A DNA stretch of 64,000 bases. Origin: Candidatus Omnitrophota bacterium. Lineage in GTDB: Bacteria > Omnitrophota > Gorgyraeia > Zapsychrales > Fredricksoniimonadaceae. Shown here piece after piece: positions 1 to 64,000 of this stretch. Each line of letters opens with the position of its first letter. The first letter of the stretch is position 1. The DNA lies in contig CAIVRE010000029.1 in NCBI GenBank assembly GCA_903908245.1, forward strand, positions 14,266-78,265, in the 5' to 3' direction. Under the pieces are notes generated by a model. That model ran no database searches. It had not been told where the DNA came from and worked only from the letters and a program-made list of their open reading frames with translations. A program made the position numbers and the translations under genes.

Positions 1-246
1 AACGTCATTATGAAGAAACATGTGCCTTCGCTGGCCCTGGTGGGTATTGATGAAAGCATTGACGAAAATGGCGATAGTGTTTTTGCAGCCATCCGCAAAC
101 ACGCGGTCGACATCACGCTGATCGCCTTAGGAGAGCGGGATAATGAACATGAAGCAGTGGAAGCAGTTAAGGCAGGCGCTACCGGTTATATGATAAAACC
201 GCTGGACCCTCACAATATCCTTTCCATTACGGAAAAGAACATATAA
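1..246 (+). CDS. Response regulator receiver domain, C-terminal fragment (5' end lies outside the window)
   Basis: Frame is open from position 1. Motif '...ITLIALGERDNEHEAVEAVKAGATGYMIKPLDP' matches the alpha4-beta5 region of CheY-like receivers (T/S...K-P). It converges on the SpoIID gene. Confidence 0.55.
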   Translation, partial: NVIMKKHVPSLALVGIDESIDENGDSVFAAIRKHAVDITLIALGERDNEHEAVEAVKAGATGYMIKPLDPHNILSITEKNI

Positions 247-273
247 CCCTTCAGGTCTTGAGGTTTTTCCCTG

Positions 274-1452
274 TCAATCAATATCCTGAAGATGTTCCAG
301 AAGAGACCCCGGATAATAGAATTTCAGGATCTGCTGGTAAGAAAACTTCATTCGGGCCATATTATAAGCACCCCACTGGCACATTCCGACACCATGTCCC
401 CAGCCGTGGCCAACCAGGTCAACATAATAGCCCTTCATCTCAACATTATACATATTGCTTTTTAGGACATTGGGGCCAAGCGCGTCACGAAAATCCTTGC
501 CCTCAACGGTTAATTTCTTCCCGTCACGGTCTTCAAACTCGATCTTGCGCACACGGCCGGACTTGTTGCGTTCAATGACGCGGATATCCTTGATCAGCCC
601 GATCTTATAACCGTGTGTGTTGAGGGCCTCCTGAATATCCTTTAAACGAAAATTCCTGCGCCAGCGGTAATGCGGAGAATTGACCGAATAGGGCGACTCC
701 ACCCCACCTTTGAGTGGCGGAAGGTCAATATCCCACAATTCAGAGGCATTTTCGGTGACTCCACCGGAATTGGCATGAAAAAACGCAGGAAAGATCTTGC
801 CCTTGTATGTCAGGACTTCTCCTTTGGTATTTCGGACCGCCAGGTTCGTGCGATACCGTTCGGCAGATTTTCCGCCATAGACCTGGGAATACACATCATT
901 AGTGGCGTCATAATCGCGCGCAGAGAACTTTTCTATGGAATAAAGAGCATAGGTCCGGGTTGCCACAGCCTGGGCTTTGATAGCCTCCAACGGCCATTTA
1001 TCCGATATCTCGTGATAAAGGACGCCCCGGATATATTGTTCGATCTCGATCGAATTGACAACCGTCAGCGAGGTCCCGCCATTAATGATCACCAGCATGC
1101 CGCGAAAATGTTTGTCATTCACACGCAATGACGCATCCTGCCGGGGATCAATGACCAGCCGCTGGTTGTCATAAACAGTATCGCCGATCTTGATCTTGCC
1201 ATGATCGATCACTACTATCGTTGGCAAAAGGCGCACACCTACCGCGACTTTTTTCCCGGTGTTATAATCCAGGACCGTGTGGCGCCCGTCAACGGCCAAA
1301 GTAAAATGATCCACATCCCTCAACACCGAAACACGGATGAGCTTGGACTTGGCGGTTACATCCGAAATATCCATACAAAAGATCACCAGCAGCAGGATCA
1401 GGGCCCTGACCACATTTGTTGAACCGATGCGCGCAAACAAGGTCAAGGGCAT
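274..1452 (-). CDS. SpoIID/LytB-domain protein (cell-wall amidase enhancer family) with an N-terminal signal/anchor
   Basis: 392 aa. Hydrophobic N-terminus, and the C-terminal 'GHGVGMCQWGA' signature of the SpoIID/LytB family. Confidence 0.8.
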   Translation of the reverse strand: MPLTLFARIGSTNVVRALILLLVIFCMDISDVTAKSKLIRVSVLRDVDHFTLAVDGRHTVLDYNTGKKVAVGVRLLPTIVVIDHGKIKIGDTVYDNQRLVIDPRQDASLRVNDKHFRGMLVIINGGTSLTVVNSIEIEQYIRGVLYHEISDKWPLEAIKAQAVATRTYALYSIEKFSARDYDATNDVYSQVYGGKSAERYRTNLAVRNTKGEVLTYKGKIFPAFFHANSGGVTENASELWDIDLPPLKGGVESPYSVNSPHYRWRRNFRLKDIQEALNTHGYKIGLIKDIRVIERNKSGRVRKIEFEDRDGKKLTVEGKDFRDALGPNVLKSNMYNVEMKGYYVDLVGHGWGHGVGMCQWGAYNMARMKFSYQQILKFYYPGSLLEHLQDID

Positions 1453-2438
1453 AAATGCTTCCTGGTCTTTTCGGTTATTTCACGGCCCCGGGACGTGCGG
1501 CGGAGAAACCCGGTCTTTAAGAGATAAGGCTCCACCACATCCGCGATCGTATCTGCCTCTTCATTCATTGTGGCCGCCAATGCTTCAATGCCAACCGGGC
1601 CGCCGTTATAATCCTGCATGATAAGCCTTAGGATGCGACGGTCAAGATCATCAAGGCCTTCCCGGTCGATCTTGAGCGTTCCCATGGACTGTTCGACTAC
1701 CCCGACCGTTATACCGGGCTGGCTGGTCTTGACCTGGGCATAATCGCGCACCCGCCGCAGGAGGCGATTGGCAATACGCGGGGTCCCGCGAGAACGACGG
1801 GCGATCTCGAGCGCCGCGCCGCTTCCGAGATCAATGGACAATTTCTTTGCGGAATTGGCCACGATGACCGACAATTCCTCTGCAGGATAGAAATCCAGAT
1901 GATAGGACAATCCGAAACGGTCACGCAACGGAGTGGCCAAAAGACCGCTGCGTGTGGTGGCGCCTATAAGGGTAAAAGGCTTGAGGTTGAAATTGATGGT
2001 CTTGGCATAAGGACCCTTGTCCACGATAAAGTCGATCTTGTAATTTTCCATCGCAGGATAAAGGAATTCTTCGACCGTTTTGGACATGCGATGGATCTCG
2101 TCGATGAACAGGACGTCGCCTTCTCCCAGGTTCGTCAGGATCCCGATAAAATCTCCGGCACGCTCGATCGCCGGGCCGGAAGTAACGGTGATCCTTGCGT
2201 TCATTTCATGGGCGATGATATGTGCCAGCGACGTCTTGCCCAATCCGGGCGGACCGGAAAAAAGCATATGTTCCAGCGGTTCTTTACGCAGGCGCGCGGC
2301 ATCGACCGCCACGCGGATATTATCCACCAGGTCTCTTTGCCCGATAAAGTCCGCCAGCGACTGCGGGCGCAAGGAAATTCCCGCCACGCGGTCTTCGTCC
2401 GTTTCCTGATCCAGAATAATACGTTTAAGCTCTTCCAT
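1443..2438 (-). CDS. ruvB: Holliday junction ATP-dependent DNA helicase RuvB
   Basis: Walker A 'GPPGLGKTSLAHIIAHEM', 'LFIDEIHR', and a C-terminal winged helix. Start placed at the internal 'MEELKRIIL' to avoid a long 5' extension; it overlaps the scpA stop by 14 nt. Confidence 0.9.
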   Translation of the reverse strand: MEELKRIILDQETDEDRVAGISLRPQSLADFIGQRDLVDNIRVAVDAARLRKEPLEHMLFSGPPGLGKTSLAHIIAHEMNARITVTSGPAIERAGDFIGILTNLGEGDVLFIDEIHRMSKTVEEFLYPAMENYKIDFIVDKGPYAKTINFNLKPFTLIGATTRSGLLATPLRDRFGLSYHLDFYPAEELSVIVANSAKKLSIDLGSGAALEIARRSRGTPRIANRLLRRVRDYAQVKTSQPGITVGVVEQSMGTLKIDREGLDDLDRRILRLIMQDYNGGPVGIEALAATMNEEADTIADVVEPYLLKTGFLRRTSRGREITEKTRKHLCP

Positions 2439-3195
2439 CCGGGCTTTGCTCCACGGGGGGTTGAACAACGATAATATTATCCGAATTACGCACAAGCTCG
2501 ATCTCGGCAAACAGCCGCTTCTGGACAACAAGCACTTCCTTGACCCTGCAAAGCTCCAGGACCGCCATAAAAGTGACGATCACTTCCATTTTATCGGACG
2601 CGTTCTCAAAAAGCTCGTTTAAAAAGATCCGCGGACGGTCGACCAGCAAATGAAGGATCGTATGGACCTTGTTCTCCACCGTGTGCTCTTCCCTGACCAC
2701 CTCGTAAGTGCCCTTCTCCGGTTTATTCTGCAGGGCCACTGTCAACGCCGTAATAAGGTCGAACAGATTCGCTTCAAAGAAAACCTCTTTGGAATCATCC
2801 TTGAGTTCATCGAGCGCTTCCGGATCGATCCGCCTCGGGAAAAGATCCGAACGTTTCTCAGCACGCAGGCGAAGCTCTTCGGCCGCCTCCTTGATACGCT
2901 GGTATTCTTCCAGACGGCGTACCAGTTCCGTGCGCGGATCCTCGGGGTTCTCTTTTTCATTCGGGTCCGGCGGAAGGAGCATGCGGGACTTGATCTGCAG
3001 CAGGGTTGCCGCCATGACCAGGAATTCACCAATACCGTCAAGATCGAGCATTTTCATCATCTCGATGCATTCCAGGTACTGTTCGGTGATCTGTGTGACG
3101 GGGATATCGTAGATATTCACCTCATTCTTGCGAATGAGATACAAAAGAAGGTCCAGGGGGCCTTCGAACATATCAAGCTGAAATTTATAGTTCAT
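2425..3195 (-). CDS. scpA: Segregation and condensation protein A (kleisin ScpA)
   Basis: N-terminal 'FEGPLDLLLYLIRKNEVNIYDIPV' is the ScpA signature. 256 aa. No scpB is adjacent. Confidence 0.85.
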   Translation of the reverse strand: MNYKFQLDMFEGPLDLLLYLIRKNEVNIYDIPVTQITEQYLECIEMMKMLDLDGIGEFLVMAATLLQIKSRMLLPPDPNEKENPEDPRTELVRRLEEYQRIKEAAEELRLRAEKRSDLFPRRIDPEALDELKDDSKEVFFEANLFDLITALTVALQNKPEKGTYEVVREEHTVENKVHTILHLLVDRPRIFLNELFENASDKMEVIVTFMAVLELCRVKEVLVVQKRLFAEIELVRNSDNIIVVQPPVEQSPDGRA

Positions 3196-4175
3196 GAAAA
3201 AACAGCTTTGCGGACTTCTGCCATTGTCTTGACCGCGACGTCACGGGCGCGCAAAGCGCCGTCCTTTAATACTTCGTCAAGATACGCGCGGTCCTTTGCC
3301 AGTTTGGAACGTGCTTCCCGAACAGGGCGTAAATATTCAATGATCTCATCCGCCATGATCTTTTTGCAATCCGTACAGCCCTTGTTGGCATTCACGCACC
3401 AGTCACGGACCGCATCGGCCTTGCCAGGCGCGAAAGCCTTGTAATAACTGAAAACATTGCATTCATCAGGATGCCCCGGGTCCTTGAGCCTCTGGCGTTT
3501 GGGGTCTGTGACCATGTTCCTGACCTTCACGGCGATCTCTTCCGCCGTGTCGGAGAGATTGATGGTATTCCCGTAACTTTTGGACATCTTGCGGTTATCA
3601 AGCCCCAACAGCCTGGAAGTCGGCGTCAGGATCGATGCGCAATCCTTGAAAAGTTCAACACCATACATGGAATTGAACCTGCGGGCAATTTCACGGGTAA
3701 GCTCCAGATGCGGAAGCTGGTCCTCTCCGATCGGGACTGCATCGGCTTTATACAACAGGATATCCGCGGCCTGTAGAACAGGATATCCGAGAAAAGCATA
3801 GGTTTGAAGGTCGCGGGTCGTTATTTCCCGAAGCTGTTCTTTATAAGTAGGGTTCCGCTCGAGCCATCCAAGAGGAGTGAGGCAGGAAAGGAACATCTGC
3901 AATTCCAGATGCTCCGGCACATCAGACTGAAGAAAAACGATCGACTTCCGAGGATCTATCCCGCAGGACAACCAGTCGAGCGCCATATCGTAGACATACG
4001 AACGGATATTGCGGCTGTTCTCATATTCTCCCATCAGCGCGTGCCAGTCAACAATAGAATAGACGCACTGATGCGTATCCTGGAGATGAACCCAGTTATC
4101 CAGCGCTCCGACCAGGTGCCCCAGATGAAGTTTCCCCGTCGGACGCATCCCGCTGAAAACACGCTTGGAGCTCAT
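3192..4175 (-). CDS. trpS: Tryptophan--tRNA ligase
   Basis: Class I HIGH-like 'TGKLHLGHLVGAL' and 'KMSKS' motifs. 327 aa. Confidence 0.92.
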   Translation of the reverse strand: MSSKRVFSGMRPTGKLHLGHLVGALDNWVHLQDTHQCVYSIVDWHALMGEYENSRNIRSYVYDMALDWLSCGIDPRKSIVFLQSDVPEHLELQMFLSCLTPLGWLERNPTYKEQLREITTRDLQTYAFLGYPVLQAADILLYKADAVPIGEDQLPHLELTREIARRFNSMYGVELFKDCASILTPTSRLLGLDNRKMSKSYGNTINLSDTAEEIAVKVRNMVTDPKRQRLKDPGHPDECNVFSYYKAFAPGKADAVRDWCVNANKGCTDCKKIMADEIIEYLRPVREARSKLAKDRAYLDEVLKDGALRARDVAVKTMAEVRKAVFS

Positions 4176-6679
4176 AATTTCCTTGCTATATTCTCGATCT
4201 CGAAAGCCTCGATCATATCGCCGGGTTCGTATCCGTCATAACCACCGACCGCGATCCCGCATTCGAAACCTTCACCGACCTCCTTGACATCATCCTTGAA
4301 GCGCTTGAGCGTCACAAGCTTGCCCGTATGCACTACAACGCCGTTGCGCATGACATCGACATTCAGCTTGGTCCGCATACGGCCTTTGAGCATGAAACAG
4401 CCCGCCACAATACCCGACTTGGTAAGATTGAATACCTGCCGCACCTCAGCCCGTGCGAGAAAATGGCGCTTGGTATCAGGTTTAAGCATCCCTTCCAAAG
4501 CCCCGCGGATATCATTGACAATATCGTAGATCACATTATAACGGCGGACTTCAACAGGCGTCTTTTCCAGTTCGTCACTCGCGGTCGAGCTCGTGCCGAC
4601 ATTGAACGCGATGACAATAGCCTTGGAAACATGGGCCAGGATTATATCCGACGGATTCACCTCACCAACACCGCTATGGATGAACTTGACGGCGACTTCC
4701 TTGCTTTCGCTGGTGATCTTCTCGAGCGCTGTCCGTAACGCCCCCACAGACCCCTGGACATCACCCTTGATGATGACATTCAGTTCGCGGACTTCACCGG
4801 CTTCGCGCTTGGCGAATAATGCCTCGAGGGTGATCTTCGACGATTCCTTGAGACGGTCGGTCTTCATCTTTTCTTCGCGAACAGACGCGATCTCACGGGC
4901 GGCTTTCTCATTGTCCATAACAAAGAATTTCTCCCCTGCTTCCGGCACGCCGGGAAGCCCGAGGATCTCGACCGGCATGCAAGGGCCGGCTTCTTTCACC
5001 TGGCGCTTATGATCGTCGAACATCGCCTTGACCTTGGCGCAATAAGGCCCGACCACAACAATATCGCCCTCGCGTAGAGTCCCGTTCTGGACGATCAGGG
5101 TGGCCAAAGGCCCCTTGCCCGTACTCATATGTGCTTCAACGACGATACCTGCCGCCTTTTTGTCAGGGTTCGCTTTCAACTGCAGCATTTCCGCCTCAAG
5201 AAGGATCATTTCAAGAAGATTGTCCAGCCCTTGGTTCGTGTGCGCGGAGACCGGGCAGACAACGGTCTTGCCGCCCCATTCTTCCGGCATCAGGTCATGT
5301 TCCATCAACTGCTTCTTGACCATCTCGAGATCTGCATCTTTAAGATCAATTTTATTTAAAGCCACCACGATCGGCACTCCCGCCGCACGGGCATGATCGA
5401 TCGCCTCTTCGGTTTGAGGCATTATCCCCTCATTGGCAGCGATAACGACAACGACAATATCGGTAATATGGGCCCCGCGTGAACGCATGGCCGTAAAAGC
5501 CGCGTGGCCGGGAGTATCCATGAATGTAATGGTCCCGCGCGGAACCTGGACGGAATACGCGCGGATATGCTGGGTTATTCCGCCATGCTCCGAATCCACG
5601 ACCTTTGTCTTGCGGATGGAGTCAAGAAGCGACGTTTTACCATGGTCAACATGGCCCATAAAGGTCACTACCGGTGCGCGCGGTTTGAGCAAAGAGGGAT
5701 CTTCCTGTTCCTTGGTATGGTCTGCGATCAATTGCTCTTCCTGGGACTTGATCTCAATAAGATTAAATCCGAATTCCTGGCAGAGCTTGCGGACAATGTC
5801 TTCACCAAGGTTTTGATTAATATTGGCAAAGATGCCCATCCCCATCAGGGCTTTTAAGACCATATTGACTTTATTCTGGAATTTGAACGCCAGATCCCCT
5901 ACAGTGACCGGCAGTTTGATCTCGATATCTTTCAAAGGCCCTTCCGATTTGGCCACCGCCGCAGGGGCACCCGAAGTGGCATCGCCGGAATGACTTCCCG
6001 CATGTTCATCCACCGCAGGACGAGGTTCCATGGAAGCCGAACGGTCTTCCCTGGTAAGCCTCTTTTTTAAAGGCGAAACAGCGACAAAAGCCGGAGCGTC
6101 CGGCTGAACTTTCTTTTTTGTGACGGTCACGATCATCTTGGTGACCCTTTTGATGATCTTTCGGCCCTGCTCGTCAACGGTATGCTCTTCCGTCGTTTCA
6201 GTATGCCCGACCGGTTTTGGAGGGATGACCACTGCAGCGGGTTCAGGCTTGACGGGTTCCACGGGAACCGGCGGCACAGGGGCCTTGACAGCAGGGACCA
6301 AAGGCTCAACCGGCTTTCTTACCGGGACTTCGGAAAGCTTCCTGACAGTAACAACGACCGGCTTGTGCTTGACCGGTTCTTTGGGCGGCTCTGGTTCTTT
6401 CTTCTTGCGCACGACCTTGGGGGCTTCGCCATCCGCCGGAACTTCAACAGCCGCTTCCCGGGCGACCGTCTTTTTGACCACAGGCTTCTTGACCGTCTTT
6501 TTTTCGGGCTCCTGCTTGGGGATGATCCCCTTGCTCTCAAGCTCTCCTTTAAGAACCATCAATACCGCGGGGCTCAGGTCCTGGTCCTCCCCCTTCGCGC
6601 GAAGTTTAATGGCTTTTAACGTAGAGGTAACAACCTCTTCCGTAATATTGTACTGTTTCGCCAGATCCCTTACTAACAT
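4172..6679 (-). CDS. infB: Translation initiation factor IF-2
   Basis: G-domain '[12 protein letters not shown]', 'DTPGHAAF', 'NKID', and a long Pro/Val/Lys-rich low-complexity N-terminal region. 835 aa. Confidence 0.95.
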
Positions 6680-6757
6680 AGACCGCCTTTATGATTGAAC
6701 ATTACCCTGTGATCAAACGCGTCGAATCTTCATCCCGCAATTAAAACCTCAACGAAC

Positions 6758-7825
6758 CTACTTATCGTCACTATTGGCGATCTCATCCTTATCACCCGCC
6801 GGAGCGTCATCATCCACCACTTCCACCTGCTCCACCACTTCCTGAACATCTTCTGTTTCTTCAGAAGACTCTTTCAGATTCTCTTCCCATTGTTTAGCAG
6901 AGAAAATATCGAGTTCCCAGCCTACCAGCTTGCTGGCCAAACGCACATTCTGGCCGTAACGGCCGATGGCGATCGACAACTGGTCATCGGCGACAATAAT
7001 ATTGGCTTTTTTATCCAGGGAAAGCAACTGCATCTGGGATATCTCGGCCGGAGAAAGCGAAGCCTGAATATATTCCTTGATGTCCGAGGAATAACGGACG
7101 ATATCGATCTTCTCTCCGTGAAGTTCGGCCACGATGTTCTTGACGCGTGAACCGCGCATCCCGACGCATGCGCCGACACAATCGACCTTGTCATCCTTGG
7201 AATAGACCGAGATCTTGGTGCGCTCGCCCGCGTCGCGCGCGATCGCCTTGACCTCAATGATCCCCTCATAGATCTCGGGGACTTCAAGCTCGAACAGGCG
7301 TTTGACAAAATTCGGATGGGCCCGTGAAAGGACGATCTGGGGGCCGCGCGATTCTTTCTGAACTTCAAAAATAAGGGCTCTGACCCGGTCGCCCTGTTTA
7401 AATTCCTCTTTACCGCAAAGTTCGCTCCTGGGGATGACCGCTTCGGTCTTGCCAAGGTCAACGATCACATTCCCGCGATCAAAGCGATAGACATTGCCGC
7501 TGATGATCTGCCCGAGACGGGCGCTATATTCAACATAGACCACATCTTTTTCCGCTTCGCGGATCTTCTGGAAAACGACTTGTTTGGCTGTCTGGGCCGC
7601 GATCCGCCCGAATTCACTGGAACGGATCTCCTGTCCGTTCGCGTAGGCGATGATCTTGCCTGTTTTCAGATCGAGCTTGGCACTGACATCTTCTTCCTTC
7701 CCGACCGTCCAGACCTTCCTAGCCGCAGAGGCAACCGCCGCCTCGACCGCCTCGATCAGGACTTCTTTGGCAATGCCCTTGTCACGTTCGATCTGCTCCA
7801 GAATCCCTATCAATTCGCTTTCCAT
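6758..7825 (-). CDS. nusA: Transcription termination/antitermination factor NusA (short form, acidic C-terminal tail)
   Basis: N-terminal 'ESELIGILEQIERDKGIAKEVLIEAVEAAVASAARK', S1 and KH domains. No AR1/AR2 repeats. Confidence 0.92.
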   Translation of the reverse strand: MESELIGILEQIERDKGIAKEVLIEAVEAAVASAARKVWTVGKEEDVSAKLDLKTGKIIAYANGQEIRSSEFGRIAAQTAKQVVFQKIREAEKDVVYVEYSARLGQIISGNVYRFDRGNVIVDLGKTEAVIPRSELCGKEEFKQGDRVRALIFEVQKESRGPQIVLSRAHPNFVKRLFELEVPEIYEGIIEVKAIARDAGERTKISVYSKDDKVDCVGACVGMRGSRVKNIVAELHGEKIDIVRYSSDIKEYIQASLSPAEISQMQLLSLDKKANIIVADDQLSIAIGRYGQNVRLASKLVGWELDIFSAKQWEENLKESSEETEDVQEVVEQVEVVDDDAPAGDKDEIANSDDK

Positions 7826-7853
7826 ACGACTCCTTTTTAAATCCCGCGCTTAA

Positions 7854-8318
7854 TTACGAAATTATCTGCCTGGCTCTCTCTATCTTCTCGATCCCGATCA
7901 ATAACTCCCCGAACTTTGTTTCAAAAACGATCTCTGAGCCCTGAAGGCCTTTGATAACGGCGTCCATCTCTATTTTCCCATGGATCCGTTCCTTCAGGAA
8001 TAGCCGGACCCGGCGGCCGACCGCCCGGCGAAAATCAGGGACAATGGTCAAAGGCCTGTCCAGTCCCGGTGAAGAAACCTCAAGGGTATAATTATCCCCC
8101 AGTTTTAAGACCTCGTAAAGCTGATTGTCCAGGCTCCGGTTGAGCCGGGAACATTCTTCAAAACTGATCGCCCCGCCCGGCAGATCGGCCAGAAGCTCGA
8201 TACGAAGCGTTTCATTAAAATCCCTGACCGTCAGCTCAACAAGCTCGATCCCCATTCCCTCGCATAAAACCAGGGCGATCTTCCATATCTCTTCACGCAG
8301 GTCTTCGATCCGACCCAT
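7854..8318 (-). CDS. rimP: Ribosome maturation factor RimP
   Basis: 154 aa, immediately upstream of nusA (canonical rimP-nusA-infB order). N-terminus 'IWKIALVLCEGMGIELVELTV' is typical of RimP. Confidence 0.85.
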   Translation of the reverse strand: MGRIEDLREEIWKIALVLCEGMGIELVELTVRDFNETLRIELLADLPGGAISFEECSRLNRSLDNQLYEVLKLGDNYTLEVSSPGLDRPLTIVPDFRRAVGRRVRLFLKERIHGKIEMDAVIKGLQGSEIVFETKFGELLIGIEKIERARQIIS

Positions 8319-8326
8319 AAGAAACC

Positions 8327-9511
8327 TTATTTCTTCGTCAGTGCCACAAGCCTTTCAACCGCGTTATCCCTGGAAACGATCTCGACGGCATTGGATGCGC
8401 GGTGCTTGATCTCGACGTTTCCTTCCGTCAGACCGCGCTTGCCGATAATAATACGGAAAGGAATACCAATGAGGTCCGCGTCGTTGAACTTACGCCCGGC
8501 GCTTTCATCACGGTCGTCCATTAAAACATCAATATGACGTTTTGTCAACTCATCATAATATGAATTTGCCAAACCCATGACCTCGGGGTCATTGAGCTGA
8601 AGCGGAAGGATCTCGACCGCAAAAGGCGCCACCTCCAAAGGCCACTGGATGCCTTTGTCATCATGATGGACTTCAATAATGGTCGCGATCAAACGGCTGA
8701 CCCCGATCCCGTAACAGCCCATGATAATAGGCTGCTGCTTGCCTTTGTCATCCAGGAACAGCGCCGACAATGCTTCGGAATATTTTGTTCCCAATTGAAA
8801 AATATGCCCTACTTCAATGCACAGATGCTCCTGCCCCGATGCATCTTTGGCTTTATCTTCGCCGATAGCGGCCGGGACAAGGAATTCATGGGACAACCGC
8901 CCGCCCATCGCCCCGCTATCTGCCTCTGCTATAATGGGTTTAAGTCCACAGCGCGTAAAAATATTGCCGTAGGCAGCGTACATTGCATCATAGTTTTTCT
9001 TTAGCCCTTCCAGGCTGGTATCAAAACTGTACGCATCTTTCATGATAAATTCGCACGCGCGGACCACACCGAAGCGCGGACGTGTTTCATCTCGGAACTT
9101 CGTCTGGATCTGGTAAAGCGTAACGGGAAGCTGGCGATAAGACTGGACAAATGACCTTACCAGATCCGTAATGATCTCTTCGTGTGTTGGCCCGAGGCAC
9201 ATTGACTGGCCCTTTTTATTCTTGAAACGGATCATGACCTCCTCGAGGGTTTTGTCCCGCCCGGTCTTCTGCCAAAGGTCCATCGGCAGGATCGCCGGCA
9301 TCAAAAGCTCATGGGCACCGGCGGCATCCATTTCTTCGCGGATAATATTCTCGATCTTCTTAAGGACTTTCCATCCCAACGGCAGGTAGGAATACACTCC
9401 CGATGTCAGCATATGCACCAGACCGGACCTCAGAAGCAACTGATGACTTACTGCTTCGGTGCCCGTCGGGACTTCTTTTAATGTTGGAATGAAATATTTT
9501 GACCACCGCAT
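8327..9511 (-). CDS. proS: Proline--tRNA ligase, bacterial-type catalytic + anticodon-binding domains but lacking the INS editing insertion
   Basis: N-terminus 'MRWSKYFIPTLKEVPTGTEAVSHQLLLRSGL' and motif 2 'FRDETRPRFGVVRACEF' align with E. coli ProRS. The ~180-aa INS segment between motif 2 and motif 3 is replaced by a ~20-aa linker. 394 aa. Confidence 0.85.
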   Translation of the reverse strand: MRWSKYFIPTLKEVPTGTEAVSHQLLLRSGLVHMLTSGVYSYLPLGWKVLKKIENIIREEMDAAGAHELLMPAILPMDLWQKTGRDKTLEEVMIRFKNKKGQSMCLGPTHEEIITDLVRSFVQSYRQLPVTLYQIQTKFRDETRPRFGVVRACEFIMKDAYSFDTSLEGLKKNYDAMYAAYGNIFTRCGLKPIIAEADSGAMGGRLSHEFLVPAAIGEDKAKDASGQEHLCIEVGHIFQLGTKYSEALSALFLDDKGKQQPIIMGCYGIGVSRLIATIIEVHHDDKGIQWPLEVAPFAVEILPLQLNDPEVMGLANSYYDELTKRHIDVLMDDRDESAGRKFNDADLIGIPFRIIIGKRGLTEGNVEIKHRASNAVEIVSRDNAVERLVALTKK

Positions 9512-9603
9512 GCCGGCTCCTTGTTATATCGTCTCATTACCGGGCTGACATCCTCTTCGAAGACTGGAGTAAAGTCGGCCCCACACACTGGTACGTACGT
9601 GTT

Positions 9604-10929
9604 CTATTGTAAGAATTCCTGCGGCAAACGCACATTGCGTTTGGAAAATTTATCCGCGAACGACGGCAACTTCTTGCTCATGATCCAATGGCCATGGACC
9701 TTGCCGTTCTCCTCGACCCGCTCCTGTTTGAATTTAAAGATATCCTCCAAAGAAACCTTGTCTGCTTCTTTGTCGAACCGCAGGTCTGTTATATGAACGA
9801 CCCGGCGGACCCCGTCCATGAACAGCTCACTGTACACGATCAGGTCGATCGAGGTGGCGATCTGACGGCGGATCTGATCCCCGCTCAGGCGGATCCCGGA
9901 CATCAGCATCATCGTGATCATCCGGTTAAAACACTCTTCGGGAGAATCCGCGTGCACGATAGCAAGGGTCCCGGAATGCCCGGAACTAATGGACTGGATC
10001 ATGTCCAGGATCTCTTCCCCGCGAACTTCACCGACGATAATACGGTCCGGACGCATACGAAGCGAATTAACGAACAGGTCCCGGATCGAGACCGACCCTT
10101 TGCCTTCCACATTCGCCGTCTTGGACTGGAGGCCGACCACATGCTCCTGAAGCAAACGAAGCTCGGAAGTGTCCTCAATGGTAATGATCCGCTCATCATC
10201 GGGGATGTGCCTGGAAAGGACATTTAATACCGTTGTTTTTCCCGACCCCGTCGCCCCGCAAAAGACAATATTCAGTTTGGCTTTGACCGCCGCGATCAGG
10301 AACATCGCCATCGCGCGGTTCAATGTCCCGAGCTCGACAAGATTCTCGATCGTGGAAATATCCCTGGAGAATTTTCTTATTGTCATGACCGGCCCGACCA
10401 TGGAACAGGGAGGCAAAAGGACATTGACCCGGGAGCCGTCTGTTAAAGAAAAATCCACATAAGGCGAAGATTCATCGACACGGCGCGAGGTCCCGGAAGC
10501 CGCCATAAGCTTCTGCACGGTATGCATCAGATGGGCATTATCATCGAATTTGATACCGGTAAGGAACATCTTCCCCGACTTCTGCGCGTAAACCTGACGA
10601 TAGCCGTTGATCATGATCTCCGTGACATCCTTGTCTTCAAGCAAAGGGCGGATAGGCCCAAGGCTCATCACGGAACTGGCGATCTCCCGGATCAGCTTTG
10701 CGCGGTCATCGAACTTGATGGGGATATCGCTCTCGGTGCTCAGCGCCGTGATCACACGATCAACATACATGCGCATCTGGTCGTCGTTGAGAGTGTCTTT
10801 GACCTTAATAAAGTCGGTCTTCGATATCAAATACCGATGGAGCCTTGCTTTTATATCATCATAATCGGTCTCTACAGGCACGAGTCCTCCTCTTGTTTGC
10901 TCCGCCCCTTCGGGCCCGCGGAACAACAA
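9604..10929 (-). CDS. CpaF/TadA/VirB11-family secretion ATPase (no cognate pilus or secretion genes in the window)
   Basis: Walker A 'FCGATGSGKTT', Asp box 'ITIEDTSEL', Walker B 'DRIIVGEVRGEE', His box 'SGHSGTLAIVHA'. 441 aa. Flanked tightly by rseP and proS. Confidence 0.8.
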   Translation of the reverse strand: MLFRGPEGAEQTRGGLVPVETDYDDIKARLHRYLISKTDFIKVKDTLNDDQMRMYVDRVITALSTESDIPIKFDDRAKLIREIASSVMSLGPIRPLLEDKDVTEIMINGYRQVYAQKSGKMFLTGIKFDDNAHLMHTVQKLMAASGTSRRVDESSPYVDFSLTDGSRVNVLLPPCSMVGPVMTIRKFSRDISTIENLVELGTLNRAMAMFLIAAVKAKLNIVFCGATGSGKTTVLNVLSRHIPDDERIITIEDTSELRLLQEHVVGLQSKTANVEGKGSVSIRDLFVNSLRMRPDRIIVGEVRGEEILDMIQSISSGHSGTLAIVHADSPEECFNRMITMMLMSGIRLSGDQIRRQIATSIDLIVYSELFMDGVRRVVHITDLRFDKEADKVSLEDIFKFKQERVEENGKVHGHWIMSKKLPSFADKFSKRNVRLPQEFLQ

Positions 10930-10935
10930 TTTTTA

Positions 10936-12048
10936 TTAATGAAAAAACTTGAATACCTTATCGATCAATCCGATCCGCTCAAAATCAAGATAGAACACAA
11001 AAACAGCAAGCACAATGATCAACGCAAAGCCGGTCCGGGCAATAACATCCTCGACCTTCAAAGACAACGCCTTCCCCCTTAGTTTTTCAAGAGCGATCAG
11101 CGCCAGATGACCGCCGTCCAGCGGGATAACAGGGAGAAGATTGAATATCGCGAGGCTTGCGCTAATAACACCCACCACATGCAGCAGGAACGAAACACCG
11201 ACAGCCGCGGCGAATTTAATAATAAAGAATATCCCGATCAATCCCGTCATGCCTTCCTTGGCCGACCGCTGACCGGTGATCATATCCCACAACGCACCGT
11301 AAGTCCGGGATGTCACCGACCATAACTCCTGCGCAGCTTTTCCCCAGGAGCCAATGACCCCGTACTTTCTCACGACCAGCTTATCTGCGGAAGAAGGCTC
11401 CGGTGCCTGGATGCCGATACGGCTGACCTGATGTTCACGACCGAACATATCTTTCGTTTTATGGAATTCCGGAGTCATCGGGACCGTCATTGAACGGCCT
11501 TCACGTAAAAATGACACTATAACGGGCTTGTCACCGGCGGTCGAAATATAATCCTGCATTTCCGACCAATTGGCAAAAACTTTCCCGTCGGCGGATTGGA
11601 TCAGGTCTCCGGAGCTCAAACCGGCCTTTTGCGCAGGAGAACCGGCAACAACCTTTCCGACGATCGCCGGGACATTCTTCTGGGTCGCGTCAAGATCGAT
11701 ATACCCGATCATAAAAACAAGAACAAAACAAAGATAGGCCAGCGCATAGTTGACGACCGGCCCCATCAACACGATCAAAGCCCGATGGCCATGAGATTTT
11801 GCAAAATATTCATCCACAGCCCCCTTGCAAAGCGAACGCTCGTCTCCGCTCATCTTGACAAACCCCCCCAGAGGGATCGCGCACAGGCAATACTCCGTCC
11901 CGCCGGAAACCCAGGAGAACAGTTTTGGCCCGAAACCCAGGGCGAACTGTTCCACCTTGACACCGACCCGCCTGGCAGCAAAGAAATGACCGGCCTCATG
12001 GACCATGATCAGGATACTCAGAATAAGAACAAAAAGAAGAATGGTCAT
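10936..12048 (-). CDS. rseP: RIP metalloprotease RseP (site-2 protease, M50 family, single PDZ)
   Basis: 'HEAGHFFAARRVGV' HExxH motif in TM1, a PDZ domain, and the C-terminal 'LNLLPIPPLDGG' motif. Confidence 0.88.
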   Translation of the reverse strand: MTILLFVLILSILIMVHEAGHFFAARRVGVKVEQFALGFGPKLFSWVSGGTEYCLCAIPLGGFVKMSGDERSLCKGAVDEYFAKSHGHRALIVLMGPVVNYALAYLCFVLVFMIGYIDLDATQKNVPAIVGKVVAGSPAQKAGLSSGDLIQSADGKVFANWSEMQDYISTAGDKPVIVSFLREGRSMTVPMTPEFHKTKDMFGREHQVSRIGIQAPEPSSADKLVVRKYGVIGSWGKAAQELWSVTSRTYGALWDMITGQRSAKEGMTGLIGIFFIIKFAAAVGVSFLLHVVGVISASLAIFNLLPVIPLDGGHLALIALEKLRGKALSLKVEDVIARTGFALIIVLAVFVFYLDFERIGLIDKVFKFFH

Positions 12049-13202
12049 TTTCCCTTTCCTAAAAATCGCGTTGCCGCCGAACGGGCCCAGGCATCAGATT
12101 CCCTGATATTTTTTAATGATAATGTCCCGGACGCCCTGTGCGCGAGGACCGTACGCTCCACCACTTTATATATCCCCGTAAAAGATAATTTGCCGGACAG
12201 GAACGCCTCGACCGCGACCTCATTGGCCGCATTCAATACCGCCGGGAAAGTCCCTCTTCGGCGGGCGACTTCAAATGCCAGCGCAAGCGAGGGGAACTTG
12301 TCCAGGTCCGGAAGCTCGAACGTCAATTCTTTTAAAGCAACCAGGTCCAGCCCTTTGAATCCGGTATCAAGGCGCTGCGGATAGGTCAAAGCATACTGGA
12401 TCGGTATCCTCATGTCCGTAACATTCAACTGCGCGATCATTGCCCCGTCAATATATTCGACCAAGGAATGCACCAGTGCCTGGGGATGAATAACGACTTT
12501 TACCTGATCGACTGCAAGCGAAAAAAGCCGCTGCGCTTCAATGACCTCGAATCCCTTGTTCATCAAGGTTGCGGAATCAACTGTGATCTTGGCACCCATT
12601 TTCCAGCGCGGGTGTTTCAATACATCCTTCACGGTCAGTTGACGATGCCGGGACTTCGGCACCCTCAATAAAGCGCCTCCGGACGCCGTTAAATGGACAC
12701 ACCGCAAGTCTTCCCGACGATGCCCCTCAAGGCATTGAAAAATAGCGCTCTGCTCGCTGTCGACCGGAATGATCCTGGCTCCGCTCCGGTGCGCCTCCCG
12801 CATAAGGATATCCCCCGCGATAACCAGGGCTTCCTTGTTCGACGGCGCGACCTCTTTGCCTGCGCGGACTGCGCTTAAGAACGGGTCCAGCGCTGCGGAA
12901 CCGCTCATGGCAATAACAACTATATCCACCTGCTTTTCCGCAACAAGGGCTGCGAGGTCCCGCTCTACATCAAAGAACGCCGCCTTTTTCCCGAACATCG
13001 CAGACATCGACGGAATATGCGCCTGGGCGATCGCTACTTTATCCGGACGGAACTCGCGGATCTGTCTGGCTAAAAGCTCCACATTATTAAAAGCCGAAAG
13101 CAGGACAATATCAAATCGGCCTGAATGACGGCGGATCACATCGAGCGTATTAATGCCGATCGATCCTGTTGACCCTAATACCGCAACACGCTTTCTTATC
13201 AT
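12045..13202 (-). CDS. dxr: 1-deoxy-D-xylulose 5-phosphate reductoisomerase
   Basis: NADPH-binding 'VAVLGSTGSIGINTLDV'. 385 aa. 4-nt overlap with rseP. Confidence 0.92.
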   Translation of the reverse strand: MIRKRVAVLGSTGSIGINTLDVIRRHSGRFDIVLLSAFNNVELLARQIREFRPDKVAIAQAHIPSMSAMFGKKAAFFDVERDLAALVAEKQVDIVVIAMSGSAALDPFLSAVRAGKEVAPSNKEALVIAGDILMREAHRSGARIIPVDSEQSAIFQCLEGHRREDLRCVHLTASGGALLRVPKSRHRQLTVKDVLKHPRWKMGAKITVDSATLMNKGFEVIEAQRLFSLAVDQVKVVIHPQALVHSLVEYIDGAMIAQLNVTDMRIPIQYALTYPQRLDTGFKGLDLVALKELTFELPDLDKFPSLALAFEVARRRGTFPAVLNAANEVAVEAFLSGKLSFTGIYKVVERTVLAHRASGTLSLKNIRESDAWARSAATRFLGKGK

Positions 13203-13207
13203 ATCCC

Positions 13208-14029
13208 TTAGATCGTATGCAACGCCGAACTGATATAGAGATAAAAAGCGGGCACTGAGAAAAGAAGGCTGTCAATGATATCCAATACCCCCCCGATCCC
13301 GGGAAGCAGGCTGCCGGAATCCTTCACATTGCAGTCCCTCTTGATCAGAGATTCCGACAGGTCCCCCAATTGCCCAAGCCCCCCGAAGAACGCCCCAACC
13401 AAAGCCACGAAGAACGGGGTGAACTGAGGCAAAGCCGGAAGCCAGGAACGGAACAATACAGCGACCAGCGCACTGACGAAGATCCCTCCCAGCGTCCCTT
13501 CGATCGTCTTGTTCGGGCTCACCTTTGGAAGCAAGGGATGTCGTCCAAACCGGGTGCCAATGACCAACGCCCCTATGTCTCCCGATTTTGTGACCAGAAT
13601 AATAAAAGCGACCAGCAAAGCGCCCTCCATCCCGGGTAACAGCAATCGTGTTTTTACCAAAAAACTGAAGAACCAGGATACATAAAGCACCCCGAAAAGG
13701 GTCGTGGAAAGGCCCAGGATCGCGTTGCGGTTGTCCTCCCGGTTGAACTGAAGCAAAAGGATGGTCAGAAATGCACAAACAATAAAAAGAAGCTCCCAGT
13801 TACGCGTCAACTCGAAACGGAAAAAGATAGAAAGGGGGATCAATAATCCGATGAATATCCCGGTATAACTGTAGATCGGGATATCTTTCTTTTTGATCAT
13901 GTAGAAGAATTCGTACAGGCCGCCGATCGTGATCCCGCAGATCGTTGCGATAAAACACCACTGGTTTAACACTGCAAAAACAGTGACCAGAACAGCCAGA
14001 GCGCCGCTGACAAGACGCATGGGGTTCAT
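13208..14029 (-). CDS. cdsA: Phosphatidate cytidylyltransferase
   Basis: Polytopic membrane protein with the C-terminal 'KRDCNVKDSGSLLPGIGGVLD' CTP-transferase signature. Confidence 0.85.
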   Translation of the reverse strand: MNPMRLVSGALAVLVTVFAVLNQWCFIATICGITIGGLYEFFYMIKKKDIPIYSYTGIFIGLLIPLSIFFRFELTRNWELLFIVCAFLTILLLQFNREDNRNAILGLSTTLFGVLYVSWFFSFLVKTRLLLPGMEGALLVAFIILVTKSGDIGALVIGTRFGRHPLLPKVSPNKTIEGTLGGIFVSALVAVLFRSWLPALPQFTPFFVALVGAFFGGLGQLGDLSESLIKRDCNVKDSGSLLPGIGGVLDIIDSLLFSVPAFYLYISSALHTI

Positions 14030-14745
14030 GTCTTTTCCTCTTTAGCGTTCACATCGCCGAACCTGCGCGTACGGCCCGCAAAATCACGGATCGCCTTGTC
14101 GAGCTCATCCGCTGTAAAATCCGGCCAGAATTTATCTGTAAAATAAAACTCCGCATAAGACAATTGCCATAAAAGAAAGTTGCTGATCCTCATTTCCCCT
14201 GACGTGCGGATCAAAAGGTCCGGATCAGGCAACCCGTCTGTGTAAAGGTAACGGGAGAACGACTTCTCATCAAGGTCCTTTAATGCGGCACGCCCGGCAA
14301 GGAGGTCCGAACCGAAATCCCTCACCGCATCGAGTATCTCCTGGCGACCGCCATAATTGAACGCGATGTTCAGGATAAGGCCGGTATTGCCCTTTGTATA
14401 TTCTACGGCCTGATCGAATGCCTGCAATACTGTCTGCGGGGCTCCCTCCCGACGGCCGGACAAATGGAACCGAATATTATTCTCATGCAGGCTTCGCAAT
14501 TTCTGCGACAGGACGCTCACCATGGTCTGCATCAGCATGGAAACTTCATTGGCCGGACGAGTCCAGTTCTCGGTAGAAAACGTGTAAAGTGTAAGGACTT
14601 TAACGCCCTGCTTGGCCGCAGCATGAACGATCTCGTCGACCCGCTTTACACCCTCGATATGCCCCTGGGTGCGTACCAGGCCCCGGGCTTTCGCCCAGCG
14701 CCCATTACCATCCATAATGATCGCGATATGTTGCGGGATTACCAT
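14026..14745 (-). CDS. uppS: Ditrans,polycis-undecaprenyl-diphosphate synthase
   Basis: 'HIAIIMDGNGRWA' and 'RTSGE.R.SNFLLWQ' motifs. 239 aa. Confidence 0.92.
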   Translation of the reverse strand: MVIPQHIAIIMDGNGRWAKARGLVRTQGHIEGVKRVDEIVHAAAKQGVKVLTLYTFSTENWTRPANEVSMLMQTMVSVLSQKLRSLHENNIRFHLSGRREGAPQTVLQAFDQAVEYTKGNTGLILNIAFNYGGRQEILDAVRDFGSDLLAGRAALKDLDEKSFSRYLYTDGLPDPDLLIRTSGEMRISNFLLWQLSYAEFYFTDKFWPDFTADELDKAIRDFAGRTRRFGDVNAKEEKT

Positions 14746-14791
14746 AAGATTATCAGAAAGAGTGACTTAACATACCCCTGCCCCGGACAAA

Positions 14792-15283
14792 CTACTTCCC
14801 CAATAACGCTTTACGGGCGTCCTCGGCCGCTTTTGCTTCTGCTTCCGCTTTTTCTTTCTCAGCCAGAGCTTCCGCGGTCGCTTTCGCGACTTCTGCGGCA
14901 GCCAGGTTTTCAGCGCGTACGGCAGAATCGGCCCTGGCCTGCAATGTCTCCTGCATATCCAACGCGCTCTTCAGATTCTTTTCCAGGCTATCTTTCCTCT
15001 CCGAAAGTTTATTAAACTCGGTCTTGATCCCACTCTTTTCTTCACGTTCCCTGTCAAGAGACTCCTGGGCCCTGGATAATTTCACTTGCGTGGTCTGAAG
15101 GTCCGCCTCCAGTTTCTTAATGCGATAATCACCTTTCTGCAATTCTTCTTCTGCCACCATCCGGCTGTAGCGCTCCTGGTTAAGGACCCGGGTCACCTCC
15201 TGATTCTCCTTATAGAAATAGGAGATCACCGCGATAGCCCCGGCAAAAACAAGAATGGCCAGAATAAAGGTGGTTTTTTTCAT
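14792..15283 (-). CDS. Membrane-anchored coiled-coil protein (CpoB-like position downstream of a Pal-like lipoprotein); function unknown
   Basis: N-terminal hydrophobic segment 'TFILAILVFAGAIAVI', heptad-rich E/K/L/Q body, and an Ala/Glu/Lys-rich tail. 163 aa. Confidence 0.5.
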   Translation of the reverse strand: MKKTTFILAILVFAGAIAVISYFYKENQEVTRVLNQERYSRMVAEEELQKGDYRIKKLEADLQTTQVKLSRAQESLDREREEKSGIKTEFNKLSERKDSLEKNLKSALDMQETLQARADSAVRAENLAAAEVAKATAEALAEKEKAEAEAKAAEDARKALLGK

Positions 15284-15286
15284 GGA

Positions 15287-15898
15287 TCAACCCTTGTTCT
15301 CGTTCTTTAAAGGCCGTGGCAAGATAATGATCTCAACACGACGGTTCTTTTGTCGGTCCTGCGCAATATCATTCCCGGCAACAGGACGATATTCACCGTA
15401 TCCTATGGCTGCAAGACGCTGAGGAGCCACTTGTTTCTCGATCAGGTAATGAAGAACGCTCAAAGCCCGGGCTGAAGACAATTCCCAGTTCGATTTCCAC
15501 CCTGAATGCTTGATCGGGACGTTATCCGTATGCCCTTCGATCCCTATCCCCAGGTCCGGGACGATATTCTGAATAACACTGGCGACCTTTTCCAGTTTCT
15601 CGAGAGAATCACCCTTAAGATCGGACCTGCCGGAATCGAACAGCACTTCTGCGACAAAGGTAATGACCAGGCCCTTTTCCAGCATCTCGACCTTGACCTG
15701 TTTGTCGGCGATCTCCTTGGCAAGGCGCTCTTCGAGCTCCTGCCTGGCACGCTCCAGTTCGCCAAGTTCGCTTTTTAATTTCGATATCTTTTCAATATCG
15801 ACCCGACGCCCTTTCTGAAAAATAACCGTACATCCGCTCAAAGCCAGCACCAGACTTAACGCAAGAACAGGCATAAAGGACAAGCGTGATATGTGCAT
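15287..15898 (-). CDS. OmpA-family (Pal-like) peptidoglycan-binding lipoprotein with an N-terminal coiled coil
   Basis: Lipobox 'LALSGC', and an OmpA_C motif 'GHTDNVPI...SNWELSSARALSV..YL...RL.AIGYGE..P.A.N....NRRVEI'. Confidence 0.8.
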   Translation of the reverse strand: MHISRLSFMPVLALSLVLALSGCTVIFQKGRRVDIEKISKLKSELGELERARQELEERLAKEIADKQVKVEMLEKGLVITFVAEVLFDSGRSDLKGDSLEKLEKVASVIQNIVPDLGIGIEGHTDNVPIKHSGWKSNWELSSARALSVLHYLIEKQVAPQRLAAIGYGEYRPVAGNDIAQDRQKNRRVEIIILPRPLKNENKG

Positions 15899-15975
15899 CT
15901 TAGACCTCCTTAAAAAGTGTTCATTCCCGAACGCTACGACAGCCCATCAGGCTGACGAGCGGCAGGGAGTTTCCT

Positions 15976-17970
<1,995 letters not shown>

Positions 17971-17971
<1 letters not shown>

Positions 17972-19563
17972 TAGACCTTTAACATCTTAACGAACTGGAT
18001 GCCTTTTGTGTTCTTTAACCCGTCAATAACATTTTGAGGGACCGGCCCGTCCACATTGACCACGCTGACCGCGGTCGCTCCCTGCTTTTCACGGCCAAAA
18101 GTAATATATGCAATATTGATCCCGGCATTGCCTAATGCCAGGCCAACCGCCCCCACGATCCCCGGGATATCATTATTGCGGATAAAGAGGATATCTCCCG
18201 ACGGAACCGCCTCGACGTACACGTTGCCGACTTTGACGATCCGCGGCTGTTTGTTGGCCGATAATGTCCCCAAGACAACAAGCGTCGACTTATCCGTCAC
18301 CAATTCCAGCGTAATAGCGTTAACGAATTCCCCTTCGGCATTGGAATGGACCTCCTGGATATCAATCCCGCGCTCCTTGGCGATATCCAATGAATTTATG
18401 GCATTGATATTATCCACCAGGATCGGTTTAAGGACACCATGCGCGACCGCCATGGTGACCGGTATAACATTGAACTTTGTCAGAATGCCGTTATAAGTGA
18501 TCCGGATCGCCTTGATCCCGCCGTCCAATAACTGGCCGGCGAACTTCCCAAGCTTGTCGCCAAGATCAATGTAAGGCTCAAGCGTTTTATATGATTCCTC
18601 ATCCAGAGACGGAAAATTCGCCGCGTTACGGATGCCCTTGCCCAACAGGGCATCGCGCACCGTATAGGCGATCTCAATAGCTACATTGACCTGAGCCTCG
18701 GCGGTCGATGCCCCCAAATGCGGGGTCATGACACAATTATCAAGTTTTAAGAAAGGGCAGTCCGGCTTAATAGGCTCATCATCATAAACATCAAGCGCAG
18801 CACCGGCGATCCGCTTTGTCTCCAGCGCGGCCGCCAGGGCCGCCTCGTCAATGATCCCGCCGCGGGCGCAATTGATCAGGCGGACCGTCTTCTTCATCAT
18901 CGCGATCTCTTTCGCGCCGATTATCCCATTGGTCTCTTCGGTCTTCGGAACATGCACCGTAATGAAGTCCGAATTTTTGACCAGGTCCTCGAGCGTCGAG
19001 ACCGTGATCCCGCGCTTGGCCGCCATCTCCGCCGAGAGGAAAGGATCATAGGCCTTGACGGTCATGCCAAAACCCTGCGCGAACTTTGCTACGGTCGAGC
19101 CTATCCGGCCAAGGCCGATAACACCCAGGACTTTGCCATAAAGCTCGATCCCCTGGAACTTGTTGCGCTCCCATTTGCCGGCTTTCATTGATCCATGCGC
19201 CTGCGGGATATTGCGCGCCAGGGCCATGATCAGGCTGAACGCATGCTCAGCCGTCGATGTGGTATTGCCACCCGGCGTATTCATGGCAATGATGCCTTTT
19301 TTTGTAGCCGCCTTCAAGTCCACATTGTCCAGGCCGACTCCGGCACGGCCGATGACCTTAAGCTTTGACGCCGCAGCAATGATATCATCCGTCACCTGGG
19401 TCCCCGAGCGGATCACCAACGCATCATAATCCTTGATCGCCGCTTTTAGGGTCTCCGGCGTATGATCATACTTGGTGTCGACCTCAAAAACACCGCCATC
19501 CCTCAAGATGCTTAAACCTTCTTCCGCCAATTTATCACTGACCAAAATCCTCATTTTTGACAT
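17971..19563 (-). CDS. serA: D-3-phosphoglycerate dehydrogenase (long form with ASB and ACT domains)
   Basis: NAD-binding 'GVIGLGRIGSTVAKFA', catalytic 'HLGASTAEAQ', and a C-terminal ACT 'ILFIRNNDIPGIVGAVG'. 530 aa. Confidence 0.92.
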
Positions 19564-19584
19564 GATGCTCTCCTGAAAATTACC

Positions 19585-19605
19585 ATAAATTTAAATTATA
19601 ACAAT
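19585..19605 (-). promoter_or_regulatory. Putative extended -10 promoter (TGnTATAAT) for serA
   Basis: Minus-strand 'TGTTATAAT' (+ 19595-19603) about 30 nt upstream of the serA ATG. The 'AGGAGA' RBS lies 6 nt before the ATG. Confidence 0.3.
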
Positions 19606-19608
19606 AAT

Positions 19609-19632
19609 CAGGGAGGTTTGGAACCCTCCCCA
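19609..19632 (-). terminator. Putative intrinsic terminator hairpin downstream of the class-V aminotransferase gene
   Basis: Inverted repeat GGGAGG(G)TT...AACCCTCCC (+ 19611-19630). On the minus strand it is followed by the U-rich run 'UGAUUAUUGUUAU'. Confidence 0.4.
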
Positions 19633-19661
19633 CAACGAATATATCAAAAACACTTTGCCCT

Positions 19662-20807
19662 TTAACTATTCAATACTTTTTGCGCGGCCGCCAGGCTGGC
19701 CCCGAGTTCAAACTTATGGCCGGCCTCTTTTAAAACTTTTTCCAGGCATGACAATCCGGTCAGGATGTCGTACTCATCAACAGCCCCCATATGCGCAATA
19801 CGCACAATTTTTCCATCCAGGTCCCCCTGCCCGCCGGCCATGGTTATCCCGTGGACATCACGCATGGTCTTGACAAGCTTTTTCGGGTTAAGCGCTTCCG
19901 GTATCAGGATGGCCGTAAGCCCTCTTGAACGGTACTTTGGCTGGGCATAAACACTGAGACCTATCGCTTCCACCCCGGCCCAGACCGCTTTTGCCATCTT
20001 GAGATAATATTCCTGTTTTTTATCGAGCCCTTCGGCCAGGAGCATCTTAACCGCCTCATTCAGGGCGATAATGATATTGATCGCGGGGGTAAAAGGTGTA
20101 TCCGTATCCGCCAGCGCCTTGCGTGATTTGCGCAGGTCAAAATAAAAACGGATATTCGTTGAAGATTCGATCATCGCGATCGCCTTGGCACTGGCCGCCA
20201 CGATCCCGACGCCCGGAGGGAGCATCAGCCCTTTATGAGAGCCGGAACACACCACGTCGACACCCCACTCATCCATCTTCATCGGTTCAGTGCCTAGAGC
20301 ACTGACCGCGTCAACGACCAGCGCTGTTGGCGTATCCTTTACGACCGCGCCGATCCCGGCCATATCCGGGGTAGCCGACGTGGACGTTTCACACTGGGTC
20401 AGAAAAATAACTTTTGCATCGGGATGCGCGACCAGCGCTGCCTTGACTTCTTCCGGTGTAATGGTCCGGCCCCATTCGATCTTGAGCGTAACCGCATTAA
20501 GTTTATAAGCTTTGGCCAGCGACGCCCAGCGTTCACCGAACTTCCCGTATTCGACCGTGATCACTTTATCTCCAGGCGACGCCAGATTAGCCACTGCTGC
20601 TTCCATAGCCCCTGTTCCGGACGAGGCCAGCAAATACACTTCACTCGAAGTGTTAATGATCTTCTTTAACCCTTCGGTCAGCTCTTTTAATATCTGCTGG
20701 AATTGCGGTGTGCGGTGATGAATGATCGGCTTGCCCAATACTTCGCAAAGTTCAACAGGGACTTTCGACGGTCCCGGCGTAAGTAATAACCCCTTTTTCA
20801 TAAACAA
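19662..20807 (-). CDS. Class V (AGXT-like) aminotransferase, probably phosphoserine aminotransferase partnered with serA
   Basis: N-terminus 'LLTPGPSKVPVELCEVL', and PLP-lysine context 'SGSHKGLMLPPGVGIV'. 381 aa. Adjacent to serA. Confidence 0.75.
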   Translation of the reverse strand: MFMKKGLLLTPGPSKVPVELCEVLGKPIIHHRTPQFQQILKELTEGLKKIINTSSEVYLLASSGTGAMEAAVANLASPGDKVITVEYGKFGERWASLAKAYKLNAVTLKIEWGRTITPEEVKAALVAHPDAKVIFLTQCETSTSATPDMAGIGAVVKDTPTALVVDAVSALGTEPMKMDEWGVDVVCSGSHKGLMLPPGVGIVAASAKAIAMIESSTNIRFYFDLRKSRKALADTDTPFTPAINIIIALNEAVKMLLAEGLDKKQEYYLKMAKAVWAGVEAIGLSVYAQPKYRSRGLTAILIPEALNPKKLVKTMRDVHGITMAGGQGDLDGKIVRIAHMGAVDEYDILTGLSCLEKVLKEAGHKFELGASLAAAQKVLNS

Positions 20808-20831
20808 ATCCCTTCCCGGATCTTAATATCG

Positions 20832-21446
20832 TTATGGCTTCACAATCGGGTTGATTGGCAATGTCGCGATCACTTCATCAACAAGGCCATATTCCTTGGC
20901 CTCCTGGGACGACATAAAGAAATCCCGGTCCGAATCCTTAAGTACCTTCTCGATCGGTTGATTGCAATGTTTGGCAATAATCGCCGATAGATTCTGTTTC
21001 ATGCGCAGGATCTCCTGGGCCTGGATGGAAATGTCACTGGCCGTGCCTTCCGCGCCGCCCCAGGGCTGATGGATCATGATGCGCGCATTGGGCAAGGAAA
21101 AACGTTTCCCCGTTGCTCCCGCTGTCAAAAGCACCGCACCCATACTTGCCGCCTGCCCCATGCAGTATGTGCAAACCTTCGGCTTGACGAATTGCATTGT
21201 GTCGTAGATGGCCAGCCCCGCGGTCACAGAACCGCCGGGCGAGTTAATGTAAATACTGATATCTTTTTCCGCGTCCTCGGATTGAAGGAACAAAAGCTGG
21301 GCAACCACAAGGTTCGCAACCACATCGTCTATTGCAGTCCCAAGAAAAATGATGCGCTCTTTTAAAAGACGGGAAAAGATATCATACGCGCGCTCGGCAT
21401 GCCCCGTATTCTCAACGACCATCGGGACCAGATTGGCTCTTATCAT
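20832..21446 (-). CDS. clpP: ATP-dependent Clp protease proteolytic subunit
   Basis: '[30 protein letters not shown]' with a Ser-His-Asp catalytic triad context ('GQAASMGA', 'IMIHQP'). Start chosen at '[10 protein letters not shown]'. Confidence 0.92.
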
Positions 21447-22336
21447 TTCGCATCCTCCCATTTCGCCTCTTTCAATAAGAATTCCATTACTTTCACCGTA
21501 AGGTTCTCTTCTTTCTCCGGTCTGATATTCTCCTTAAGCGCTATCTTCTGCAGGACCAGGAACGTTTTCACATCCTTCTCGGCCGCCTCCCGGATCTCTT
21601 TCATGGCTTCTTCCACTTTCTTGTCGACGGCATCATCTTTGGCCCCGTACTGCTTCAGGCGGCGCTTGAATTCCTCGATGCGCCCGTAAAGCTGGCGCTC
21701 GACAAGCGACTGCGGAGCGTCAAGCTGGGTCTTCCTGAGCAGTTCTTCCACCAGCTGATTCTCGACGTCCGTCCGGTTCTGGCGCTCTTTATCGTACTCC
21801 AGGTTGCGTTTGAGCGCTGTCTTGAATTCTTCCAGTGTCGGGAACCCCACACTTTTGGCGAAAGCATCATCCAGTACTGCGTTTTCGTCGATCCCGCGGC
21901 CTTTCTTGAAGAACTCCAGCGTTTTATTAAGCTCTTCTTCCGAAACAACGGCATTCTTTTTGGAGATCGAGATCCCTTTGTAATCTTTAATATCGAATTC
22001 CGGGCGGATATCGATCGTGGCACGGAAGACCAACGCCCCGTCTTTCATTTCCACCTGGTCGATCGCCGGGAAATCAATAGGGTCCAGCTTCTCGGACTTG
22101 AGGCCTTCCTGGTAAACCTCGGGAATAAGGCTTTTAAGCATTTCTTCTTTTGCTGTTTTGCCGTGGGCGGTCTCGACCAGGTTCCTGGGAGCCTTGCCCG
22201 GGCGGAAACCGGGGATCCGGGCATGCTTGACAATATCGGAAAGGACCTCGCCGGTCTTTACGGCAACACGTTCCTTAGGGACCTCGAAATTCATTTCACG
22301 CCTTAATGCACCGATTTTCTTGACTGATACTTTCAT
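21443..22336 (-). CDS. tig: Trigger factor lacking the central FKBP-type PPIase domain (N-terminal ribosome-binding domain + C-terminal chaperone arm only)
   Basis: Ribosome-binding signature '[15 protein letters not shown]' near the N-terminus. The C-terminal-arm helices follow after a short linker where the ~100-aa PPIase domain normally sits. ~297 aa. Sits in the tig-clpP arrangement. Confidence 0.75.
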
Positions 22337-22344
22337 ATACCCTT

Positions 22345-23067
22345 TCACATTGTGAATTTTTCGCCCAAATACACTTTCCTTGCTTTTGGGTCATTGATCA
22401 AATCCTGCGCGGAACCGGCGATCATGATCCGCCCCTCGGCCACCAGATAAGCTCTATCGACGATAGAAAGCGTTTCGCGGACATTATGGTCTGTTAATAA
22501 TATACCCAAACCCCTTTTTTTCAAGTCTTTGATGATCTCCTGCGCTTCCGCCACAACGATCGGATCGATCCCCGAAAAAGGCTCGTCAAGCAGAAGGAAC
22601 GACGGGTTCGTCACCAGTGCGCGCGTGATCTCCAGCCGCCGGCGTTCCCCTCCGGAGAGGGTATACGCCTTGCTCCTGGCCAAATGCGCGATATTGAGTT
22701 CTTCGAGCAGAGACTCGAGCCGCCGCCGACGTTCGCGCAGACCTATATCCAGGGTCTCAAGGACCGCCATGATGTTCTCTTCCACCGTCAGCTTCCGGAA
22801 AATGGACGGCTCCTGGGCAAGATACCCCATCCCCAGGCGGCAGCGCTCATGGATAGGCTTATTGGTAATATCTTCCTGGTCAAAGAATATACTGCCGCGG
22901 TCCGGCCTGACGATCCCGACCGCCATATAAAAAGAGGTCGTTTTCCCCGCGCCATTGGGCCCCAGCAAACCGACGATCTCGGACCGGCCGACGGTCAGGC
23001 TGAGGCCGTTCACGACCGAACGGCCGTTATAGATTTTGACAAGATCTTTGACTTCCAGAAGGTCCAT
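22345..23067 (-). CDS. lptB: LPS export ABC transporter ATP-binding protein LptB
   Basis: Walker A 'GLLGPNGAGKTT', ABC signature 'LSGGERRRLEI', Walker B 'LLLDEP'. Start set at 'MDLLEVKDL'. An upstream in-frame ATG at 23127 is also possible. Confidence 0.85.
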   Translation of the reverse strand: MDLLEVKDLVKIYNGRSVVNGLSLTVGRSEIVGLLGPNGAGKTTSFYMAVGIVRPDRGSIFFDQEDITNKPIHERCRLGMGYLAQEPSIFRKLTVEENIMAVLETLDIGLRERRRRLESLLEELNIAHLARSKAYTLSGGERRRLEITRALVTNPSFLLLDEPFSGIDPIVVAEAQEIIKDLKKRGLGILLTDHNVRETLSIVDRAYLVAEGRIMIAGSAQDLINDPKARKVYLGEKFTM

Positions 23068-23077
23068 AAGGTCTCTT

Positions 23078-23920
23078 TTAGAATTTAAATGCGCTCTTCG
23101 CGTTATTATCACCCGGATCAATAACAAGTTTCGGACGCCCGGTCAGGATCATTTTTTGTTCATCTGCTTTATACACCAGGTTTTCAGAGCGGGTTGTATT
23201 GCCCCCCTGCTGAACTTCCACATTTCCCGTGCAAACGATCTCCTTGATCTTTTTGGTCTGGTCATCGAACAGGACCTCCATGCGGTCCGCCTTGAGTTGA
23301 CGCCCGCTGGCAGGCTCTGTTGCCACCACATTCACCGTAAAGACCGCTGTCATGGTCGTCTGGTCAAGCTCCATGGGGCCATCGGACGTGATCTGGATAC
23401 GGTTATTCTTGTGGGTCGAGCTTTCCGCCATGATATCCGCCATCACATCACTTTTAAGCGTAGCGTCCTTCATCCCTGGATGCGCCTCAAGGCCTATTCC
23501 CTGTACCCTCATGGATTTATCTTCGATCGTCACAGGATCATTGGTGGAGACCAGGTCTTTCTGGCGCTGCCAATCAAGAGTATCGGTCTTCATTACCGAC
23601 CCGCGCTCGGCGGTAATAACGACATCCTGCTGAAGATTCACATCTCCGGTGCTTTTGTTGATCGTCCCGCGTTTGGCGGTAAGGTTCATATCCTCATCAC
23701 CATAAGAATTCGCGTTCACATTTGTTACCGCCACCTGATTCCCGATAATATCGGCCTTGTCTCCTTTAAGGTCCCAGGATTTGTTCCCGTTCTCGGAATA
23801 CCCCTCAAGATTGAACCCTTCGATCTTCTGGGTTATATCCGGAGCGCCCGCGAAGGCCGGCGATACACAAAAAAAAGCGATCAAAAGGGAACAAACGCGA
23901 AAGATCATTGCGGATCCCAT
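23078..23920 (-). CDS. lptA: OstA/LptA-family periplasmic LPS transport protein (size suggests an LptC/LptA-like extended form)
   Basis: Signal peptide 'VCSLLIAFFCVSPAFAG', beta-rich repetitive 'GN.V...G' pattern. Position between kdsC and lptB matches the conserved kdsD-kdsC-lptC-lptA-lptB order. Confidence 0.7.
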   Translation of the reverse strand: MGSAMIFRVCSLLIAFFCVSPAFAGAPDITQKIEGFNLEGYSENGNKSWDLKGDKADIIGNQVAVTNVNANSYGDEDMNLTAKRGTINKSTGDVNLQQDVVITAERGSVMKTDTLDWQRQKDLVSTNDPVTIEDKSMRVQGIGLEAHPGMKDATLKSDVMADIMAESSTHKNNRIQITSDGPMELDQTTMTAVFTVNVVATEPASGRQLKADRMEVLFDDQTKKIKEIVCTGNVEVQQGGNTTRSENLVYKADEQKMILTGRPKLVIDPGDNNAKSAFKF

Positions 23921-24402
23921 TTCCCCTGGGCCTTCAGGACACGCTCAGCCACTTCACGTACCGCACCGCGGCCGCCCTTTTTTTTCGTCACAAAATGCGC
24001 CTGCCGTTTAACATCCGCCGAAGCATTGGCCACAGCCACCGCCAGACCAACGCGCTTGAGGATGGCAATATCAGGAAGGTCATCCCCTATAAAACAAACC
24101 TGGGCATCTGTTACGCCAAACTTTTTAAGCATATCTTCATACGCCCCGACCTTGGGGTATGCATCAAGGTATACCGCGTCGATCTTAAGATCATCGGTCC
24201 GCGCCCTGACAGCACGGCAACTCCGCGCGGAAATGACCGCCGTCTTAAGGCCGGCTTTACGGATACGATTAATGCCGCAGCCATCCTGCACATCAAAGAA
24301 CTTCAGCTCGCGCCCCATCCCGTCATAAACAATACGTCCGTCGGTCAGGACGCCATCCACATCCATCGCCAGAACTTTTATATTCTTCAGTATTTTATTC
24401 AT
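23905..24402 (-). CDS. kdsC: 3-deoxy-D-manno-octulosonate 8-phosphate phosphatase (HAD family)
   Basis: 'LAMDVDGVLTDGRIVY' HAD motif I, 'FIGDDLPD' motif. 165 aa. Confidence 0.85.
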   Translation of the reverse strand: MNKILKNIKVLAMDVDGVLTDGRIVYDGMGRELKFFDVQDGCGINRIRKAGLKTAVISARSCRAVRARTDDLKIDAVYLDAYPKVGAYEDMLKKFGVTDAQVCFIGDDLPDIAILKRVGLAVAVANASADVKRQAHFVTKKKGGRGAVREVAERVLKAQGKWDPQ

Positions 24403-25361
24403 CGCGCCAGCCCCGCCTTCAAAAGGTCCTGAACATCCAGTAATCCAACCAACGCCCCCCGGGCATCGACCACCGGAAGTTCGTCCACTTTTTTCGACAT
24501 CAGGATATCAAAAGCTTCTGCCGCCAGACGGTCTTTGCAAATTGTCAAAGGCCCCCTGGTCATTACCTCGCTGACCTGACGATTAAGCACCCGGGTATCT
24601 TCTTCAATATGCCGGCGGAGATCGCCGTCGGTGAATATCCCCTTGAATTTCTTCTTTCCGTCAAGGACACAGGCGGAACCGCAGCGCGCCTGGGTGATCG
24701 CAAGCAGAACATCCTTAACCAGCATGGTCTCCGGGACCCGGGCAAAATTATTGCCCTGGCGCATAATATCCCCGACAGTCAACACAAGGCTGCGGCCCAG
24801 GCTTCCCCCCGGATGAAAGAACGCGAAATCCTCGCGCTTGAAGTTTTTCCGGTCAATCAGGCACGCGGCCAGCGCATCCCCCATGGCCAGCGTTGCCGTG
24901 GTCGATGCCATAGGCGCCAGTCCCAAAGGACAGCCTTCTTTCTTGACCCCGACATTGATCACCAGGTCGCAATGTTTTGCCAAAGAGGAACTCGCCCCTC
25001 CTGTCATGGCAACAGTCTTGCACCCGATCTTTTTCAGCAATGGCAAAAGTCGTACTGTTTCCTCGGTCTCGCCGCTGGAGGAGATCAGGACAACAACATC
25101 CGCACGGGTGACCTGCCCCAAGTCTCCGTGGACCGCTTCCGCGCTGTGCATATAGATGCTCGGTGTTCCGGTAGATGATAGCGTCGCCGAGATCTTGCGC
25201 GCCACGATCCCGGTCTTCCCCATTCCTGCAATGACCACGCGCCCCTCGCAGGAAGCCATAATATCCACGGCCGCCGTAAAATTATCATCAAGGTTCCCTG
25301 TCAGGGCCTTGACCGCCGCGGCTTCTATCTCCAGGACTTCTTTGGCTCTTTTTAGCAGCAT
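24399..25361 (-). CDS. kdsD: Arabinose-5-phosphate isomerase (SIS + tandem CBS)
   Basis: SIS domain 'GRVVIAGMGKTGIVARKISATLSSTGTPS', and C-terminal CBS pairs. 320 aa. Confidence 0.9.
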   Translation of the reverse strand: MLLKRAKEVLEIEAAAVKALTGNLDDNFTAAVDIMASCEGRVVIAGMGKTGIVARKISATLSSTGTPSIYMHSAEAVHGDLGQVTRADVVVLISSSGETEETVRLLPLLKKIGCKTVAMTGGASSSLAKHCDLVINVGVKKEGCPLGLAPMASTTATLAMGDALAACLIDRKNFKREDFAFFHPGGSLGRSLVLTVGDIMRQGNNFARVPETMLVKDVLLAITQARCGSACVLDGKKKFKGIFTDGDLRRHIEEDTRVLNRQVSEVMTRGPLTICKDRLAAEAFDILMSKKVDELPVVDARGALVGLLDVQDLLKAGLAR

Positions 25362-26191
25362 GATCCCGATCCCTTCACAAGACAGTCAATATGGAGCATC
25401 ATCTCAAGCAATGGTTCCAGCCTGGCAATGGGAAGCATATTCGGCCCGTCCGAAAGCGATCGGGCAGGGTCCGTATGTGTTTCCATAAAGACCGCATCGA
25501 CCCCTGCTGCAACTCCGCAGCGTGCCAAAAGCGGAATGAACTCGCTGCGGCCGCCGGTCTTGTCCCCCAGCCCACCCGGCTGCTGAACACTATGGGTCAC
25601 ATCATATACGACCGGATAGCCGATATCCCGCATGATCTGGAAAGCCGTAAAATCCGTAACAAGATTATTGTACCCGAAAGAAACTCCCCGCTCAGTCAAC
25701 AAAATACGTTTGTTCCCGGTACTTTCAAGCTTCCTGACCAGCGAGCGCATGTCCCATGGCGCAAGGAACTGGCCTTTCTTCACATTGACCACTTTACCGG
25801 TCTGGGCCGCCGCGATCAGCAGGTCGGTCTGGCGGCATAAAAATGCCGGGATCTGAATGATGTCCAGGACTTTAGCAGCCGCATCGATCTGAGAAATGTC
25901 GTGGACATCGCTGACGACCGGGATCCCCAGACGCTCTTTGACCTCGAGGAGGATATCAAGCCCTTCGCTGATCCCCGGCCCGCGATAGGAATCAACAGAC
26001 GTGCGATTGGCTTTATCGAAACTGGCCTTAAAAACATACGGGATCTTCAGCCGCTTAACGATCTTGACAAGATCACTCGCCATCTTGAGCGTACTTTTGC
26101 GGCTCTCGATCACGCAAGGCCCGGCAATAAGCACAAAAGGCCTGCCGCCACCGATCTTAAGGCCATTGATATCAATTGTTCGTGTTTTCAT
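25352..26191 (-). CDS. kdsA: 3-deoxy-8-phosphooctulonate synthase
   Basis: 'FVLIAGPCVIES' and 'KASFDKANRTS' motifs. Start placed at 'MKTRTIDING'. Overlaps the kdsB stop. Confidence 0.9.
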   Translation of the reverse strand: MKTRTIDINGLKIGGGRPFVLIAGPCVIESRKSTLKMASDLVKIVKRLKIPYVFKASFDKANRTSVDSYRGPGISEGLDILLEVKERLGIPVVSDVHDISQIDAAAKVLDIIQIPAFLCRQTDLLIAAAQTGKVVNVKKGQFLAPWDMRSLVRKLESTGNKRILLTERGVSFGYNNLVTDFTAFQIMRDIGYPVVYDVTHSVQQPGGLGDKTGGRSEFIPLLARCGVAAGVDAVFMETHTDPARSLSDGPNMLPIARLEPLLEMMLHIDCLVKGSGSCC

Positions 26192-26912
26192 AATGTTTTT
26201 TCGCTTTAGCAAGATCCTCCGGCGTATCAACGCCGATGGCCTCGATATCCGTTTCAACGGTCTTGATCCTGTGCCCGGCCTCGAGCACCCTTAACTGTTC
26301 CAGACATTCTTCCTGTTCCAGAAACGATTTTGACCATGTGCAAAAAGAAAGCAGGAATTCCCGGCGGTACGCGTAGATCCCCAAATGCCTGAAATAACGG
26401 GAATAATCCATGGGCCCCCCGTCACGATGGTAAGGGACCGGTGCCCGTGAAAAATACAATGCGTTCTTGTTCTGGTCTATAACGACCTTGACCATATTTG
26501 GATTAAGAAAATCCTCTTTTTTCGCAAAAGGCTTGATCACCGTCGCCATTGCCGAAGAGGGGTCCTTCTGTAAAGCGATCACCAAAGCATCAATGAGCAG
26601 AGGGTCAATGAACGGCTCGTCCCCCTGGATATTCACCACAATATCCACGGGACGATCAGCGATCGCCTCCGCCACACGATCTGATCCGGAAGGATGATCT
26701 TTGCGGGTCATCACCGCATTTGCGCCAAAGGCCCTGGCAGCGTCATACACATGTTGCTCATCACATGCCACGATCACATCATCGAGTTCAACCGCCCGCC
26801 CGGCCTTCTCCCAGACATGCTGCAACATCGGTTTTCCACCGATATCCGCCAGGATCTTTCCCGGAAAACGCGTTGATGCCCAGCGCGCGGGAATAACACC
26901 AACCGCGCTCAT
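26172..26912 (-). CDS. kdsB: 3-deoxy-manno-octulosonate cytidylyltransferase (CMP-Kdo synthetase)
   Basis: 'VIPARWASTRFPGK', 'NIQGDEP'. 246 aa. Confidence 0.9.
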   Translation of the reverse strand: MSAVGVIPARWASTRFPGKILADIGGKPMLQHVWEKAGRAVELDDVIVACDEQHVYDAARAFGANAVMTRKDHPSGSDRVAEAIADRPVDIVVNIQGDEPFIDPLLIDALVIALQKDPSSAMATVIKPFAKKEDFLNPNMVKVVIDQNKNALYFSRAPVPYHRDGGPMDYSRYFRHLGIYAYRREFLLSFCTWSKSFLEQEECLEQLRVLEAGHRIKTVETDIEAIGVDTPEDLAKAKKHYENTNN

Positions 26913-27934
26913 TTATGCTCCTTCAAAGACCTGACCAGTTCATCAAGGGTTACAGAGGCGGCGCCAACCTTGGCCACCACAATACCCGCCGCATGATTGG
27001 CGATATCAGCGGCATCCATCTTTTTGGCTCCCGCGGCCAGAGCTAATGTAAAAACAGAGATAACAGTATCCCCTGCACCGGAAACATCAAAGACCTCCTG
27101 CGCGCGCGTCGGGATATGCAGGGGCTCCTTGCCTTCCTCGAACAAACACATCCCGTCCTCGCCCAACGTGATCAAAAGCGAATCGATCCCGAGATAGTTC
27201 AATAATCCCATACCCGATTTCTTGACGGTGTCCAAAGAGCCAAGACGGGTCTGCAATATCCCGAAAGCCCTGCGCGTATCCGGCTCCAGGCTTCTTAAAG
27301 CGTTCTCGGCTTCCTTGCGGTTGGGGGTGATCGAGGAGACATGTCCATAGAATTTCAGATGTTCCACCTTCGGGTCGACCACGATCGGGATCCTAGCCTT
27401 GCGCGCCAGGGCCGTCAGGTCATCGACCAGCGGCGGTTGAACGATCCCCTTGCCATAATCGGAAACGATCACTCCGTCAAAATCCGTAAAATGTTTATGA
27501 ATGAACGGGGCGATCTTTTCATCGTAAAACCTGCCATCAGAATCATCCACGACCTTCTCACGGTCGATCCGCACCACCTGCTGCTGATGCGCCACAACAC
27601 GCGTTTTGAGGATCGTATGCACGCGGCTGTCCGACATGATCCCCGACGTGCGGATCTTGCGTTCTTTCAGGACATTCTTGAGCAGATCCCCCTCGATATC
27701 CGGGCCGATACGGCCAACCACGGTCACCTTTGCCCCAAGGCTGCGGAGGTTATTGGCCACATTCGCGGCCCCACCTGGAGTATAAAACTCCTCCTGTTGC
27801 AGCAGAATAGGGACAGGCGCCTCCGGTGAGATACGGTCAACCGTTCCTTTGATATATTGATCAAGGATGAGGTCTCCGACCACCAGGATATGACGATTCC
27901 TGAAATTAGAAAGGATATGTGTATATTTAGTCAT
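26909..27934 (-). CDS. hldA: D-glycero-beta-D-manno-heptose-7-phosphate kinase (RfaE/HldE domain I only)
   Basis: Aligns along its length with the E. coli HldE N-terminal domain: 'ILVVGDLILDQY', 'ISPEAPVP', 'GGAANVANN', 'DVSGAGDTVI'. The adenylyltransferase domain II is absent from this ORF. Confidence 0.85.
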   Translation of the reverse strand: MTKYTHILSNFRNRHILVVGDLILDQYIKGTVDRISPEAPVPILLQQEEFYTPGGAANVANNLRSLGAKVTVVGRIGPDIEGDLLKNVLKERKIRTSGIMSDSRVHTILKTRVVAHQQQVVRIDREKVVDDSDGRFYDEKIAPFIHKHFTDFDGVIVSDYGKGIVQPPLVDDLTALARKARIPIVVDPKVEHLKFYGHVSSITPNRKEAENALRSLEPDTRRAFGILQTRLGSLDTVKKSGMGLLNYLGIDSLLITLGEDGMCLFEEGKEPLHIPTRAQEVFDVSGAGDTVISVFTLALAAGAKKMDAADIANHAAGIVVAKVGAASVTLDELVRSLKEHK

Positions 27935-28004
27935 ATATATTATTATAAAGCTAAAAAAGAAGGTTTATGTTAACACAGTTCGAAAAGGCTGTCAAACTTA
28001 AGCC

Positions 28005-29018
28005 TTAGAACTTATTGGCAAGGAGCCTGGCCGCGGCATCAAAGACCTCATCAGGCGTAATGGAATCATACCGGCCGCTCAAGACATGATTGTCCGGACC
28101 GACCACGATCTCTTCCCCCGGCTTGTTAAGCAAAAGGACCGCATTGGCACTTAAAGGCTTCCACCGCTCAGGGTTGATCCCCGGCTGTTTTCTTAAGAAC
28201 AAGGAAATGACCGGAGTTCCGGTCGCTGCAGCCAAATGGACCGGCCCCGAATCATTTGAGATCAAAAGCGAGCAGCGTTTAATAAAAGCCACCAGTTGGG
28301 CCAGAGAGAACTGCCCTGTAAGGTCGATCCCGGGGATGCGGGCGGCAAACGGCCTGGTGGTCGGGCCGCCAACGATCACGACCCTCGCGTTCAACTCGCG
28401 GCTAAGCCTGGCCGAAACAAGGGCAAACGAATCCACGGGCCAATGCCTTGTTGGACAACTGGCGTCGGGATGCAATGCGACCAAAGGGCCTAACCCTGCA
28501 AGCTCACGGACAATCCGGTCAGCCCACTTATCCGCCGCCTGGTTAAAGCCCAATTCAAGGCGAGGATCGGCATTCTCCACTCCGACCATTTTCAAAAGAT
28601 CCAGGCAATAATCCAGTTCATGTTTGATCCCGAAATGACGCTCATCTTTAACAGGATGTGTCAGAAAGAACCCGCATTTGCTGTTAAGATACCCTAACCG
28701 TACCGGTACACCGGCAAGAAAACAAGCCAGATTGGTCTTTTGTTTTGTATGAAAGATCACCGCCAGGTCAAAACGCGAACGGCGCAAGCGTGCGATGAGC
28801 CCCAGATAACCGATCCAGCCCAGATTCGCCTCCTGGACAATAACTTCATCAATGAACGGTAATCCGTCAACAAGATCACGGGTGGATGCACTGATCCAGA
28901 CAGAAAGACGCGCCCCGGGATATTTTGTTTTTAACGCACGCATGGCCGGAATGGTCAGGACCATATCTCCCATACGGTCCGTACGGACAACGAGGATGTT
29001 CCTGAAACCAGGTATCAT
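28005..29018 (-). CDS. ADP-heptose:LPS heptosyltransferase (GT9)
   Basis: 'ILVVRTDRMGDMVLTIPAMRALK' N-terminal GT9 signature, C-terminal 'DSGPVHLAAA'. 337 aa. Confidence 0.8.
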   Translation of the reverse strand: MIPGFRNILVVRTDRMGDMVLTIPAMRALKTKYPGARLSVWISASTRDLVDGLPFIDEVIVQEANLGWIGYLGLIARLRRSRFDLAVIFHTKQKTNLACFLAGVPVRLGYLNSKCGFFLTHPVKDERHFGIKHELDYCLDLLKMVGVENADPRLELGFNQAADKWADRIVRELAGLGPLVALHPDASCPTRHWPVDSFALVSARLSRELNARVVIVGGPTTRPFAARIPGIDLTGQFSLAQLVAFIKRCSLLISNDSGPVHLAAATGTPVISLFLRKQPGINPERWKPLSANAVLLLNKPGEEIVVGPDNHVLSGRYDSITPDEVFDAAARLLANKF

Positions 29019-29944
29019 GTCAACTCCCCGGAAACAGCGTCAACGACCATTCTCGGGGACAGATCCGCCATACGGCCTGAAGGGCTCCTTAACCAGCGAG
29101 AATTCTTCCCCCATGGCCCGTACAGATCCGGATCCGTCGGCCCGAACAGCGCGACGGTCGGTATATCCAGATAACTCGCCAGATGCATAACACCGCTGTC
29201 ATTGACAACCGCCAGCCTGGCTTTACTTACAACATACGCCAGCTCTTTCAATGATGTTTTCCCGCAAAGGTCCAGAACGCCTGAAGAGATATCCTTAAGG
29301 ACCAGCTCGGCGGACTTCGCATCCTTCCGATCCCCTGCTATAACCACCGGCACATTCACTTCATTGATCAAATATCGAACAACCTGTGCAAAGCCATCCG
29401 GCGTCCATTGCTTTCTGGCATCAGCCGCCCCGGGAGCGACCAGGACAAATCCCCTTATCCCTTTTAATAAAGCGAGCGCCGATTCTTCTTCCCCCTTCAC
29501 GCTATGCAAAACATGCCGGTCACGGGCAAGAGGGATATCTTTAAGCACTGTCCGAAGGCGGCGCAAATGCCTGTCCCGCATATGCCCCGTTCTTTCACCG
29601 GAAAAGACCGGATAGGTGCGGCGGCGTGAACGGACCATGAACGGCAACATGGAATTGCGCATATCCACCACAAGATCGAACTTTTCGCGGCGCAAATCCG
29701 CCAGCCAGCGGACCTTGGCTCTGATCCCTGCCTGTTTTTCAAGAATATACACTTTTTTTACCCTCGGATTCCCCTCAAAAAAGAATTTAGCCTTGGGAGA
29801 AACCACCACCGCAAAAAGCGCGTCCGGATAAGCTTCACAAAGGGCATCAAAGACCGGAAAAGTAAGGATGACATCCCCGATATTGCTCAGCGAAATAAAG
29901 AGGATCGTCCTGACTTTCAAAGGTTTAAAGAACCTTGATAACAT
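29015..29944 (-). CDS. ADP-heptose:LPS heptosyltransferase (GT9)
   Basis: 'ILFISLSNIGDVILTFPVFDAL', C-terminal 'NDSGVMHLAS'. 309 aa. Confidence 0.8.
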   Translation of the reverse strand: MLSRFFKPLKVRTILFISLSNIGDVILTFPVFDALCEAYPDALFAVVVSPKAKFFFEGNPRVKKVYILEKQAGIRAKVRWLADLRREKFDLVVDMRNSMLPFMVRSRRRTYPVFSGERTGHMRDRHLRRLRTVLKDIPLARDRHVLHSVKGEEESALALLKGIRGFVLVAPGAADARKQWTPDGFAQVVRYLINEVNVPVVIAGDRKDAKSAELVLKDISSGVLDLCGKTSLKELAYVVSKARLAVVNDSGVMHLASYLDIPTVALFGPTDPDLYGPWGKNSRWLRSPSGRMADLSPRMVVDAVSGELT

Positions 29945-30926
29945 CCGCCACCTCCACGGCTTTCATGCAACGATTATCCGGACATTCCAAATAATAACAG
30001 GGAGATCTGTTGCACCCCACATCTTTCATGATGACCGTCGATATCCCCCGGCCGCGCGGCCCTGTGATGAGCGGAGCGGTCGGCCCAAAGATCGCCACCG
30101 TCCTGACCCCCAACGCCGAAGCCAGATGCAAAGGCCCCGAGTCCGCGGAGATCACCACTTTCGACATAAAGAAAACGGCCGCTGTTCCTTCTATGTCGGT
30201 CACTCCCGCCAGCTCGATCGGACCAACGCCAGACAACGCTGCAATGCGCGTTACGCGGTCCACATCCCCTGCCGCACCCGTAAGCACGACTTTCATTCCT
30301 CTTTCCCGGCTGATGCGACGAGCCAGATCCGCAAAACGCCCGGGCGGCCATTGTTTCAGATCCCAATTCCCTCCGGTATTCAATACACAAAAGGGCTCGT
30401 CAGGCTCAATGCCCCGGGTAAGTAAAAGCCGCTCGGCCAGGGAAACACTTTCCGCTTTTAATGCCAAGCAACAGGAACGGTCCCTGACCGTCATCCCGAA
30501 GCGCTCCAGCAAAGCCAGATAGGCGTCGCTACGATGTATCTGCTCCAGCCCCGAATCACTGACAGGATGATTAACGATCCCAAAGACGTTTTTTGACCCG
30601 AACCCGACCCTGACAGGGATCCCCGCCAGAAAAGTCAGTAAAGCGCGTGAGAACGAAGGCCTAAGAAGAAACACAGCGTCAAACTTGCGTTCGCGTAACA
30701 TCAGGGCCAACCGCCATTTATCAAGCAAAGGACGGTCATCACCGTCCTCATCATAAACGATAATATCATCAATAAAAGGACAAAGCTCAAGAACAGCTTT
30801 AACGCGAGGGACGGCCATAGCCGTTACCCGGGCACCGGGATGATTTTCTTTAATATTCTTGTAAACAGGCGTGGAAAAAACAGCATCCCCCAGCCAATTT
30901 ACAGAAACAACAAGGATATTCTTCAT
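29925..30926 (-). CDS. ADP-heptose:LPS heptosyltransferase (GT9, WaaC-like)
   Basis: 'ILVVSVNWLGDAVFSTPVYKNIK', C-terminal 'ADSGPLHLASALG'. 333 aa. Confidence 0.8.
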   Translation of the reverse strand: MKNILVVSVNWLGDAVFSTPVYKNIKENHPGARVTAMAVPRVKAVLELCPFIDDIIVYDEDGDDRPLLDKWRLALMLRERKFDAVFLLRPSFSRALLTFLAGIPVRVGFGSKNVFGIVNHPVSDSGLEQIHRSDAYLALLERFGMTVRDRSCCLALKAESVSLAERLLLTRGIEPDEPFCVLNTGGNWDLKQWPPGRFADLARRISRERGMKVVLTGAAGDVDRVTRIAALSGVGPIELAGVTDIEGTAAVFFMSKVVISADSGPLHLASALGVRTVAIFGPTAPLITGPRGRGISTVIMKDVGCNRSPCYYLECPDNRCMKAVEVADVIKVL

Positions 30927-31297
30927 GCCAGGCCCTTTCTGTCCGCTGCTTTGATAAGTTCCAGCAGAACGTCCGGCTGGAACGGCTTGGCGATGAACAC
31001 ATGCGCGCCCAGGTCCAGCGAAAGTTTTTCATGTTCATCACGATATGCCGACATCATACAGACCCTGCTCTCCGGAACGGTTGTGCGTACCCGGGCGAGA
31101 ACATCCATGCCCGTGCCCTGGGAATCCGCGCCCAGGCTGATATCCAGGACAACAAAGTCCGGCCTGTATTGTTCAATATATTCAACCGCATCCTGGGACG
31201 TATGCACGACCGCCGTTTCCGGGAATCCGCAACGTTTCAGATACCTGACATAAAGATCGGCGATCTCGACCTCATCGTCAACAAGAAGTATCCTCAT
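30923..31297 (-). CDS. Single-domain response regulator (CheY-like receiver, no output domain)
   Basis: 124 aa. Acid pocket 'LLVDDE', phospho-acceptor 'VVLDISL', 'MMSA', and conserved Lys 'FIAKP'. 4-nt overlap with the upstream GT9 gene; sits inside the LPS core operon. Confidence 0.8.
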   Translation of the reverse strand: MRILLVDDEVEIADLYVRYLKRCGFPETAVVHTSQDAVEYIEQYRPDFVVLDISLGADSQGTGMDVLARVRTTVPESRVCMMSAYRDEHEKLSLDLGAHVFIAKPFQPDVLLELIKAADRKGLA

Positions 31298-31318
31298 CCT
31301 TTGTCCACTCCTCTGAAA

Positions 31319-32419
31319 TTACGATTTGCCGGTCACTGACCGATAAAGGCCCATCGTCCGATCCGCCATCGGAGCAGCAGAAAAATGTGCGGCCGCGAAC
31401 TCCCTGGCCTTTGCACCCATAGCCCGCGCGCGCGAAATATCCGCAAACAAGATGATGACCGCCCGCGCCAGCGCCAATGGGTCCCTGGAAGGAACAAGAA
31501 AACCGGTTACATTATCCCTGACGACTTCCGGAAGGCCGCCGACACGGCTCACGACCGCCGGGATACTCATAGCCGCAGCTTCCAGTACGGAAAGGCCAAG
31601 GCCTTCCTGAAGTGACGGCATTACAAAAACATCCAGGAGCGGAAGCACCTCGGCGGTTTTATTCACCACGGGATAAAAACGAATATTATTTTCAAGCCCA
31701 TTCCTGCGCACTTCAGCCTTAAGATCTTCTTCCATAGGGCCATCACCGAAGATCAAACATTTCGCGTCCGGGAACTGTGCCAAGATCAGCGGCATTGCCT
31801 GAATAAGGAACTCGTGGCCCTTGACATCGGATAAACGCGCAATGATCCCCAGCGTCGGTTCGGATGCCAGGCCCCATTGAGTTCGCAAAGCACGACGGGC
31901 CTCCTCCTCCGGCGGGACAAATCGTTCCAGGTCAATGCCATTGGCAATGGACGCGATCCTGTCCACGGAAAGATGAAAATCCCGGATAAGATGCTCTCGG
32001 ACCGGTGCGCTCACCGCGATCACCTTTGCCCCCCATAATGGCATTATCCGCCGGCCCAAATGGGGACGAAAAAAACCATGGCAAGTTGATACAAAAGGTA
32101 CACGGGACAATCCGGACGCCAACGCCGCGCACATCTGGGTCACACGGGTTTGAGCATGGATAATATCAACCTGTTCATTCCGCACCAGGGCTGCCAGCCG
32201 CGGAGCAAGGGCAAACAAACCCGGATGGACTTCACATTTCACGTTGAACGGGAACAGGACATGATGCGCTCCGGAAGCCTCGAGGTCTGCCACCATGTTC
32301 CCACCGGAAGAAGCGACGATCACTTGATGCCCCGATCCGGTAAAGGCGCGGGTCAGCGTCAAAAGATACGTCGTGATACCGCCAGCGTTAAAATGATTGG
32401 CCAGAAAAAGGATCTTCAT
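31319..32419 (-). CDS. GT4-family (GT-B) glycosyltransferase
   Basis: C-terminal 'EGLGLSVLEAAAMSIPAVVSRVGGLPEVV' E-x7-E motif. 366 aa. Confidence 0.8.
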   Translation of the reverse strand: MKILFLANHFNAGGITTYLLTLTRAFTGSGHQVIVASSGGNMVADLEASGAHHVLFPFNVKCEVHPGLFALAPRLAALVRNEQVDIIHAQTRVTQMCAALASGLSRVPFVSTCHGFFRPHLGRRIMPLWGAKVIAVSAPVREHLIRDFHLSVDRIASIANGIDLERFVPPEEEARRALRTQWGLASEPTLGIIARLSDVKGHEFLIQAMPLILAQFPDAKCLIFGDGPMEEDLKAEVRRNGLENNIRFYPVVNKTAEVLPLLDVFVMPSLQEGLGLSVLEAAAMSIPAVVSRVGGLPEVVRDNVTGFLVPSRDPLALARAVIILFADISRARAMGAKAREFAAAHFSAAPMADRTMGLYRSVTGKS

Positions 32420-34509
32420 TTTAAAAATTTCTTGATCTCACCGTACACCTCACGGGCATTTATATCTTTCATACAGGCATGCGTCCCCGGTTTGCATTTT
32501 GTACTGTAACAGGCAGAACATTCCAGAACTTTGCGGATGACCGTCAAATGATCCGCCGGAGGGATATGCCTCCGGGGATCCGTCGGGCCGAACAACGCCA
32601 CCACAGGAGTTTTCATGGCGGCCGCGATATGTAACGGAGCGGAATCACTGGTCACATACACATCACAAAGCCCGATCAACGCTGAAAGTTGAAGGATCGT
32701 GGTCTTTCCTACTACCAGGCTCGGCCGGGATTTCGCGCGGGCCGCTATTTCTTTGGCAAAAGCCTTATCCTTTTCCATTCCGGTAATGAGCACCCGGATA
32801 TTATCCGCCGCCAAAAGGTCGCACAATTCGGCAATAGACTTCATCGGCCAGTTCTTGGTCGCCCAGCGCTCAGAAGCCGAAATGTTTATCCCGACGACAT
32901 TATGATGCTCCTCGTCGATCCACTCACCCTGCAAGAGTTCACGGGCATACGCCACATCATCCGGCCGCGGCCAAAGCTCAAGCCGGATCTTGTCATTAAA
33001 ACGGACACCGATCTCTTTGAGAACATTGAACTGATGCTGTACCGGCGGCATTTGAGGAAGGTCATCAGGGATGCCATGAGAAAGCAGCCTTCCGAATTTC
33101 TTGTTGTTATAGCCATAACTGGCCTGGGGCATGCACAGATACGCCACCAAATGGGTACGGATATTGTTCTGAAGATCGATCACCTTGTCAAACCGGTACT
33201 TGCGCAGGCGGATGATCAAATTCCAGAAACCCAACAGCCCCTTGTCTTTTTCATGATGATCGTAAACAATAACATCATCGATATAAGGGCAATTATGTAA
33301 AATAACCGCACTTTCCCTGGCCGTAAGGCAACAGATCCTGGCCCGGGGAAAAGAGTCCCTTAATGCCTTAAAAGACGCCGTAGCCAGGATCACATCTCCG
33401 ACAGCACCTAATTTGATCACCAGGATATTCAGGGAATGTTTAAGTTCATCATAAACAGCGAGGGTCTTTTGTGCCATTTGGTCAAGCGTATACTTTTCTT
33501 CAACACGCCGGCGGGCCTCCACACACATGGCGTCGCCTAACTTGCGGTCATTGATCAGCCTCAACACTGCCGCCGCAATGCCATCGGGATCCTTGGGCAA
33601 GACCAGGAGGCCTGTCTTTTCATGCTCAACGATATCGATCACACCGCCGACCTTGGCCGCGATCACCGGAACTCCCACGGCCTGTGCCTCGATAATAACC
33701 CTGCCAAAAGCCTCCGGAGTAACTGTCGATAACACCAGAACGTCGCTCTCCGCCAGGAGTTGCGGGATATCACTTCGGTTCCCCAGGAACTCCACTTTTT
33801 CCTGGATACCAAGGCGCTTGGTAAGCAGCAGAAGGCTTTCTTTATATGCCTGTTTGTCCACCGGGGCGTCCCCGACGATCCTGGCGCGCACATACGGGAG
33901 TTGACGCATTACCTTTGCCATCGCCTGAAGAAAATAGGCATGCCCTTTCAAAGGGGTGATCCTCCCGATGATCGTGACCGTGAACGAGGACTGCCCGGGC
34001 TGGCGTTCACGAAATTTGAATTTGTCCAGATCGACACTGCGATGAATGAGACGGATATTCTCCGGCTGTACGCCAAAATGCTCGATCATATGACGGCCGA
34101 TGATCTCACTGATAACGATCACCAGCTTGCCCCAGCCCATAACATGACTGAATATGTTCTGGGAATAATAGCCATGACAGGTGGTCAGGAAATCAACCCC
34201 TGTCCTGCGGCAGGCAAAATAGGCGATCAAGGCCGGAACGCGCGACCGGGCATGGACGATATCCACTTTTTCGTCGCGGATGATCTTTTCCAACGCACCA
34301 ACGCACTCCAATATCGTCCACCAATTCTTGCGATGGACCGGTAAAGAATAATGCCGGGCCCCCTGAGCTTCCAGCAGCGGGACCAAAGTCCCTCCGTTGG
34401 AGACAACGATCGACTGATGCCCGTGCGCGGCAATATATTTTGACAGGTCAAGCGTGCCCCGCTCAACCCCCCCCACGTTCATTTCAGGCAGTATCTGCAG
34501 TATTTTCAT
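32416..34509 (-). CDS. Bifunctional fusion: N-terminal GT4 glycosyltransferase + C-terminal GT9 heptosyltransferase
   Basis: Residues ~1-360 carry the GT4 motif 'EAFGRVIIEAQAVGVPVIAAKVGGVIDIV'. Residues ~365-697 carry GT9 signatures 'ILVIKLGAVGDVILATASFKAL' and 'SDSAPLHIAAAM'. 697 aa, single ORF. Confidence 0.75.
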   Translation of the reverse strand: MKILQILPEMNVGGVERGTLDLSKYIAAHGHQSIVVSNGGTLVPLLEAQGARHYSLPVHRKNWWTILECVGALEKIIRDEKVDIVHARSRVPALIAYFACRRTGVDFLTTCHGYYSQNIFSHVMGWGKLVIVISEIIGRHMIEHFGVQPENIRLIHRSVDLDKFKFRERQPGQSSFTVTIIGRITPLKGHAYFLQAMAKVMRQLPYVRARIVGDAPVDKQAYKESLLLLTKRLGIQEKVEFLGNRSDIPQLLAESDVLVLSTVTPEAFGRVIIEAQAVGVPVIAAKVGGVIDIVEHEKTGLLVLPKDPDGIAAAVLRLINDRKLGDAMCVEARRRVEEKYTLDQMAQKTLAVYDELKHSLNILVIKLGAVGDVILATASFKALRDSFPRARICCLTARESAVILHNCPYIDDVIVYDHHEKDKGLLGFWNLIIRLRKYRFDKVIDLQNNIRTHLVAYLCMPQASYGYNNKKFGRLLSHGIPDDLPQMPPVQHQFNVLKEIGVRFNDKIRLELWPRPDDVAYARELLQGEWIDEEHHNVVGINISASERWATKNWPMKSIAELCDLLAADNIRVLITGMEKDKAFAKEIAARAKSRPSLVVGKTTILQLSALIGLCDVYVTSDSAPLHIAAAMKTPVVALFGPTDPRRHIPPADHLTVIRKVLECSACYSTKCKPGTHACMKDINAREVYGEIKKFLK

Positions 34510-36476
34510 TGAACGATCTTTCTGACGGCGTCTAATAGCGCGGCGTTATCATCAATAGGGATTGTCATGGCTTTATCTCTCAGAAGCCGGTCGACGGCAT
34601 CCGCGACCTGCGTGGTCCGCGCATATACAACATGACCGCCGGCGCTCAACATCTCCGCGAACTGCGAATACTTGTTGACCAGCGGTTTACGGTCTGGCCC
34701 GTCGATAGGGAAAACAATGACCTTTTTCCCCGAAACAGCCGCTTCCGAAAGCATCGAGATGCTCTCGCCGGAAACAATAACAATATCCGACAGGCCAAGG
34801 ATCCCTCCGACCGCCTCAGGCACATTGTTCCTGGACGCAAGGATAAGAAGTGCCGAACGCGAAAAACCGCTAAATTCACGCGATACCAGCGCCTCGACCG
34901 CCGGGCTTGTCCGGCGGGACGTCGTTACAAGGATATCCGCGCTGAATTTCTCGGCGGCTTCCTTAAGCTGATGAATGACCACGCGCACCTGCTGCTCTCC
35001 CAGAACAAGCCCTTTCGTGTCCCCTCCGATCAGCAGGCCGATCTTCGGCCGGCCATGCAGCTTAAGATGGGAAAAACGGACGGTCAGGCCTCTGACATTT
35101 TCATCGAGATAGGCCTTATCCACCAGATTCGGCGCAACTTTTGTAATTAGAGTATTGGCTGTCACCGCCCCTTTGACATCATGCTGCGGCACCACGACCA
35201 GGTTAAATTGCCTTGCAGAAGGCCCCCCAGGTCGCAGGACACAAATACTCCGCGCCCCGTTATCGGCCGAAAACCACACATTGACCCAGGAATTCCTGGC
35301 CCCGCAGGAAATAACCACATCCGGTTTTACGGATAAAAGGAACGCATAACTTTCCTCTGTCAGAAACGGCTTCAGGGCTGAAAGGCCGAGACCGGCGAAC
35401 AACGGACGAAAGAATGAAAAAACCCTGAAAAGCATTGCCGCCGCTCTGCCGCGCCATTCGATCTTGACCGTTTGAACATTTCCCTTGAACTCCTTTGCCG
35501 TAAACGCGCAGGAAACCTGACGGGCCAGCGCTTGTGACTGGCGTAAATGGCCAGTGCGTCCGTCGTCCAGAATAACGATATCCCTGTCTTTGGAATACTT
35601 CCAGGTCTTATAGAACCATAAATACTCGGCCGGATGCTCTTGTGTCCACCTCTCGAACTGCCCGACGGCCCGGATCATATTGCGGCGCACATCCGGATCA
35701 ACCTCCCCCGTGCGTGTCAGGTCGAAGGGAAGGACTTTCAGGCAATGCGCCTGTCCGCGGACACGGCTGATATCCACCAGGCATACCGGGACATCATATT
35801 TGAGCGCGATCCTTATTGCTCCCGTCGACATTGAAGCCTCACGGCCGAAGAACGGGATCATCATTCCATCGTTACCGCCCTGATCGGCGACCAACGTCAC
35901 GATCTCATTACGTTTAAGGGCTTTGATGATCTCCCGCCCGCCGATCCCGGGATTAATGATCCGGCAACCAGCGCTCATTCTCCATGAGTCAAGCAGATCC
36001 GCCACCTTATTGACATGATCAAGATAATTGGCGACCATATTGTAAGGATGGCCACACAGACTTCCCGCGATGTTCGACAGCTCCCAGTTGCCGGAATGAA
36101 TGGAAAGGAAAATAAGCCCATGGCCTTTTTTTAAAAGCCTGTCAATGTTCTCCCGCCCCTGGACATCCACGTAACTGTCAAGACCGCGGGACGCGAATAA
36201 TGAAAGCCGCGCCACCTCGACAACATTCTGGCCATAATTACGGTAAATGTCCCAAACGATCCTGTCGATCTTTTCGAAAGATACGGACGCCCCCAACGCG
36301 ATGCGCAAATGCTGATACACCTTCCGGCGGTTCCCCGGATTGAACCAGAAGGCGAGCTCCCCCAGCCGGCGGCCTGTCCAAAGAGCAACGCCTATTGGCA
36401 TAGCCTTCATGACCGCTGAAATGCCCTTAAGAGCGGCGCAGGCGACGGATGATTGAAACGAGTTCAGTCTTGCCAT
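34506..36476 (-). CDS. Fusion of a lipid A biosynthesis LpxL/HtrB-family late acyltransferase (N-terminal) with a ~350-aa GT-B-like domain (ELM1/DUF1022-like or a divergent LpxB-like module)
   Basis: N-terminal ~300 aa show the 'LSIHSGNWELS' H-x4-E acyltransferase motif and LpxL-like layout. The C-terminal half has Rossmann-like 'IGLLIGGDTKG' and 'SGESISMLSEAAVSGKKV' motifs typical of the GT-B nucleotide-sugar binding half. 656 aa. Confidence 0.65.
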   Translation of the reverse strand: MARLNSFQSSVACAALKGISAVMKAMPIGVALWTGRRLGELAFWFNPGNRRKVYQHLRIALGASVSFEKIDRIVWDIYRNYGQNVVEVARLSLFASRGLDSYVDVQGRENIDRLLKKGHGLIFLSIHSGNWELSNIAGSLCGHPYNMVANYLDHVNKVADLLDSWRMSAGCRIINPGIGGREIIKALKRNEIVTLVADQGGNDGMMIPFFGREASMSTGAIRIALKYDVPVCLVDISRVRGQAHCLKVLPFDLTRTGEVDPDVRRNMIRAVGQFERWTQEHPAEYLWFYKTWKYSKDRDIVILDDGRTGHLRQSQALARQVSCAFTAKEFKGNVQTVKIEWRGRAAAMLFRVFSFFRPLFAGLGLSALKPFLTEESYAFLLSVKPDVVISCGARNSWVNVWFSADNGARSICVLRPGGPSARQFNLVVVPQHDVKGAVTANTLITKVAPNLVDKAYLDENVRGLTVRFSHLKLHGRPKIGLLIGGDTKGLVLGEQQVRVVIHQLKEAAEKFSADILVTTSRRTSPAVEALVSREFSGFSRSALLILASRNNVPEAVGGILGLSDIVIVSGESISMLSEAAVSGKKVIVFPIDGPDRKPLVNKYSQFAEMLSAGGHVVYARTTQVADAVDRLLRDKAMTIPIDDNAALLDAVRKIVQ

Positions 36477-37485
36477 AAGTCAATTCGAATTCCACATCGA
36501 TCACAATAAGCCTTATCCCGTTAAAAAGATCACGAAAATCCTTTAATTTCACATAATCCTTATGTGTAATAAAAACATTACCCAGCTTTTTCTCCCTGCA
36601 CTCTCCGACGATATTTTTAACATCCCGCGTGATATAACGATAATGATCTTCAAAAGGAATGAACACCTTAAGATCGATCCCAGCCCCCTTAAGCGTGCGC
36701 TTGAAACTATCCGGATCCCCGATCGCGCAAAATGCCGCGGCCGGCCCCGTGATACGATGCTGCTCTATCGTTCCTTCGCCAAAGACATCCCGTACCGCGC
36801 ATACACGATGCACCCCCTGGAACAATACCGCATCCGAAGCGATCCTCTTAAGCCTGGCTTTAAGAAGATCCAGCTCTTCTGTAGAGACACGGTCGACCCT
36901 CGTCAATACCAGAACTCCGGCACGGCGCAACATTCCCGGACTCTCGCGCAAGATCCCACGGGGGATCAAAAAACCATTACCCAAAGGTTCCCGGCTGTCG
37001 ACCAGGATAATATCAAGGTCACGTTTGAACCGCCATTGCTGAAATCCGTCGTCAAGGATCACGCAATCATAGCCCCCGGCCTTGAATGAAGACTGAAAAC
37101 TTCTGACACGGTCCGCCCCGGTAAAAACCCTTGGGCCAACAAGTTCTTTCAACATTTCCGCTTCATCACTGGCGCCCCCCTGCCCTCCCATAAACCCGCG
37201 GGTCAGGACCATCGGGTTATACCCTTCTTCCATTAAAACTTTGCAAAGCATGGCCACAAAAGGCGTCTTGCCGGTGCCTCCGGCTGTCAAATTCCCGACA
37301 CTGATCACAGGGACCGGCGCCTGAAAAACCTTAAAAATACCGGCCTCATAAAGCCATCGAACAAACATTACGACCGAACCATACGCCAGAGACAAGACCC
37401 ATAAGACCGGCCTAAGACACAAGGCTCCCGTCCCTTTTTCACGGTCCAGGGCAACATTTGTTAAATAACAGACCACCCTGTTCAT
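36427..37485 (-). CDS. lpxK: Tetraacyldisaccharide 4'-kinase
   Basis: P-loop 'VGNLTAGGTGKTPFV'. 352 aa. Lies between the lpxL-like and waaA genes. Confidence 0.85.
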   Translation of the reverse strand: MNRVVCYLTNVALDREKGTGALCLRPVLWVLSLAYGSVVMFVRWLYEAGIFKVFQAPVPVISVGNLTAGGTGKTPFVAMLCKVLMEEGYNPMVLTRGFMGGQGGASDEAEMLKELVGPRVFTGADRVRSFQSSFKAGGYDCVILDDGFQQWRFKRDLDIILVDSREPLGNGFLIPRGILRESPGMLRRAGVLVLTRVDRVSTEELDLLKARLKRIASDAVLFQGVHRVCAVRDVFGEGTIEQHRITGPAAAFCAIGDPDSFKRTLKGAGIDLKVFIPFEDHYRYITRDVKNIVGECREKKLGNVFITHKDYVKLKDFRDLFNGIRLIVIDVEFELTYGKTELVSIIRRLRRS

Positions 37486-38741
37486 TCACGCACCATTCCG
37501 GCGATCATATCGACCGCCCGTTGAGTTGCGCCTCGATTACGGTAAATGACCATTCTGGCCCGCTCACCAAACTCTGTCCTGAGCATAGGATCCGCCAGCA
37601 ACCGGTGAACGGCCTGCCCGAGCCCCTGAGCATCAACGACCTGGATCACAGCTTTTTCTGCACAAAACGCCTTGCTGATATCCCGAAAATTCTGCATATA
37701 CGGGCCCGTTATCACGGGCTTCCCGAACATCGCCGGTTCAATGATATTATGCCCGCCTTGGGCCGTCAGGCTCTTGCCAACAAAAACAACCGTTGCCAGC
37801 GAATAGAACCACGGCAAATGTCCGATCGTATCGACAACCATGACCTCTCCGCTATTCATCACCCCGTTCCTTTTCGAGAACAAGAACGGTTTCAATCCCG
37901 CTTGACGAACAAGTTCCGCCACAGCCAAAGACCTTTCCGGATGACGTGGCGCCAGAATAAGGCAAAGCCCCGGGAAAAGACCTCTTTCCGCCAGAAAAAC
38001 ATTGATCAGCAACTGCTCCTCGCCGTCATGTGTACTGCCTCCAAGCAACACCATTTGACCCGGCGCACAGCCATATTCTTTCGGGTCCGCGACAACAGCA
38101 TCAGGGACATTATCAAACTTCAAATTGCCAATGACCCGGACATTACGGCTGGCCGCACCTAATGCGATAACACGCCCGGCATCCAGTTCGCTTTGCATAC
38201 CAAAAACAGCCACCCGTTCCAGTGTTTTCTTAAGCAGCCACTTGACCCGGCGATAGCGGGGGAACGCCTGGTCGGAAATACGCCCGTTCAATACCAGGAT
38301 CGGGACCTTATCCACGGATAACCGGGCAAAAAGATTCGGCCAAAGTTCGGTCTCGGCCGCAACATACACCACCGGCCGTATCACACGGACAAAACTGTCA
38401 ACCGTAATGCTCAGATCAAGAGGCGACCATAGGACCGTCGCGATACCATGATATTTCCGCTGTGCAAATGAATAACCGGTCTTTGTCGTCACTGTCAGGA
38501 CGATCCGCCCGGAAGGGAACCTCGCACGCAAGCCAGCAACAACACCATCTATTGCGGCGACTTCCCCGACACTCACCGCATGCAGCCAAAGGTTCTCGCC
38601 CCTGGCCAAAGTCTGCGTAATATCGGGCCGGAAAAAACCAAACCGTTCCAGAAAGCCCTTGTGCCACTTCCCGCGCAACAAAAGTACCGGGAAATACAGG
38701 ATAAAATAAACCGTAAAGATAATATCGAAAAAAACAAACAT
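37482..38741 (-). CDS. waaA: 3-deoxy-D-manno-octulosonic acid transferase (Kdo transferase)
   Basis: 'LWLHAVSVGEVAAIDGVVAGL' N-terminal signature, GT30 layout. 419 aa. Confidence 0.88.
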   Translation of the reverse strand: MFVFFDIIFTVYFILYFPVLLLRGKWHKGFLERFGFFRPDITQTLARGENLWLHAVSVGEVAAIDGVVAGLRARFPSGRIVLTVTTKTGYSFAQRKYHGIATVLWSPLDLSITVDSFVRVIRPVVYVAAETELWPNLFARLSVDKVPILVLNGRISDQAFPRYRRVKWLLKKTLERVAVFGMQSELDAGRVIALGAASRNVRVIGNLKFDNVPDAVVADPKEYGCAPGQMVLLGGSTHDGEEQLLINVFLAERGLFPGLCLILAPRHPERSLAVAELVRQAGLKPFLFSKRNGVMNSGEVMVVDTIGHLPWFYSLATVVFVGKSLTAQGGHNIIEPAMFGKPVITGPYMQNFRDISKAFCAEKAVIQVVDAQGLGQAVHRLLADPMLRTEFGERARMVIYRNRGATQRAVDMIAGMVRE

Positions 38742-38747
38742 GGCCGC

Positions 38748-39608
38748 TTATGCCCTCGGGTGCGCCTTGTTATAAACACTCTTCAGCTTTTCAGTCGTCA
38801 AATGAGTATAGATCTGCGTAGTCGACAAATTCACATGCCCCAGGAGCTCCTGGACAGATCGCAGGTCCGCCCCGCGATTAAGCATATGCGTGGCAAAGGA
38901 ATGCCGGAACATATGCGGATGGACCTTCTGCGCAATGGCTGCGTGTGTAATATGTTTATTAATAATATTCCGTACGCTGCGCCCCGTCAGCCTTCCGCCG
39001 GACTTGTTCAAGAACAGCGCTTCACTTTTAAAGGGCCTTGCCTTCAAATATACAGAGATCGCCTCCGCGGCATTGGGCCCGATCGGAACGATCCTCTCTT
39101 TCTTCCCCTTGCCAAAAACCTTGATCATATGACCGGTAAGATCAACATCCTCCCGGCTTAATCCCACAAGCTCGCTGACCCGGATCCCCGCGGAATACAT
39201 GGTCTCAAAAAGCGCCTTGTCCCGCAGGTCGGAACCCTGTTCTTCGGACGGAGACTCCATCAATTTCAATGTGTCGTCTTCCGTCATAAAATGCGGCAGG
39301 ACCTTGTCGAGTTTTGGCGTCACCACCAGCGCCGCGGGATTCTTTAAGATCACCCCTTCCCTCTGAAGGAACCGAAAGAACGACCGAAGCACAGAGATCT
39401 TGCGGGACACACTGCGCGGACGAAGCTCCCTGGCCCGTAATTCCGCCAGAAAACGGCGAAGAGTCGGATACTCCACCTCTGTCACCCGTTCATGCCCCAG
39501 GAAAGCAAAGAATTCTTCAAGGTCAAGCCTGTAATTCAGGACCGTATGCCCGGAATAATTCTTCTCGACTTCCAAATGCTTAAGAAAACTTGCGATGATC
39601 GTATTCAT
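38748..39608 (-). CDS. Tyrosine recombinase, XerC/XerD type
   Basis: N-terminal SAM-like core-binding domain, catalytic 'R...HMFRHSFATHML...LLGH..L..TQIYTH' (R-H-R-H-Y). 286 aa. 6 nt upstream of waaA. Confidence 0.85.
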   Translation of the reverse strand: MNTIIASFLKHLEVEKNYSGHTVLNYRLDLEEFFAFLGHERVTEVEYPTLRRFLAELRARELRPRSVSRKISVLRSFFRFLQREGVILKNPAALVVTPKLDKVLPHFMTEDDTLKLMESPSEEQGSDLRDKALFETMYSAGIRVSELVGLSREDVDLTGHMIKVFGKGKKERIVPIGPNAAEAISVYLKARPFKSEALFLNKSGGRLTGRSVRNIINKHITHAAIAQKVHPHMFRHSFATHMLNRGADLRSVQELLGHVNLSTTQIYTHLTTEKLKSVYNKAHPRA

Positions 39609-39742
39609 AAAAAGATTTATATATTATAGCGAATAATGGCGTTATTGAAGGGAAAAGTCAGGAAATTCTTACCCGGGATAAAATACCGTTCCGGATCCGG
39701 TCACTTACTTCGCAGGAATGATCAAACGAAAATCGCAGGATA

Positions 39743-42040
39743 TCAAGCAGGCGGGGCTAAAGGGCTCGGCAGCAATGGATTGGAATTAAGTTCTAACAAT
39801 TGCGGCAAATTAACGGGTTCAATACGATAAATCACTGGAGTCAAACCATGAATGTTCGTCATATTTATAGGCTGGCCATTAATAATCATGGGTGCGGACT
39901 TTTCGGCTACATCGATCTGCATATCCAACTTCTTGGAGTTCAAGTCTATACCACCTGTATTTTTATCTTGAGCTTGAGAGAAATCCAATTTTTTTATTTC
40001 TAAATGATATCTCGACCCGCCAAATCTTAGTTTGATATTCCATCTATAGTATTCAGATTTTTTTAAAGATATAGCTATTAATAATGAAAAGTTTCCATAC
40101 AAATCAAGAACGCTTTTTGTTTCGCTCGTTGGATCATAAATATCTTCTATGGTATTAGCCCTTGTTACATTGATCAACTCACCCATGACTTCATTAAGAA
40201 AATTCAGCCCATATTCATAATTCTTAACACTTAACTTTTTTGACCACATCATTCCTTTGAGAAGATCTCCCAAACACTCCGCTAAAACCATATTGTCCTG
40301 ATTTGGGTGCAACAAAGAGCCAATTGCGAGGGCTCTATTCTTGTTTTCTTCAATTAAATTAAAAATTGCATCCTGATTGTCAACAAGAAACCGCATAGAA
40401 ACTTCTGAAACAAGAGAATCAAGAAATAAATAAAAATCAAAAGCATCCCGAAGATCGCTCGGATGCCATCCCTCTTTTTCAAGAAAGCATGCCAGTTTAT
40501 GAAGATCTGGCTTCAACATGTTCCACAAAGTCAACCTGTCTTTACTCCGCGAGTTATCCTTATCTTTTAAAAATTGTTCGTTCACAGCCCTTTGACGTTC
40601 TTGCCAATACGGGATCAATACCTCAAGGGCACGTTTCTTGTCTAAAATATCTATTCTATTACTATCCCGTGAATTGATAACTTCCAACAGTTTTTCAATT
40701 TCCAGCCTTTTCTTTTCCTCTGCAATACGCAGCTGACGTCGTTTATTCCAACGAGAAACGCCATAACCACCCACAGCCAAGGCTCCTGCCACGCCCGCCC
40801 ATAAAGCGATCTGGCCGCCAAGCGGCATTTTAAAATACCAGTTCCCAACCTTAAGCTCCTCAGGAGCCGATTGAGTTTCACCTGCTAAACCTGAGGAAGC
40901 TACAACCGGCACATTGGACGCACCGGATACCAGTAAAACGACATTACTTGCAGATACTGTAGCCGCCTCGACATCCGCACGAACAGCCGGCGCTAATAAA
41001 GTCAGTGAACCAATAAAAATACCTCCCGCGATCAACAACGGAGCCACTTTGTTCATGAATCCACCTGAGAAATACCGCCTGGGAATTGTCGCCCCGGTCA
41101 CAATATCCGTATCTTCACGAATAAAGTTATAAGCCCCCTTCTGAACAGATGCCAAGTACTCTTTATAAATCACTTCTTTATCAACAGTATCCAGGAACCC
41201 AACCCCTGGAGTCTTGTTCTTATCCGCATACCCCCGCCCCAACACGCTTTCCTTAAGCCTGATCTTATACCAGGACGCCAGGATCATCGCCGAGTAGATC
41301 TGCCTCAACTGGGCAAAATGCGCGCCCTCATTAACTTCTTTTTCCAACACCGGAATAAGAACCTCCCGGTAAATGTCTGTCATCCCCTGCTTGGGATCAG
41401 TTCCTTCGCCCTTGCCGGTAGAAGCAAGATAATCCGCCTCCAACATGACCTTTAAACGGCTTTTAATGATAATAACCTTGCCATTGTTCTCCCAAACACG
41501 CGCTTCGGAAGGAACGATCCATACCCGGTTAAAAGCATCTGTGCTGGGTGCATCAAGGCCTTTGGCCGCAGCTGTTTCATAAATCCTGGCCCAAAAAGCC
41601 TTGCCTGTCTCACTGTCAGGATGTAACAGCGATGATGACAATTGCTTGAGAATATAATCTTCGCCTAAAAGATCACGCCCCATCACTGTCTGGCCAAAGC
41701 CATCCGGAATGATCCGGTCCGGCTCAACCGGCGACAGGTTGACCCATTGTTCCTCCTCAGGAACGGTTAATGACGACAGGAAATACCTGACTGCTTTATC
41801 TGCTTCCTGACGTAAAGCTTCGCCTTGAACCTTGTTAGTCCCTGTATCCATCAGGAAATCAAACTTGAAAGGCTCATCAGGATGAATAACCATCCCCTTT
41901 AAAACAGGCGGAGTGACCGATGCCCCCAGCGGCAAAATAACATCAGGCGCAGGCAATATAACCTGGGCCATAGCTCCCTGCGGGAACACATTACTAACAA
42001 TAAAGGCAACAAGAAGAAATACTGAAATTAATCGTTTCAT
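39743..42040 (-). CDS. Large exported/membrane protein of unknown function (signal peptide, ~300-aa periplasmic domain, two TM helices, ~330-aa cytoplasmic domain)
   Basis: 765-aa uninterrupted ORF. N-terminus 'MKRLISVFLLVAFIVSNVFPQGAMAQ' is signal-peptide-like. Hydrophobic helices 'LLIAGGIFIGSLTLLAPAV' and 'IALWAGVAGALAVGGYGV' are followed by 'NKRRQLR'. No motif of a known enzyme family recognised. Confidence 0.6.
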   Translation of the reverse strand: MKRLISVFLLVAFIVSNVFPQGAMAQVILPAPDVILPLGASVTPPVLKGMVIHPDEPFKFDFLMDTGTNKVQGEALRQEADKAVRYFLSSLTVPEEEQWVNLSPVEPDRIIPDGFGQTVMGRDLLGEDYILKQLSSSLLHPDSETGKAFWARIYETAAAKGLDAPSTDAFNRVWIVPSEARVWENNGKVIIIKSRLKVMLEADYLASTGKGEGTDPKQGMTDIYREVLIPVLEKEVNEGAHFAQLRQIYSAMILASWYKIRLKESVLGRGYADKNKTPGVGFLDTVDKEVIYKEYLASVQKGAYNFIREDTDIVTGATIPRRYFSGGFMNKVAPLLIAGGIFIGSLTLLAPAVRADVEAATVSASNVVLLVSGASNVPVVASSGLAGETQSAPEELKVGNWYFKMPLGGQIALWAGVAGALAVGGYGVSRWNKRRQLRIAEEKKRLEIEKLLEVINSRDSNRIDILDKKRALEVLIPYWQERQRAVNEQFLKDKDNSRSKDRLTLWNMLKPDLHKLACFLEKEGWHPSDLRDAFDFYLFLDSLVSEVSMRFLVDNQDAIFNLIEENKNRALAIGSLLHPNQDNMVLAECLGDLLKGMMWSKKLSVKNYEYGLNFLNEVMGELINVTRANTIEDIYDPTSETKSVLDLYGNFSLLIAISLKKSEYYRWNIKLRFGGSRYHLEIKKLDFSQAQDKNTGGIDLNSKKLDMQIDVAEKSAPMIINGQPINMTNIHGLTPVIYRIEPVNLPQLLELNSNPLLPSPLAPPA
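39746..40740. other. Low-GC (~37% by eye vs ~53-55% elsewhere in the window) segment encoding the C-terminal cytoplasmic domain of the 765-aa protein; probably horizontally acquired
   Basis: Abrupt drop in GC at ~40740, coinciding with the second TM helix of the encoded protein. Flanking intergenic regions 39609-39742 and 42041-42159 are also AT-rich. Confidence 0.6.
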
Positions 42041-42159
42041 GTAACTCTCGAATGATTAGGTTCGCTTAAATATTACACGGCGCAACAATATGGCAAAAAT
42101 AGAAAAGGATGTGAAAGTGTAACATGCAATAAGAAAAAAACAAGAGTACCAGGGAGAAA

Positions 42160-44154
42160 TTACTTTTCGGGAGTTACAGCTGGTTGTTCGGAAGGTTTGA
42201 CCGGGAGCTTGTTGGAAATATGTTTACAATCAGGATATTTATTGCAGCCGTAAAATACTCCGCCGCGATGATTTCGCCGCTCGACCAGCTCCCCTTCACA
42301 CCCTTCACTCGGACATTTGATCCCCATCGGATATGGTTCGGCGTGTTTACAATTGGGAAAGTTCGAACAACTCAGGAAACGGCCATTCCGGCCCCATTTA
42401 ACGACCATCGTATTGTCGTTGCATTTCGGGCATGACTTCCCGAAAGAAATACTGGTCTTTTCAATGGACGCCATTGCCCTGTCAAGTTCTTCCTTGAATG
42501 GGCCATAAAAATCCTTAAGCAACTTCACATGGTCAAGCGCACCCTCTTCCACCAGGTCGAGGCTTTCTTCCATGCTGGCCGTAAACCCGATATCCAGGAC
42601 CTTCGGAAAACTGGCGACCAGAAGGTCGCAGATAATGAACCCGAGCTGTGTCGGAGTTATGTACCCGCGATCACGCGTAACATAATTGCGCAGCACAACA
42701 GTCTGGATGATCGATGCGTAAGTGCTCGGACGACCGATACCGTCCTCTTCCATTGTCTTGACCAGAGATGCTTCCGAAAAACGTGCCGGAGGCTTGGTAA
42801 AATGCTGGGTGGGTTTGATCTCGGTCATCTGCAGGATATCCCCCTCATCATAAAAAGAAAGGTCCTGTTTCTTTTCCTCATCATCCGCTGTCTTATAAAG
42901 CGCCAGACACCCGGGGAATATCAGTGTTGAACCCGAAGCGCCGAACTGATACTGGCCGGCCGTGATCTCGACTTTTTTTGTTTCAAAGACAGCCGGAGCT
43001 ATCTGACAACTCACAAACCTCTTCCAGATAAGGTCGTATAATTTTGATTGGTCTTCGGACAGGAATTTTCTGATGGACTCCGGCGTCCGCGCAACATCCG
43101 ATGGACGGATAGCTTCGTGGGCTTCCTGGGCAGACTTCCTGGACTTGAACTTGTTCGGTACAGCCGGAAGATGATCTTCCCCGTAATTCTTTGCAATATA
43201 TTTACGGACTTTCTCGATCGCTTCATTGGCGATATTCACGGAATCTGTACGCATATAGGTGATCAAACCAACCGCGTCCTCATCCCCGATCTCGACACCT
43301 TCGTAAAGTTCCTGAGCGACCATCATCGTGCGTTGGGCATTAAAACCCAGCTTGGAGAAGGCCTCCTGCTGAAGCGTACTGGTAATGAACGGCGGCAAAG
43401 CATTGCGTTTGACTTCACGCACATTGACCGAACTGATACGAAATAACTTTGCCTTAAGATCATCGGCGATCGACCGGGACTCCTCCGCGGTCTTAAGCTC
43501 AGGCTTAACACCATTGATCCTCTCAAGCTGGGCTTCAAGGAGGTCCCGTGCGCCATCTTTCTTTAATAATACACCCACCTGCCAGTATTCCACAGGGACA
43601 AACTTCTGGATCTCGCGCTCACGATCGACAATAAGCCGCAAGGCCACCGATTGAACACGCCCGGCGCTCAAACGGCTCCCCACCTTCTTCCAAAGGATAG
43701 GGCTGATCGAATAGCCTACGATACGATCCAGGATCCGGCGGGCATTCTGCGCATTGATCTTGCTTTGGCTGAAATCATGTTTATTCTCAAAAGCCTTCAG
43801 GACCGCTTCTTTGGTGATCTCGTGAAAAACAACGCGAAATACTTTCTTGCCACCTGTTGCCAAATGCGGTACCAGGTTCCAGCCAATGGCCTCCCCTTCA
43901 CGGTCAGGGTCAGTAGCGAAATAGATCTCTGTCTTGCCTTCCGCTTCTTTCTTAAGCTTCCCCAGTACTTTCTGCTTGGCGCGCACAACGATCAGCTTCG
44001 GTTCAAAATTATTATCGACATCCACGCCCAACATGGATTTGGGAAGGTCGATCAAATGCCCCATCGAAGACGTGACCTTGTAACGGCTTCCAAGGATCTT
44101 GTTGATGGTCTTCACTTTGGCCGGTGATTCTACAATAACAAGTGCTTTTGACAT
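42160..44154 (-). CDS. topA: DNA topoisomerase I
   Basis: TOPRIM 'ALVIVESPAKVKTI', catalytic region, and C-terminal C4 zinc ribbons ('CPKCNDN...', 'CSNFPNCKH', 'CNKYPDCKH'). 664 aa. Confidence 0.92.
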   Translation of the reverse strand: MSKALVIVESPAKVKTINKILGSRYKVTSSMGHLIDLPKSMLGVDVDNNFEPKLIVVRAKQKVLGKLKKEAEGKTEIYFATDPDREGEAIGWNLVPHLATGGKKVFRVVFHEITKEAVLKAFENKHDFSQSKINAQNARRILDRIVGYSISPILWKKVGSRLSAGRVQSVALRLIVDREREIQKFVPVEYWQVGVLLKKDGARDLLEAQLERINGVKPELKTAEESRSIADDLKAKLFRISSVNVREVKRNALPPFITSTLQQEAFSKLGFNAQRTMMVAQELYEGVEIGDEDAVGLITYMRTDSVNIANEAIEKVRKYIAKNYGEDHLPAVPNKFKSRKSAQEAHEAIRPSDVARTPESIRKFLSEDQSKLYDLIWKRFVSCQIAPAVFETKKVEITAGQYQFGASGSTLIFPGCLALYKTADDEEKKQDLSFYDEGDILQMTEIKPTQHFTKPPARFSEASLVKTMEEDGIGRPSTYASIIQTVVLRNYVTRDRGYITPTQLGFIICDLLVASFPKVLDIGFTASMEESLDLVEEGALDHVKLLKDFYGPFKEELDRAMASIEKTSISFGKSCPKCNDNTMVVKWGRNGRFLSCSNFPNCKHAEPYPMGIKCPSEGCEGELVERRNHRGGVFYGCNKYPDCKHISNKLPVKPSEQPAVTPEK

Positions 44155-44207
44155 GCTTCATACTTTCCACAAAAACGCTGTATTTGCAACGACTTTTTAA
44201 ATTAAAG

Positions 44208-45362
44208 TCAGCAAGGCTCATAAATCTTTCCAGGAAGTTCGCGTACAATACGCCTTAACTGCAAGCTTAAACACACCCCTATCAGCGCCGGCAGAGGCAA
44301 GATCGCACGGGCCGACAGGGCATCAAAGGAACACCGTCCTTCCTGAAGGATATCCAGGACCCTGATCTCATCTGCTGTAAGGTCGTCCGGCCTCTTCGCT
44401 TTCTCTTTCGGGAAAAGCTCGGGCTGACTCTGCATGCCCGGGATATCTTCAAAAATATCTTCCACACAAAGAACGATCTTTGCTCCATGCCGCATCAACT
44501 CATGCGGCCCTCGTGATTGCGGGGAATCAATACGCCCGGGAACTGCATAAACCTCTCTCCCCTGCTCTAATGCAAATTCGGCCGTGATCAGCGCGCCGCT
44601 TCGCGCATTAGCCTCCACTACCACAACTCCATGGGACAAAGCACTGACAATACGATTGCGCCGCGGAAAATTATACGGCATTGGTTCCGCCCCCAATGGA
44701 AATTCAGAAACAAGGCACCCCCGGTCAGAAACCTCGGCATATAGCCCTTTGTTCTGTAAAGGATAGACCATATCCAGCCCGCACCCCAGGACTCCGACCG
44801 TCCGTCCACCGGCCTTCAGCGCGCCGCGATGCGCCGCCGCATCTATCCCCCGGGCCATACCGGAAATAACAGCCGCACCCGCTTCCGCCATCCGCATGGC
44901 AAAACGCTCCGCAATGCCCAATCCATAAGCGGTAGCCCCGCGAGCTCCAACGATCGCAATGGCCACATCCTCCGGAGCAAGCATTTTTCCCTTAACGTAC
45001 AACACGATCGGCGGGTCTGCGATCTCTTTAAGCCGCCCGGGATAATCGTCATCAGTGATCGTGACGATCCTCGCCCCCAGATCTGTCGTTTTAGCTTCTT
45101 CTTTGTGTTGAAAATCTGATGCGGGAAAATGAACAAGATTGATAACAGCTTTCTCGCTGATCCCCAGCGATACCGCGGCTTCCGCCGGCGCTGTATTCAT
45201 AAGCCTGTGCCAGAAATCCTCTTGCTGACTTAACCGGAATGCCGTGCGCGGAGTTAGCCCGGATACTGCGTTAAGCGCGATCAGCGCTGCGCGGGGAGTA
45301 ACGGGAGAGGACCTTAAGGATCTCATCGACCACCTTGCCGATATTATCCTCATCTGAATCAA
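44208..45362 (-). CDS. dprA: DNA processing protein DprA (Smf)
   Basis: Rossmann-like DprA core '[33 protein letters not shown]', C-terminal winged helix. The true start is probably an internal Met (around 45326), since the ORF overlaps the aroK 3' end. Confidence 0.85.
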   Translation of the reverse strand: [384 protein letters not shown]

Positions 45363-45813
45363 TGAGGAAATCAGCCTTGCGGTAATGGGGGTCGCGTTCG
45401 GCCAGTAGTTGCTTTATTTTTGCCAGCGGGTCCGGAACATTCAGGAGCGGCCTGTCTGTTTTCCCTCTGGTCCGTCGAAACACAGCCTCAGGCGAGGCAT
45501 ATAAATAAAAACTGACCCCCGTCTTTTTAAGCACATTAAAATTCACTTCATCCCGCGCCACACCGCCGCCGCAATCAATAACAAGGTCCTCACGCAAAGC
45601 GACCTCGGCCACGATCTGACGTTCGACCTGACGAAAATACGGCTCACCCGACTGCGAAAAGATATCCGCGATACTGCGCTTCTCACGATGCTCGATCAAT
45701 TCATCCGTCGAGACCCGCTCACGTTTTAACCGTACGGCCAACTCACGGGAAGTAAAAGTTTTTCCGCACGCCATGAAACCGACCAAAACAATATTCTTCG
45801 ATAAATTAAACAT
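45271..45813 (-). CDS. aroK: Shikimate kinase
   Basis: P-loop 'LVGFMACGKTFTSRELA'. 180 aa. Confidence 0.85.
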   Translation of the reverse strand: MFNLSKNIVLVGFMACGKTFTSRELAVRLKRERVSTDELIEHREKRSIADIFSQSGEPYFRQVERQIVAEVALREDLVIDCGGGVARDEVNFNVLKKTGVSFYLYASPEAVFRRTRGKTDRPLLNVPDPLAKIKQLLAERDPHYRKADFLIDSDEDNIGKVVDEILKVLSRYSPRSADRA

Positions 45814-45843
45814 AGAGGAATTATAACAAGTTTTGATGATTTG

Positions 45844-46239
45844 TCAAAATATCTCTTTTAACGGCCGCATGACAAAATCCCGCTCGTTCATCCGTGGATG
45901 CGGGATAACGAGGTCCGGTTCATTAAACCGAATATCATCATAAGTTAAAATGTCGATATCGATCGTGCGCGGGCCGTCCTTGATGCCCCTCACCCGACCA
46001 AGCAATGCTTCGATCTGATGAATGACCTTAAGCAGCTCTCGGGGTGAAAGATCCGTCTCCGCCTTGACTGCGGCATTAAGGAAAAAACCCTGCGGGGGGC
46101 CTCCCACGGGGTCAGTTTCAATAATAGTCGAAACTTTAAGGACCTTGACGCCGGACTTGTTAAGCAAGCCCAACGAGTCCTGAATGTTTTTGGCGCGGTC
46201 TCCAAGGTTGGAACCAAGGCCAAGACATACAATAGACAA
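45844..46239 (-). CDS. folK: 2-amino-4-hydroxy-6-hydroxymethyldihydropteridine pyrophosphokinase
   Basis: 'LGLGSNLGD', 'GPRTIDIDIL', 'IPHPRMNERDFVLRPL'-type motifs. 131 aa. Confidence 0.85.
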   Translation of the reverse strand: MSIVCLGLGSNLGDRAKNIQDSLGLLNKSGVKVLKVSTIIETDPVGGPPQGFFLNAAVKAETDLSPRELLKVIHQIEALLGRVRGIKDGPRTIDIDILTYDDIRFNEPDLVIPHPRMNERDFVMRPLKEIF

Positions 46240-46241
46240 GC

Positions 46242-47453
46242 TCAGTTCCCCTGACTTTGCGATTCCTCGCCTTTCAGGCTCGGAATGACGGCTAAGACCT
46301 TGGCCATGCGCTGGACAGCTTCATGAATGCGTTCAACAGGGAGCGTAAGCGACATGCGGACATAACCTTCCCCGCTTTTGCCGAAGCCTACCCCGGGCGT
46401 CATCACAATATCCGCCTGATCCAGGAACGCCTTGGCACATGTCATCGAGTCAGGGAACCTGGACGGGATCTTCGCCCAAACATAGAACGCGGCCTTCGGC
46501 GGGTCGATCTTCCAACCGATAGAACGGCAGCCATTGATCAAGGCATCCCTCCGTTCCTGATAGCAGGTGCGCATATCTTCGATCTCGACCGGATCGATCT
46601 TAAGCGCCGCGATCCCTGCATGCTGAATGGCATTGAACACGCCGGAATCCACATTCGACTTCACCTTGGCCAGCGCCGCAATCAGTTGCGCATTACCACA
46701 GGCCCAACCCAGACGCCATCCGGTCATAAAATATGTCTTTGAAAATGAATGGAACTCGATCGCGATATCCTTGGCCCCGGGGATCTCCAGGATGCTCGGC
46801 GGCTTTACGCCGTCATAATAAACTTCTGAATATGCCAGATCAGAAACAATAATGATATTTTTCGCCGTACAAACTCTTACCAGATCTGTATAGAACTGCT
46901 TGTTCGCCACTGCTGATGTCGGATTATTGGGATAACAGACAATAATAGCCTTAACGTTCTTCGCCTCTTCAATATCCGATATCTTCGGCAAAAAATCATT
47001 TGATGCCTTAAGTGACAAATACTGGATCTTGCCACCGGCAAAAGTCACTGCCGCCTGATATGCCGGATACGCCGGATCTGTTAAAAGGACTTTCTCTCCC
47101 GGATTAATAACAGCCAGCGGAAAATGCGCCAACCCTTCCTTGGAGCCAATGAGCGGATAGATCTCACTCGCGGGGTCAAGGTCAACGCCGAAACGCCCTT
47201 TAAACCACTTGGCAATATCCACGCGCAGCTGCGGTACACCGGCATCAAAAGGATAATGATGATTGCTGCCGTCTTCGATCGCTTTTTTCATGGCGTCAAT
47301 GATCGGTTTATGGGTGGTCTGGTCTGGATCACCTACGCCCAGGTTGATAACATCCCTGCCCTGCGCCATCGCTTCGCGCTTGGCCTTATCGATCGCCAGG
47401 AAGAGATACGGCGGAAGCTGCTTTAATCGTTCGGATACCTCGAAATTAACCAT
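46242..47453 (-). CDS. dapL: Class I/II aminotransferase, probably LL-diaminopimelate aminotransferase (DapL)
   Basis: 'LPPYLFLAIDKAKREAMAQGRDVINLGVGDPDQ' N-terminal pattern typical of DapL. 403 aa. Directly upstream of dapB-dapA-dapF-lysA, and no dapD/dapE are in the cluster. Confidence 0.7.
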   Translation of the reverse strand: MVNFEVSERLKQLPPYLFLAIDKAKREAMAQGRDVINLGVGDPDQTTHKPIIDAMKKAIEDGSNHHYPFDAGVPQLRVDIAKWFKGRFGVDLDPASEIYPLIGSKEGLAHFPLAVINPGEKVLLTDPAYPAYQAAVTFAGGKIQYLSLKASNDFLPKISDIEEAKNVKAIIVCYPNNPTSAVANKQFYTDLVRVCTAKNIIIVSDLAYSEVYYDGVKPPSILEIPGAKDIAIEFHSFSKTYFMTGWRLGWACGNAQLIAALAKVKSNVDSGVFNAIQHAGIAALKIDPVEIEDMRTCYQERRDALINGCRSIGWKIDPPKAAFYVWAKIPSRFPDSMTCAKAFLDQADIVMTPGVGFGKSGEGYVRMSLTLPVERIHEAVQRMAKVLAVIPSLKGEESQSQGN

Positions 47454-47457
47454 TACA

Positions 47458-48171
47458 TTAAACTCCCATCACTTCCTGCATGTTATACAATCCGTTATCT
47501 TTGTACGCCACGAACTTGGCGGCAACAAGCGCGCCTTCGGCGAACATGTCGCGGGTGTTCGCGTTATGCGATATCTCGATGGTGTCAACGACGCCCTTGA
47601 ATATCACCTTGTGATAGCCGATGACCTCCCCCTCGCGAATGGATTCGATCGGTATGGGCTGCATCTGCCCGGCATTCTGGATGATCTCCCCCATGGTCTT
47701 GGCTGTTCCTGACGGAGCATCCTTCTTATGGATATGGTGGGTCTCGGTAATGGAAATATCATACCCTTTTAACGCCTCCGCCATCTTGCGCAAAAGGCCG
47801 AACAGGACATTGACTCCCACCGACATATTGGAAGAACGCACGATCCCGAGCTTTCTTGACACTTCAATGATCTCCGCATCCTGTTCGGCCGTCAGACCGG
47901 TGGTCCCGATCACCATACGGACCCGGTATTTCAAACAAGTTTGGATATTAACCATTGTTGCCTGGGGCACGGTGAAGTCGATGAGCACATCCGCCCCTTT
48001 GATCGCATTAATATCCGTCGAAATCTTCACGCCGCCGACAGACTCCGGGAGATCCGGGCAATCAGGACGTTCGATCAACGCAACGATCTTGATCTCCTTG
48101 TTCTGCAATGCCAGTTCCGTTATGCGTTTGCCCATCCTGCCCTGACAACCGGCGACAGCGAGTTTGATCAT
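47458..48171 (-). CDS. dapB: 4-hydroxy-tetrahydrodipicolinate reductase
   Basis: 'KLAVAGCQGRMGKRI' NAD(P)-binding, 'GTTGL'. 237 aa. Confidence 0.9.
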   Translation of the reverse strand: MIKLAVAGCQGRMGKRITELALQNKEIKIVALIERPDCPDLPESVGGVKISTDINAIKGADVLIDFTVPQATMVNIQTCLKYRVRMVIGTTGLTAEQDAEIIEVSRKLGIVRSSNMSVGVNVLFGLLRKMAEALKGYDISITETHHIHKKDAPSGTAKTMGEIIQNAGQMQPIPIESIREGEVIGYHKVIFKGVVDTIEISHNANTRDMFAEGALVAAKFVAYKDNGLYNMQEVMGV

Positions 48172-48179
48172 ATATTCCT

Positions 48180-49058
48180 TTAAATTAATTTGTATTGTTT
48201 TAAAACCGCTTTAAGGATTGCCAAATTCCCGGGTTCCATTGAGCACATGGGCAAACGGAGACTCGGGGAACAAAGCCCCATCAGCCCGCAGGAAGTCTTA
48301 ACAGGAATAGGGTTGGTTTCAATGAACATCGCCTTGATCAAAGGCAAAAGTTTTTCCTGCTTTATTTCAGCCTCTTTCACCTTGCCATTGAGCATTAAGT
48401 TCACAACCTCGGCAACTTCTTTAGGGATAATATTCGCGACGACCGAAATAACGCCGGTACCGCCCAGCTTCATCATGGGAATGGTCAAGGCGTCATCCCC
48501 GGACAAGATCGCGAACTTCTTGCCGCAAGCCTCCCTGACAGCCTTGGCCTGCTCAACATTCCCCGATGCCTCCTTGACACCGACTATATTTTTACAGGTC
48601 CTGGCCAATTGTTTAACTGTCGCCGTTTCGATATTGCGTGCGCAGCGGCCCTCGATGTTATAAAGGATGATCGGGATCTTCACGCTGTCCGCTACTGCCT
48701 TGAAATGCAGATAAAGCCCTTTTTGAGTCGGCTTGTTGTAATAAGGAGTGACCACCAGCGCCGCATCAGCGCCGGCATCTTCTGCGTGTTTCGTCAGACG
48801 GACCGCTTCAACGGTCGAGTTGGAACCTGTTCCGGCGATGACCGGGATACGCCCGTTCACCGTATCGACCACGATCTCGATGACACGGTCATGCTCTTCA
48901 TGGGAAAGGGTCGGTGATTCTCCAGTGGTCCCGCAAGGGACAATACCTTGAGTGCCATTCTTTATCTGAAATTCAACCAGCTCCGCCAGCTTGCGTTCAT
49001 CCACGCCGTGCTCCGTAAAAGGCGTTACCAAAGCAACGATCGACCCTTTAAATCCCAT
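48180..49058 (-). CDS. dapA: 4-hydroxy-tetrahydrodipicolinate synthase
   Basis: 'GIVPCGTTGESPTLSHEEH', with catalytic Lys context. Start set at 'MGFKGSIVALVTPF'. Confidence 0.9.
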   Translation of the reverse strand: MGFKGSIVALVTPFTEHGVDERKLAELVEFQIKNGTQGIVPCGTTGESPTLSHEEHDRVIEIVVDTVNGRIPVIAGTGSNSTVEAVRLTKHAEDAGADAALVVTPYYNKPTQKGLYLHFKAVADSVKIPIILYNIEGRCARNIETATVKQLARTCKNIVGVKEASGNVEQAKAVREACGKKFAILSGDDALTIPMMKLGGTGVISVVANIIPKEVAEVVNLMLNGKVKEAEIKQEKLLPLIKAMFIETNPIPVKTSCGLMGLCSPSLRLPMCSMEPGNLAILKAVLKQYKLI

Positions 49059-49884
49059 AATATTCCCCTTTGCATATGAACTTCCCGCCGCCCCTAAGCC
49101 AGACATTCGTTATGACCGGCTTGTCGTTCTTCACATCCAGATCAAAAGAAACATCCAGCATTTCCCCGCTCTTGGTCACCACTTTGATCGCCGCGGCTTT
49201 CAAGGGTACCAGCTGTTTTTGTGCCTGCAAATATCCGATCAACGCGGCGGCCACGCTACCCGTCCCACACGCCAATGTTTCCGCCTCAACCCCTCGCTCA
49301 TAAGTCCTGACCGCCACAATACCATCCCGCACCCGCTCCACGAAATTCACATTAGTGCCCTTGGGCGAAAAAACCTGATGATTGCGGATAAGGCGGCCCA
49401 GTCCGTTCACATCGAATTCCTGAAGGCCTTCCACAAAGATGATCGTATGCGGCACTCCCGTATTGATAAAATGGCCGTGCAACTTCTGCTCACCGATCCG
49501 GATATCAACATTCGCCCGGTAATCCTTTGGGTTACTCAATTGCACCGATGCCACTTCACCCTGGACCGACGCATGAATGGTGCCTGCCAATGTTTCCATA
49601 GTGAAAACTTCAGGGACAACAGCGAATTTATTCTTAATATACACCGCCATGCAGCGCGCGCCGTTACCACACATCTCTGCCTCGGAACCATCCGCATTGA
49701 TGATCGACATCTTATAATCGCGATCCTTTGACTCACCGAGGACCAGCACCCCGTCAGCGCCGATTCCCATATGCCGGTCGCAGGCTTTCTTGGTGAACTC
49801 GCAATAATCAAGGCCAGGGACATGGTCGATAACCACAAAATCATTGCCCGCGCCCTGCATCTTGGTAAACGCTATTTTCTTCAT
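49048..49884 (-). CDS. dapF: Diaminopimelate epimerase
   Basis: 'FTKMQGAGNDFVVID' and the second catalytic Cys region 'ERGVEAETLACGTG'. 278 aa. Confidence 0.9.
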   Translation of the reverse strand: MKKIAFTKMQGAGNDFVVIDHVPGLDYCEFTKKACDRHMGIGADGVLVLGESKDRDYKMSIINADGSEAEMCGNGARCMAVYIKNKFAVVPEVFTMETLAGTIHASVQGEVASVQLSNPKDYRANVDIRIGEQKLHGHFINTGVPHTIIFVEGLQEFDVNGLGRLIRNHQVFSPKGTNVNFVERVRDGIVAVRTYERGVEAETLACGTGSVAAALIGYLQAQKQLVPLKAAAIKVVTKSGEMLDVSFDLDVKNDKPVITNVWLRGGGKFICKGEYYGI

Positions 49885-51152
49885 TTTAAGAACTCCGGGA
49901 TGCTGGCACCCTTGATCAAGTCTTTAAAGTCCTCACGCTCCTGGACCACTGCCCACTTATTGCCTTTGACCATTACTTCAGCCGAACGGGGACGGACATT
50001 ATAATTGCTGGACATCACATACCCGTAAGCACCGGCCGAAAGAAGGGCCAGCAATTCACCGTCTTTTACATTGGCGACCTCTCTGTCATGGGCAAAAACA
50101 TCTCCGCTCTCACAAATGGGGCCTACCACATCACAAACAACATTTCTCCCTCCCGCCTTCTTGACAGGTATGATCTCATGGTAAGATCCGTACATTGATG
50201 GCCGGACAAGATCGTTCATTCCGGCATCAACAATAATAAATTTCTTCACGCCGTTATCTTTAAGATACAGCTTGCGTGTTATGAAGATCCCCGCGTTGCC
50301 AACAATGAAACGGCCTGGCTCCATCAAAACCTTGAATTTACGGCCCTTAAGCAACGGCAGCACTTTATCCGCGTACTCCTTGGCCGTCTGAGGCGTCTCG
50401 TTCTGGTAAATGATGCCCAGTCCACCGCCGATATCAAAATAGTCCACCTTGACCCCATCCATTTCCAGCTCGTCAATAAAAGCCAGGGCCTTCTCGATCG
50501 CCGCCAGGAACGGTTCAGCGTGCGTGATCTGCGAACCGATATGGATATGAACACCATTGATCAATAAGTTCTTATACGCCTTCTGTCCAATAAAGATCGC
50601 GCGGGCCGTCTTCAGATCGATCCCGAACTTCTTTTTCAGGCTTCCGGTATTGATCTTCTCATGCGTCGGAGAGTCAATGTCCGGATTGATCCGCAGCGCG
50701 ACCTGGACCCTTTTCTTCATCTTACGGGCAATGCGGTCGATATTCTCCAGTTCAGGCTTTGACTCAACATTAAAGAACAGGATGCCGGCCTTGACCGCGT
50801 CGACGATCTCCTCATCAGTCTTCCCCACAGAGGCAAAAGCGATCTTCTTCATGTCCGCTTTGACCAGCCTGGCCTTCTTCAACTCACCGCCGGAAACAAT
50901 ATCGAACCCCGCACCTTCATTCACCAGCGCTTTAAGGACGGCAAGATTGCTGTTCGCCTTCATCGCAAAACAAATGACCGGATCAATGGGCTTAAACGCC
51001 TCTTTGATCTTCCGGAAATGCTCAACGATCGTTTTATAACTATAAATATAAACCGGTGTCCCGATCTTTTTCACGATCGCGCTAACCTTCACGCCTTCGC
51101 AATAAAGCTCGCCATTCTTATATTGAAAATCATGGATCGGATGCGGATGCAT
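49881..51152 (-). CDS. lysA: Diaminopimelate decarboxylase
   Basis: PLP-Lys 'FAMKANSNLAVLK', 'GGGLGI', 'ESGD'. 423 aa. Confidence 0.9.
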   Translation of the reverse strand: MHPHPIHDFQYKNGELYCEGVKVSAIVKKIGTPVYIYSYKTIVEHFRKIKEAFKPIDPVICFAMKANSNLAVLKALVNEGAGFDIVSGGELKKARLVKADMKKIAFASVGKTDEEIVDAVKAGILFFNVESKPELENIDRIARKMKKRVQVALRINPDIDSPTHEKINTGSLKKKFGIDLKTARAIFIGQKAYKNLLINGVHIHIGSQITHAEPFLAAIEKALAFIDELEMDGVKVDYFDIGGGLGIIYQNETPQTAKEYADKVLPLLKGRKFKVLMEPGRFIVGNAGIFITRKLYLKDNGVKKFIIVDAGMNDLVRPSMYGSYHEIIPVKKAGGRNVVCDVVGPICESGDVFAHDREVANVKDGELLALLSAGAYGYVMSSNYNVRPRSAEVMVKGNKWAVVQEREDFKDLIKGASIPEFLK

Positions 51153-52543
51153 TATTTCAGTCTTTTCTTCCAGGCGTTGATCTGGGCGCGCACAAGGACA
51201 GGGTTCGTGGAGCCAAACGACTTCTTGCTCTTGATCGAAACTTCAGGGGTCAGAAGATATTTCACATCCACTTCAAGTAACGACGAATACCTCTTGAGCT
51301 GTTCTACCGGAAGATCCGCGATCTTCTTGCCGCGGTCGATGCACTCTTTGACCATTACACCAACGGTATCATGGGCATCGCGGTAAGTCATTCCCTTGCG
51401 CACCAGATAATCCAGGATATCTACTGTAAAGAAATACTCGGACTGCACGCGCGCCGCCACAACGTCCTTCTTAACAGTAATACCACCAAAGAGCTCGGCC
51501 ATCATGGCAAGCATGTCTTCAATGGTCTCAACACAATCGAAGAGCGCCGGCTTGTCCATCTGCATATCACGGTTATACGTGAGCGGCAGGCCCTTCATTA
51601 ATACCAAGAGCTCCATCAAACGGCCCGGAAACCTCGACGATGTTCCACGAACAAGCTCAAGGACATCAGGGTTCTTTTTATGCGGCATGATCGAAGATCC
51701 GGTACAAAAAGCGTCATCGATCGCAATAAAATTGAATTCACTGGTAACCCAAATGATCAGGTCTTCACAAATACGCGACAAATGCATCCCCGTGATCGCG
51801 ATCGCGGCAACGATCTCAATAAGAAAATCCCGGTCAGAAACCGCATCCATGCTGTTCGCTGCCGTCTTGGCAAAGCCAAGTTTTTTGGTCACGATCTCCC
51901 TGTCCGTCAAAAGCGTCGTCCCGGCCAACGCGCAGGCACCTAGTGTATTCACGCTGGTGCGCCTGGCAGCATCCTCAAAACGGCCCTTGTCACGTTCAAG
52001 CATCTCAACATACGCCAGCATCTGGTGCGCCAAAAGCACGACCTGTGCTGACTGCAAATGCGTATACGCCGGGATAATGATATCGTCATTCTTGTCCGCA
52101 AATTTAACGATCGATATCTGCAGGACATCGAGCAGCGCCTGGATATTCTCCAGGTGATTGAGGCAATACAAACGGACATCCGTCACAACCTGATCATTAC
52201 GTGACCGTGCAGTATGAAGGCAGTCTGCGGGCTTGCCGATCGACTTCTTCAATTTGATCTGAATATCCGTATGAATATCTTCAGACGACGGGTCATATTT
52301 AAAAGTGCCCGCTTCGATCTCATCGACAAGCTTGTTCAACCCCTTAACGATCGCGGATGCGTCCTTCTTGTGGATAATACCCCGCTCCCCCAACATTTCC
52401 GCATGAGCGATCCCCGCGATACAATCGTAAAGCGCAAGCTTAGAATCATATGAAATACTGTAGGTGAACTTTTCCGACAGTTTGCTCAAAGTTCCGGTAA
52501 ACCGCGAACCCCAGAGTTTGGTCGACATAAATTCCCCTTTCAA
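51152..52543 (-). CDS. argH: Argininosuccinate lyase
   Basis: 'LWGSRF' N-terminus, fumarate-lyase signature 'GSSIMPHKKNPD'. 463 aa. Confidence 0.92.
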   Translation of the reverse strand: MKGEFMSTKLWGSRFTGTLSKLSEKFTYSISYDSKLALYDCIAGIAHAEMLGERGIIHKKDASAIVKGLNKLVDEIEAGTFKYDPSSEDIHTDIQIKLKKSIGKPADCLHTARSRNDQVVTDVRLYCLNHLENIQALLDVLQISIVKFADKNDDIIIPAYTHLQSAQVVLLAHQMLAYVEMLERDKGRFEDAARRTSVNTLGACALAGTTLLTDREIVTKKLGFAKTAANSMDAVSDRDFLIEIVAAIAITGMHLSRICEDLIIWVTSEFNFIAIDDAFCTGSSIMPHKKNPDVLELVRGTSSRFPGRLMELLVLMKGLPLTYNRDMQMDKPALFDCVETIEDMLAMMAELFGGITVKKDVVAARVQSEYFFTVDILDYLVRKGMTYRDAHDTVGVMVKECIDRGKKIADLPVEQLKRYSSLLEVDVKYLLTPEVSIKSKKSFGSTNPVLVRAQINAWKKRLK

Positions 52544-52555
52544 AGGAGCCAGCTC

Positions 52556-53731
52556 TTATTGATGACGCTGGAAAGGCACTGTCCACAACTTAATAAAACC
52601 GTCGGCGAGAGACTGATCGAACTTGTCCCCCTTGCCGTAGGTAGCCATCTTCTCGCTATAACGGGAATGCGGCGATTTGCGCCCGACAACCATTGCATGC
52701 CCCTTAAAAAGCTTGATCCGTACAACACCGGTAGTATTCTCATGATACTTGTTAAAGAATGCATCCATCTGGGCTTTAAGCGGCGTCATCCAGAGGCCGT
52801 TATAAGTCAGTTCAGCGTATTTCTGGGACAAGGCCTCCTTGAACCGCAGGCTGTCCCGGTCAAGGACCAGGCTCTCGATCTCGCGGATACCAAGGTGAAG
52901 GACCGTTCCGGCCGGATTCTCATAAAGCTCACGCGACTTGATGCCCACCAGGCGGTTCTCGATCATGTCCACGCGCCCGACACCATGGCTTCCCGCAATC
53001 GCATTCAATTTCAATACCAGCTGCAGCGGCTTCATCCTGACGCCATCAACAGAAACAGGAACGCCCTTTTCAAACCCGATCTCAAGATACCCGGGCTTGG
53101 CCGGAGCCTTTTCAGGTGCCGTGGTCATATAGAAAATATCTTCCGGCGGCTCAGCCATAGGATCCTCAAGCACTCCGCTTTCCATCGCACGCCCATAAAC
53201 ATTCGTATCAATGCTGTACGGCTTCTTTTTAGATGCTGAGACAGGGACCCCTTTGGACTTGGCATAATCGATCTCTTCATCGCGGGACTTGAATTCCCAT
53301 ACCCGGACCGGCGCCAGCACTTCCATATCCGGCTCCATGAGGCGATAAGTCACCTCAAAACGGACCTGGTCATTACCCTTACCGGTACAACCGTGCACAA
53401 GGCCATTGGCTTTTTCTTTACGCGCGATCAGGACCTGATGGTATGCGATCAATGGGCGCGACAGGGCGCAGGCGAGATTATATTTACCCTCGTACAACGC
53501 ACCGGCTTTCAACGCCAGGAAAGCGTAATCCTCGATAAGCTCTTTCTGGAGGTCCAGGCAATAAACCTTGCAAGCTCCGGACTTGATGGCCTTGGCCTTG
53601 ACCTCATCAAAGTTATCCCCCTGCCCGACATCACCGATGACCGCGATGATCTCATAGCCGCGATCCTTAAGCCACGGAATGATACACGATGTGTCGAGTC
53701 CACCCGAATACGCCAGAACAACTTTCTTCAT
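52556..53731 (-). CDS. argG: Argininosuccinate synthase
   Basis: PP-loop 'VLAYSGGLDTS'. 391 aa. Confidence 0.92.
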   Translation of the reverse strand: MKKVVLAYSGGLDTSCIIPWLKDRGYEIIAVIGDVGQGDNFDEVKAKAIKSGACKVYCLDLQKELIEDYAFLALKAGALYEGKYNLACALSRPLIAYHQVLIARKEKANGLVHGCTGKGNDQVRFEVTYRLMEPDMEVLAPVRVWEFKSRDEEIDYAKSKGVPVSASKKKPYSIDTNVYGRAMESGVLEDPMAEPPEDIFYMTTAPEKAPAKPGYLEIGFEKGVPVSVDGVRMKPLQLVLKLNAIAGSHGVGRVDMIENRLVGIKSRELYENPAGTVLHLGIREIESLVLDRDSLRFKEALSQKYAELTYNGLWMTPLKAQMDAFFNKYHENTTGVVRIKLFKGHAMVVGRKSPHSRYSEKMATYGKGDKFDQSLADGFIKLWTVPFQRHQ

Positions 53732-53746
53732 TGCCGATCCCCCGAA

Positions 53747-54676
<930 letters not shown>

Positions 54677-54709
54677 TTCACCCTTTTCGACCTTCCCTGT
54701 TCCTCGAAT

Positions 54710-55912
54710 TTAACCCTGATCTTGCGTCAGTTTCAGGATTGCTTTCTCCAGAATATTGAGCGCCTTGTCGATCTGTTTGCGGGTGATGTTAAGCGCAGGC
54801 ATGATCCGTAAAACTTTGGACTGCGTACAATTAATGATAAGCCCGTTATTAAAACATTCCTCAAAAATACCCCTGCCCTCGATCGTAAGTTCAACGCCGA
54901 CCATAAGCCCTAGCCCCCGTACTTCCCTGATAACCGGGGTCCTGGCCTTAAGCGCGTTAAGTTTATCCATAAGGTACGCACCGAGGACCCGCGCATTCTT
55001 GAGCATCTTATCTTTCGCTATGGCTTCAATAACACCCAAAGCGGCCTTGGTGACCAACGGACTTCCGCCGAAGGTTGTGCCGTGCATACCCGGCTGGAAC
55101 AGGTGCGCATGTTTGTCCGCCGCCAGCATCGCACCGATCGGCAAGCCGCCGCCAAGGCCTTTGGCCATGGTGATCATATCCGGTTCAATATCGTAATGCT
55201 GATACGCGAACATCCGGCCGGTCCTTCCAAACCCCGTTTGGACTTCATCAAGGATCAGCAAAAGGCCATTGGCATCGCATAATCCGCGCACCGCTTTCAT
55301 ATATTCCGGCTCTGCCACATTAATTCCACCCTCACCCTGGATCGGTTCGATCATCACCGCAACGGTCCGCTCGTTGATCGCCAGCTTAATGGCCCCGATA
55401 TCATTAAAAGGAACGGTCACAAACCCCCCCGGGAGAGGCGCAAAACCTTTCTGATGCTTTTCCTGCCCCGTCGCAGCAAGAGCCCCCATCGTCCGGCCGT
55501 GAAAAGAATTCATCGTTGTGATGATCTCGTAACGCTCGCCTTTCCCGAACAGGCGTGAGAACTTGATCGCCGCTTCATTGGCTTCCGCCCCGCTGTTACA
55601 AAAAAACACTTTGCCGGGGAATGCCGCGCGCACCAGCTCCCGCGCGAGCCGGGCCTGATTAATACCAAAAAAATTATTCGAAATATGGATCAGCTTGGAT
55701 ACCTGGTCGCGGACGGCCGCCATGACCTTGGGATGACAATGGCCGACGTTCGACACTCCCCAACCCGGAAAAAGATCAAGATACTTCTTCCCGTCGATAT
55801 CGGTGAGCACACTTCCCTTTCCCTTGACGAAAATAGCCGGAAGGCGGGAATATGTCGGGAAGATGAACTGGTCGTAACTTTCAAAAACTTCTTTTTTTGT
55901 CATAAAGATCAC
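54710..55912 (-). CDS. argD: Acetylornithine aminotransferase
   Basis: Class III aminotransferase, 'LILDEVQTGFGRTG', PLP-Lys 'MITMAKGLGGG'. 400 aa. Confidence 0.88.
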   Translation of the reverse strand: MIFMTKKEVFESYDQFIFPTYSRLPAIFVKGKGSVLTDIDGKKYLDLFPGWGVSNVGHCHPKVMAAVRDQVSKLIHISNNFFGINQARLARELVRAAFPGKVFFCNSGAEANEAAIKFSRLFGKGERYEIITTMNSFHGRTMGALAATGQEKHQKGFAPLPGGFVTVPFNDIGAIKLAINERTVAVMIEPIQGEGGINVAEPEYMKAVRGLCDANGLLLILDEVQTGFGRTGRMFAYQHYDIEPDMITMAKGLGGGLPIGAMLAADKHAHLFQPGMHGTTFGGSPLVTKAALGVIEAIAKDKMLKNARVLGAYLMDKLNALKARTPVIREVRGLGLMVGVELTIEGRGIFEECFNNGLIINCTQSKVLRIMPALNITRKQIDKALNILEKAILKLTQDQG

Positions 55913-56772
55913 CCGTGAACGATCTCGGTGCCGACGCCGGTATCAGTAAAGATCTCACGCAAAAGGGCGCGGTCCTGCCGCGCATCGACAATGTGCGCCT
56001 TGGGTATACCGCCCGCCAGGGCCTCGATACAAGCGTCGACCTTTGGGATCATTCCGCCTGAGATAATACCCTGCTTCTTAAGGTCATCCACTTCGGCGAC
56101 GGTCAATGTGGAATACAGCGACGACGGATCCTTTGCGTCCCGCATAACCCCTGGCACATCCGTCAGCAGGACGAACTTCTCCGCGCGCATCGATGAAGCA
56201 ATAGCGCTGGCCACCTCATCTGCGTTAACATTATGCGGCTGGTGATCAATACCGATCCCCAGCGGCGCCACCACCGTTATACGGCCCTGACGGACATGGC
56301 GCGCCAGGAGCTTGAATTCAATGTTCGTGATCGTCCCGACATACCCCAGGTCCAGGTCCGCGCGCTTCTTCTCGACGTGCACAATATTCTCATGACCGCT
56401 CAACCCGGTCACATCCCCCCCCAGCGCTTTGATCTCGGCGACAAGCTGCCCGTTGATCTCATCGAGTTCCTTGATGACCACCTGCAGGGTCTTTTCATCA
56501 GTAACGCGAATGCCGTTATGAAAATGCGGCTCGATCCCCATTTCTTTAAGGCGGTTGGAGATATTCGGGCCTCCGCCGTGGACAAGGATGATCCGGATCC
56601 CGACAAAACTCAGGAAGATAATATCTTCAAGGACACGCTTGCGGATAACATCATCGTGCAGGATGCTCCCGCCGTATTTGATGACAAAGACCTTGCGCCG
56701 GTACTGGTCGATGTAAGGGATCGCCTCAACAAGAACACTGGCTTTTCTAATTATATTTTCCATTGATATCAA
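55909..56772 (-). CDS. argB: Acetylglutamate kinase
   Basis: 'VIKYGGSIL', 'LVHGGGP'. 287 aa. Confidence 0.9.
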   Translation of the reverse strand: MISMENIIRKASVLVEAIPYIDQYRRKVFVIKYGGSILHDDVIRKRVLEDIIFLSFVGIRIILVHGGGPNISNRLKEMGIEPHFHNGIRVTDEKTLQVVIKELDEINGQLVAEIKALGGDVTGLSGHENIVHVEKKRADLDLGYVGTITNIEFKLLARHVRQGRITVVAPLGIGIDHQPHNVNADEVASAIASSMRAEKFVLLTDVPGVMRDAKDPSSLYSTLTVAEVDDLKKQGIISGGMIPKVDACIEALAGGIPKAHIVDARQDRALLREIFTDTGVGTEIVHG

Positions 56773-57883
56773 TATACTTTCGGGTTAAGTCGCAGGTATA
56801 AACCGTTGCTGATTCCGCTCCAAGGCCGATATCGGCATTAATAAAAATATGGTTCCTCTTGACCGAAAATGTGATCTTGATCGTTGTCTCTGTTGCTTTC
56901 GTCCCACATGCCCCGATAGCCGCCGCCACACGTCCCCAGTTCGGATTATCGGTATAATCTGCCGTCTTGACCAGATTGGAGTTGGCGACCTTCATCGCCA
57001 CTTCCTTGGCCTGCTTCTTTGACTGTGCCCCTGTGATCCTGATCTCAAAAAAACGTTCCGCGCCTTCGCCATCAGAGACAATATCTTTGGCCAGTTTGAC
57101 ACACACAGCGGTCAACGCTTCAACAAAAACCCTATACTGCTGTGTCTTGGCCGTGATCGTCCTGTTCCCGGAAAGGCCATTGGCCATAATAGAAAGCATG
57201 TCATTGGTGCTCATGCACCCGTCGACAGTGATCGAATTGAACGATACATCGACCGCCTCCCGCAACGCGTCCTTGAGCATGGCCGAAGAAACCGCGGCAT
57301 CTGTCGTCACACAGGCCAGCATAGTCGCCATATTGGGCTCGATCATACCGGACCCTTTTGCGCAGCCGCCGACAGTCACCAACTTTCCATCGATCTCGAT
57401 ACGCACCGCAACCTGTTTATCCTTCAGGTCTGTCGTCATGATGGCCTTGGCAAAACTCGCGCCCTTGGCATGGCCCAGCCCCCGGGCCAGCTTCGGCACA
57501 GCTTCCTTGAATTTCTCATAAGGGAACGGCCTTCCGATAATACCCGTCGACATGACCAGGACATCCGACGCCTTGATCCCAAGCTCTTCCGCCACCAGCT
57601 CGGTCATTTTCCGGGCATAGGTCAGGCCATACTCACCGGTAAAACAATTGGCATTCCCGCTGTTGGCAATAAGCGCCTGAACTCTCCCGTCCCGGATATT
57701 GTCCTGGCAGACGATGATCGGAGCAGCCTTGACCGAATTACGGGTAAATACCGCCGCCGCGCTGCAGATCTCCTGGGAATAAATAAGCCCGAGGTCAGGT
57801 TTGCCGGACTTCTTGACACCAGCCCAGAAACCATTCGCCTTAAAACCCTTTGGAGACGTGACCCCCCCCTTGATCAATTTCAT
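56747..57883 (-). CDS. argJ: Bifunctional ornithine acetyltransferase / N-acetylglutamate synthase
   Basis: Self-cleavage site context 'ATMLACVTTDA'. 378 aa. Confidence 0.9.
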   Translation of the reverse strand: MKLIKGGVTSPKGFKANGFWAGVKKSGKPDLGLIYSQEICSAAAVFTRNSVKAAPIIVCQDNIRDGRVQALIANSGNANCFTGEYGLTYARKMTELVAEELGIKASDVLVMSTGIIGRPFPYEKFKEAVPKLARGLGHAKGASFAKAIMTTDLKDKQVAVRIEIDGKLVTVGGCAKGSGMIEPNMATMLACVTTDAAVSSAMLKDALREAVDVSFNSITVDGCMSTNDMLSIMANGLSGNRTITAKTQQYRVFVEALTAVCVKLAKDIVSDGEGAERFFEIRITGAQSKKQAKEVAMKVANSNLVKTADYTDNPNWGRVAAAIGACGTKATETTIKITFSVKRNHIFINADIGLGAESATVYTCDLTRKYIDINGKYN

Positions 57884-58899
57884 AGCAATCCTTCCCTCTC
57901 GTCAAAACCGTACATGATATTCATATTTTGCACTGCCTGTCCTGCGGCCCCTTTAACAAGATTATCAATGACAGACGTGATGACCACCAATTTACGGTCT
58001 TCGCTCAAAACCAGTGCGATATCACAAAAATTGGTGTTCACCACATTCTTGATCTCTACCTGAACACCTTTAGGCATCACCCGGACGAACGGCTCGGTCT
58101 TGTAGAATTTCCGGTAAAGATCATCAAGCTTTGCGTCCGAGATCTTATCCTTTAATGTGACATAGATGGTTTCAAGTATCCCGTTGTTGATCGGCAGCAA
58201 ATGCGGCACAAAGACCGCCGGTATGTCCCTGCCCGCGATCTTACCCAGATACTGGCAGATCTCCGGCGTATGCTGATGGTTGAGCACCCTGTAGGCCTTG
58301 AAATTCTCATTCACAAAACAGAACATGAACCCTTCCGCGACCTTACGGCCGGCCCCGGAGACGCCGGATTTTGCATCAATAATAACAGAAGTCACGCTAC
58401 TGCCATGAACAGAAGCCAGCGGAGCCATGCCAAGCAGCGCCGCTGTCGGATAGCAGCCGGGATTCGCGATAAGTTTGGCCTTGCGGATCCTGGCCCGGAA
58501 GACCTCGGGCAGACCGTAAACAGCCCTGGACAAATTCCCGCGGTCCGTATGATCGGCGTTATACCACTTCTTATATAAAGCGGTTTTCTTCAACCGGTAA
58601 TCCGCACTCAGGTCAATGACCTTTTTTCCCGCCTTAAGTAACGGGCCAACAACCTTCATGGACTCCATATGAGGCAGGGCAAGGAAAATAACATCGCAAT
58701 GAGCGACCGCTTGCGCAGCGTCGTACTTGGCACACACCAGCTCCGTGCGTCCGCGGAACGCCGGCCAGATATCGTCCACTCTTCCCGTCGTGGAATTCGC
58801 CGCGACATACGTGACCCGGACATCCTTATGATTAAGAAGGAGATCCAAAAGGACTTTTCCACCGAAACCACTGATGCCAACAATACCGGCTCTGATCAT
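57880..58899 (-). CDS. argC: N-acetyl-gamma-glutamyl-phosphate reductase
   Basis: 'AGIVGISGFGG' NADP-binding, catalytic Cys 'ANPGCYPTA'. 339 aa. Confidence 0.9.
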   Translation of the reverse strand: MIRAGIVGISGFGGKVLLDLLLNHKDVRVTYVAANSTTGRVDDIWPAFRGRTELVCAKYDAAQAVAHCDVIFLALPHMESMKVVGPLLKAGKKVIDLSADYRLKKTALYKKWYNADHTDRGNLSRAVYGLPEVFRARIRKAKLIANPGCYPTAALLGMAPLASVHGSSVTSVIIDAKSGVSGAGRKVAEGFMFCFVNENFKAYRVLNHQHTPEICQYLGKIAGRDIPAVFVPHLLPINNGILETIYVTLKDKISDAKLDDLYRKFYKTEPFVRVMPKGVQVEIKNVVNTNFCDIALVLSEDRKLVVITSVIDNLVKGAAGQAVQNMNIMYGFDEREGLL

Positions 58900-58967
58900 A
58901 TGACCCCTGAAATGTTTAACCCGTCGAAGAAAAACACCATTTATATATAAAATATAATTATATGAAT

Positions 58968-59018
58968 ATAAACAAGAAAGCCTGCCCCGTCAATAAAACT
59001 TTTATTGAAAGGCAGGCT
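58968..59018 (-). terminator. Rho-independent terminator downstream of rpsI
   Basis: Perfect 8-bp stem AGCCTGCC/GGCAGGCT (+ 58979-58986 / 59011-59018). On the minus strand it is followed by 'UUCUUGUUUAU'. Separates rplM-rpsI from the arg operon. Confidence 0.55.
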
Positions 59019-59056
59019 CCTTGATGAAAACGAACCGCTATATTTCCGTCTAAAAA

Positions 59057-59452
59057 TTAACGCTTAACCCACTGGAATTTGCGGCGAGCCCCCTTTTGTC
59101 CGGGCTTCTTTCGCTCTTTCATGCGGGAGTCGCGGGTGAGACAGGCATTCTTGCGCAAAACAGGCTTGTTGTTCTGATCGAACAGGACCAAAGAACGGGA
59201 CAAAGCCATTTTGATCGCGCCGGCCTGGCCGGTAAGTCCGCCGCCATTGACGATAACATCAATATCGAATTTGTTAAGCAAGTTCACGAACTTGAGCGGA
59301 GAAAGGACAAGGATGCGATCCGTTTCGCGAGGAAAATAATCCTCAAAACCCCGTCCGTTAATGATCATCTTGCCATTACCAGGCGTGATGGTTGCCCTGG
59401 CGATCGATGTTTTTCTGCGTCCTGTCGCGAGATACTTGACTACTTCAACCAT
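59057..59452 (-). CDS. rpsI: 30S ribosomal protein S9
   Basis: C-terminal 'RKKPGQKGARRKFQWVKR'. 131 aa. Confidence 0.95.
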   Translation of the reverse strand: MVEVVKYLATGRRKTSIARATITPGNGKMIINGRGFEDYFPRETDRILVLSPLKFVNLLNKFDIDVIVNGGGLTGQAGAIKMALSRSLVLFDQNNKPVLRKNACLTRDSRMKERKKPGQKGARRKFQWVKR

Positions 59453-59483
59453 TGTATTATCCTTTTAAATAATTCTTTATAAA

Positions 59484-59921
59484 TTAAATATCGAGAACTA
59501 CAGGCTTCTGCGCCGCGTGCGGATGCACGGTCCCGGCATAAACATACAATTTATGCTTGAGGCGTGCGCCAAGCTTTCCGTGCGGGATCATGCGCTGTAT
59601 CGCCAACTCAAGGATCTTTTCCGGACGCCGGGCCAACATATCCGAATAACGGATGCTCTTTAATCCCGAATGAAATCCGCTGTAACGGTCATAGAACTTG
59701 TCCGTCATCTTCTTGCCGGTCACGCGGATCTTCTCGGCATTAATGATAATAACATTATCCCCGGTATCCATATGAGGCGTAAATGTCGGTTTGGCCTTAC
59801 CGCGGAGAATCCCCGCGACCTTGGCGGCTAAGCGGCCAAGGACCTTCCCTTCGGCATCGACAATGTAAAATTTCTTAACGATCTGGTCTTTTTTCGGTAA
59901 CGTTGTTTTCTGAACTGCCAT
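59484..59921 (-). CDS. rplM: 50S ribosomal protein L13
   Basis: 'KKFYIVDAEGKVLGRLA'. 145 aa. Confidence 0.95.
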   Translation of the reverse strand: MAVQKTTLPKKDQIVKKFYIVDAEGKVLGRLAAKVAGILRGKAKPTFTPHMDTGDNVIIINAEKIRVTGKKMTDKFYDRYSGFHSGLKSIRYSDMLARRPEKILELAIQRMIPHGKLGARLKHKLYVYAGTVHPHAAQKPVVLDI

Positions 59922-60004
59922 AGCTCTCTCTCTTGAAAGGATTCTCTTAAATAATGAGTGTAAAGTATAACACCCGCTCTTCGATTGTCAATCAGTATTT
60001 AGCA

Positions 60005-60745
60005 TCAATATTTGACTTCTTCCAAACAAAGCCCCTGGGGAACGGCCGCAACGCCCGCCGCGCGACGGTCCTTGGCACCCAGCATCTTGATCGCACTTCC
60101 AGGCGGAAAACGGCCGGACCCGATCTCCAGCAAAGTTCCGACAATATTCCGAACCATTTTGTACAAAAAACCGTCAGATTCGATCAAAAATACTACCATA
60201 TCCCCGCGCTTTTTGACCTCAAGCCGATAGATGGTGCGGATAGCGTCACCCTTCCTTGACGGATCAACATTGGCAAAACTGCTAAAATCCCTGCACCCAA
60301 TGAACGCTGCGGCCTCAGTTTTCATTAGACGGATATTCAACTTGCGCGGAAAGAAACAACAATGCCTGCGTAAAAGAGCGGACGAATAGGAACGGTTCAG
60401 GACGGTATAAGTATAGATCTTCCGTTTGGCGCTTAACTGGGCATGGAACCTGGCATCAGCTTCTTCCACAGACAGGACCGTAACATCCGTCGGAAGGTTA
60501 TAATTGAACGCCCGCTGGATCTCATCACAGGGCATGTCGGTGACCGCTCGAAAATGCGCCACCTGCCCCCGGGCATGGACCCCGCTGTCGGTGCGCCCCG
60601 AACCGATCACCGGGACCCGCTTCCTGAAGATCTTAAAAAGAACAGCTTCCAGCTCACCCTGAACGGTACGCCTGGCATTGGATTGCAGCTGCCAGCCGTT
60701 GAAATCTGTCCCGTCGTATTCAAGGGTCAGCTTAAACGTTTTCAC
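60005..60745 (-). CDS. truA: tRNA pseudouridine(38-40) synthase
   Basis: Catalytic Asp context 'GSGRTDSGVHARGQVAHF'. 246 aa. truA-rplM-rpsI order. Confidence 0.9.
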   Translation of the reverse strand: MKTFKLTLEYDGTDFNGWQLQSNARRTVQGELEAVLFKIFRKRVPVIGSGRTDSGVHARGQVAHFRAVTDMPCDEIQRAFNYNLPTDVTVLSVEEADARFHAQLSAKRKIYTYTVLNRSYSSALLRRHCCFFPRKLNIRLMKTEAAAFIGCRDFSSFANVDPSRKGDAIRTIYRLEVKKRGDMVVFLIESDGFLYKMVRNIVGTLLEIGSGRFPPGSAIKMLGAKDRRAAGVAAVPQGLCLEEVKY

Positions 60746-60748
60746 AGA

Positions 60749-61732
60749 TCAGATCATCTGGTATTCGACAAGTTTCTCCGCGATCTGGACAGCGTTAAGC
60801 GCCGCGCCCTTGCGGAGGTTATCAGAAACGACCCACAAGTTCAGTCCATTCGCAATAGACTCATCCTCGCGGATGCGGCCGACGAACGTTTCGTCCTTGC
60901 CGTCAGCAAGGATCGGCATCGGATAGATCTTATTCAACGGGTCATCAACAACCTTGACACCAGGCGCCTTTGACAGGAGCTCGATCGCTTTCGCGCGGGT
61001 CAATTTCTTTTCGGTTTCGATGTTTACGGACTCGGAATGTGAATTAAACACCGGGACCCTGATGCAGGTCGCAGTCACTTTAATGCCGTCATCATGCATG
61101 ATCTTGCATGTTTCATGCACCATCTTCATCTCTTCCTTGGTATAGCAATTCTCCTGGAAGACGTCGATCTGGGGAATAAGGTTATGCAGGATCTGGTACG
61201 CCAGCTTCTTGACGGTCATATCACCCTTGACCTGATGCTTCATCTCGTCGATCGCTTCAGAACCCGCGCCGGAAATAGCCTGGTATGTTGAAACCACCAC
61301 GCGCTTGATCTTCGCATAATCATGCAAAGGCTTAAGCGCAACCACCATCTGAATGGTCGAACAATTCGGATTCGCAATGATCCCCTTGTGCCACTTGACG
61401 TCCTCGGGATTTACCTCGGGAACGACGAGAGGGACATCCTTGTCCATCCGGAACTGACTGGTATTATCGATCACCACCGCGCCGGCTTTGGCCGCCACCG
61501 GCGACCAGATCTTGCTGATCTCGGCACCGGGAGAGCTCAGGACAATGTCAACGCCCTTGAAAACGTCCTCGTTAAGAGCAAGCAAAGGCAACCCGTTCAT
61601 CTCGCCCTTGGCCCCGCTGGGAGAGATCAGGCGCAATTCCTTCACAGGAAAATTCCGCTGTTTGACGATATCATACATGCATTGCCCGACAGCGGAACGC
61701 GCCCCTAAAATAGCAACAACATACTTCTTCAT
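60749..61732 (-). CDS. asd: Aspartate-semialdehyde dehydrogenase
   Basis: 'VAILGARSAVGQ' NADP-binding and catalytic Cys 'ANPNCSTI'. 327 aa. Confidence 0.9.
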   Translation of the reverse strand: MKKYVVAILGARSAVGQCMYDIVKQRNFPVKELRLISPSGAKGEMNGLPLLALNEDVFKGVDIVLSSPGAEISKIWSPVAAKAGAVVIDNTSQFRMDKDVPLVVPEVNPEDVKWHKGIIANPNCSTIQMVVALKPLHDYAKIKRVVVSTYQAISGAGSEAIDEMKHQVKGDMTVKKLAYQILHNLIPQIDVFQENCYTKEEMKMVHETCKIMHDDGIKVTATCIRVPVFNSHSESVNIETEKKLTRAKAIELLSKAPGVKVVDDPLNKIYPMPILADGKDETFVGRIREDESIANGLNLWVVSDNLRKGAALNAVQIAEKLVEYQMI

Positions 61733-61782
61733 ACCAACCTCAATTATGATGTCCCCCGTTCGATACCGCCGGGGACAAGGAT

Positions 61783-62838
61783 TTATAAATGTTTAACCAC
61801 CAGATCGCCGACTTCCGTCGTGGAATAGCCCATCTTGCCCGCGGCAAGATCATCAAGCTTGGTCGTCACAACCGTCCGGATGGATTTTTCTATCGCCGTC
61901 GCCGCCGCCGTCTCGCCCACCTCATGAAGCAAAAGTGCTCCGGCGCCGATAGCCGCCAGCGGATTGATAATATTCTTTCCGGTATATTTTGGCGCTGACC
62001 CGCCGATCGGCTCAAACATTGACACGCCTTCGGGATTGATATTTCCTCCCGCCGCGATCCCCATGCCGCCCTGGATCATGGCCGCCAGATCGGTAATGAT
62101 ATCCCCGAACATATTATCGGTCACGATCACATCGAACCATTCCGGGTTCTTCACCATCCACATGGTGATCGCATCCACGTGCGCATAGTCCGTCTTGATA
62201 TCCGGATATTCTTTCCCAACCTGGTCGAACGTGCGCTGCCAAAGATCGAACGCAAAAGTTAAAACATTCGTCTTGCCGCACAGCGTGAGCTGTTTACGGC
62301 GGCTATATTTGCGCGCATATTCATACGCATAACGCACGCACCGTTCAATACCAAAACGGGTATTGATGCTTTCCTGAATGGCGACTTCATTTGGCGTATC
62401 TTTAAAAAGCTGCCCGCCCGCGCCGGCATAAAGCCCCTCGGAATTTTCACGCACAACGGTAAAGTTAATGTCCTCCGGCGTCTTGCCTTTCAACGGGCAA
62501 AAACGCTCGTCGAACAACTGGACCGGGCGCAAATTAATATACTGGTTAAGGTCAAAGCGCAGCTTGAGCAGGATCCCCTTCTCCAGAATGCCAGGCTTGA
62601 CATCCGGATGGCCGATAGCGCCAAGGAAGATCGCGTCAAAACCTTTAAGATCGCTCACCGCGGATGCCGGAAGCACTTCTTTGGTGCGCAAATACCTCTC
62701 TCCGCCAAAATCAAAATTGACCGTGTCATATTTGAACCCGAATTTTTGCGCCGCAGCCGCCATGACCTTTAAACCTTCACGGATGACTTCAGGGCCTGTT
62801 CCGTCCCCCGGGATGGTAGCGATCTTGTAGGAATTCAT
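61783..62838 (-). CDS. leuB: 3-isopropylmalate dehydrogenase family (beta-decarboxylating dehydrogenase)
   Basis: 'IATIPGDGTGPEV' N-terminus, 'NMFGDIITD' metal/NAD site. 351 aa. Could alternatively be a tartrate/homoisocitrate dehydrogenase. Confidence 0.75.
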   Translation of the reverse strand: MNSYKIATIPGDGTGPEVIREGLKVMAAAAQKFGFKYDTVNFDFGGERYLRTKEVLPASAVSDLKGFDAIFLGAIGHPDVKPGILEKGILLKLRFDLNQYINLRPVQLFDERFCPLKGKTPEDINFTVVRENSEGLYAGAGGQLFKDTPNEVAIQESINTRFGIERCVRYAYEYARKYSRRKQLTLCGKTNVLTFAFDLWQRTFDQVGKEYPDIKTDYAHVDAITMWMVKNPEWFDVIVTDNMFGDIITDLAAMIQGGMGIAAGGNINPEGVSMFEPIGGSAPKYTGKNIINPLAAIGAGALLLHEVGETAAATAIEKSIRTVVTTKLDDLAAGKMGYSTTEVGDLVVKHL

Positions 62839-62887
62839 ACGTCTCCTTTATAAACGTCTACTTACCGGTCGACCCATCGGGTCGACC

Positions 62888-64000
62888 CTACTCTTTAAAT
62901 TTCGCGATGGCGATCGTGGCGTTATGGCCACCGAAGCCAAGTGAATTCGATATGGCCAGTTCAACGTTAGCCTTACGCGCCTGATTGGGGACATAATCCA
63001 GGTCACAATCGGGATCCGGCGTCGTATAATTAACCGTCGGGGGGATGATCTGATCGCGGATCGCGAGTACGCAAGCCGCACATTCAACCGCCCCTGCCGC
63101 CCCGAGCAAATGACCTGTCATGGATTTGGTGGAACTTACCGCCAGCTTGCGGGCATGATCGCCGAAAGCCTTGTGGATCGCCAGCGTCTCGATCTTGTCA
63201 TTCAGATAAGTCGACGTGCCGTGCGCGTTGATATAGTCAACCTCGTTCATCTTGCGTCCGCCCCAGCCGACCGCCTGCACCATTGAACGGGCCGCACCGT
63301 CACCGGAATCATCAGGAGCTGTGGAATGGAACGCATCCCCCGTCTGCCCATAACCTACCACCTCGGCCAGGATCTTCGCCCCGCGCTTTTTAGCGTATTC
63401 CAATTCTTCCAGAACAACAACGGCCGCGCCTTCGCCCATTACAAACCCGTCACGGTCCTTGTCGAAAGGCCTGCTGGCTTTTTCAGGCGCATCATTACGG
63501 GTCGACAGCGCTTTAAGCGCACAGAAACCGCCGATCCCAAGAACGGAAATAGCCGCCTCGGACCCGCCGGCAAAGGCCGCATCGATCTCGCCGTACTGGA
63601 TCATCTTGAACGCATCGCCGATACAGGTTGTCCCTGTCGCGCAAGCAGTAACAGAACAGGTGATCGGGCCTTTGGCGCCAATATCAATGGAAATATGGCC
63701 CGCCACTTCATTAATGATCATTTTTGTAATAAAGAACGGCGATATCCGGGTCGGCCCCTTATCAAGGAACCGCTGATACTCTTCCTCCGCCGCGCCAATA
63801 GCCCCTATCCCCGAGCCGACAACAACTCCGACACGCTCCGGATCGACCTCACCCATTTTGAAACTGGCGTTCGCCATCGCTTCACGAGCCGCCACTATCC
63901 CATATTGCACAAAGGGCGAGATCTTGCGGGCATCCTTGGGATTAAAATACGCTTCAGGGTTGTACCCTTTAAGTTCAGCCGCGAATTTTGTATCGAACAA
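62888..64000 (-). CDS. fabF: 3-oxoacyl-[ACP] synthase II, N-terminally truncated by the window edge
   Basis: Active-site Cys 'TACATG', His-His 'INAHGTST' and 'GHLLGAAG'. The ORF runs off the window end. Confidence 0.9.
   Translation of the reverse strand: MFDTKFAAELKGYNPEAYFNPKDARKISPFVQYGIVAAREAMANASFKMGEVDPERVGVVVGSGIGAIGAAEEEYQRFLDKGPTRISPFFITKMIINEVAGHISIDIGAKGPITCSVTACATGTTCIGDAFKMIQYGEIDAAFAGGSEAAISVLGIGGFCALKALSTRNDAPEKASRPFDKDRDGFVMGEGAAVVVLEELEYAKKRGAKILAEVVGYGQTGDAFHSTAPDDSGDGAARSMVQAVGWGGRKMNEVDYINAHGTSTYLNDKIETLAIHKAFGDHARKLAVSSTKSMTGHLLGAAGAVECAACVLAIRDQIIPPTVNYTTPDPDCDLDYVPNQARKANVELAISNSLGFGGHNATIAIAKFKE

Follow-up and report, generated by a model that had tools for sequence, protein, structure and literature searches.

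An AT-rich gene inserted between topA and xerC encodes a mosaic member of an Omnitrophota protein family with conserved ends and variable middles

Effectors of the T6SS that carry MIX are said to combine a conserved marker domain with a highly variable other end. A conserved domain of unknown function also marks a large family with a highly variable other end in the case of FIX and, among the Bacteroidetes, in that of TANFOR (PMC7073777), in the passages considered here. In this work, we describe a family of Omnitrophota proteins that resembles these in its general design, although it has no sequence relationship to TANFOR, MIX or FIX, and we analyze one member with an unusual middle part. The Omnitrophota are known as uncultured bacteria, for the most part ultra-small, that are suspected to live on other cells.

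The gene in question is an ORF encoding 765 aa at 39743..42040 on the minus strand of the window (the whole 64-kb stretch of DNA analyzed here), with an ATG start and its stop codon at 39743-39745. It lies between topA and xerC, as an earlier note on this DNA had reported, in the lowest-GC stretch of the window. The locus is organized as follows.

42160..44154, minus strand: topA (664 aa), conserved upstream neighbor and left edge of the insert; TopA orthologs are 54-91% identical in 21 Omnitrophota loci
42041..42159, minus strand: 5' leader of the insert, 119 bp, AT-rich, unalignable to the empty topA-xerC junctions of loci L005 and L006
41963..42040, minus strand: Sec-type signal peptide predicted from hydropathy, residues 1-26 (MKR, hydrophobic core, AMA-cut-Q)
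41051..41962, minus strand: conserved head domain, residues 27-330, mixed alpha/beta
40751..41050, minus strand: linker with three hydrophobic segments, residues 331-430
39971..40750, minus strand: orphan low-GC cargo, residues 431-690, GC 0.356, predicted all-helical with low confidence
39746..39970, minus strand: conserved GGIDL tail, residues 691-765, tail HMM E = 4.8e-25
39675..39742, minus strand: 3' trailer of the insert, about 68 bp, without counterpart in the empty junctions
39609..39674, minus strand: ancestral intergenic DNA of the topA-xerC junction, upstream of xerC; it borders the insert on the right
38748..39608, minus strand: xerC (286 aa), housekeeping tyrosine recombinase outside the insert; orthologs 59-83% identical directly after topA in related loci

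The 765-aa gene is missing from 17 of the 19 informative related topA loci, where xerC follows 51-461 bp after topA; the closest relatives (TopA 91% and 90%) are among the loci with xerC straight after topA. Comparison with such empty junctions placed the right edge of the insert, given that 39674..39638 aligns to 11003..11039 of L005, a segment that starts 10 nt past the L005 topA stop codon, and the xerC upstream DNA gave comparable alignments to L006 and L013. With its boundaries set by alignment, the insert starts after the topA stop codon, ends at the upstream region of xerC and measures about 2.49 kb; it comprises the gene, the 119-bp leader and the ~68-bp trailer. Judged from these alignments, the insertion is lineage-specific and involves the entire gene together with its leader and trailer. 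This agrees with the accessory status proposed in the earlier note, but leaves no place for a native N-terminal half. The leader contains two sigma-70-like promoter matches (42115-42087 and 42096-42069), based on consensus match alone. In the trailer, a short CCGGATCCGG palindrome precedes a T-rich run, although a terminator scan did not flag it, and an Rfam search returned only a sub-threshold Twister-sister match inside topA.

The earlier note had counted the adjacent recombinase gene among the signs of a single-gene accessory system. However, since the order dprA-topA-xerC-kdtA-lpxK is conserved in relatives without the 765-aa gene, xerC is a housekeeping copy and not the integrase of an element. 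The mapped edges of the insert showed no flanking repeat pair, terminal repeats or target-site duplication, and no tRNA gene was found within 30000-50000; with the recombinase outside the inserted segment as well, an origin as a transposon or genomic island was rejected. Carriage by phages was also discarded: tblastn against phages gave no match, and a relative is carried by only 5 of 2.9 million IMG/VR contigs, surrounded by cellular genes. No immunity-like ORF stands beside the 765-aa gene, whose stop codon is only ~68 bp away from the ancestral xerC upstream DNA, and no conserved small partner gene adjoins the family members P0002, P0003, P0004 or that of locus L009.

In 600-bp windows, mean GC along the 64 kb is 0.517 (SD 0.031), with a minimum of 0.34 at 39900-40500, and the seven lowest values of the whole stretch all fall within 39500-40700. 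Within the ORF, the fall in GC lies between residues ~425 and 450 (nt ~40690-40765), in accordance with the earlier note, which had placed it near 40740. Similarity to the closest relatives extends to residue ~377; the break comes ~50 residues later, just past the third hydrophobic segment (~residue 430). GC and GC3 are 0.48 and 0.51 in the head, 0.52 and 0.41 in the linker, 0.356 and 0.338 in the cargo and 0.42 and 0.43 in the tail; the GC3 of the window's ORFs of at least 250 aa is 0.607±0.042 (n=47), the 765-aa ORF having the lowest value of all. The transition is abrupt, not gradual, and no comparable dip was seen in four other family members. A mosaic protein, as previously suggested, is what such a sharp internal break indicates, and the low-GC module does start where it had been placed, but low GC extends further, through the conserved tail and the 3' trailer. 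The part of foreign composition is no C-terminal effector: it is an internal cargo, and the family's conserved tail comes after it. K, N and L are frequent in the cargo, and GC1 and GC2 are depressed there along with GC3; amino-acid composition accounts for part of the GC drop. The AT-rich half is genuine coding sequence, because its 335 AT-rich codons form a stop-free run (P about 4.5e-12) and the remaining five frames have 14-32 stops each.

The 765-aa protein is one of at least 701 that make up a dispersed, multi-copy family, in which every match bearing an organism name is from Omnitrophica. Family statistics were drawn from 120 listed members (119 for some). Their fixed layout consists of a Sec signal peptide, a conserved head of ~300 aa, an interchangeable cargo and a conserved GGIDL tail of ~60 aa at the extreme C-terminus, with total lengths of 466-1337 aa among 119 listed members. 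The head is common to all 120 listed members, and the tail was detected in 107 of them by HMM and in 68 by BLAST, always as a single C-terminal copy ending at a median of 6 residues from the C-terminus (107 of 120). The cargo, on the other hand, differs widely, a middle being common to only 1-2 of them. Other members carry complete PGK, PFK, AidB/ACAD, NUDIX, HAD, GNAT, methyltransferase or HTH domains between head and tail, and HEAT repeats, starch synthase and GT1 are also part of the repertoire. Middles without any partner are found in 63 of 119 listed members, and residues 380-680 of the 765-aa protein are covered by at most nine, and mostly by one to three, of the 120 listed proteins, its own entry included. 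Family members are located elsewhere in unrelated contexts, scattered among housekeeping genes, and in L004 they stand in tandem.

Our protein matches the head HMM at E = 8.6e-142 and has all 34 invariant columns of the head, whose invariant motifs are WVNLSP, GRDLL..DY.LKQ, VWIVP, LKVMLE.DY, EKEVNEG..F..LRQ and RKYFSGG. The tail HMM match spans residues 691-754 of 765 (696-759 of the 770-residue stop-to-stop frame, which opens 5 codons before the ATG). With a signal peptide followed by the characteristic head start, the head motifs, a single tail and a variable middle, the 765-aa protein is, by its sequence features, a full member of the family. Searches of the literature for the family, its motifs and Omnitrophota effectors found no description, and the family is apparently undescribed so far.

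The n/h/c layout of a signal peptide ending in YAQ or AQA and followed by LPxPG was found in 94 of the 120 listed members; in the 765-aa protein, the sequence ILPAP follows the predicted cleavage site. A signal peptide had already been recognized in the earlier note. The same account counted two TM helices behind it and placed the C-terminal domain in the cytoplasm, yet a signal peptide and exactly two TM helices would leave this domain outside the cell. We found instead three hydrophobic segments in the linker. H1 (332-350) looks like an internal signal peptide (MNK-core-AVRA, cut before D) and is followed by residues 351-376, with pLDDT of ~90 in the AF2 model; H2 spans 367-385, and the linker is common to the closest relatives up to residue ~377. 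H3 (411-429) is weak and precedes a stretch with seven K/R within 15 residues. This strongly basic flank suggests that the head is periplasmic and that the orphan cargo and tail are cytoplasmic in the 765-aa protein. Such a sensor-like, envelope-spanning layout is nevertheless not a trait of the family, as 72 of the 120 listed members have no hydrophobic segment after the head, while others do. Depending on the member, the tail may therefore face one or the other side of the membrane, which makes a single simple mechanism less likely. For an export module, cargo consisting of metabolic enzymes that need ATP, SAM or CoA would be odd, and the lack of an immunity-like neighbor at the examined family loci also speaks against one.

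The head gave a confident AF2 model of mixed alpha/beta structure. It has no structural relative in PDB or BFVD and no match in Pfam or NCBIfam, and a sequence profile search against PDB yielded nothing but coiled-coil matches, spurious ones that fell in noisy columns of the middle. Relatives outside the phylum were found in actinobacterial proteins (tblastn E down to 2e-25), 103 of 103 of which are matched by the head HMM; direct comparison of the Omnitrophota head with the actinobacterial domain (~250-290 aa) by hhalign resulted in a probability of 100% and E = 2.4e-39. The actinobacterial proteins carry Tox-REase-5 (PF15648) or an XOO_2897-like deaminase (PF14440) on the N-terminal side of the head domain, and DUF11, a TM anchor or LAxTG after it. 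Outside the phylum, the head has no relatives other than these, which occur together with toxin domains. The two toxin families, and the pairing with Imm52, correspond to those in Zhang et al. 2012 (PMC3482391); the passages of that study considered here, which concern PrsW, contain no description of the head domain. Being abundant and confidently modeled, and having neither a PDB relative nor a Pfam entry, the head is a candidate for a new family definition.

The tail strands were modeled with pLDDT of 83-95. Because actinobacterial heads end in GGVDF, we considered that the tail could be a split-off C-terminal continuation of the head. This idea was tentatively rejected: hhalign places the head's own ...YFSGGF on the actinobacterial GGVDF and the tail matches at motif level only; its best actinobacterial match is a hairpin before the head, GGIDFSTLEL (E 0.009 over 14 columns).

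Against Pfam and NCBIfam (E up to 10), the 765-aa protein had no match, and neither nuclease, NTPase, TIR, SIR2 or similar effector domains nor toxin families, HisKA/HATPase, GGDEF, EAL, cyclase or kinase output domains were found in it. Comparison with PADLOC-DB v2 retrieved no family at E up to 10, and PHROGs gave a single noise-level match. A word-indexed search with the cargo alone had no match but missed even the parent protein; it is therefore a weak negative and was repeated with exhaustive HMMER against 1.84 billion representatives, which retrieved only the cargo itself and P0121, a junk tandem-repeat translation. The AF2 model of the cargo shows helices at pLDDT 50-65, and Foldseek offered an NheA-like match that was not significant (E 0.64).

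These observations are probably best explained by an inserted family member that is also an intragenic chimera, in which head and tail act as a constant module for a swappable cargo. The chimera would have arisen by recombination within the family, with a head of ordinary composition being joined to the cargo-plus-tail segment of a lower-GC member. Head and tail together would form a constant module for export, envelope presentation or delivery, and the cargo would supply the variable activity. Such a module is suggested by the signal peptides, the near-obligate coupling of head and tail, and the homology of the head to a domain that accompanies toxins in surface-anchored actinobacterial proteins, although the function proposed for the head derives solely from domain co-occurrence in another phylum.

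Other explanations account for part of the data. A self-directed envelope scaffold, in which the family tethers the cell's own enzymes and HEAT-repeat adaptors through the head as a periplasmic or membrane anchor, seems unlikely to us. It would be a non-covalent counterpart of the Omnitrophota giants, and the 765-aa protein an ordinary, fast-evolving member without a role in conflict. It is in line with the cargo (methyltransferase, GNAT, HAD, starch synthase, GT1, NUDIX, HEAT), which matches the repertoire of the giants in the parts considered of bioRxiv 10.64898/2026.06.07.730766, as well as with the dispersion of members among housekeeping genes and the absence of immunity genes. On the other hand, it does not explain why the only out-of-phylum relatives of the head accompany toxin domains, why presence varies at a conserved junction, or what substrates PGK or PFK would have if fully exported, and the foreign composition of the orphan cargo speaks for rapid turnover instead of housekeeping. 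A classical polymorphic toxin, with a membrane-active or toxic helical cargo (perhaps including hydrophobic segments) delivered to competitors or prey and its immunity gene lost or located elsewhere, we regard as quite improbable. Among the candidates of the earlier note, the polymorphic effector fits best as regards the constant ends with a swappable middle and the homology of the head to a domain of Tox-REase-5 and XOO_2897-deaminase proteins; the cargo is helical and adjoins hydrophobic segments, and an epibiotic or predatory way of life has been proposed for Omnitrophota (PMC10066038; 10.1101/2023.11.21.568195). On the other side, there is no Pfam toxin family, the NheA-like match is not significant, the 68 bp between stop codon and ancestral DNA hold no immunity-like ORF and no toxin cassettes lie downstream, sibling cargo consists of ordinary metabolic enzymes and HEAT repeats, and the variable part is internal rather than C-terminal.

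Still less probable is a decaying copy, that is, a former cargo under relaxed constraint that drifted AT-rich beyond homology, its low GC reflecting mutational bias and not foreign origin. The orphan status and low-confidence model of the cargo, the depression of all three codon positions and the dispensability of the gene in relatives would be expected of such a copy, but not the stop-free run described above, with so many stops in the other frames, the intact tail recognized by the family HMM downstream of the cargo, or a compositional change that is abrupt instead of gradual. The single-gene defense system against phages or envelope stress envisaged in the earlier note has hardly any likelihood left. 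Accessory status, odd composition and a layout that possibly spans the membrane could suit such a role; however, the gene has no PADLOC match, no effector domain of the nuclease, NTPase, TIR or SIR2 type, no adjoining defense genes and no phage association, and a large family with metabolic cargo fits a defense role poorly.

Returning to the inserted chimera with constant ends, a broader scenario may be put forward with considerable reservation, as a possibility that we find doubtful. Head and tail could be the constant ends of a phylum-wide, Sec-dependent system of cargo delivery or display, by which ultra-small, host-dependent Omnitrophota would bring dozens of interchangeable enzymes and adaptors to their surface or into partner or prey cells. 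This system would share its ancestry with a carrier domain, hitherto unrecognized, in the polymorphic toxins of Actinobacteria. Recombination between the constant ends would exchange the cargo, and the AT-rich orphan would then be an effector that was captured recently, or arose recently, and is seen soon after a swap. A family of at least 700 proteins is a concrete candidate for an effector or surface-enzyme repertoire of the Omnitrophota, and may be a small-scale counterpart of the puzzling giant multi-enzyme proteins of the phylum. At this locus, the account of a defense island next to an integrase gives way to the documented insertion of a whole gene that is, in composition, a chimera within itself.

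With polymorphic toxin systems (PMC3482391), the family has in common a constant module joined to a variable one and the presence of export signals and, through the homology of the head with the PF14440 and PF15648 proteins, a shared constant region for trafficking or presentation. In both phyla, a GG(I/V)D(F/L) motif comes directly after the variable module. The order of the parts is nevertheless different: the actinobacterial proteins have the toxin on the N-terminal side of the head and close with a TM anchor, LAxTG or DUF11, whereas those of Omnitrophota open with the head, enclose the cargo and finish with a separate, conserved tail. Unlike polymorphic toxin systems, the 765-aa protein has no recognizable toxin, immunity gene or spare cassettes. 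TANFOR and MIX/FIX proteins bear their variable toxins at the C-terminus and are served by dedicated secretion systems; here, by contrast, both ends are constant, the signal peptides are of the Sec type and the cargo consists mostly of metabolic enzymes or HEAT repeats. The other likeness is found within the same phylum. No mention of the head or tail was found in the giant-protein papers, as covered by term searches and one section. In the portions considered (bioRxiv 10.64898/2026.06.07.730766; West-Roberts et al. 10.1101/2023.11.21.568195), the Omnitrophota giants also pair a signal peptide or TM segments with enzymes of cytoplasmic type, and their Pfam content overlaps with that of the family in PF08241, PF00583, PF13419, PF08323, PF00534, NUDIX, HEAT and PPDK_N. 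According to the same portions, the giants tile many enzymes along 10,000-147,000 aa, whereas each protein of the head-cargo-tail family (466-1337 aa among the 119 listed) carries a single cargo.

The 765-aa open reading frame (ORF) between topA and xerC adds a new member, one whose cargo is an orphan, to a protein family with a layout that we call head-cargo-tail, that is, a conserved N-terminal head of ~300 aa, an interchangeable middle (the cargo, residues 431-690 of the query ORF) and a conserved C-terminal GGIDL module (the tail). The genes are placed in the window as follows:

38748..39608, xerC, neighbour of the query ORF
39743..42040, minus strand, the query ORF, 765 aa
42160..44154, topA, neighbour of the query ORF

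Searching 5.8 billion proteins, we found at least 701 relatives of the query, attributed to "Candidatus Omnitrophica" wherever an organism was named. We mapped 120 listed relatives, from these at least 701, onto the query. Residues 1-330 are common to all 120 (40-60% identity) and residues ~690-755 to 68, every time at the relative's own C-terminus, and residues 380-680 are matched by almost none. According to an HMM, 107 of the 120 proteins have exactly one tail, at a median distance of 6 residues from the C-terminus; among the 13 exceptions, at least four are annotated as partial, several more look truncated and one (P0117) bears a degenerate tail. The head has 34-43 invariant columns, including the motifs WVNLSP, GRDLL..DY.LKQ, LKVMLE.DY, EKEVNEG..F..LRQ and RKYFSGG, and the tail consensus is GGIDLN..L.LQIKRDG.G.PLP..QQ....I.GF.PVI..I.P. 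The N-termini are textbook Sec signal peptides, with a K/R n-region, a hydrophobic core and a c-region ending in YAQ/AQA, followed by LPxPG.

The middles are mostly unrelated to each other (63 of 119 are singletons), and those that can be annotated are complete domains placed between head and tail, such as a phosphoglycerate kinase (PGK) of near full length (profile positions 6-377 of 379). Besides PGK, the enzyme cargo includes PFK and AidB/ACAD; NUDIX, HAD, GNAT, SAM methyltransferase, starch synthase, PP2C and HTH domains were also found, and HEAT repeats are very frequent. No Pfam or NCBIfam model covers the family, and our literature search found no description of it, its head or its tail. 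The query itself had no match in Pfam, NCBIfam or PADLOC, in agreement with the earlier note, which had seen no assignable family.

Three members were found in ~330 kb of unbiased Omnitrophota sequence, which extrapolates to roughly 10-30 copies per genome. The listed relatives nearest to the query head (P0002-P0004, 54-60% identity) are encoded in unrelated housekeeping neighbourhoods. In one locus (L004, 1-10547) three members stand in tandem, which shows local duplication besides dispersal; one of them, with 1748 aa, carries a glucan-water-dikinase/PPDK_N-like enzyme.

Among 21 Omnitrophota topA loci (TopA identity 54-91%), 19 extend past topA, and 17 of these have the order dprA-topA-xerC-kdtA-lpxK with a topA-xerC gap of 51-461 bp (155 and 85 bp in the two closest relatives). 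This comparison, proposed in the earlier note, revealed variable presence at the junction and confirmed that the query gene is accessory. Because the topA-xerC order is so widely kept, xerC is taken to be the conserved housekeeping gene and not an element-borne integrase, contrary to the suggestion that the recombinase was linked to the query. Junction alignment placed the left edge of the insert at the topA stop codon and the right edge near 39675, since window positions 39674..39638 match the sequence of a close relative (L005) beginning 10 nt past its topA stop. The insert of ~2.49 kb thus consists of the ORF, preceded by a leader of 119 bp and followed by a trailer of ~68 bp, so that the N-terminal half, previously taken as native, was inserted with the rest of the gene. 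No inverted or direct repeats flank the insert, and neither a tRNA gene nor a transposase was found.

In a more distant genome (L009, TopA 80%), a different member occupies the same junction (11032-14295), with 1087 aa, a head 42% identical, a full tail and a cargo different from that of the query, in which a PRTase-like motif, VIVIDDVLNRG, and internal repeats are seen. The spacer could have received a member twice, independently, or an old insertion could have undergone turnover. Local synteny also differs in two close relatives: in L005 (TopA 91%; 1-9000), dprA is missing upstream of topA and a 1490-aa tail-bearing member, ending at 4471, stands there instead; in L007 (TopA 86%), no xerC occurs in the 9 kb that follow topA (10990-19989).

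In the window, a 13-nt inverted repeat (92% complementary; 42040-42052 and 42166-42178) spans the leader: one arm covers the last codons of topA, the other the start codon and ribosome-binding region of the query ORF. In a topA read-through transcript it could occlude the ORF start, or it may be a chance occurrence. Within topA but on the opposite strand (43631-43682, plus strand), a weak match to the Twister-sister ribozyme model of Rfam stays below threshold (21.3 bits, gathering score 34, E 0.51) and is most likely due to chance. Downstream of lpxK, a 656-aa ORF (34506-36476, minus strand) looks by eye like a lipid A biosynthesis acyltransferase-like N-terminal half fused to a further domain.

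The low GC of the ORF and the sharp drop inside it, both pointed out in the earlier note, were recovered. In 600-bp windows, GC averages 0.517 (SD 0.031) with a minimum of 0.34, and the seven lowest values all fall within 39500-40700. Along the ORF, GC falls abruptly at residues ~425 to 450: GC/GC3 is 0.48/0.51 in the head, 0.356/0.338 in residues 431-690 and 0.42/0.43 in the C-terminal 75 residues, compared with a GC3 of 0.607±0.042 across the long ORFs of the window (n=47). The AT-rich half is genuinely coding, since 335 stop-free codons at its composition have a chance of ~4.5e-12 and each of the other five frames has 14-32 stops.

The break lies directly past the third hydrophobic segment, and GC stays low through the tail and trailer, a pattern that fits recombination within the family, in which a lower-GC source would have supplied cargo and tail as one segment, joined to a head of ordinary composition. 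Transfer of the whole gene from a low-GC donor would have left a uniform composition, yet the break is internal. The query is thus probably an intra-family chimera, and the mosaic nature claimed for the protein stands. Its closest listed relative, P0002, aligns to residues 3-377 and 679-753, and not between them. None of four other members examined at the DNA level has a comparable GC dip, so the anomaly is specific to the query copy; the drop is partly due to the amino-acid composition of the cargo, which abounds in K, N and L.

A word-indexed protein search with the cargo (residues 430-690) gave no matches and missed even the parent entry (P0001) present in the database, which calls for caution with negatives of this tool for AT-rich or low-complexity queries. 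Exhaustive HMMER search of 1.84 billion cluster representatives recovered only the parent and a junk tandem-repeat translation. AF2 modelled the cargo as ~10 helices (pLDDT 50-65, against >90 for the head and 83-95 for the tail strands).

Head and tail may together form a constant module for export, presentation or delivery, with swappable cargo between them. In the query, the flank after hydrophobic segment 411-429 has seven K/R in 15 residues, which suggests a periplasmic head and cytoplasmic cargo and tail. Such a topology would require an odd number of membrane passes, either 411-429 alone or 332-350, 367-385 and 411-429; the signal peptide and two transmembrane helices previously proposed would leave the C-terminus outside, and the exact topology given in the earlier note is not supported. 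Topology is not uniform across the family, since 72 of 120 members have no hydrophobic segment past the head. The segment right after the query head (window 40991-41050, residues 331-350) resembles an additional signal peptide in an internal position (MNK, hydrophobic core, AVRA|D), and ~13 of the 120 members have a similar one directly behind RKYFSGG, preceded by K/R and followed by AQA-like residues. Such a segment might serve for cleavage or release, or be left over from a fusion to a secreted protein.

The head was modelled confidently on its own (AF2, pTM 0.76); it had no structural relative in a viral structure set, and a sequence profile search of the PDB was empty. A tblastn search of plasmids with the head found five Streptomyces megaplasmid proteins (E down to 2e-25), and a follow-up search 103 proteins, almost all actinobacterial among those bearing a name. 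The Omnitrophota head HMM recognises all 103, and profile-profile comparison of the two heads gave a probability of 100% (E = 2.4e-39, 278 columns). The actinobacterial relatives have a variable N-terminal domain ahead of the head, which, where it could be annotated, is an XOO_2897-like deaminase (PF14440) or Tox-REase-5 (PF15648); behind the head stands DUF11, an LAxTG sortase signal or a TM anchor. Both N-terminal domains count among the polymorphic-toxin domains, with Imm52 as partner of Tox-REase-5 (Zhang et al. 2012, PMC3482391). The head is homologous to a domain that stays constant in toxin-bearing proteins which are exported and anchored at the surface. A GG(I/V)D(F/L) motif occurs in Actinobacteria directly before the head and again at its end; the likeness of the Omnitrophota tail to the pre-head motif is at motif level only (E 0.009, 14 columns).

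The Streptomyces plasmid genes (L085-L089, e.g. L086 4741-7191 and L087 1768-4161) are annotated as hypothetical or not at all. Their layout of signal peptide, variable N-terminal domain, GGIDF, head, GGVDF, low-complexity region and LAxTG/TM anchor is an unusual polymorphic-toxin-like arrangement with the toxin N-terminal. In L089 the gene adjoins one for a PrsW-family protease.

Other, less probable readings of the query compete with that of a constant module with swappable cargo. It may be a true toxin whose immunity gene was lost. It may instead be a self-directed envelope scaffold, kin in logic to the giant multi-enzyme proteins of the phylum; enzyme domains recur among the family's cargo. 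A decaying copy is a further candidate. The defence role suggested in the earlier note is not supported, as PADLOC gave no match.

The main value of the query lies less in the single gene than in the family that it exposed and the link of this family to actinobacterial toxin carriers. Conceptually, the family can be grouped with secreted proteins that join a constant to a variable module, such as polymorphic toxins, TANFOR and MIX/FIX. The head-cargo-tail family differs from them in carrying its cargo internally, between two constant ends, in lacking an immunity partner and in a cargo made up mostly of metabolic-enzyme or HEAT domains.
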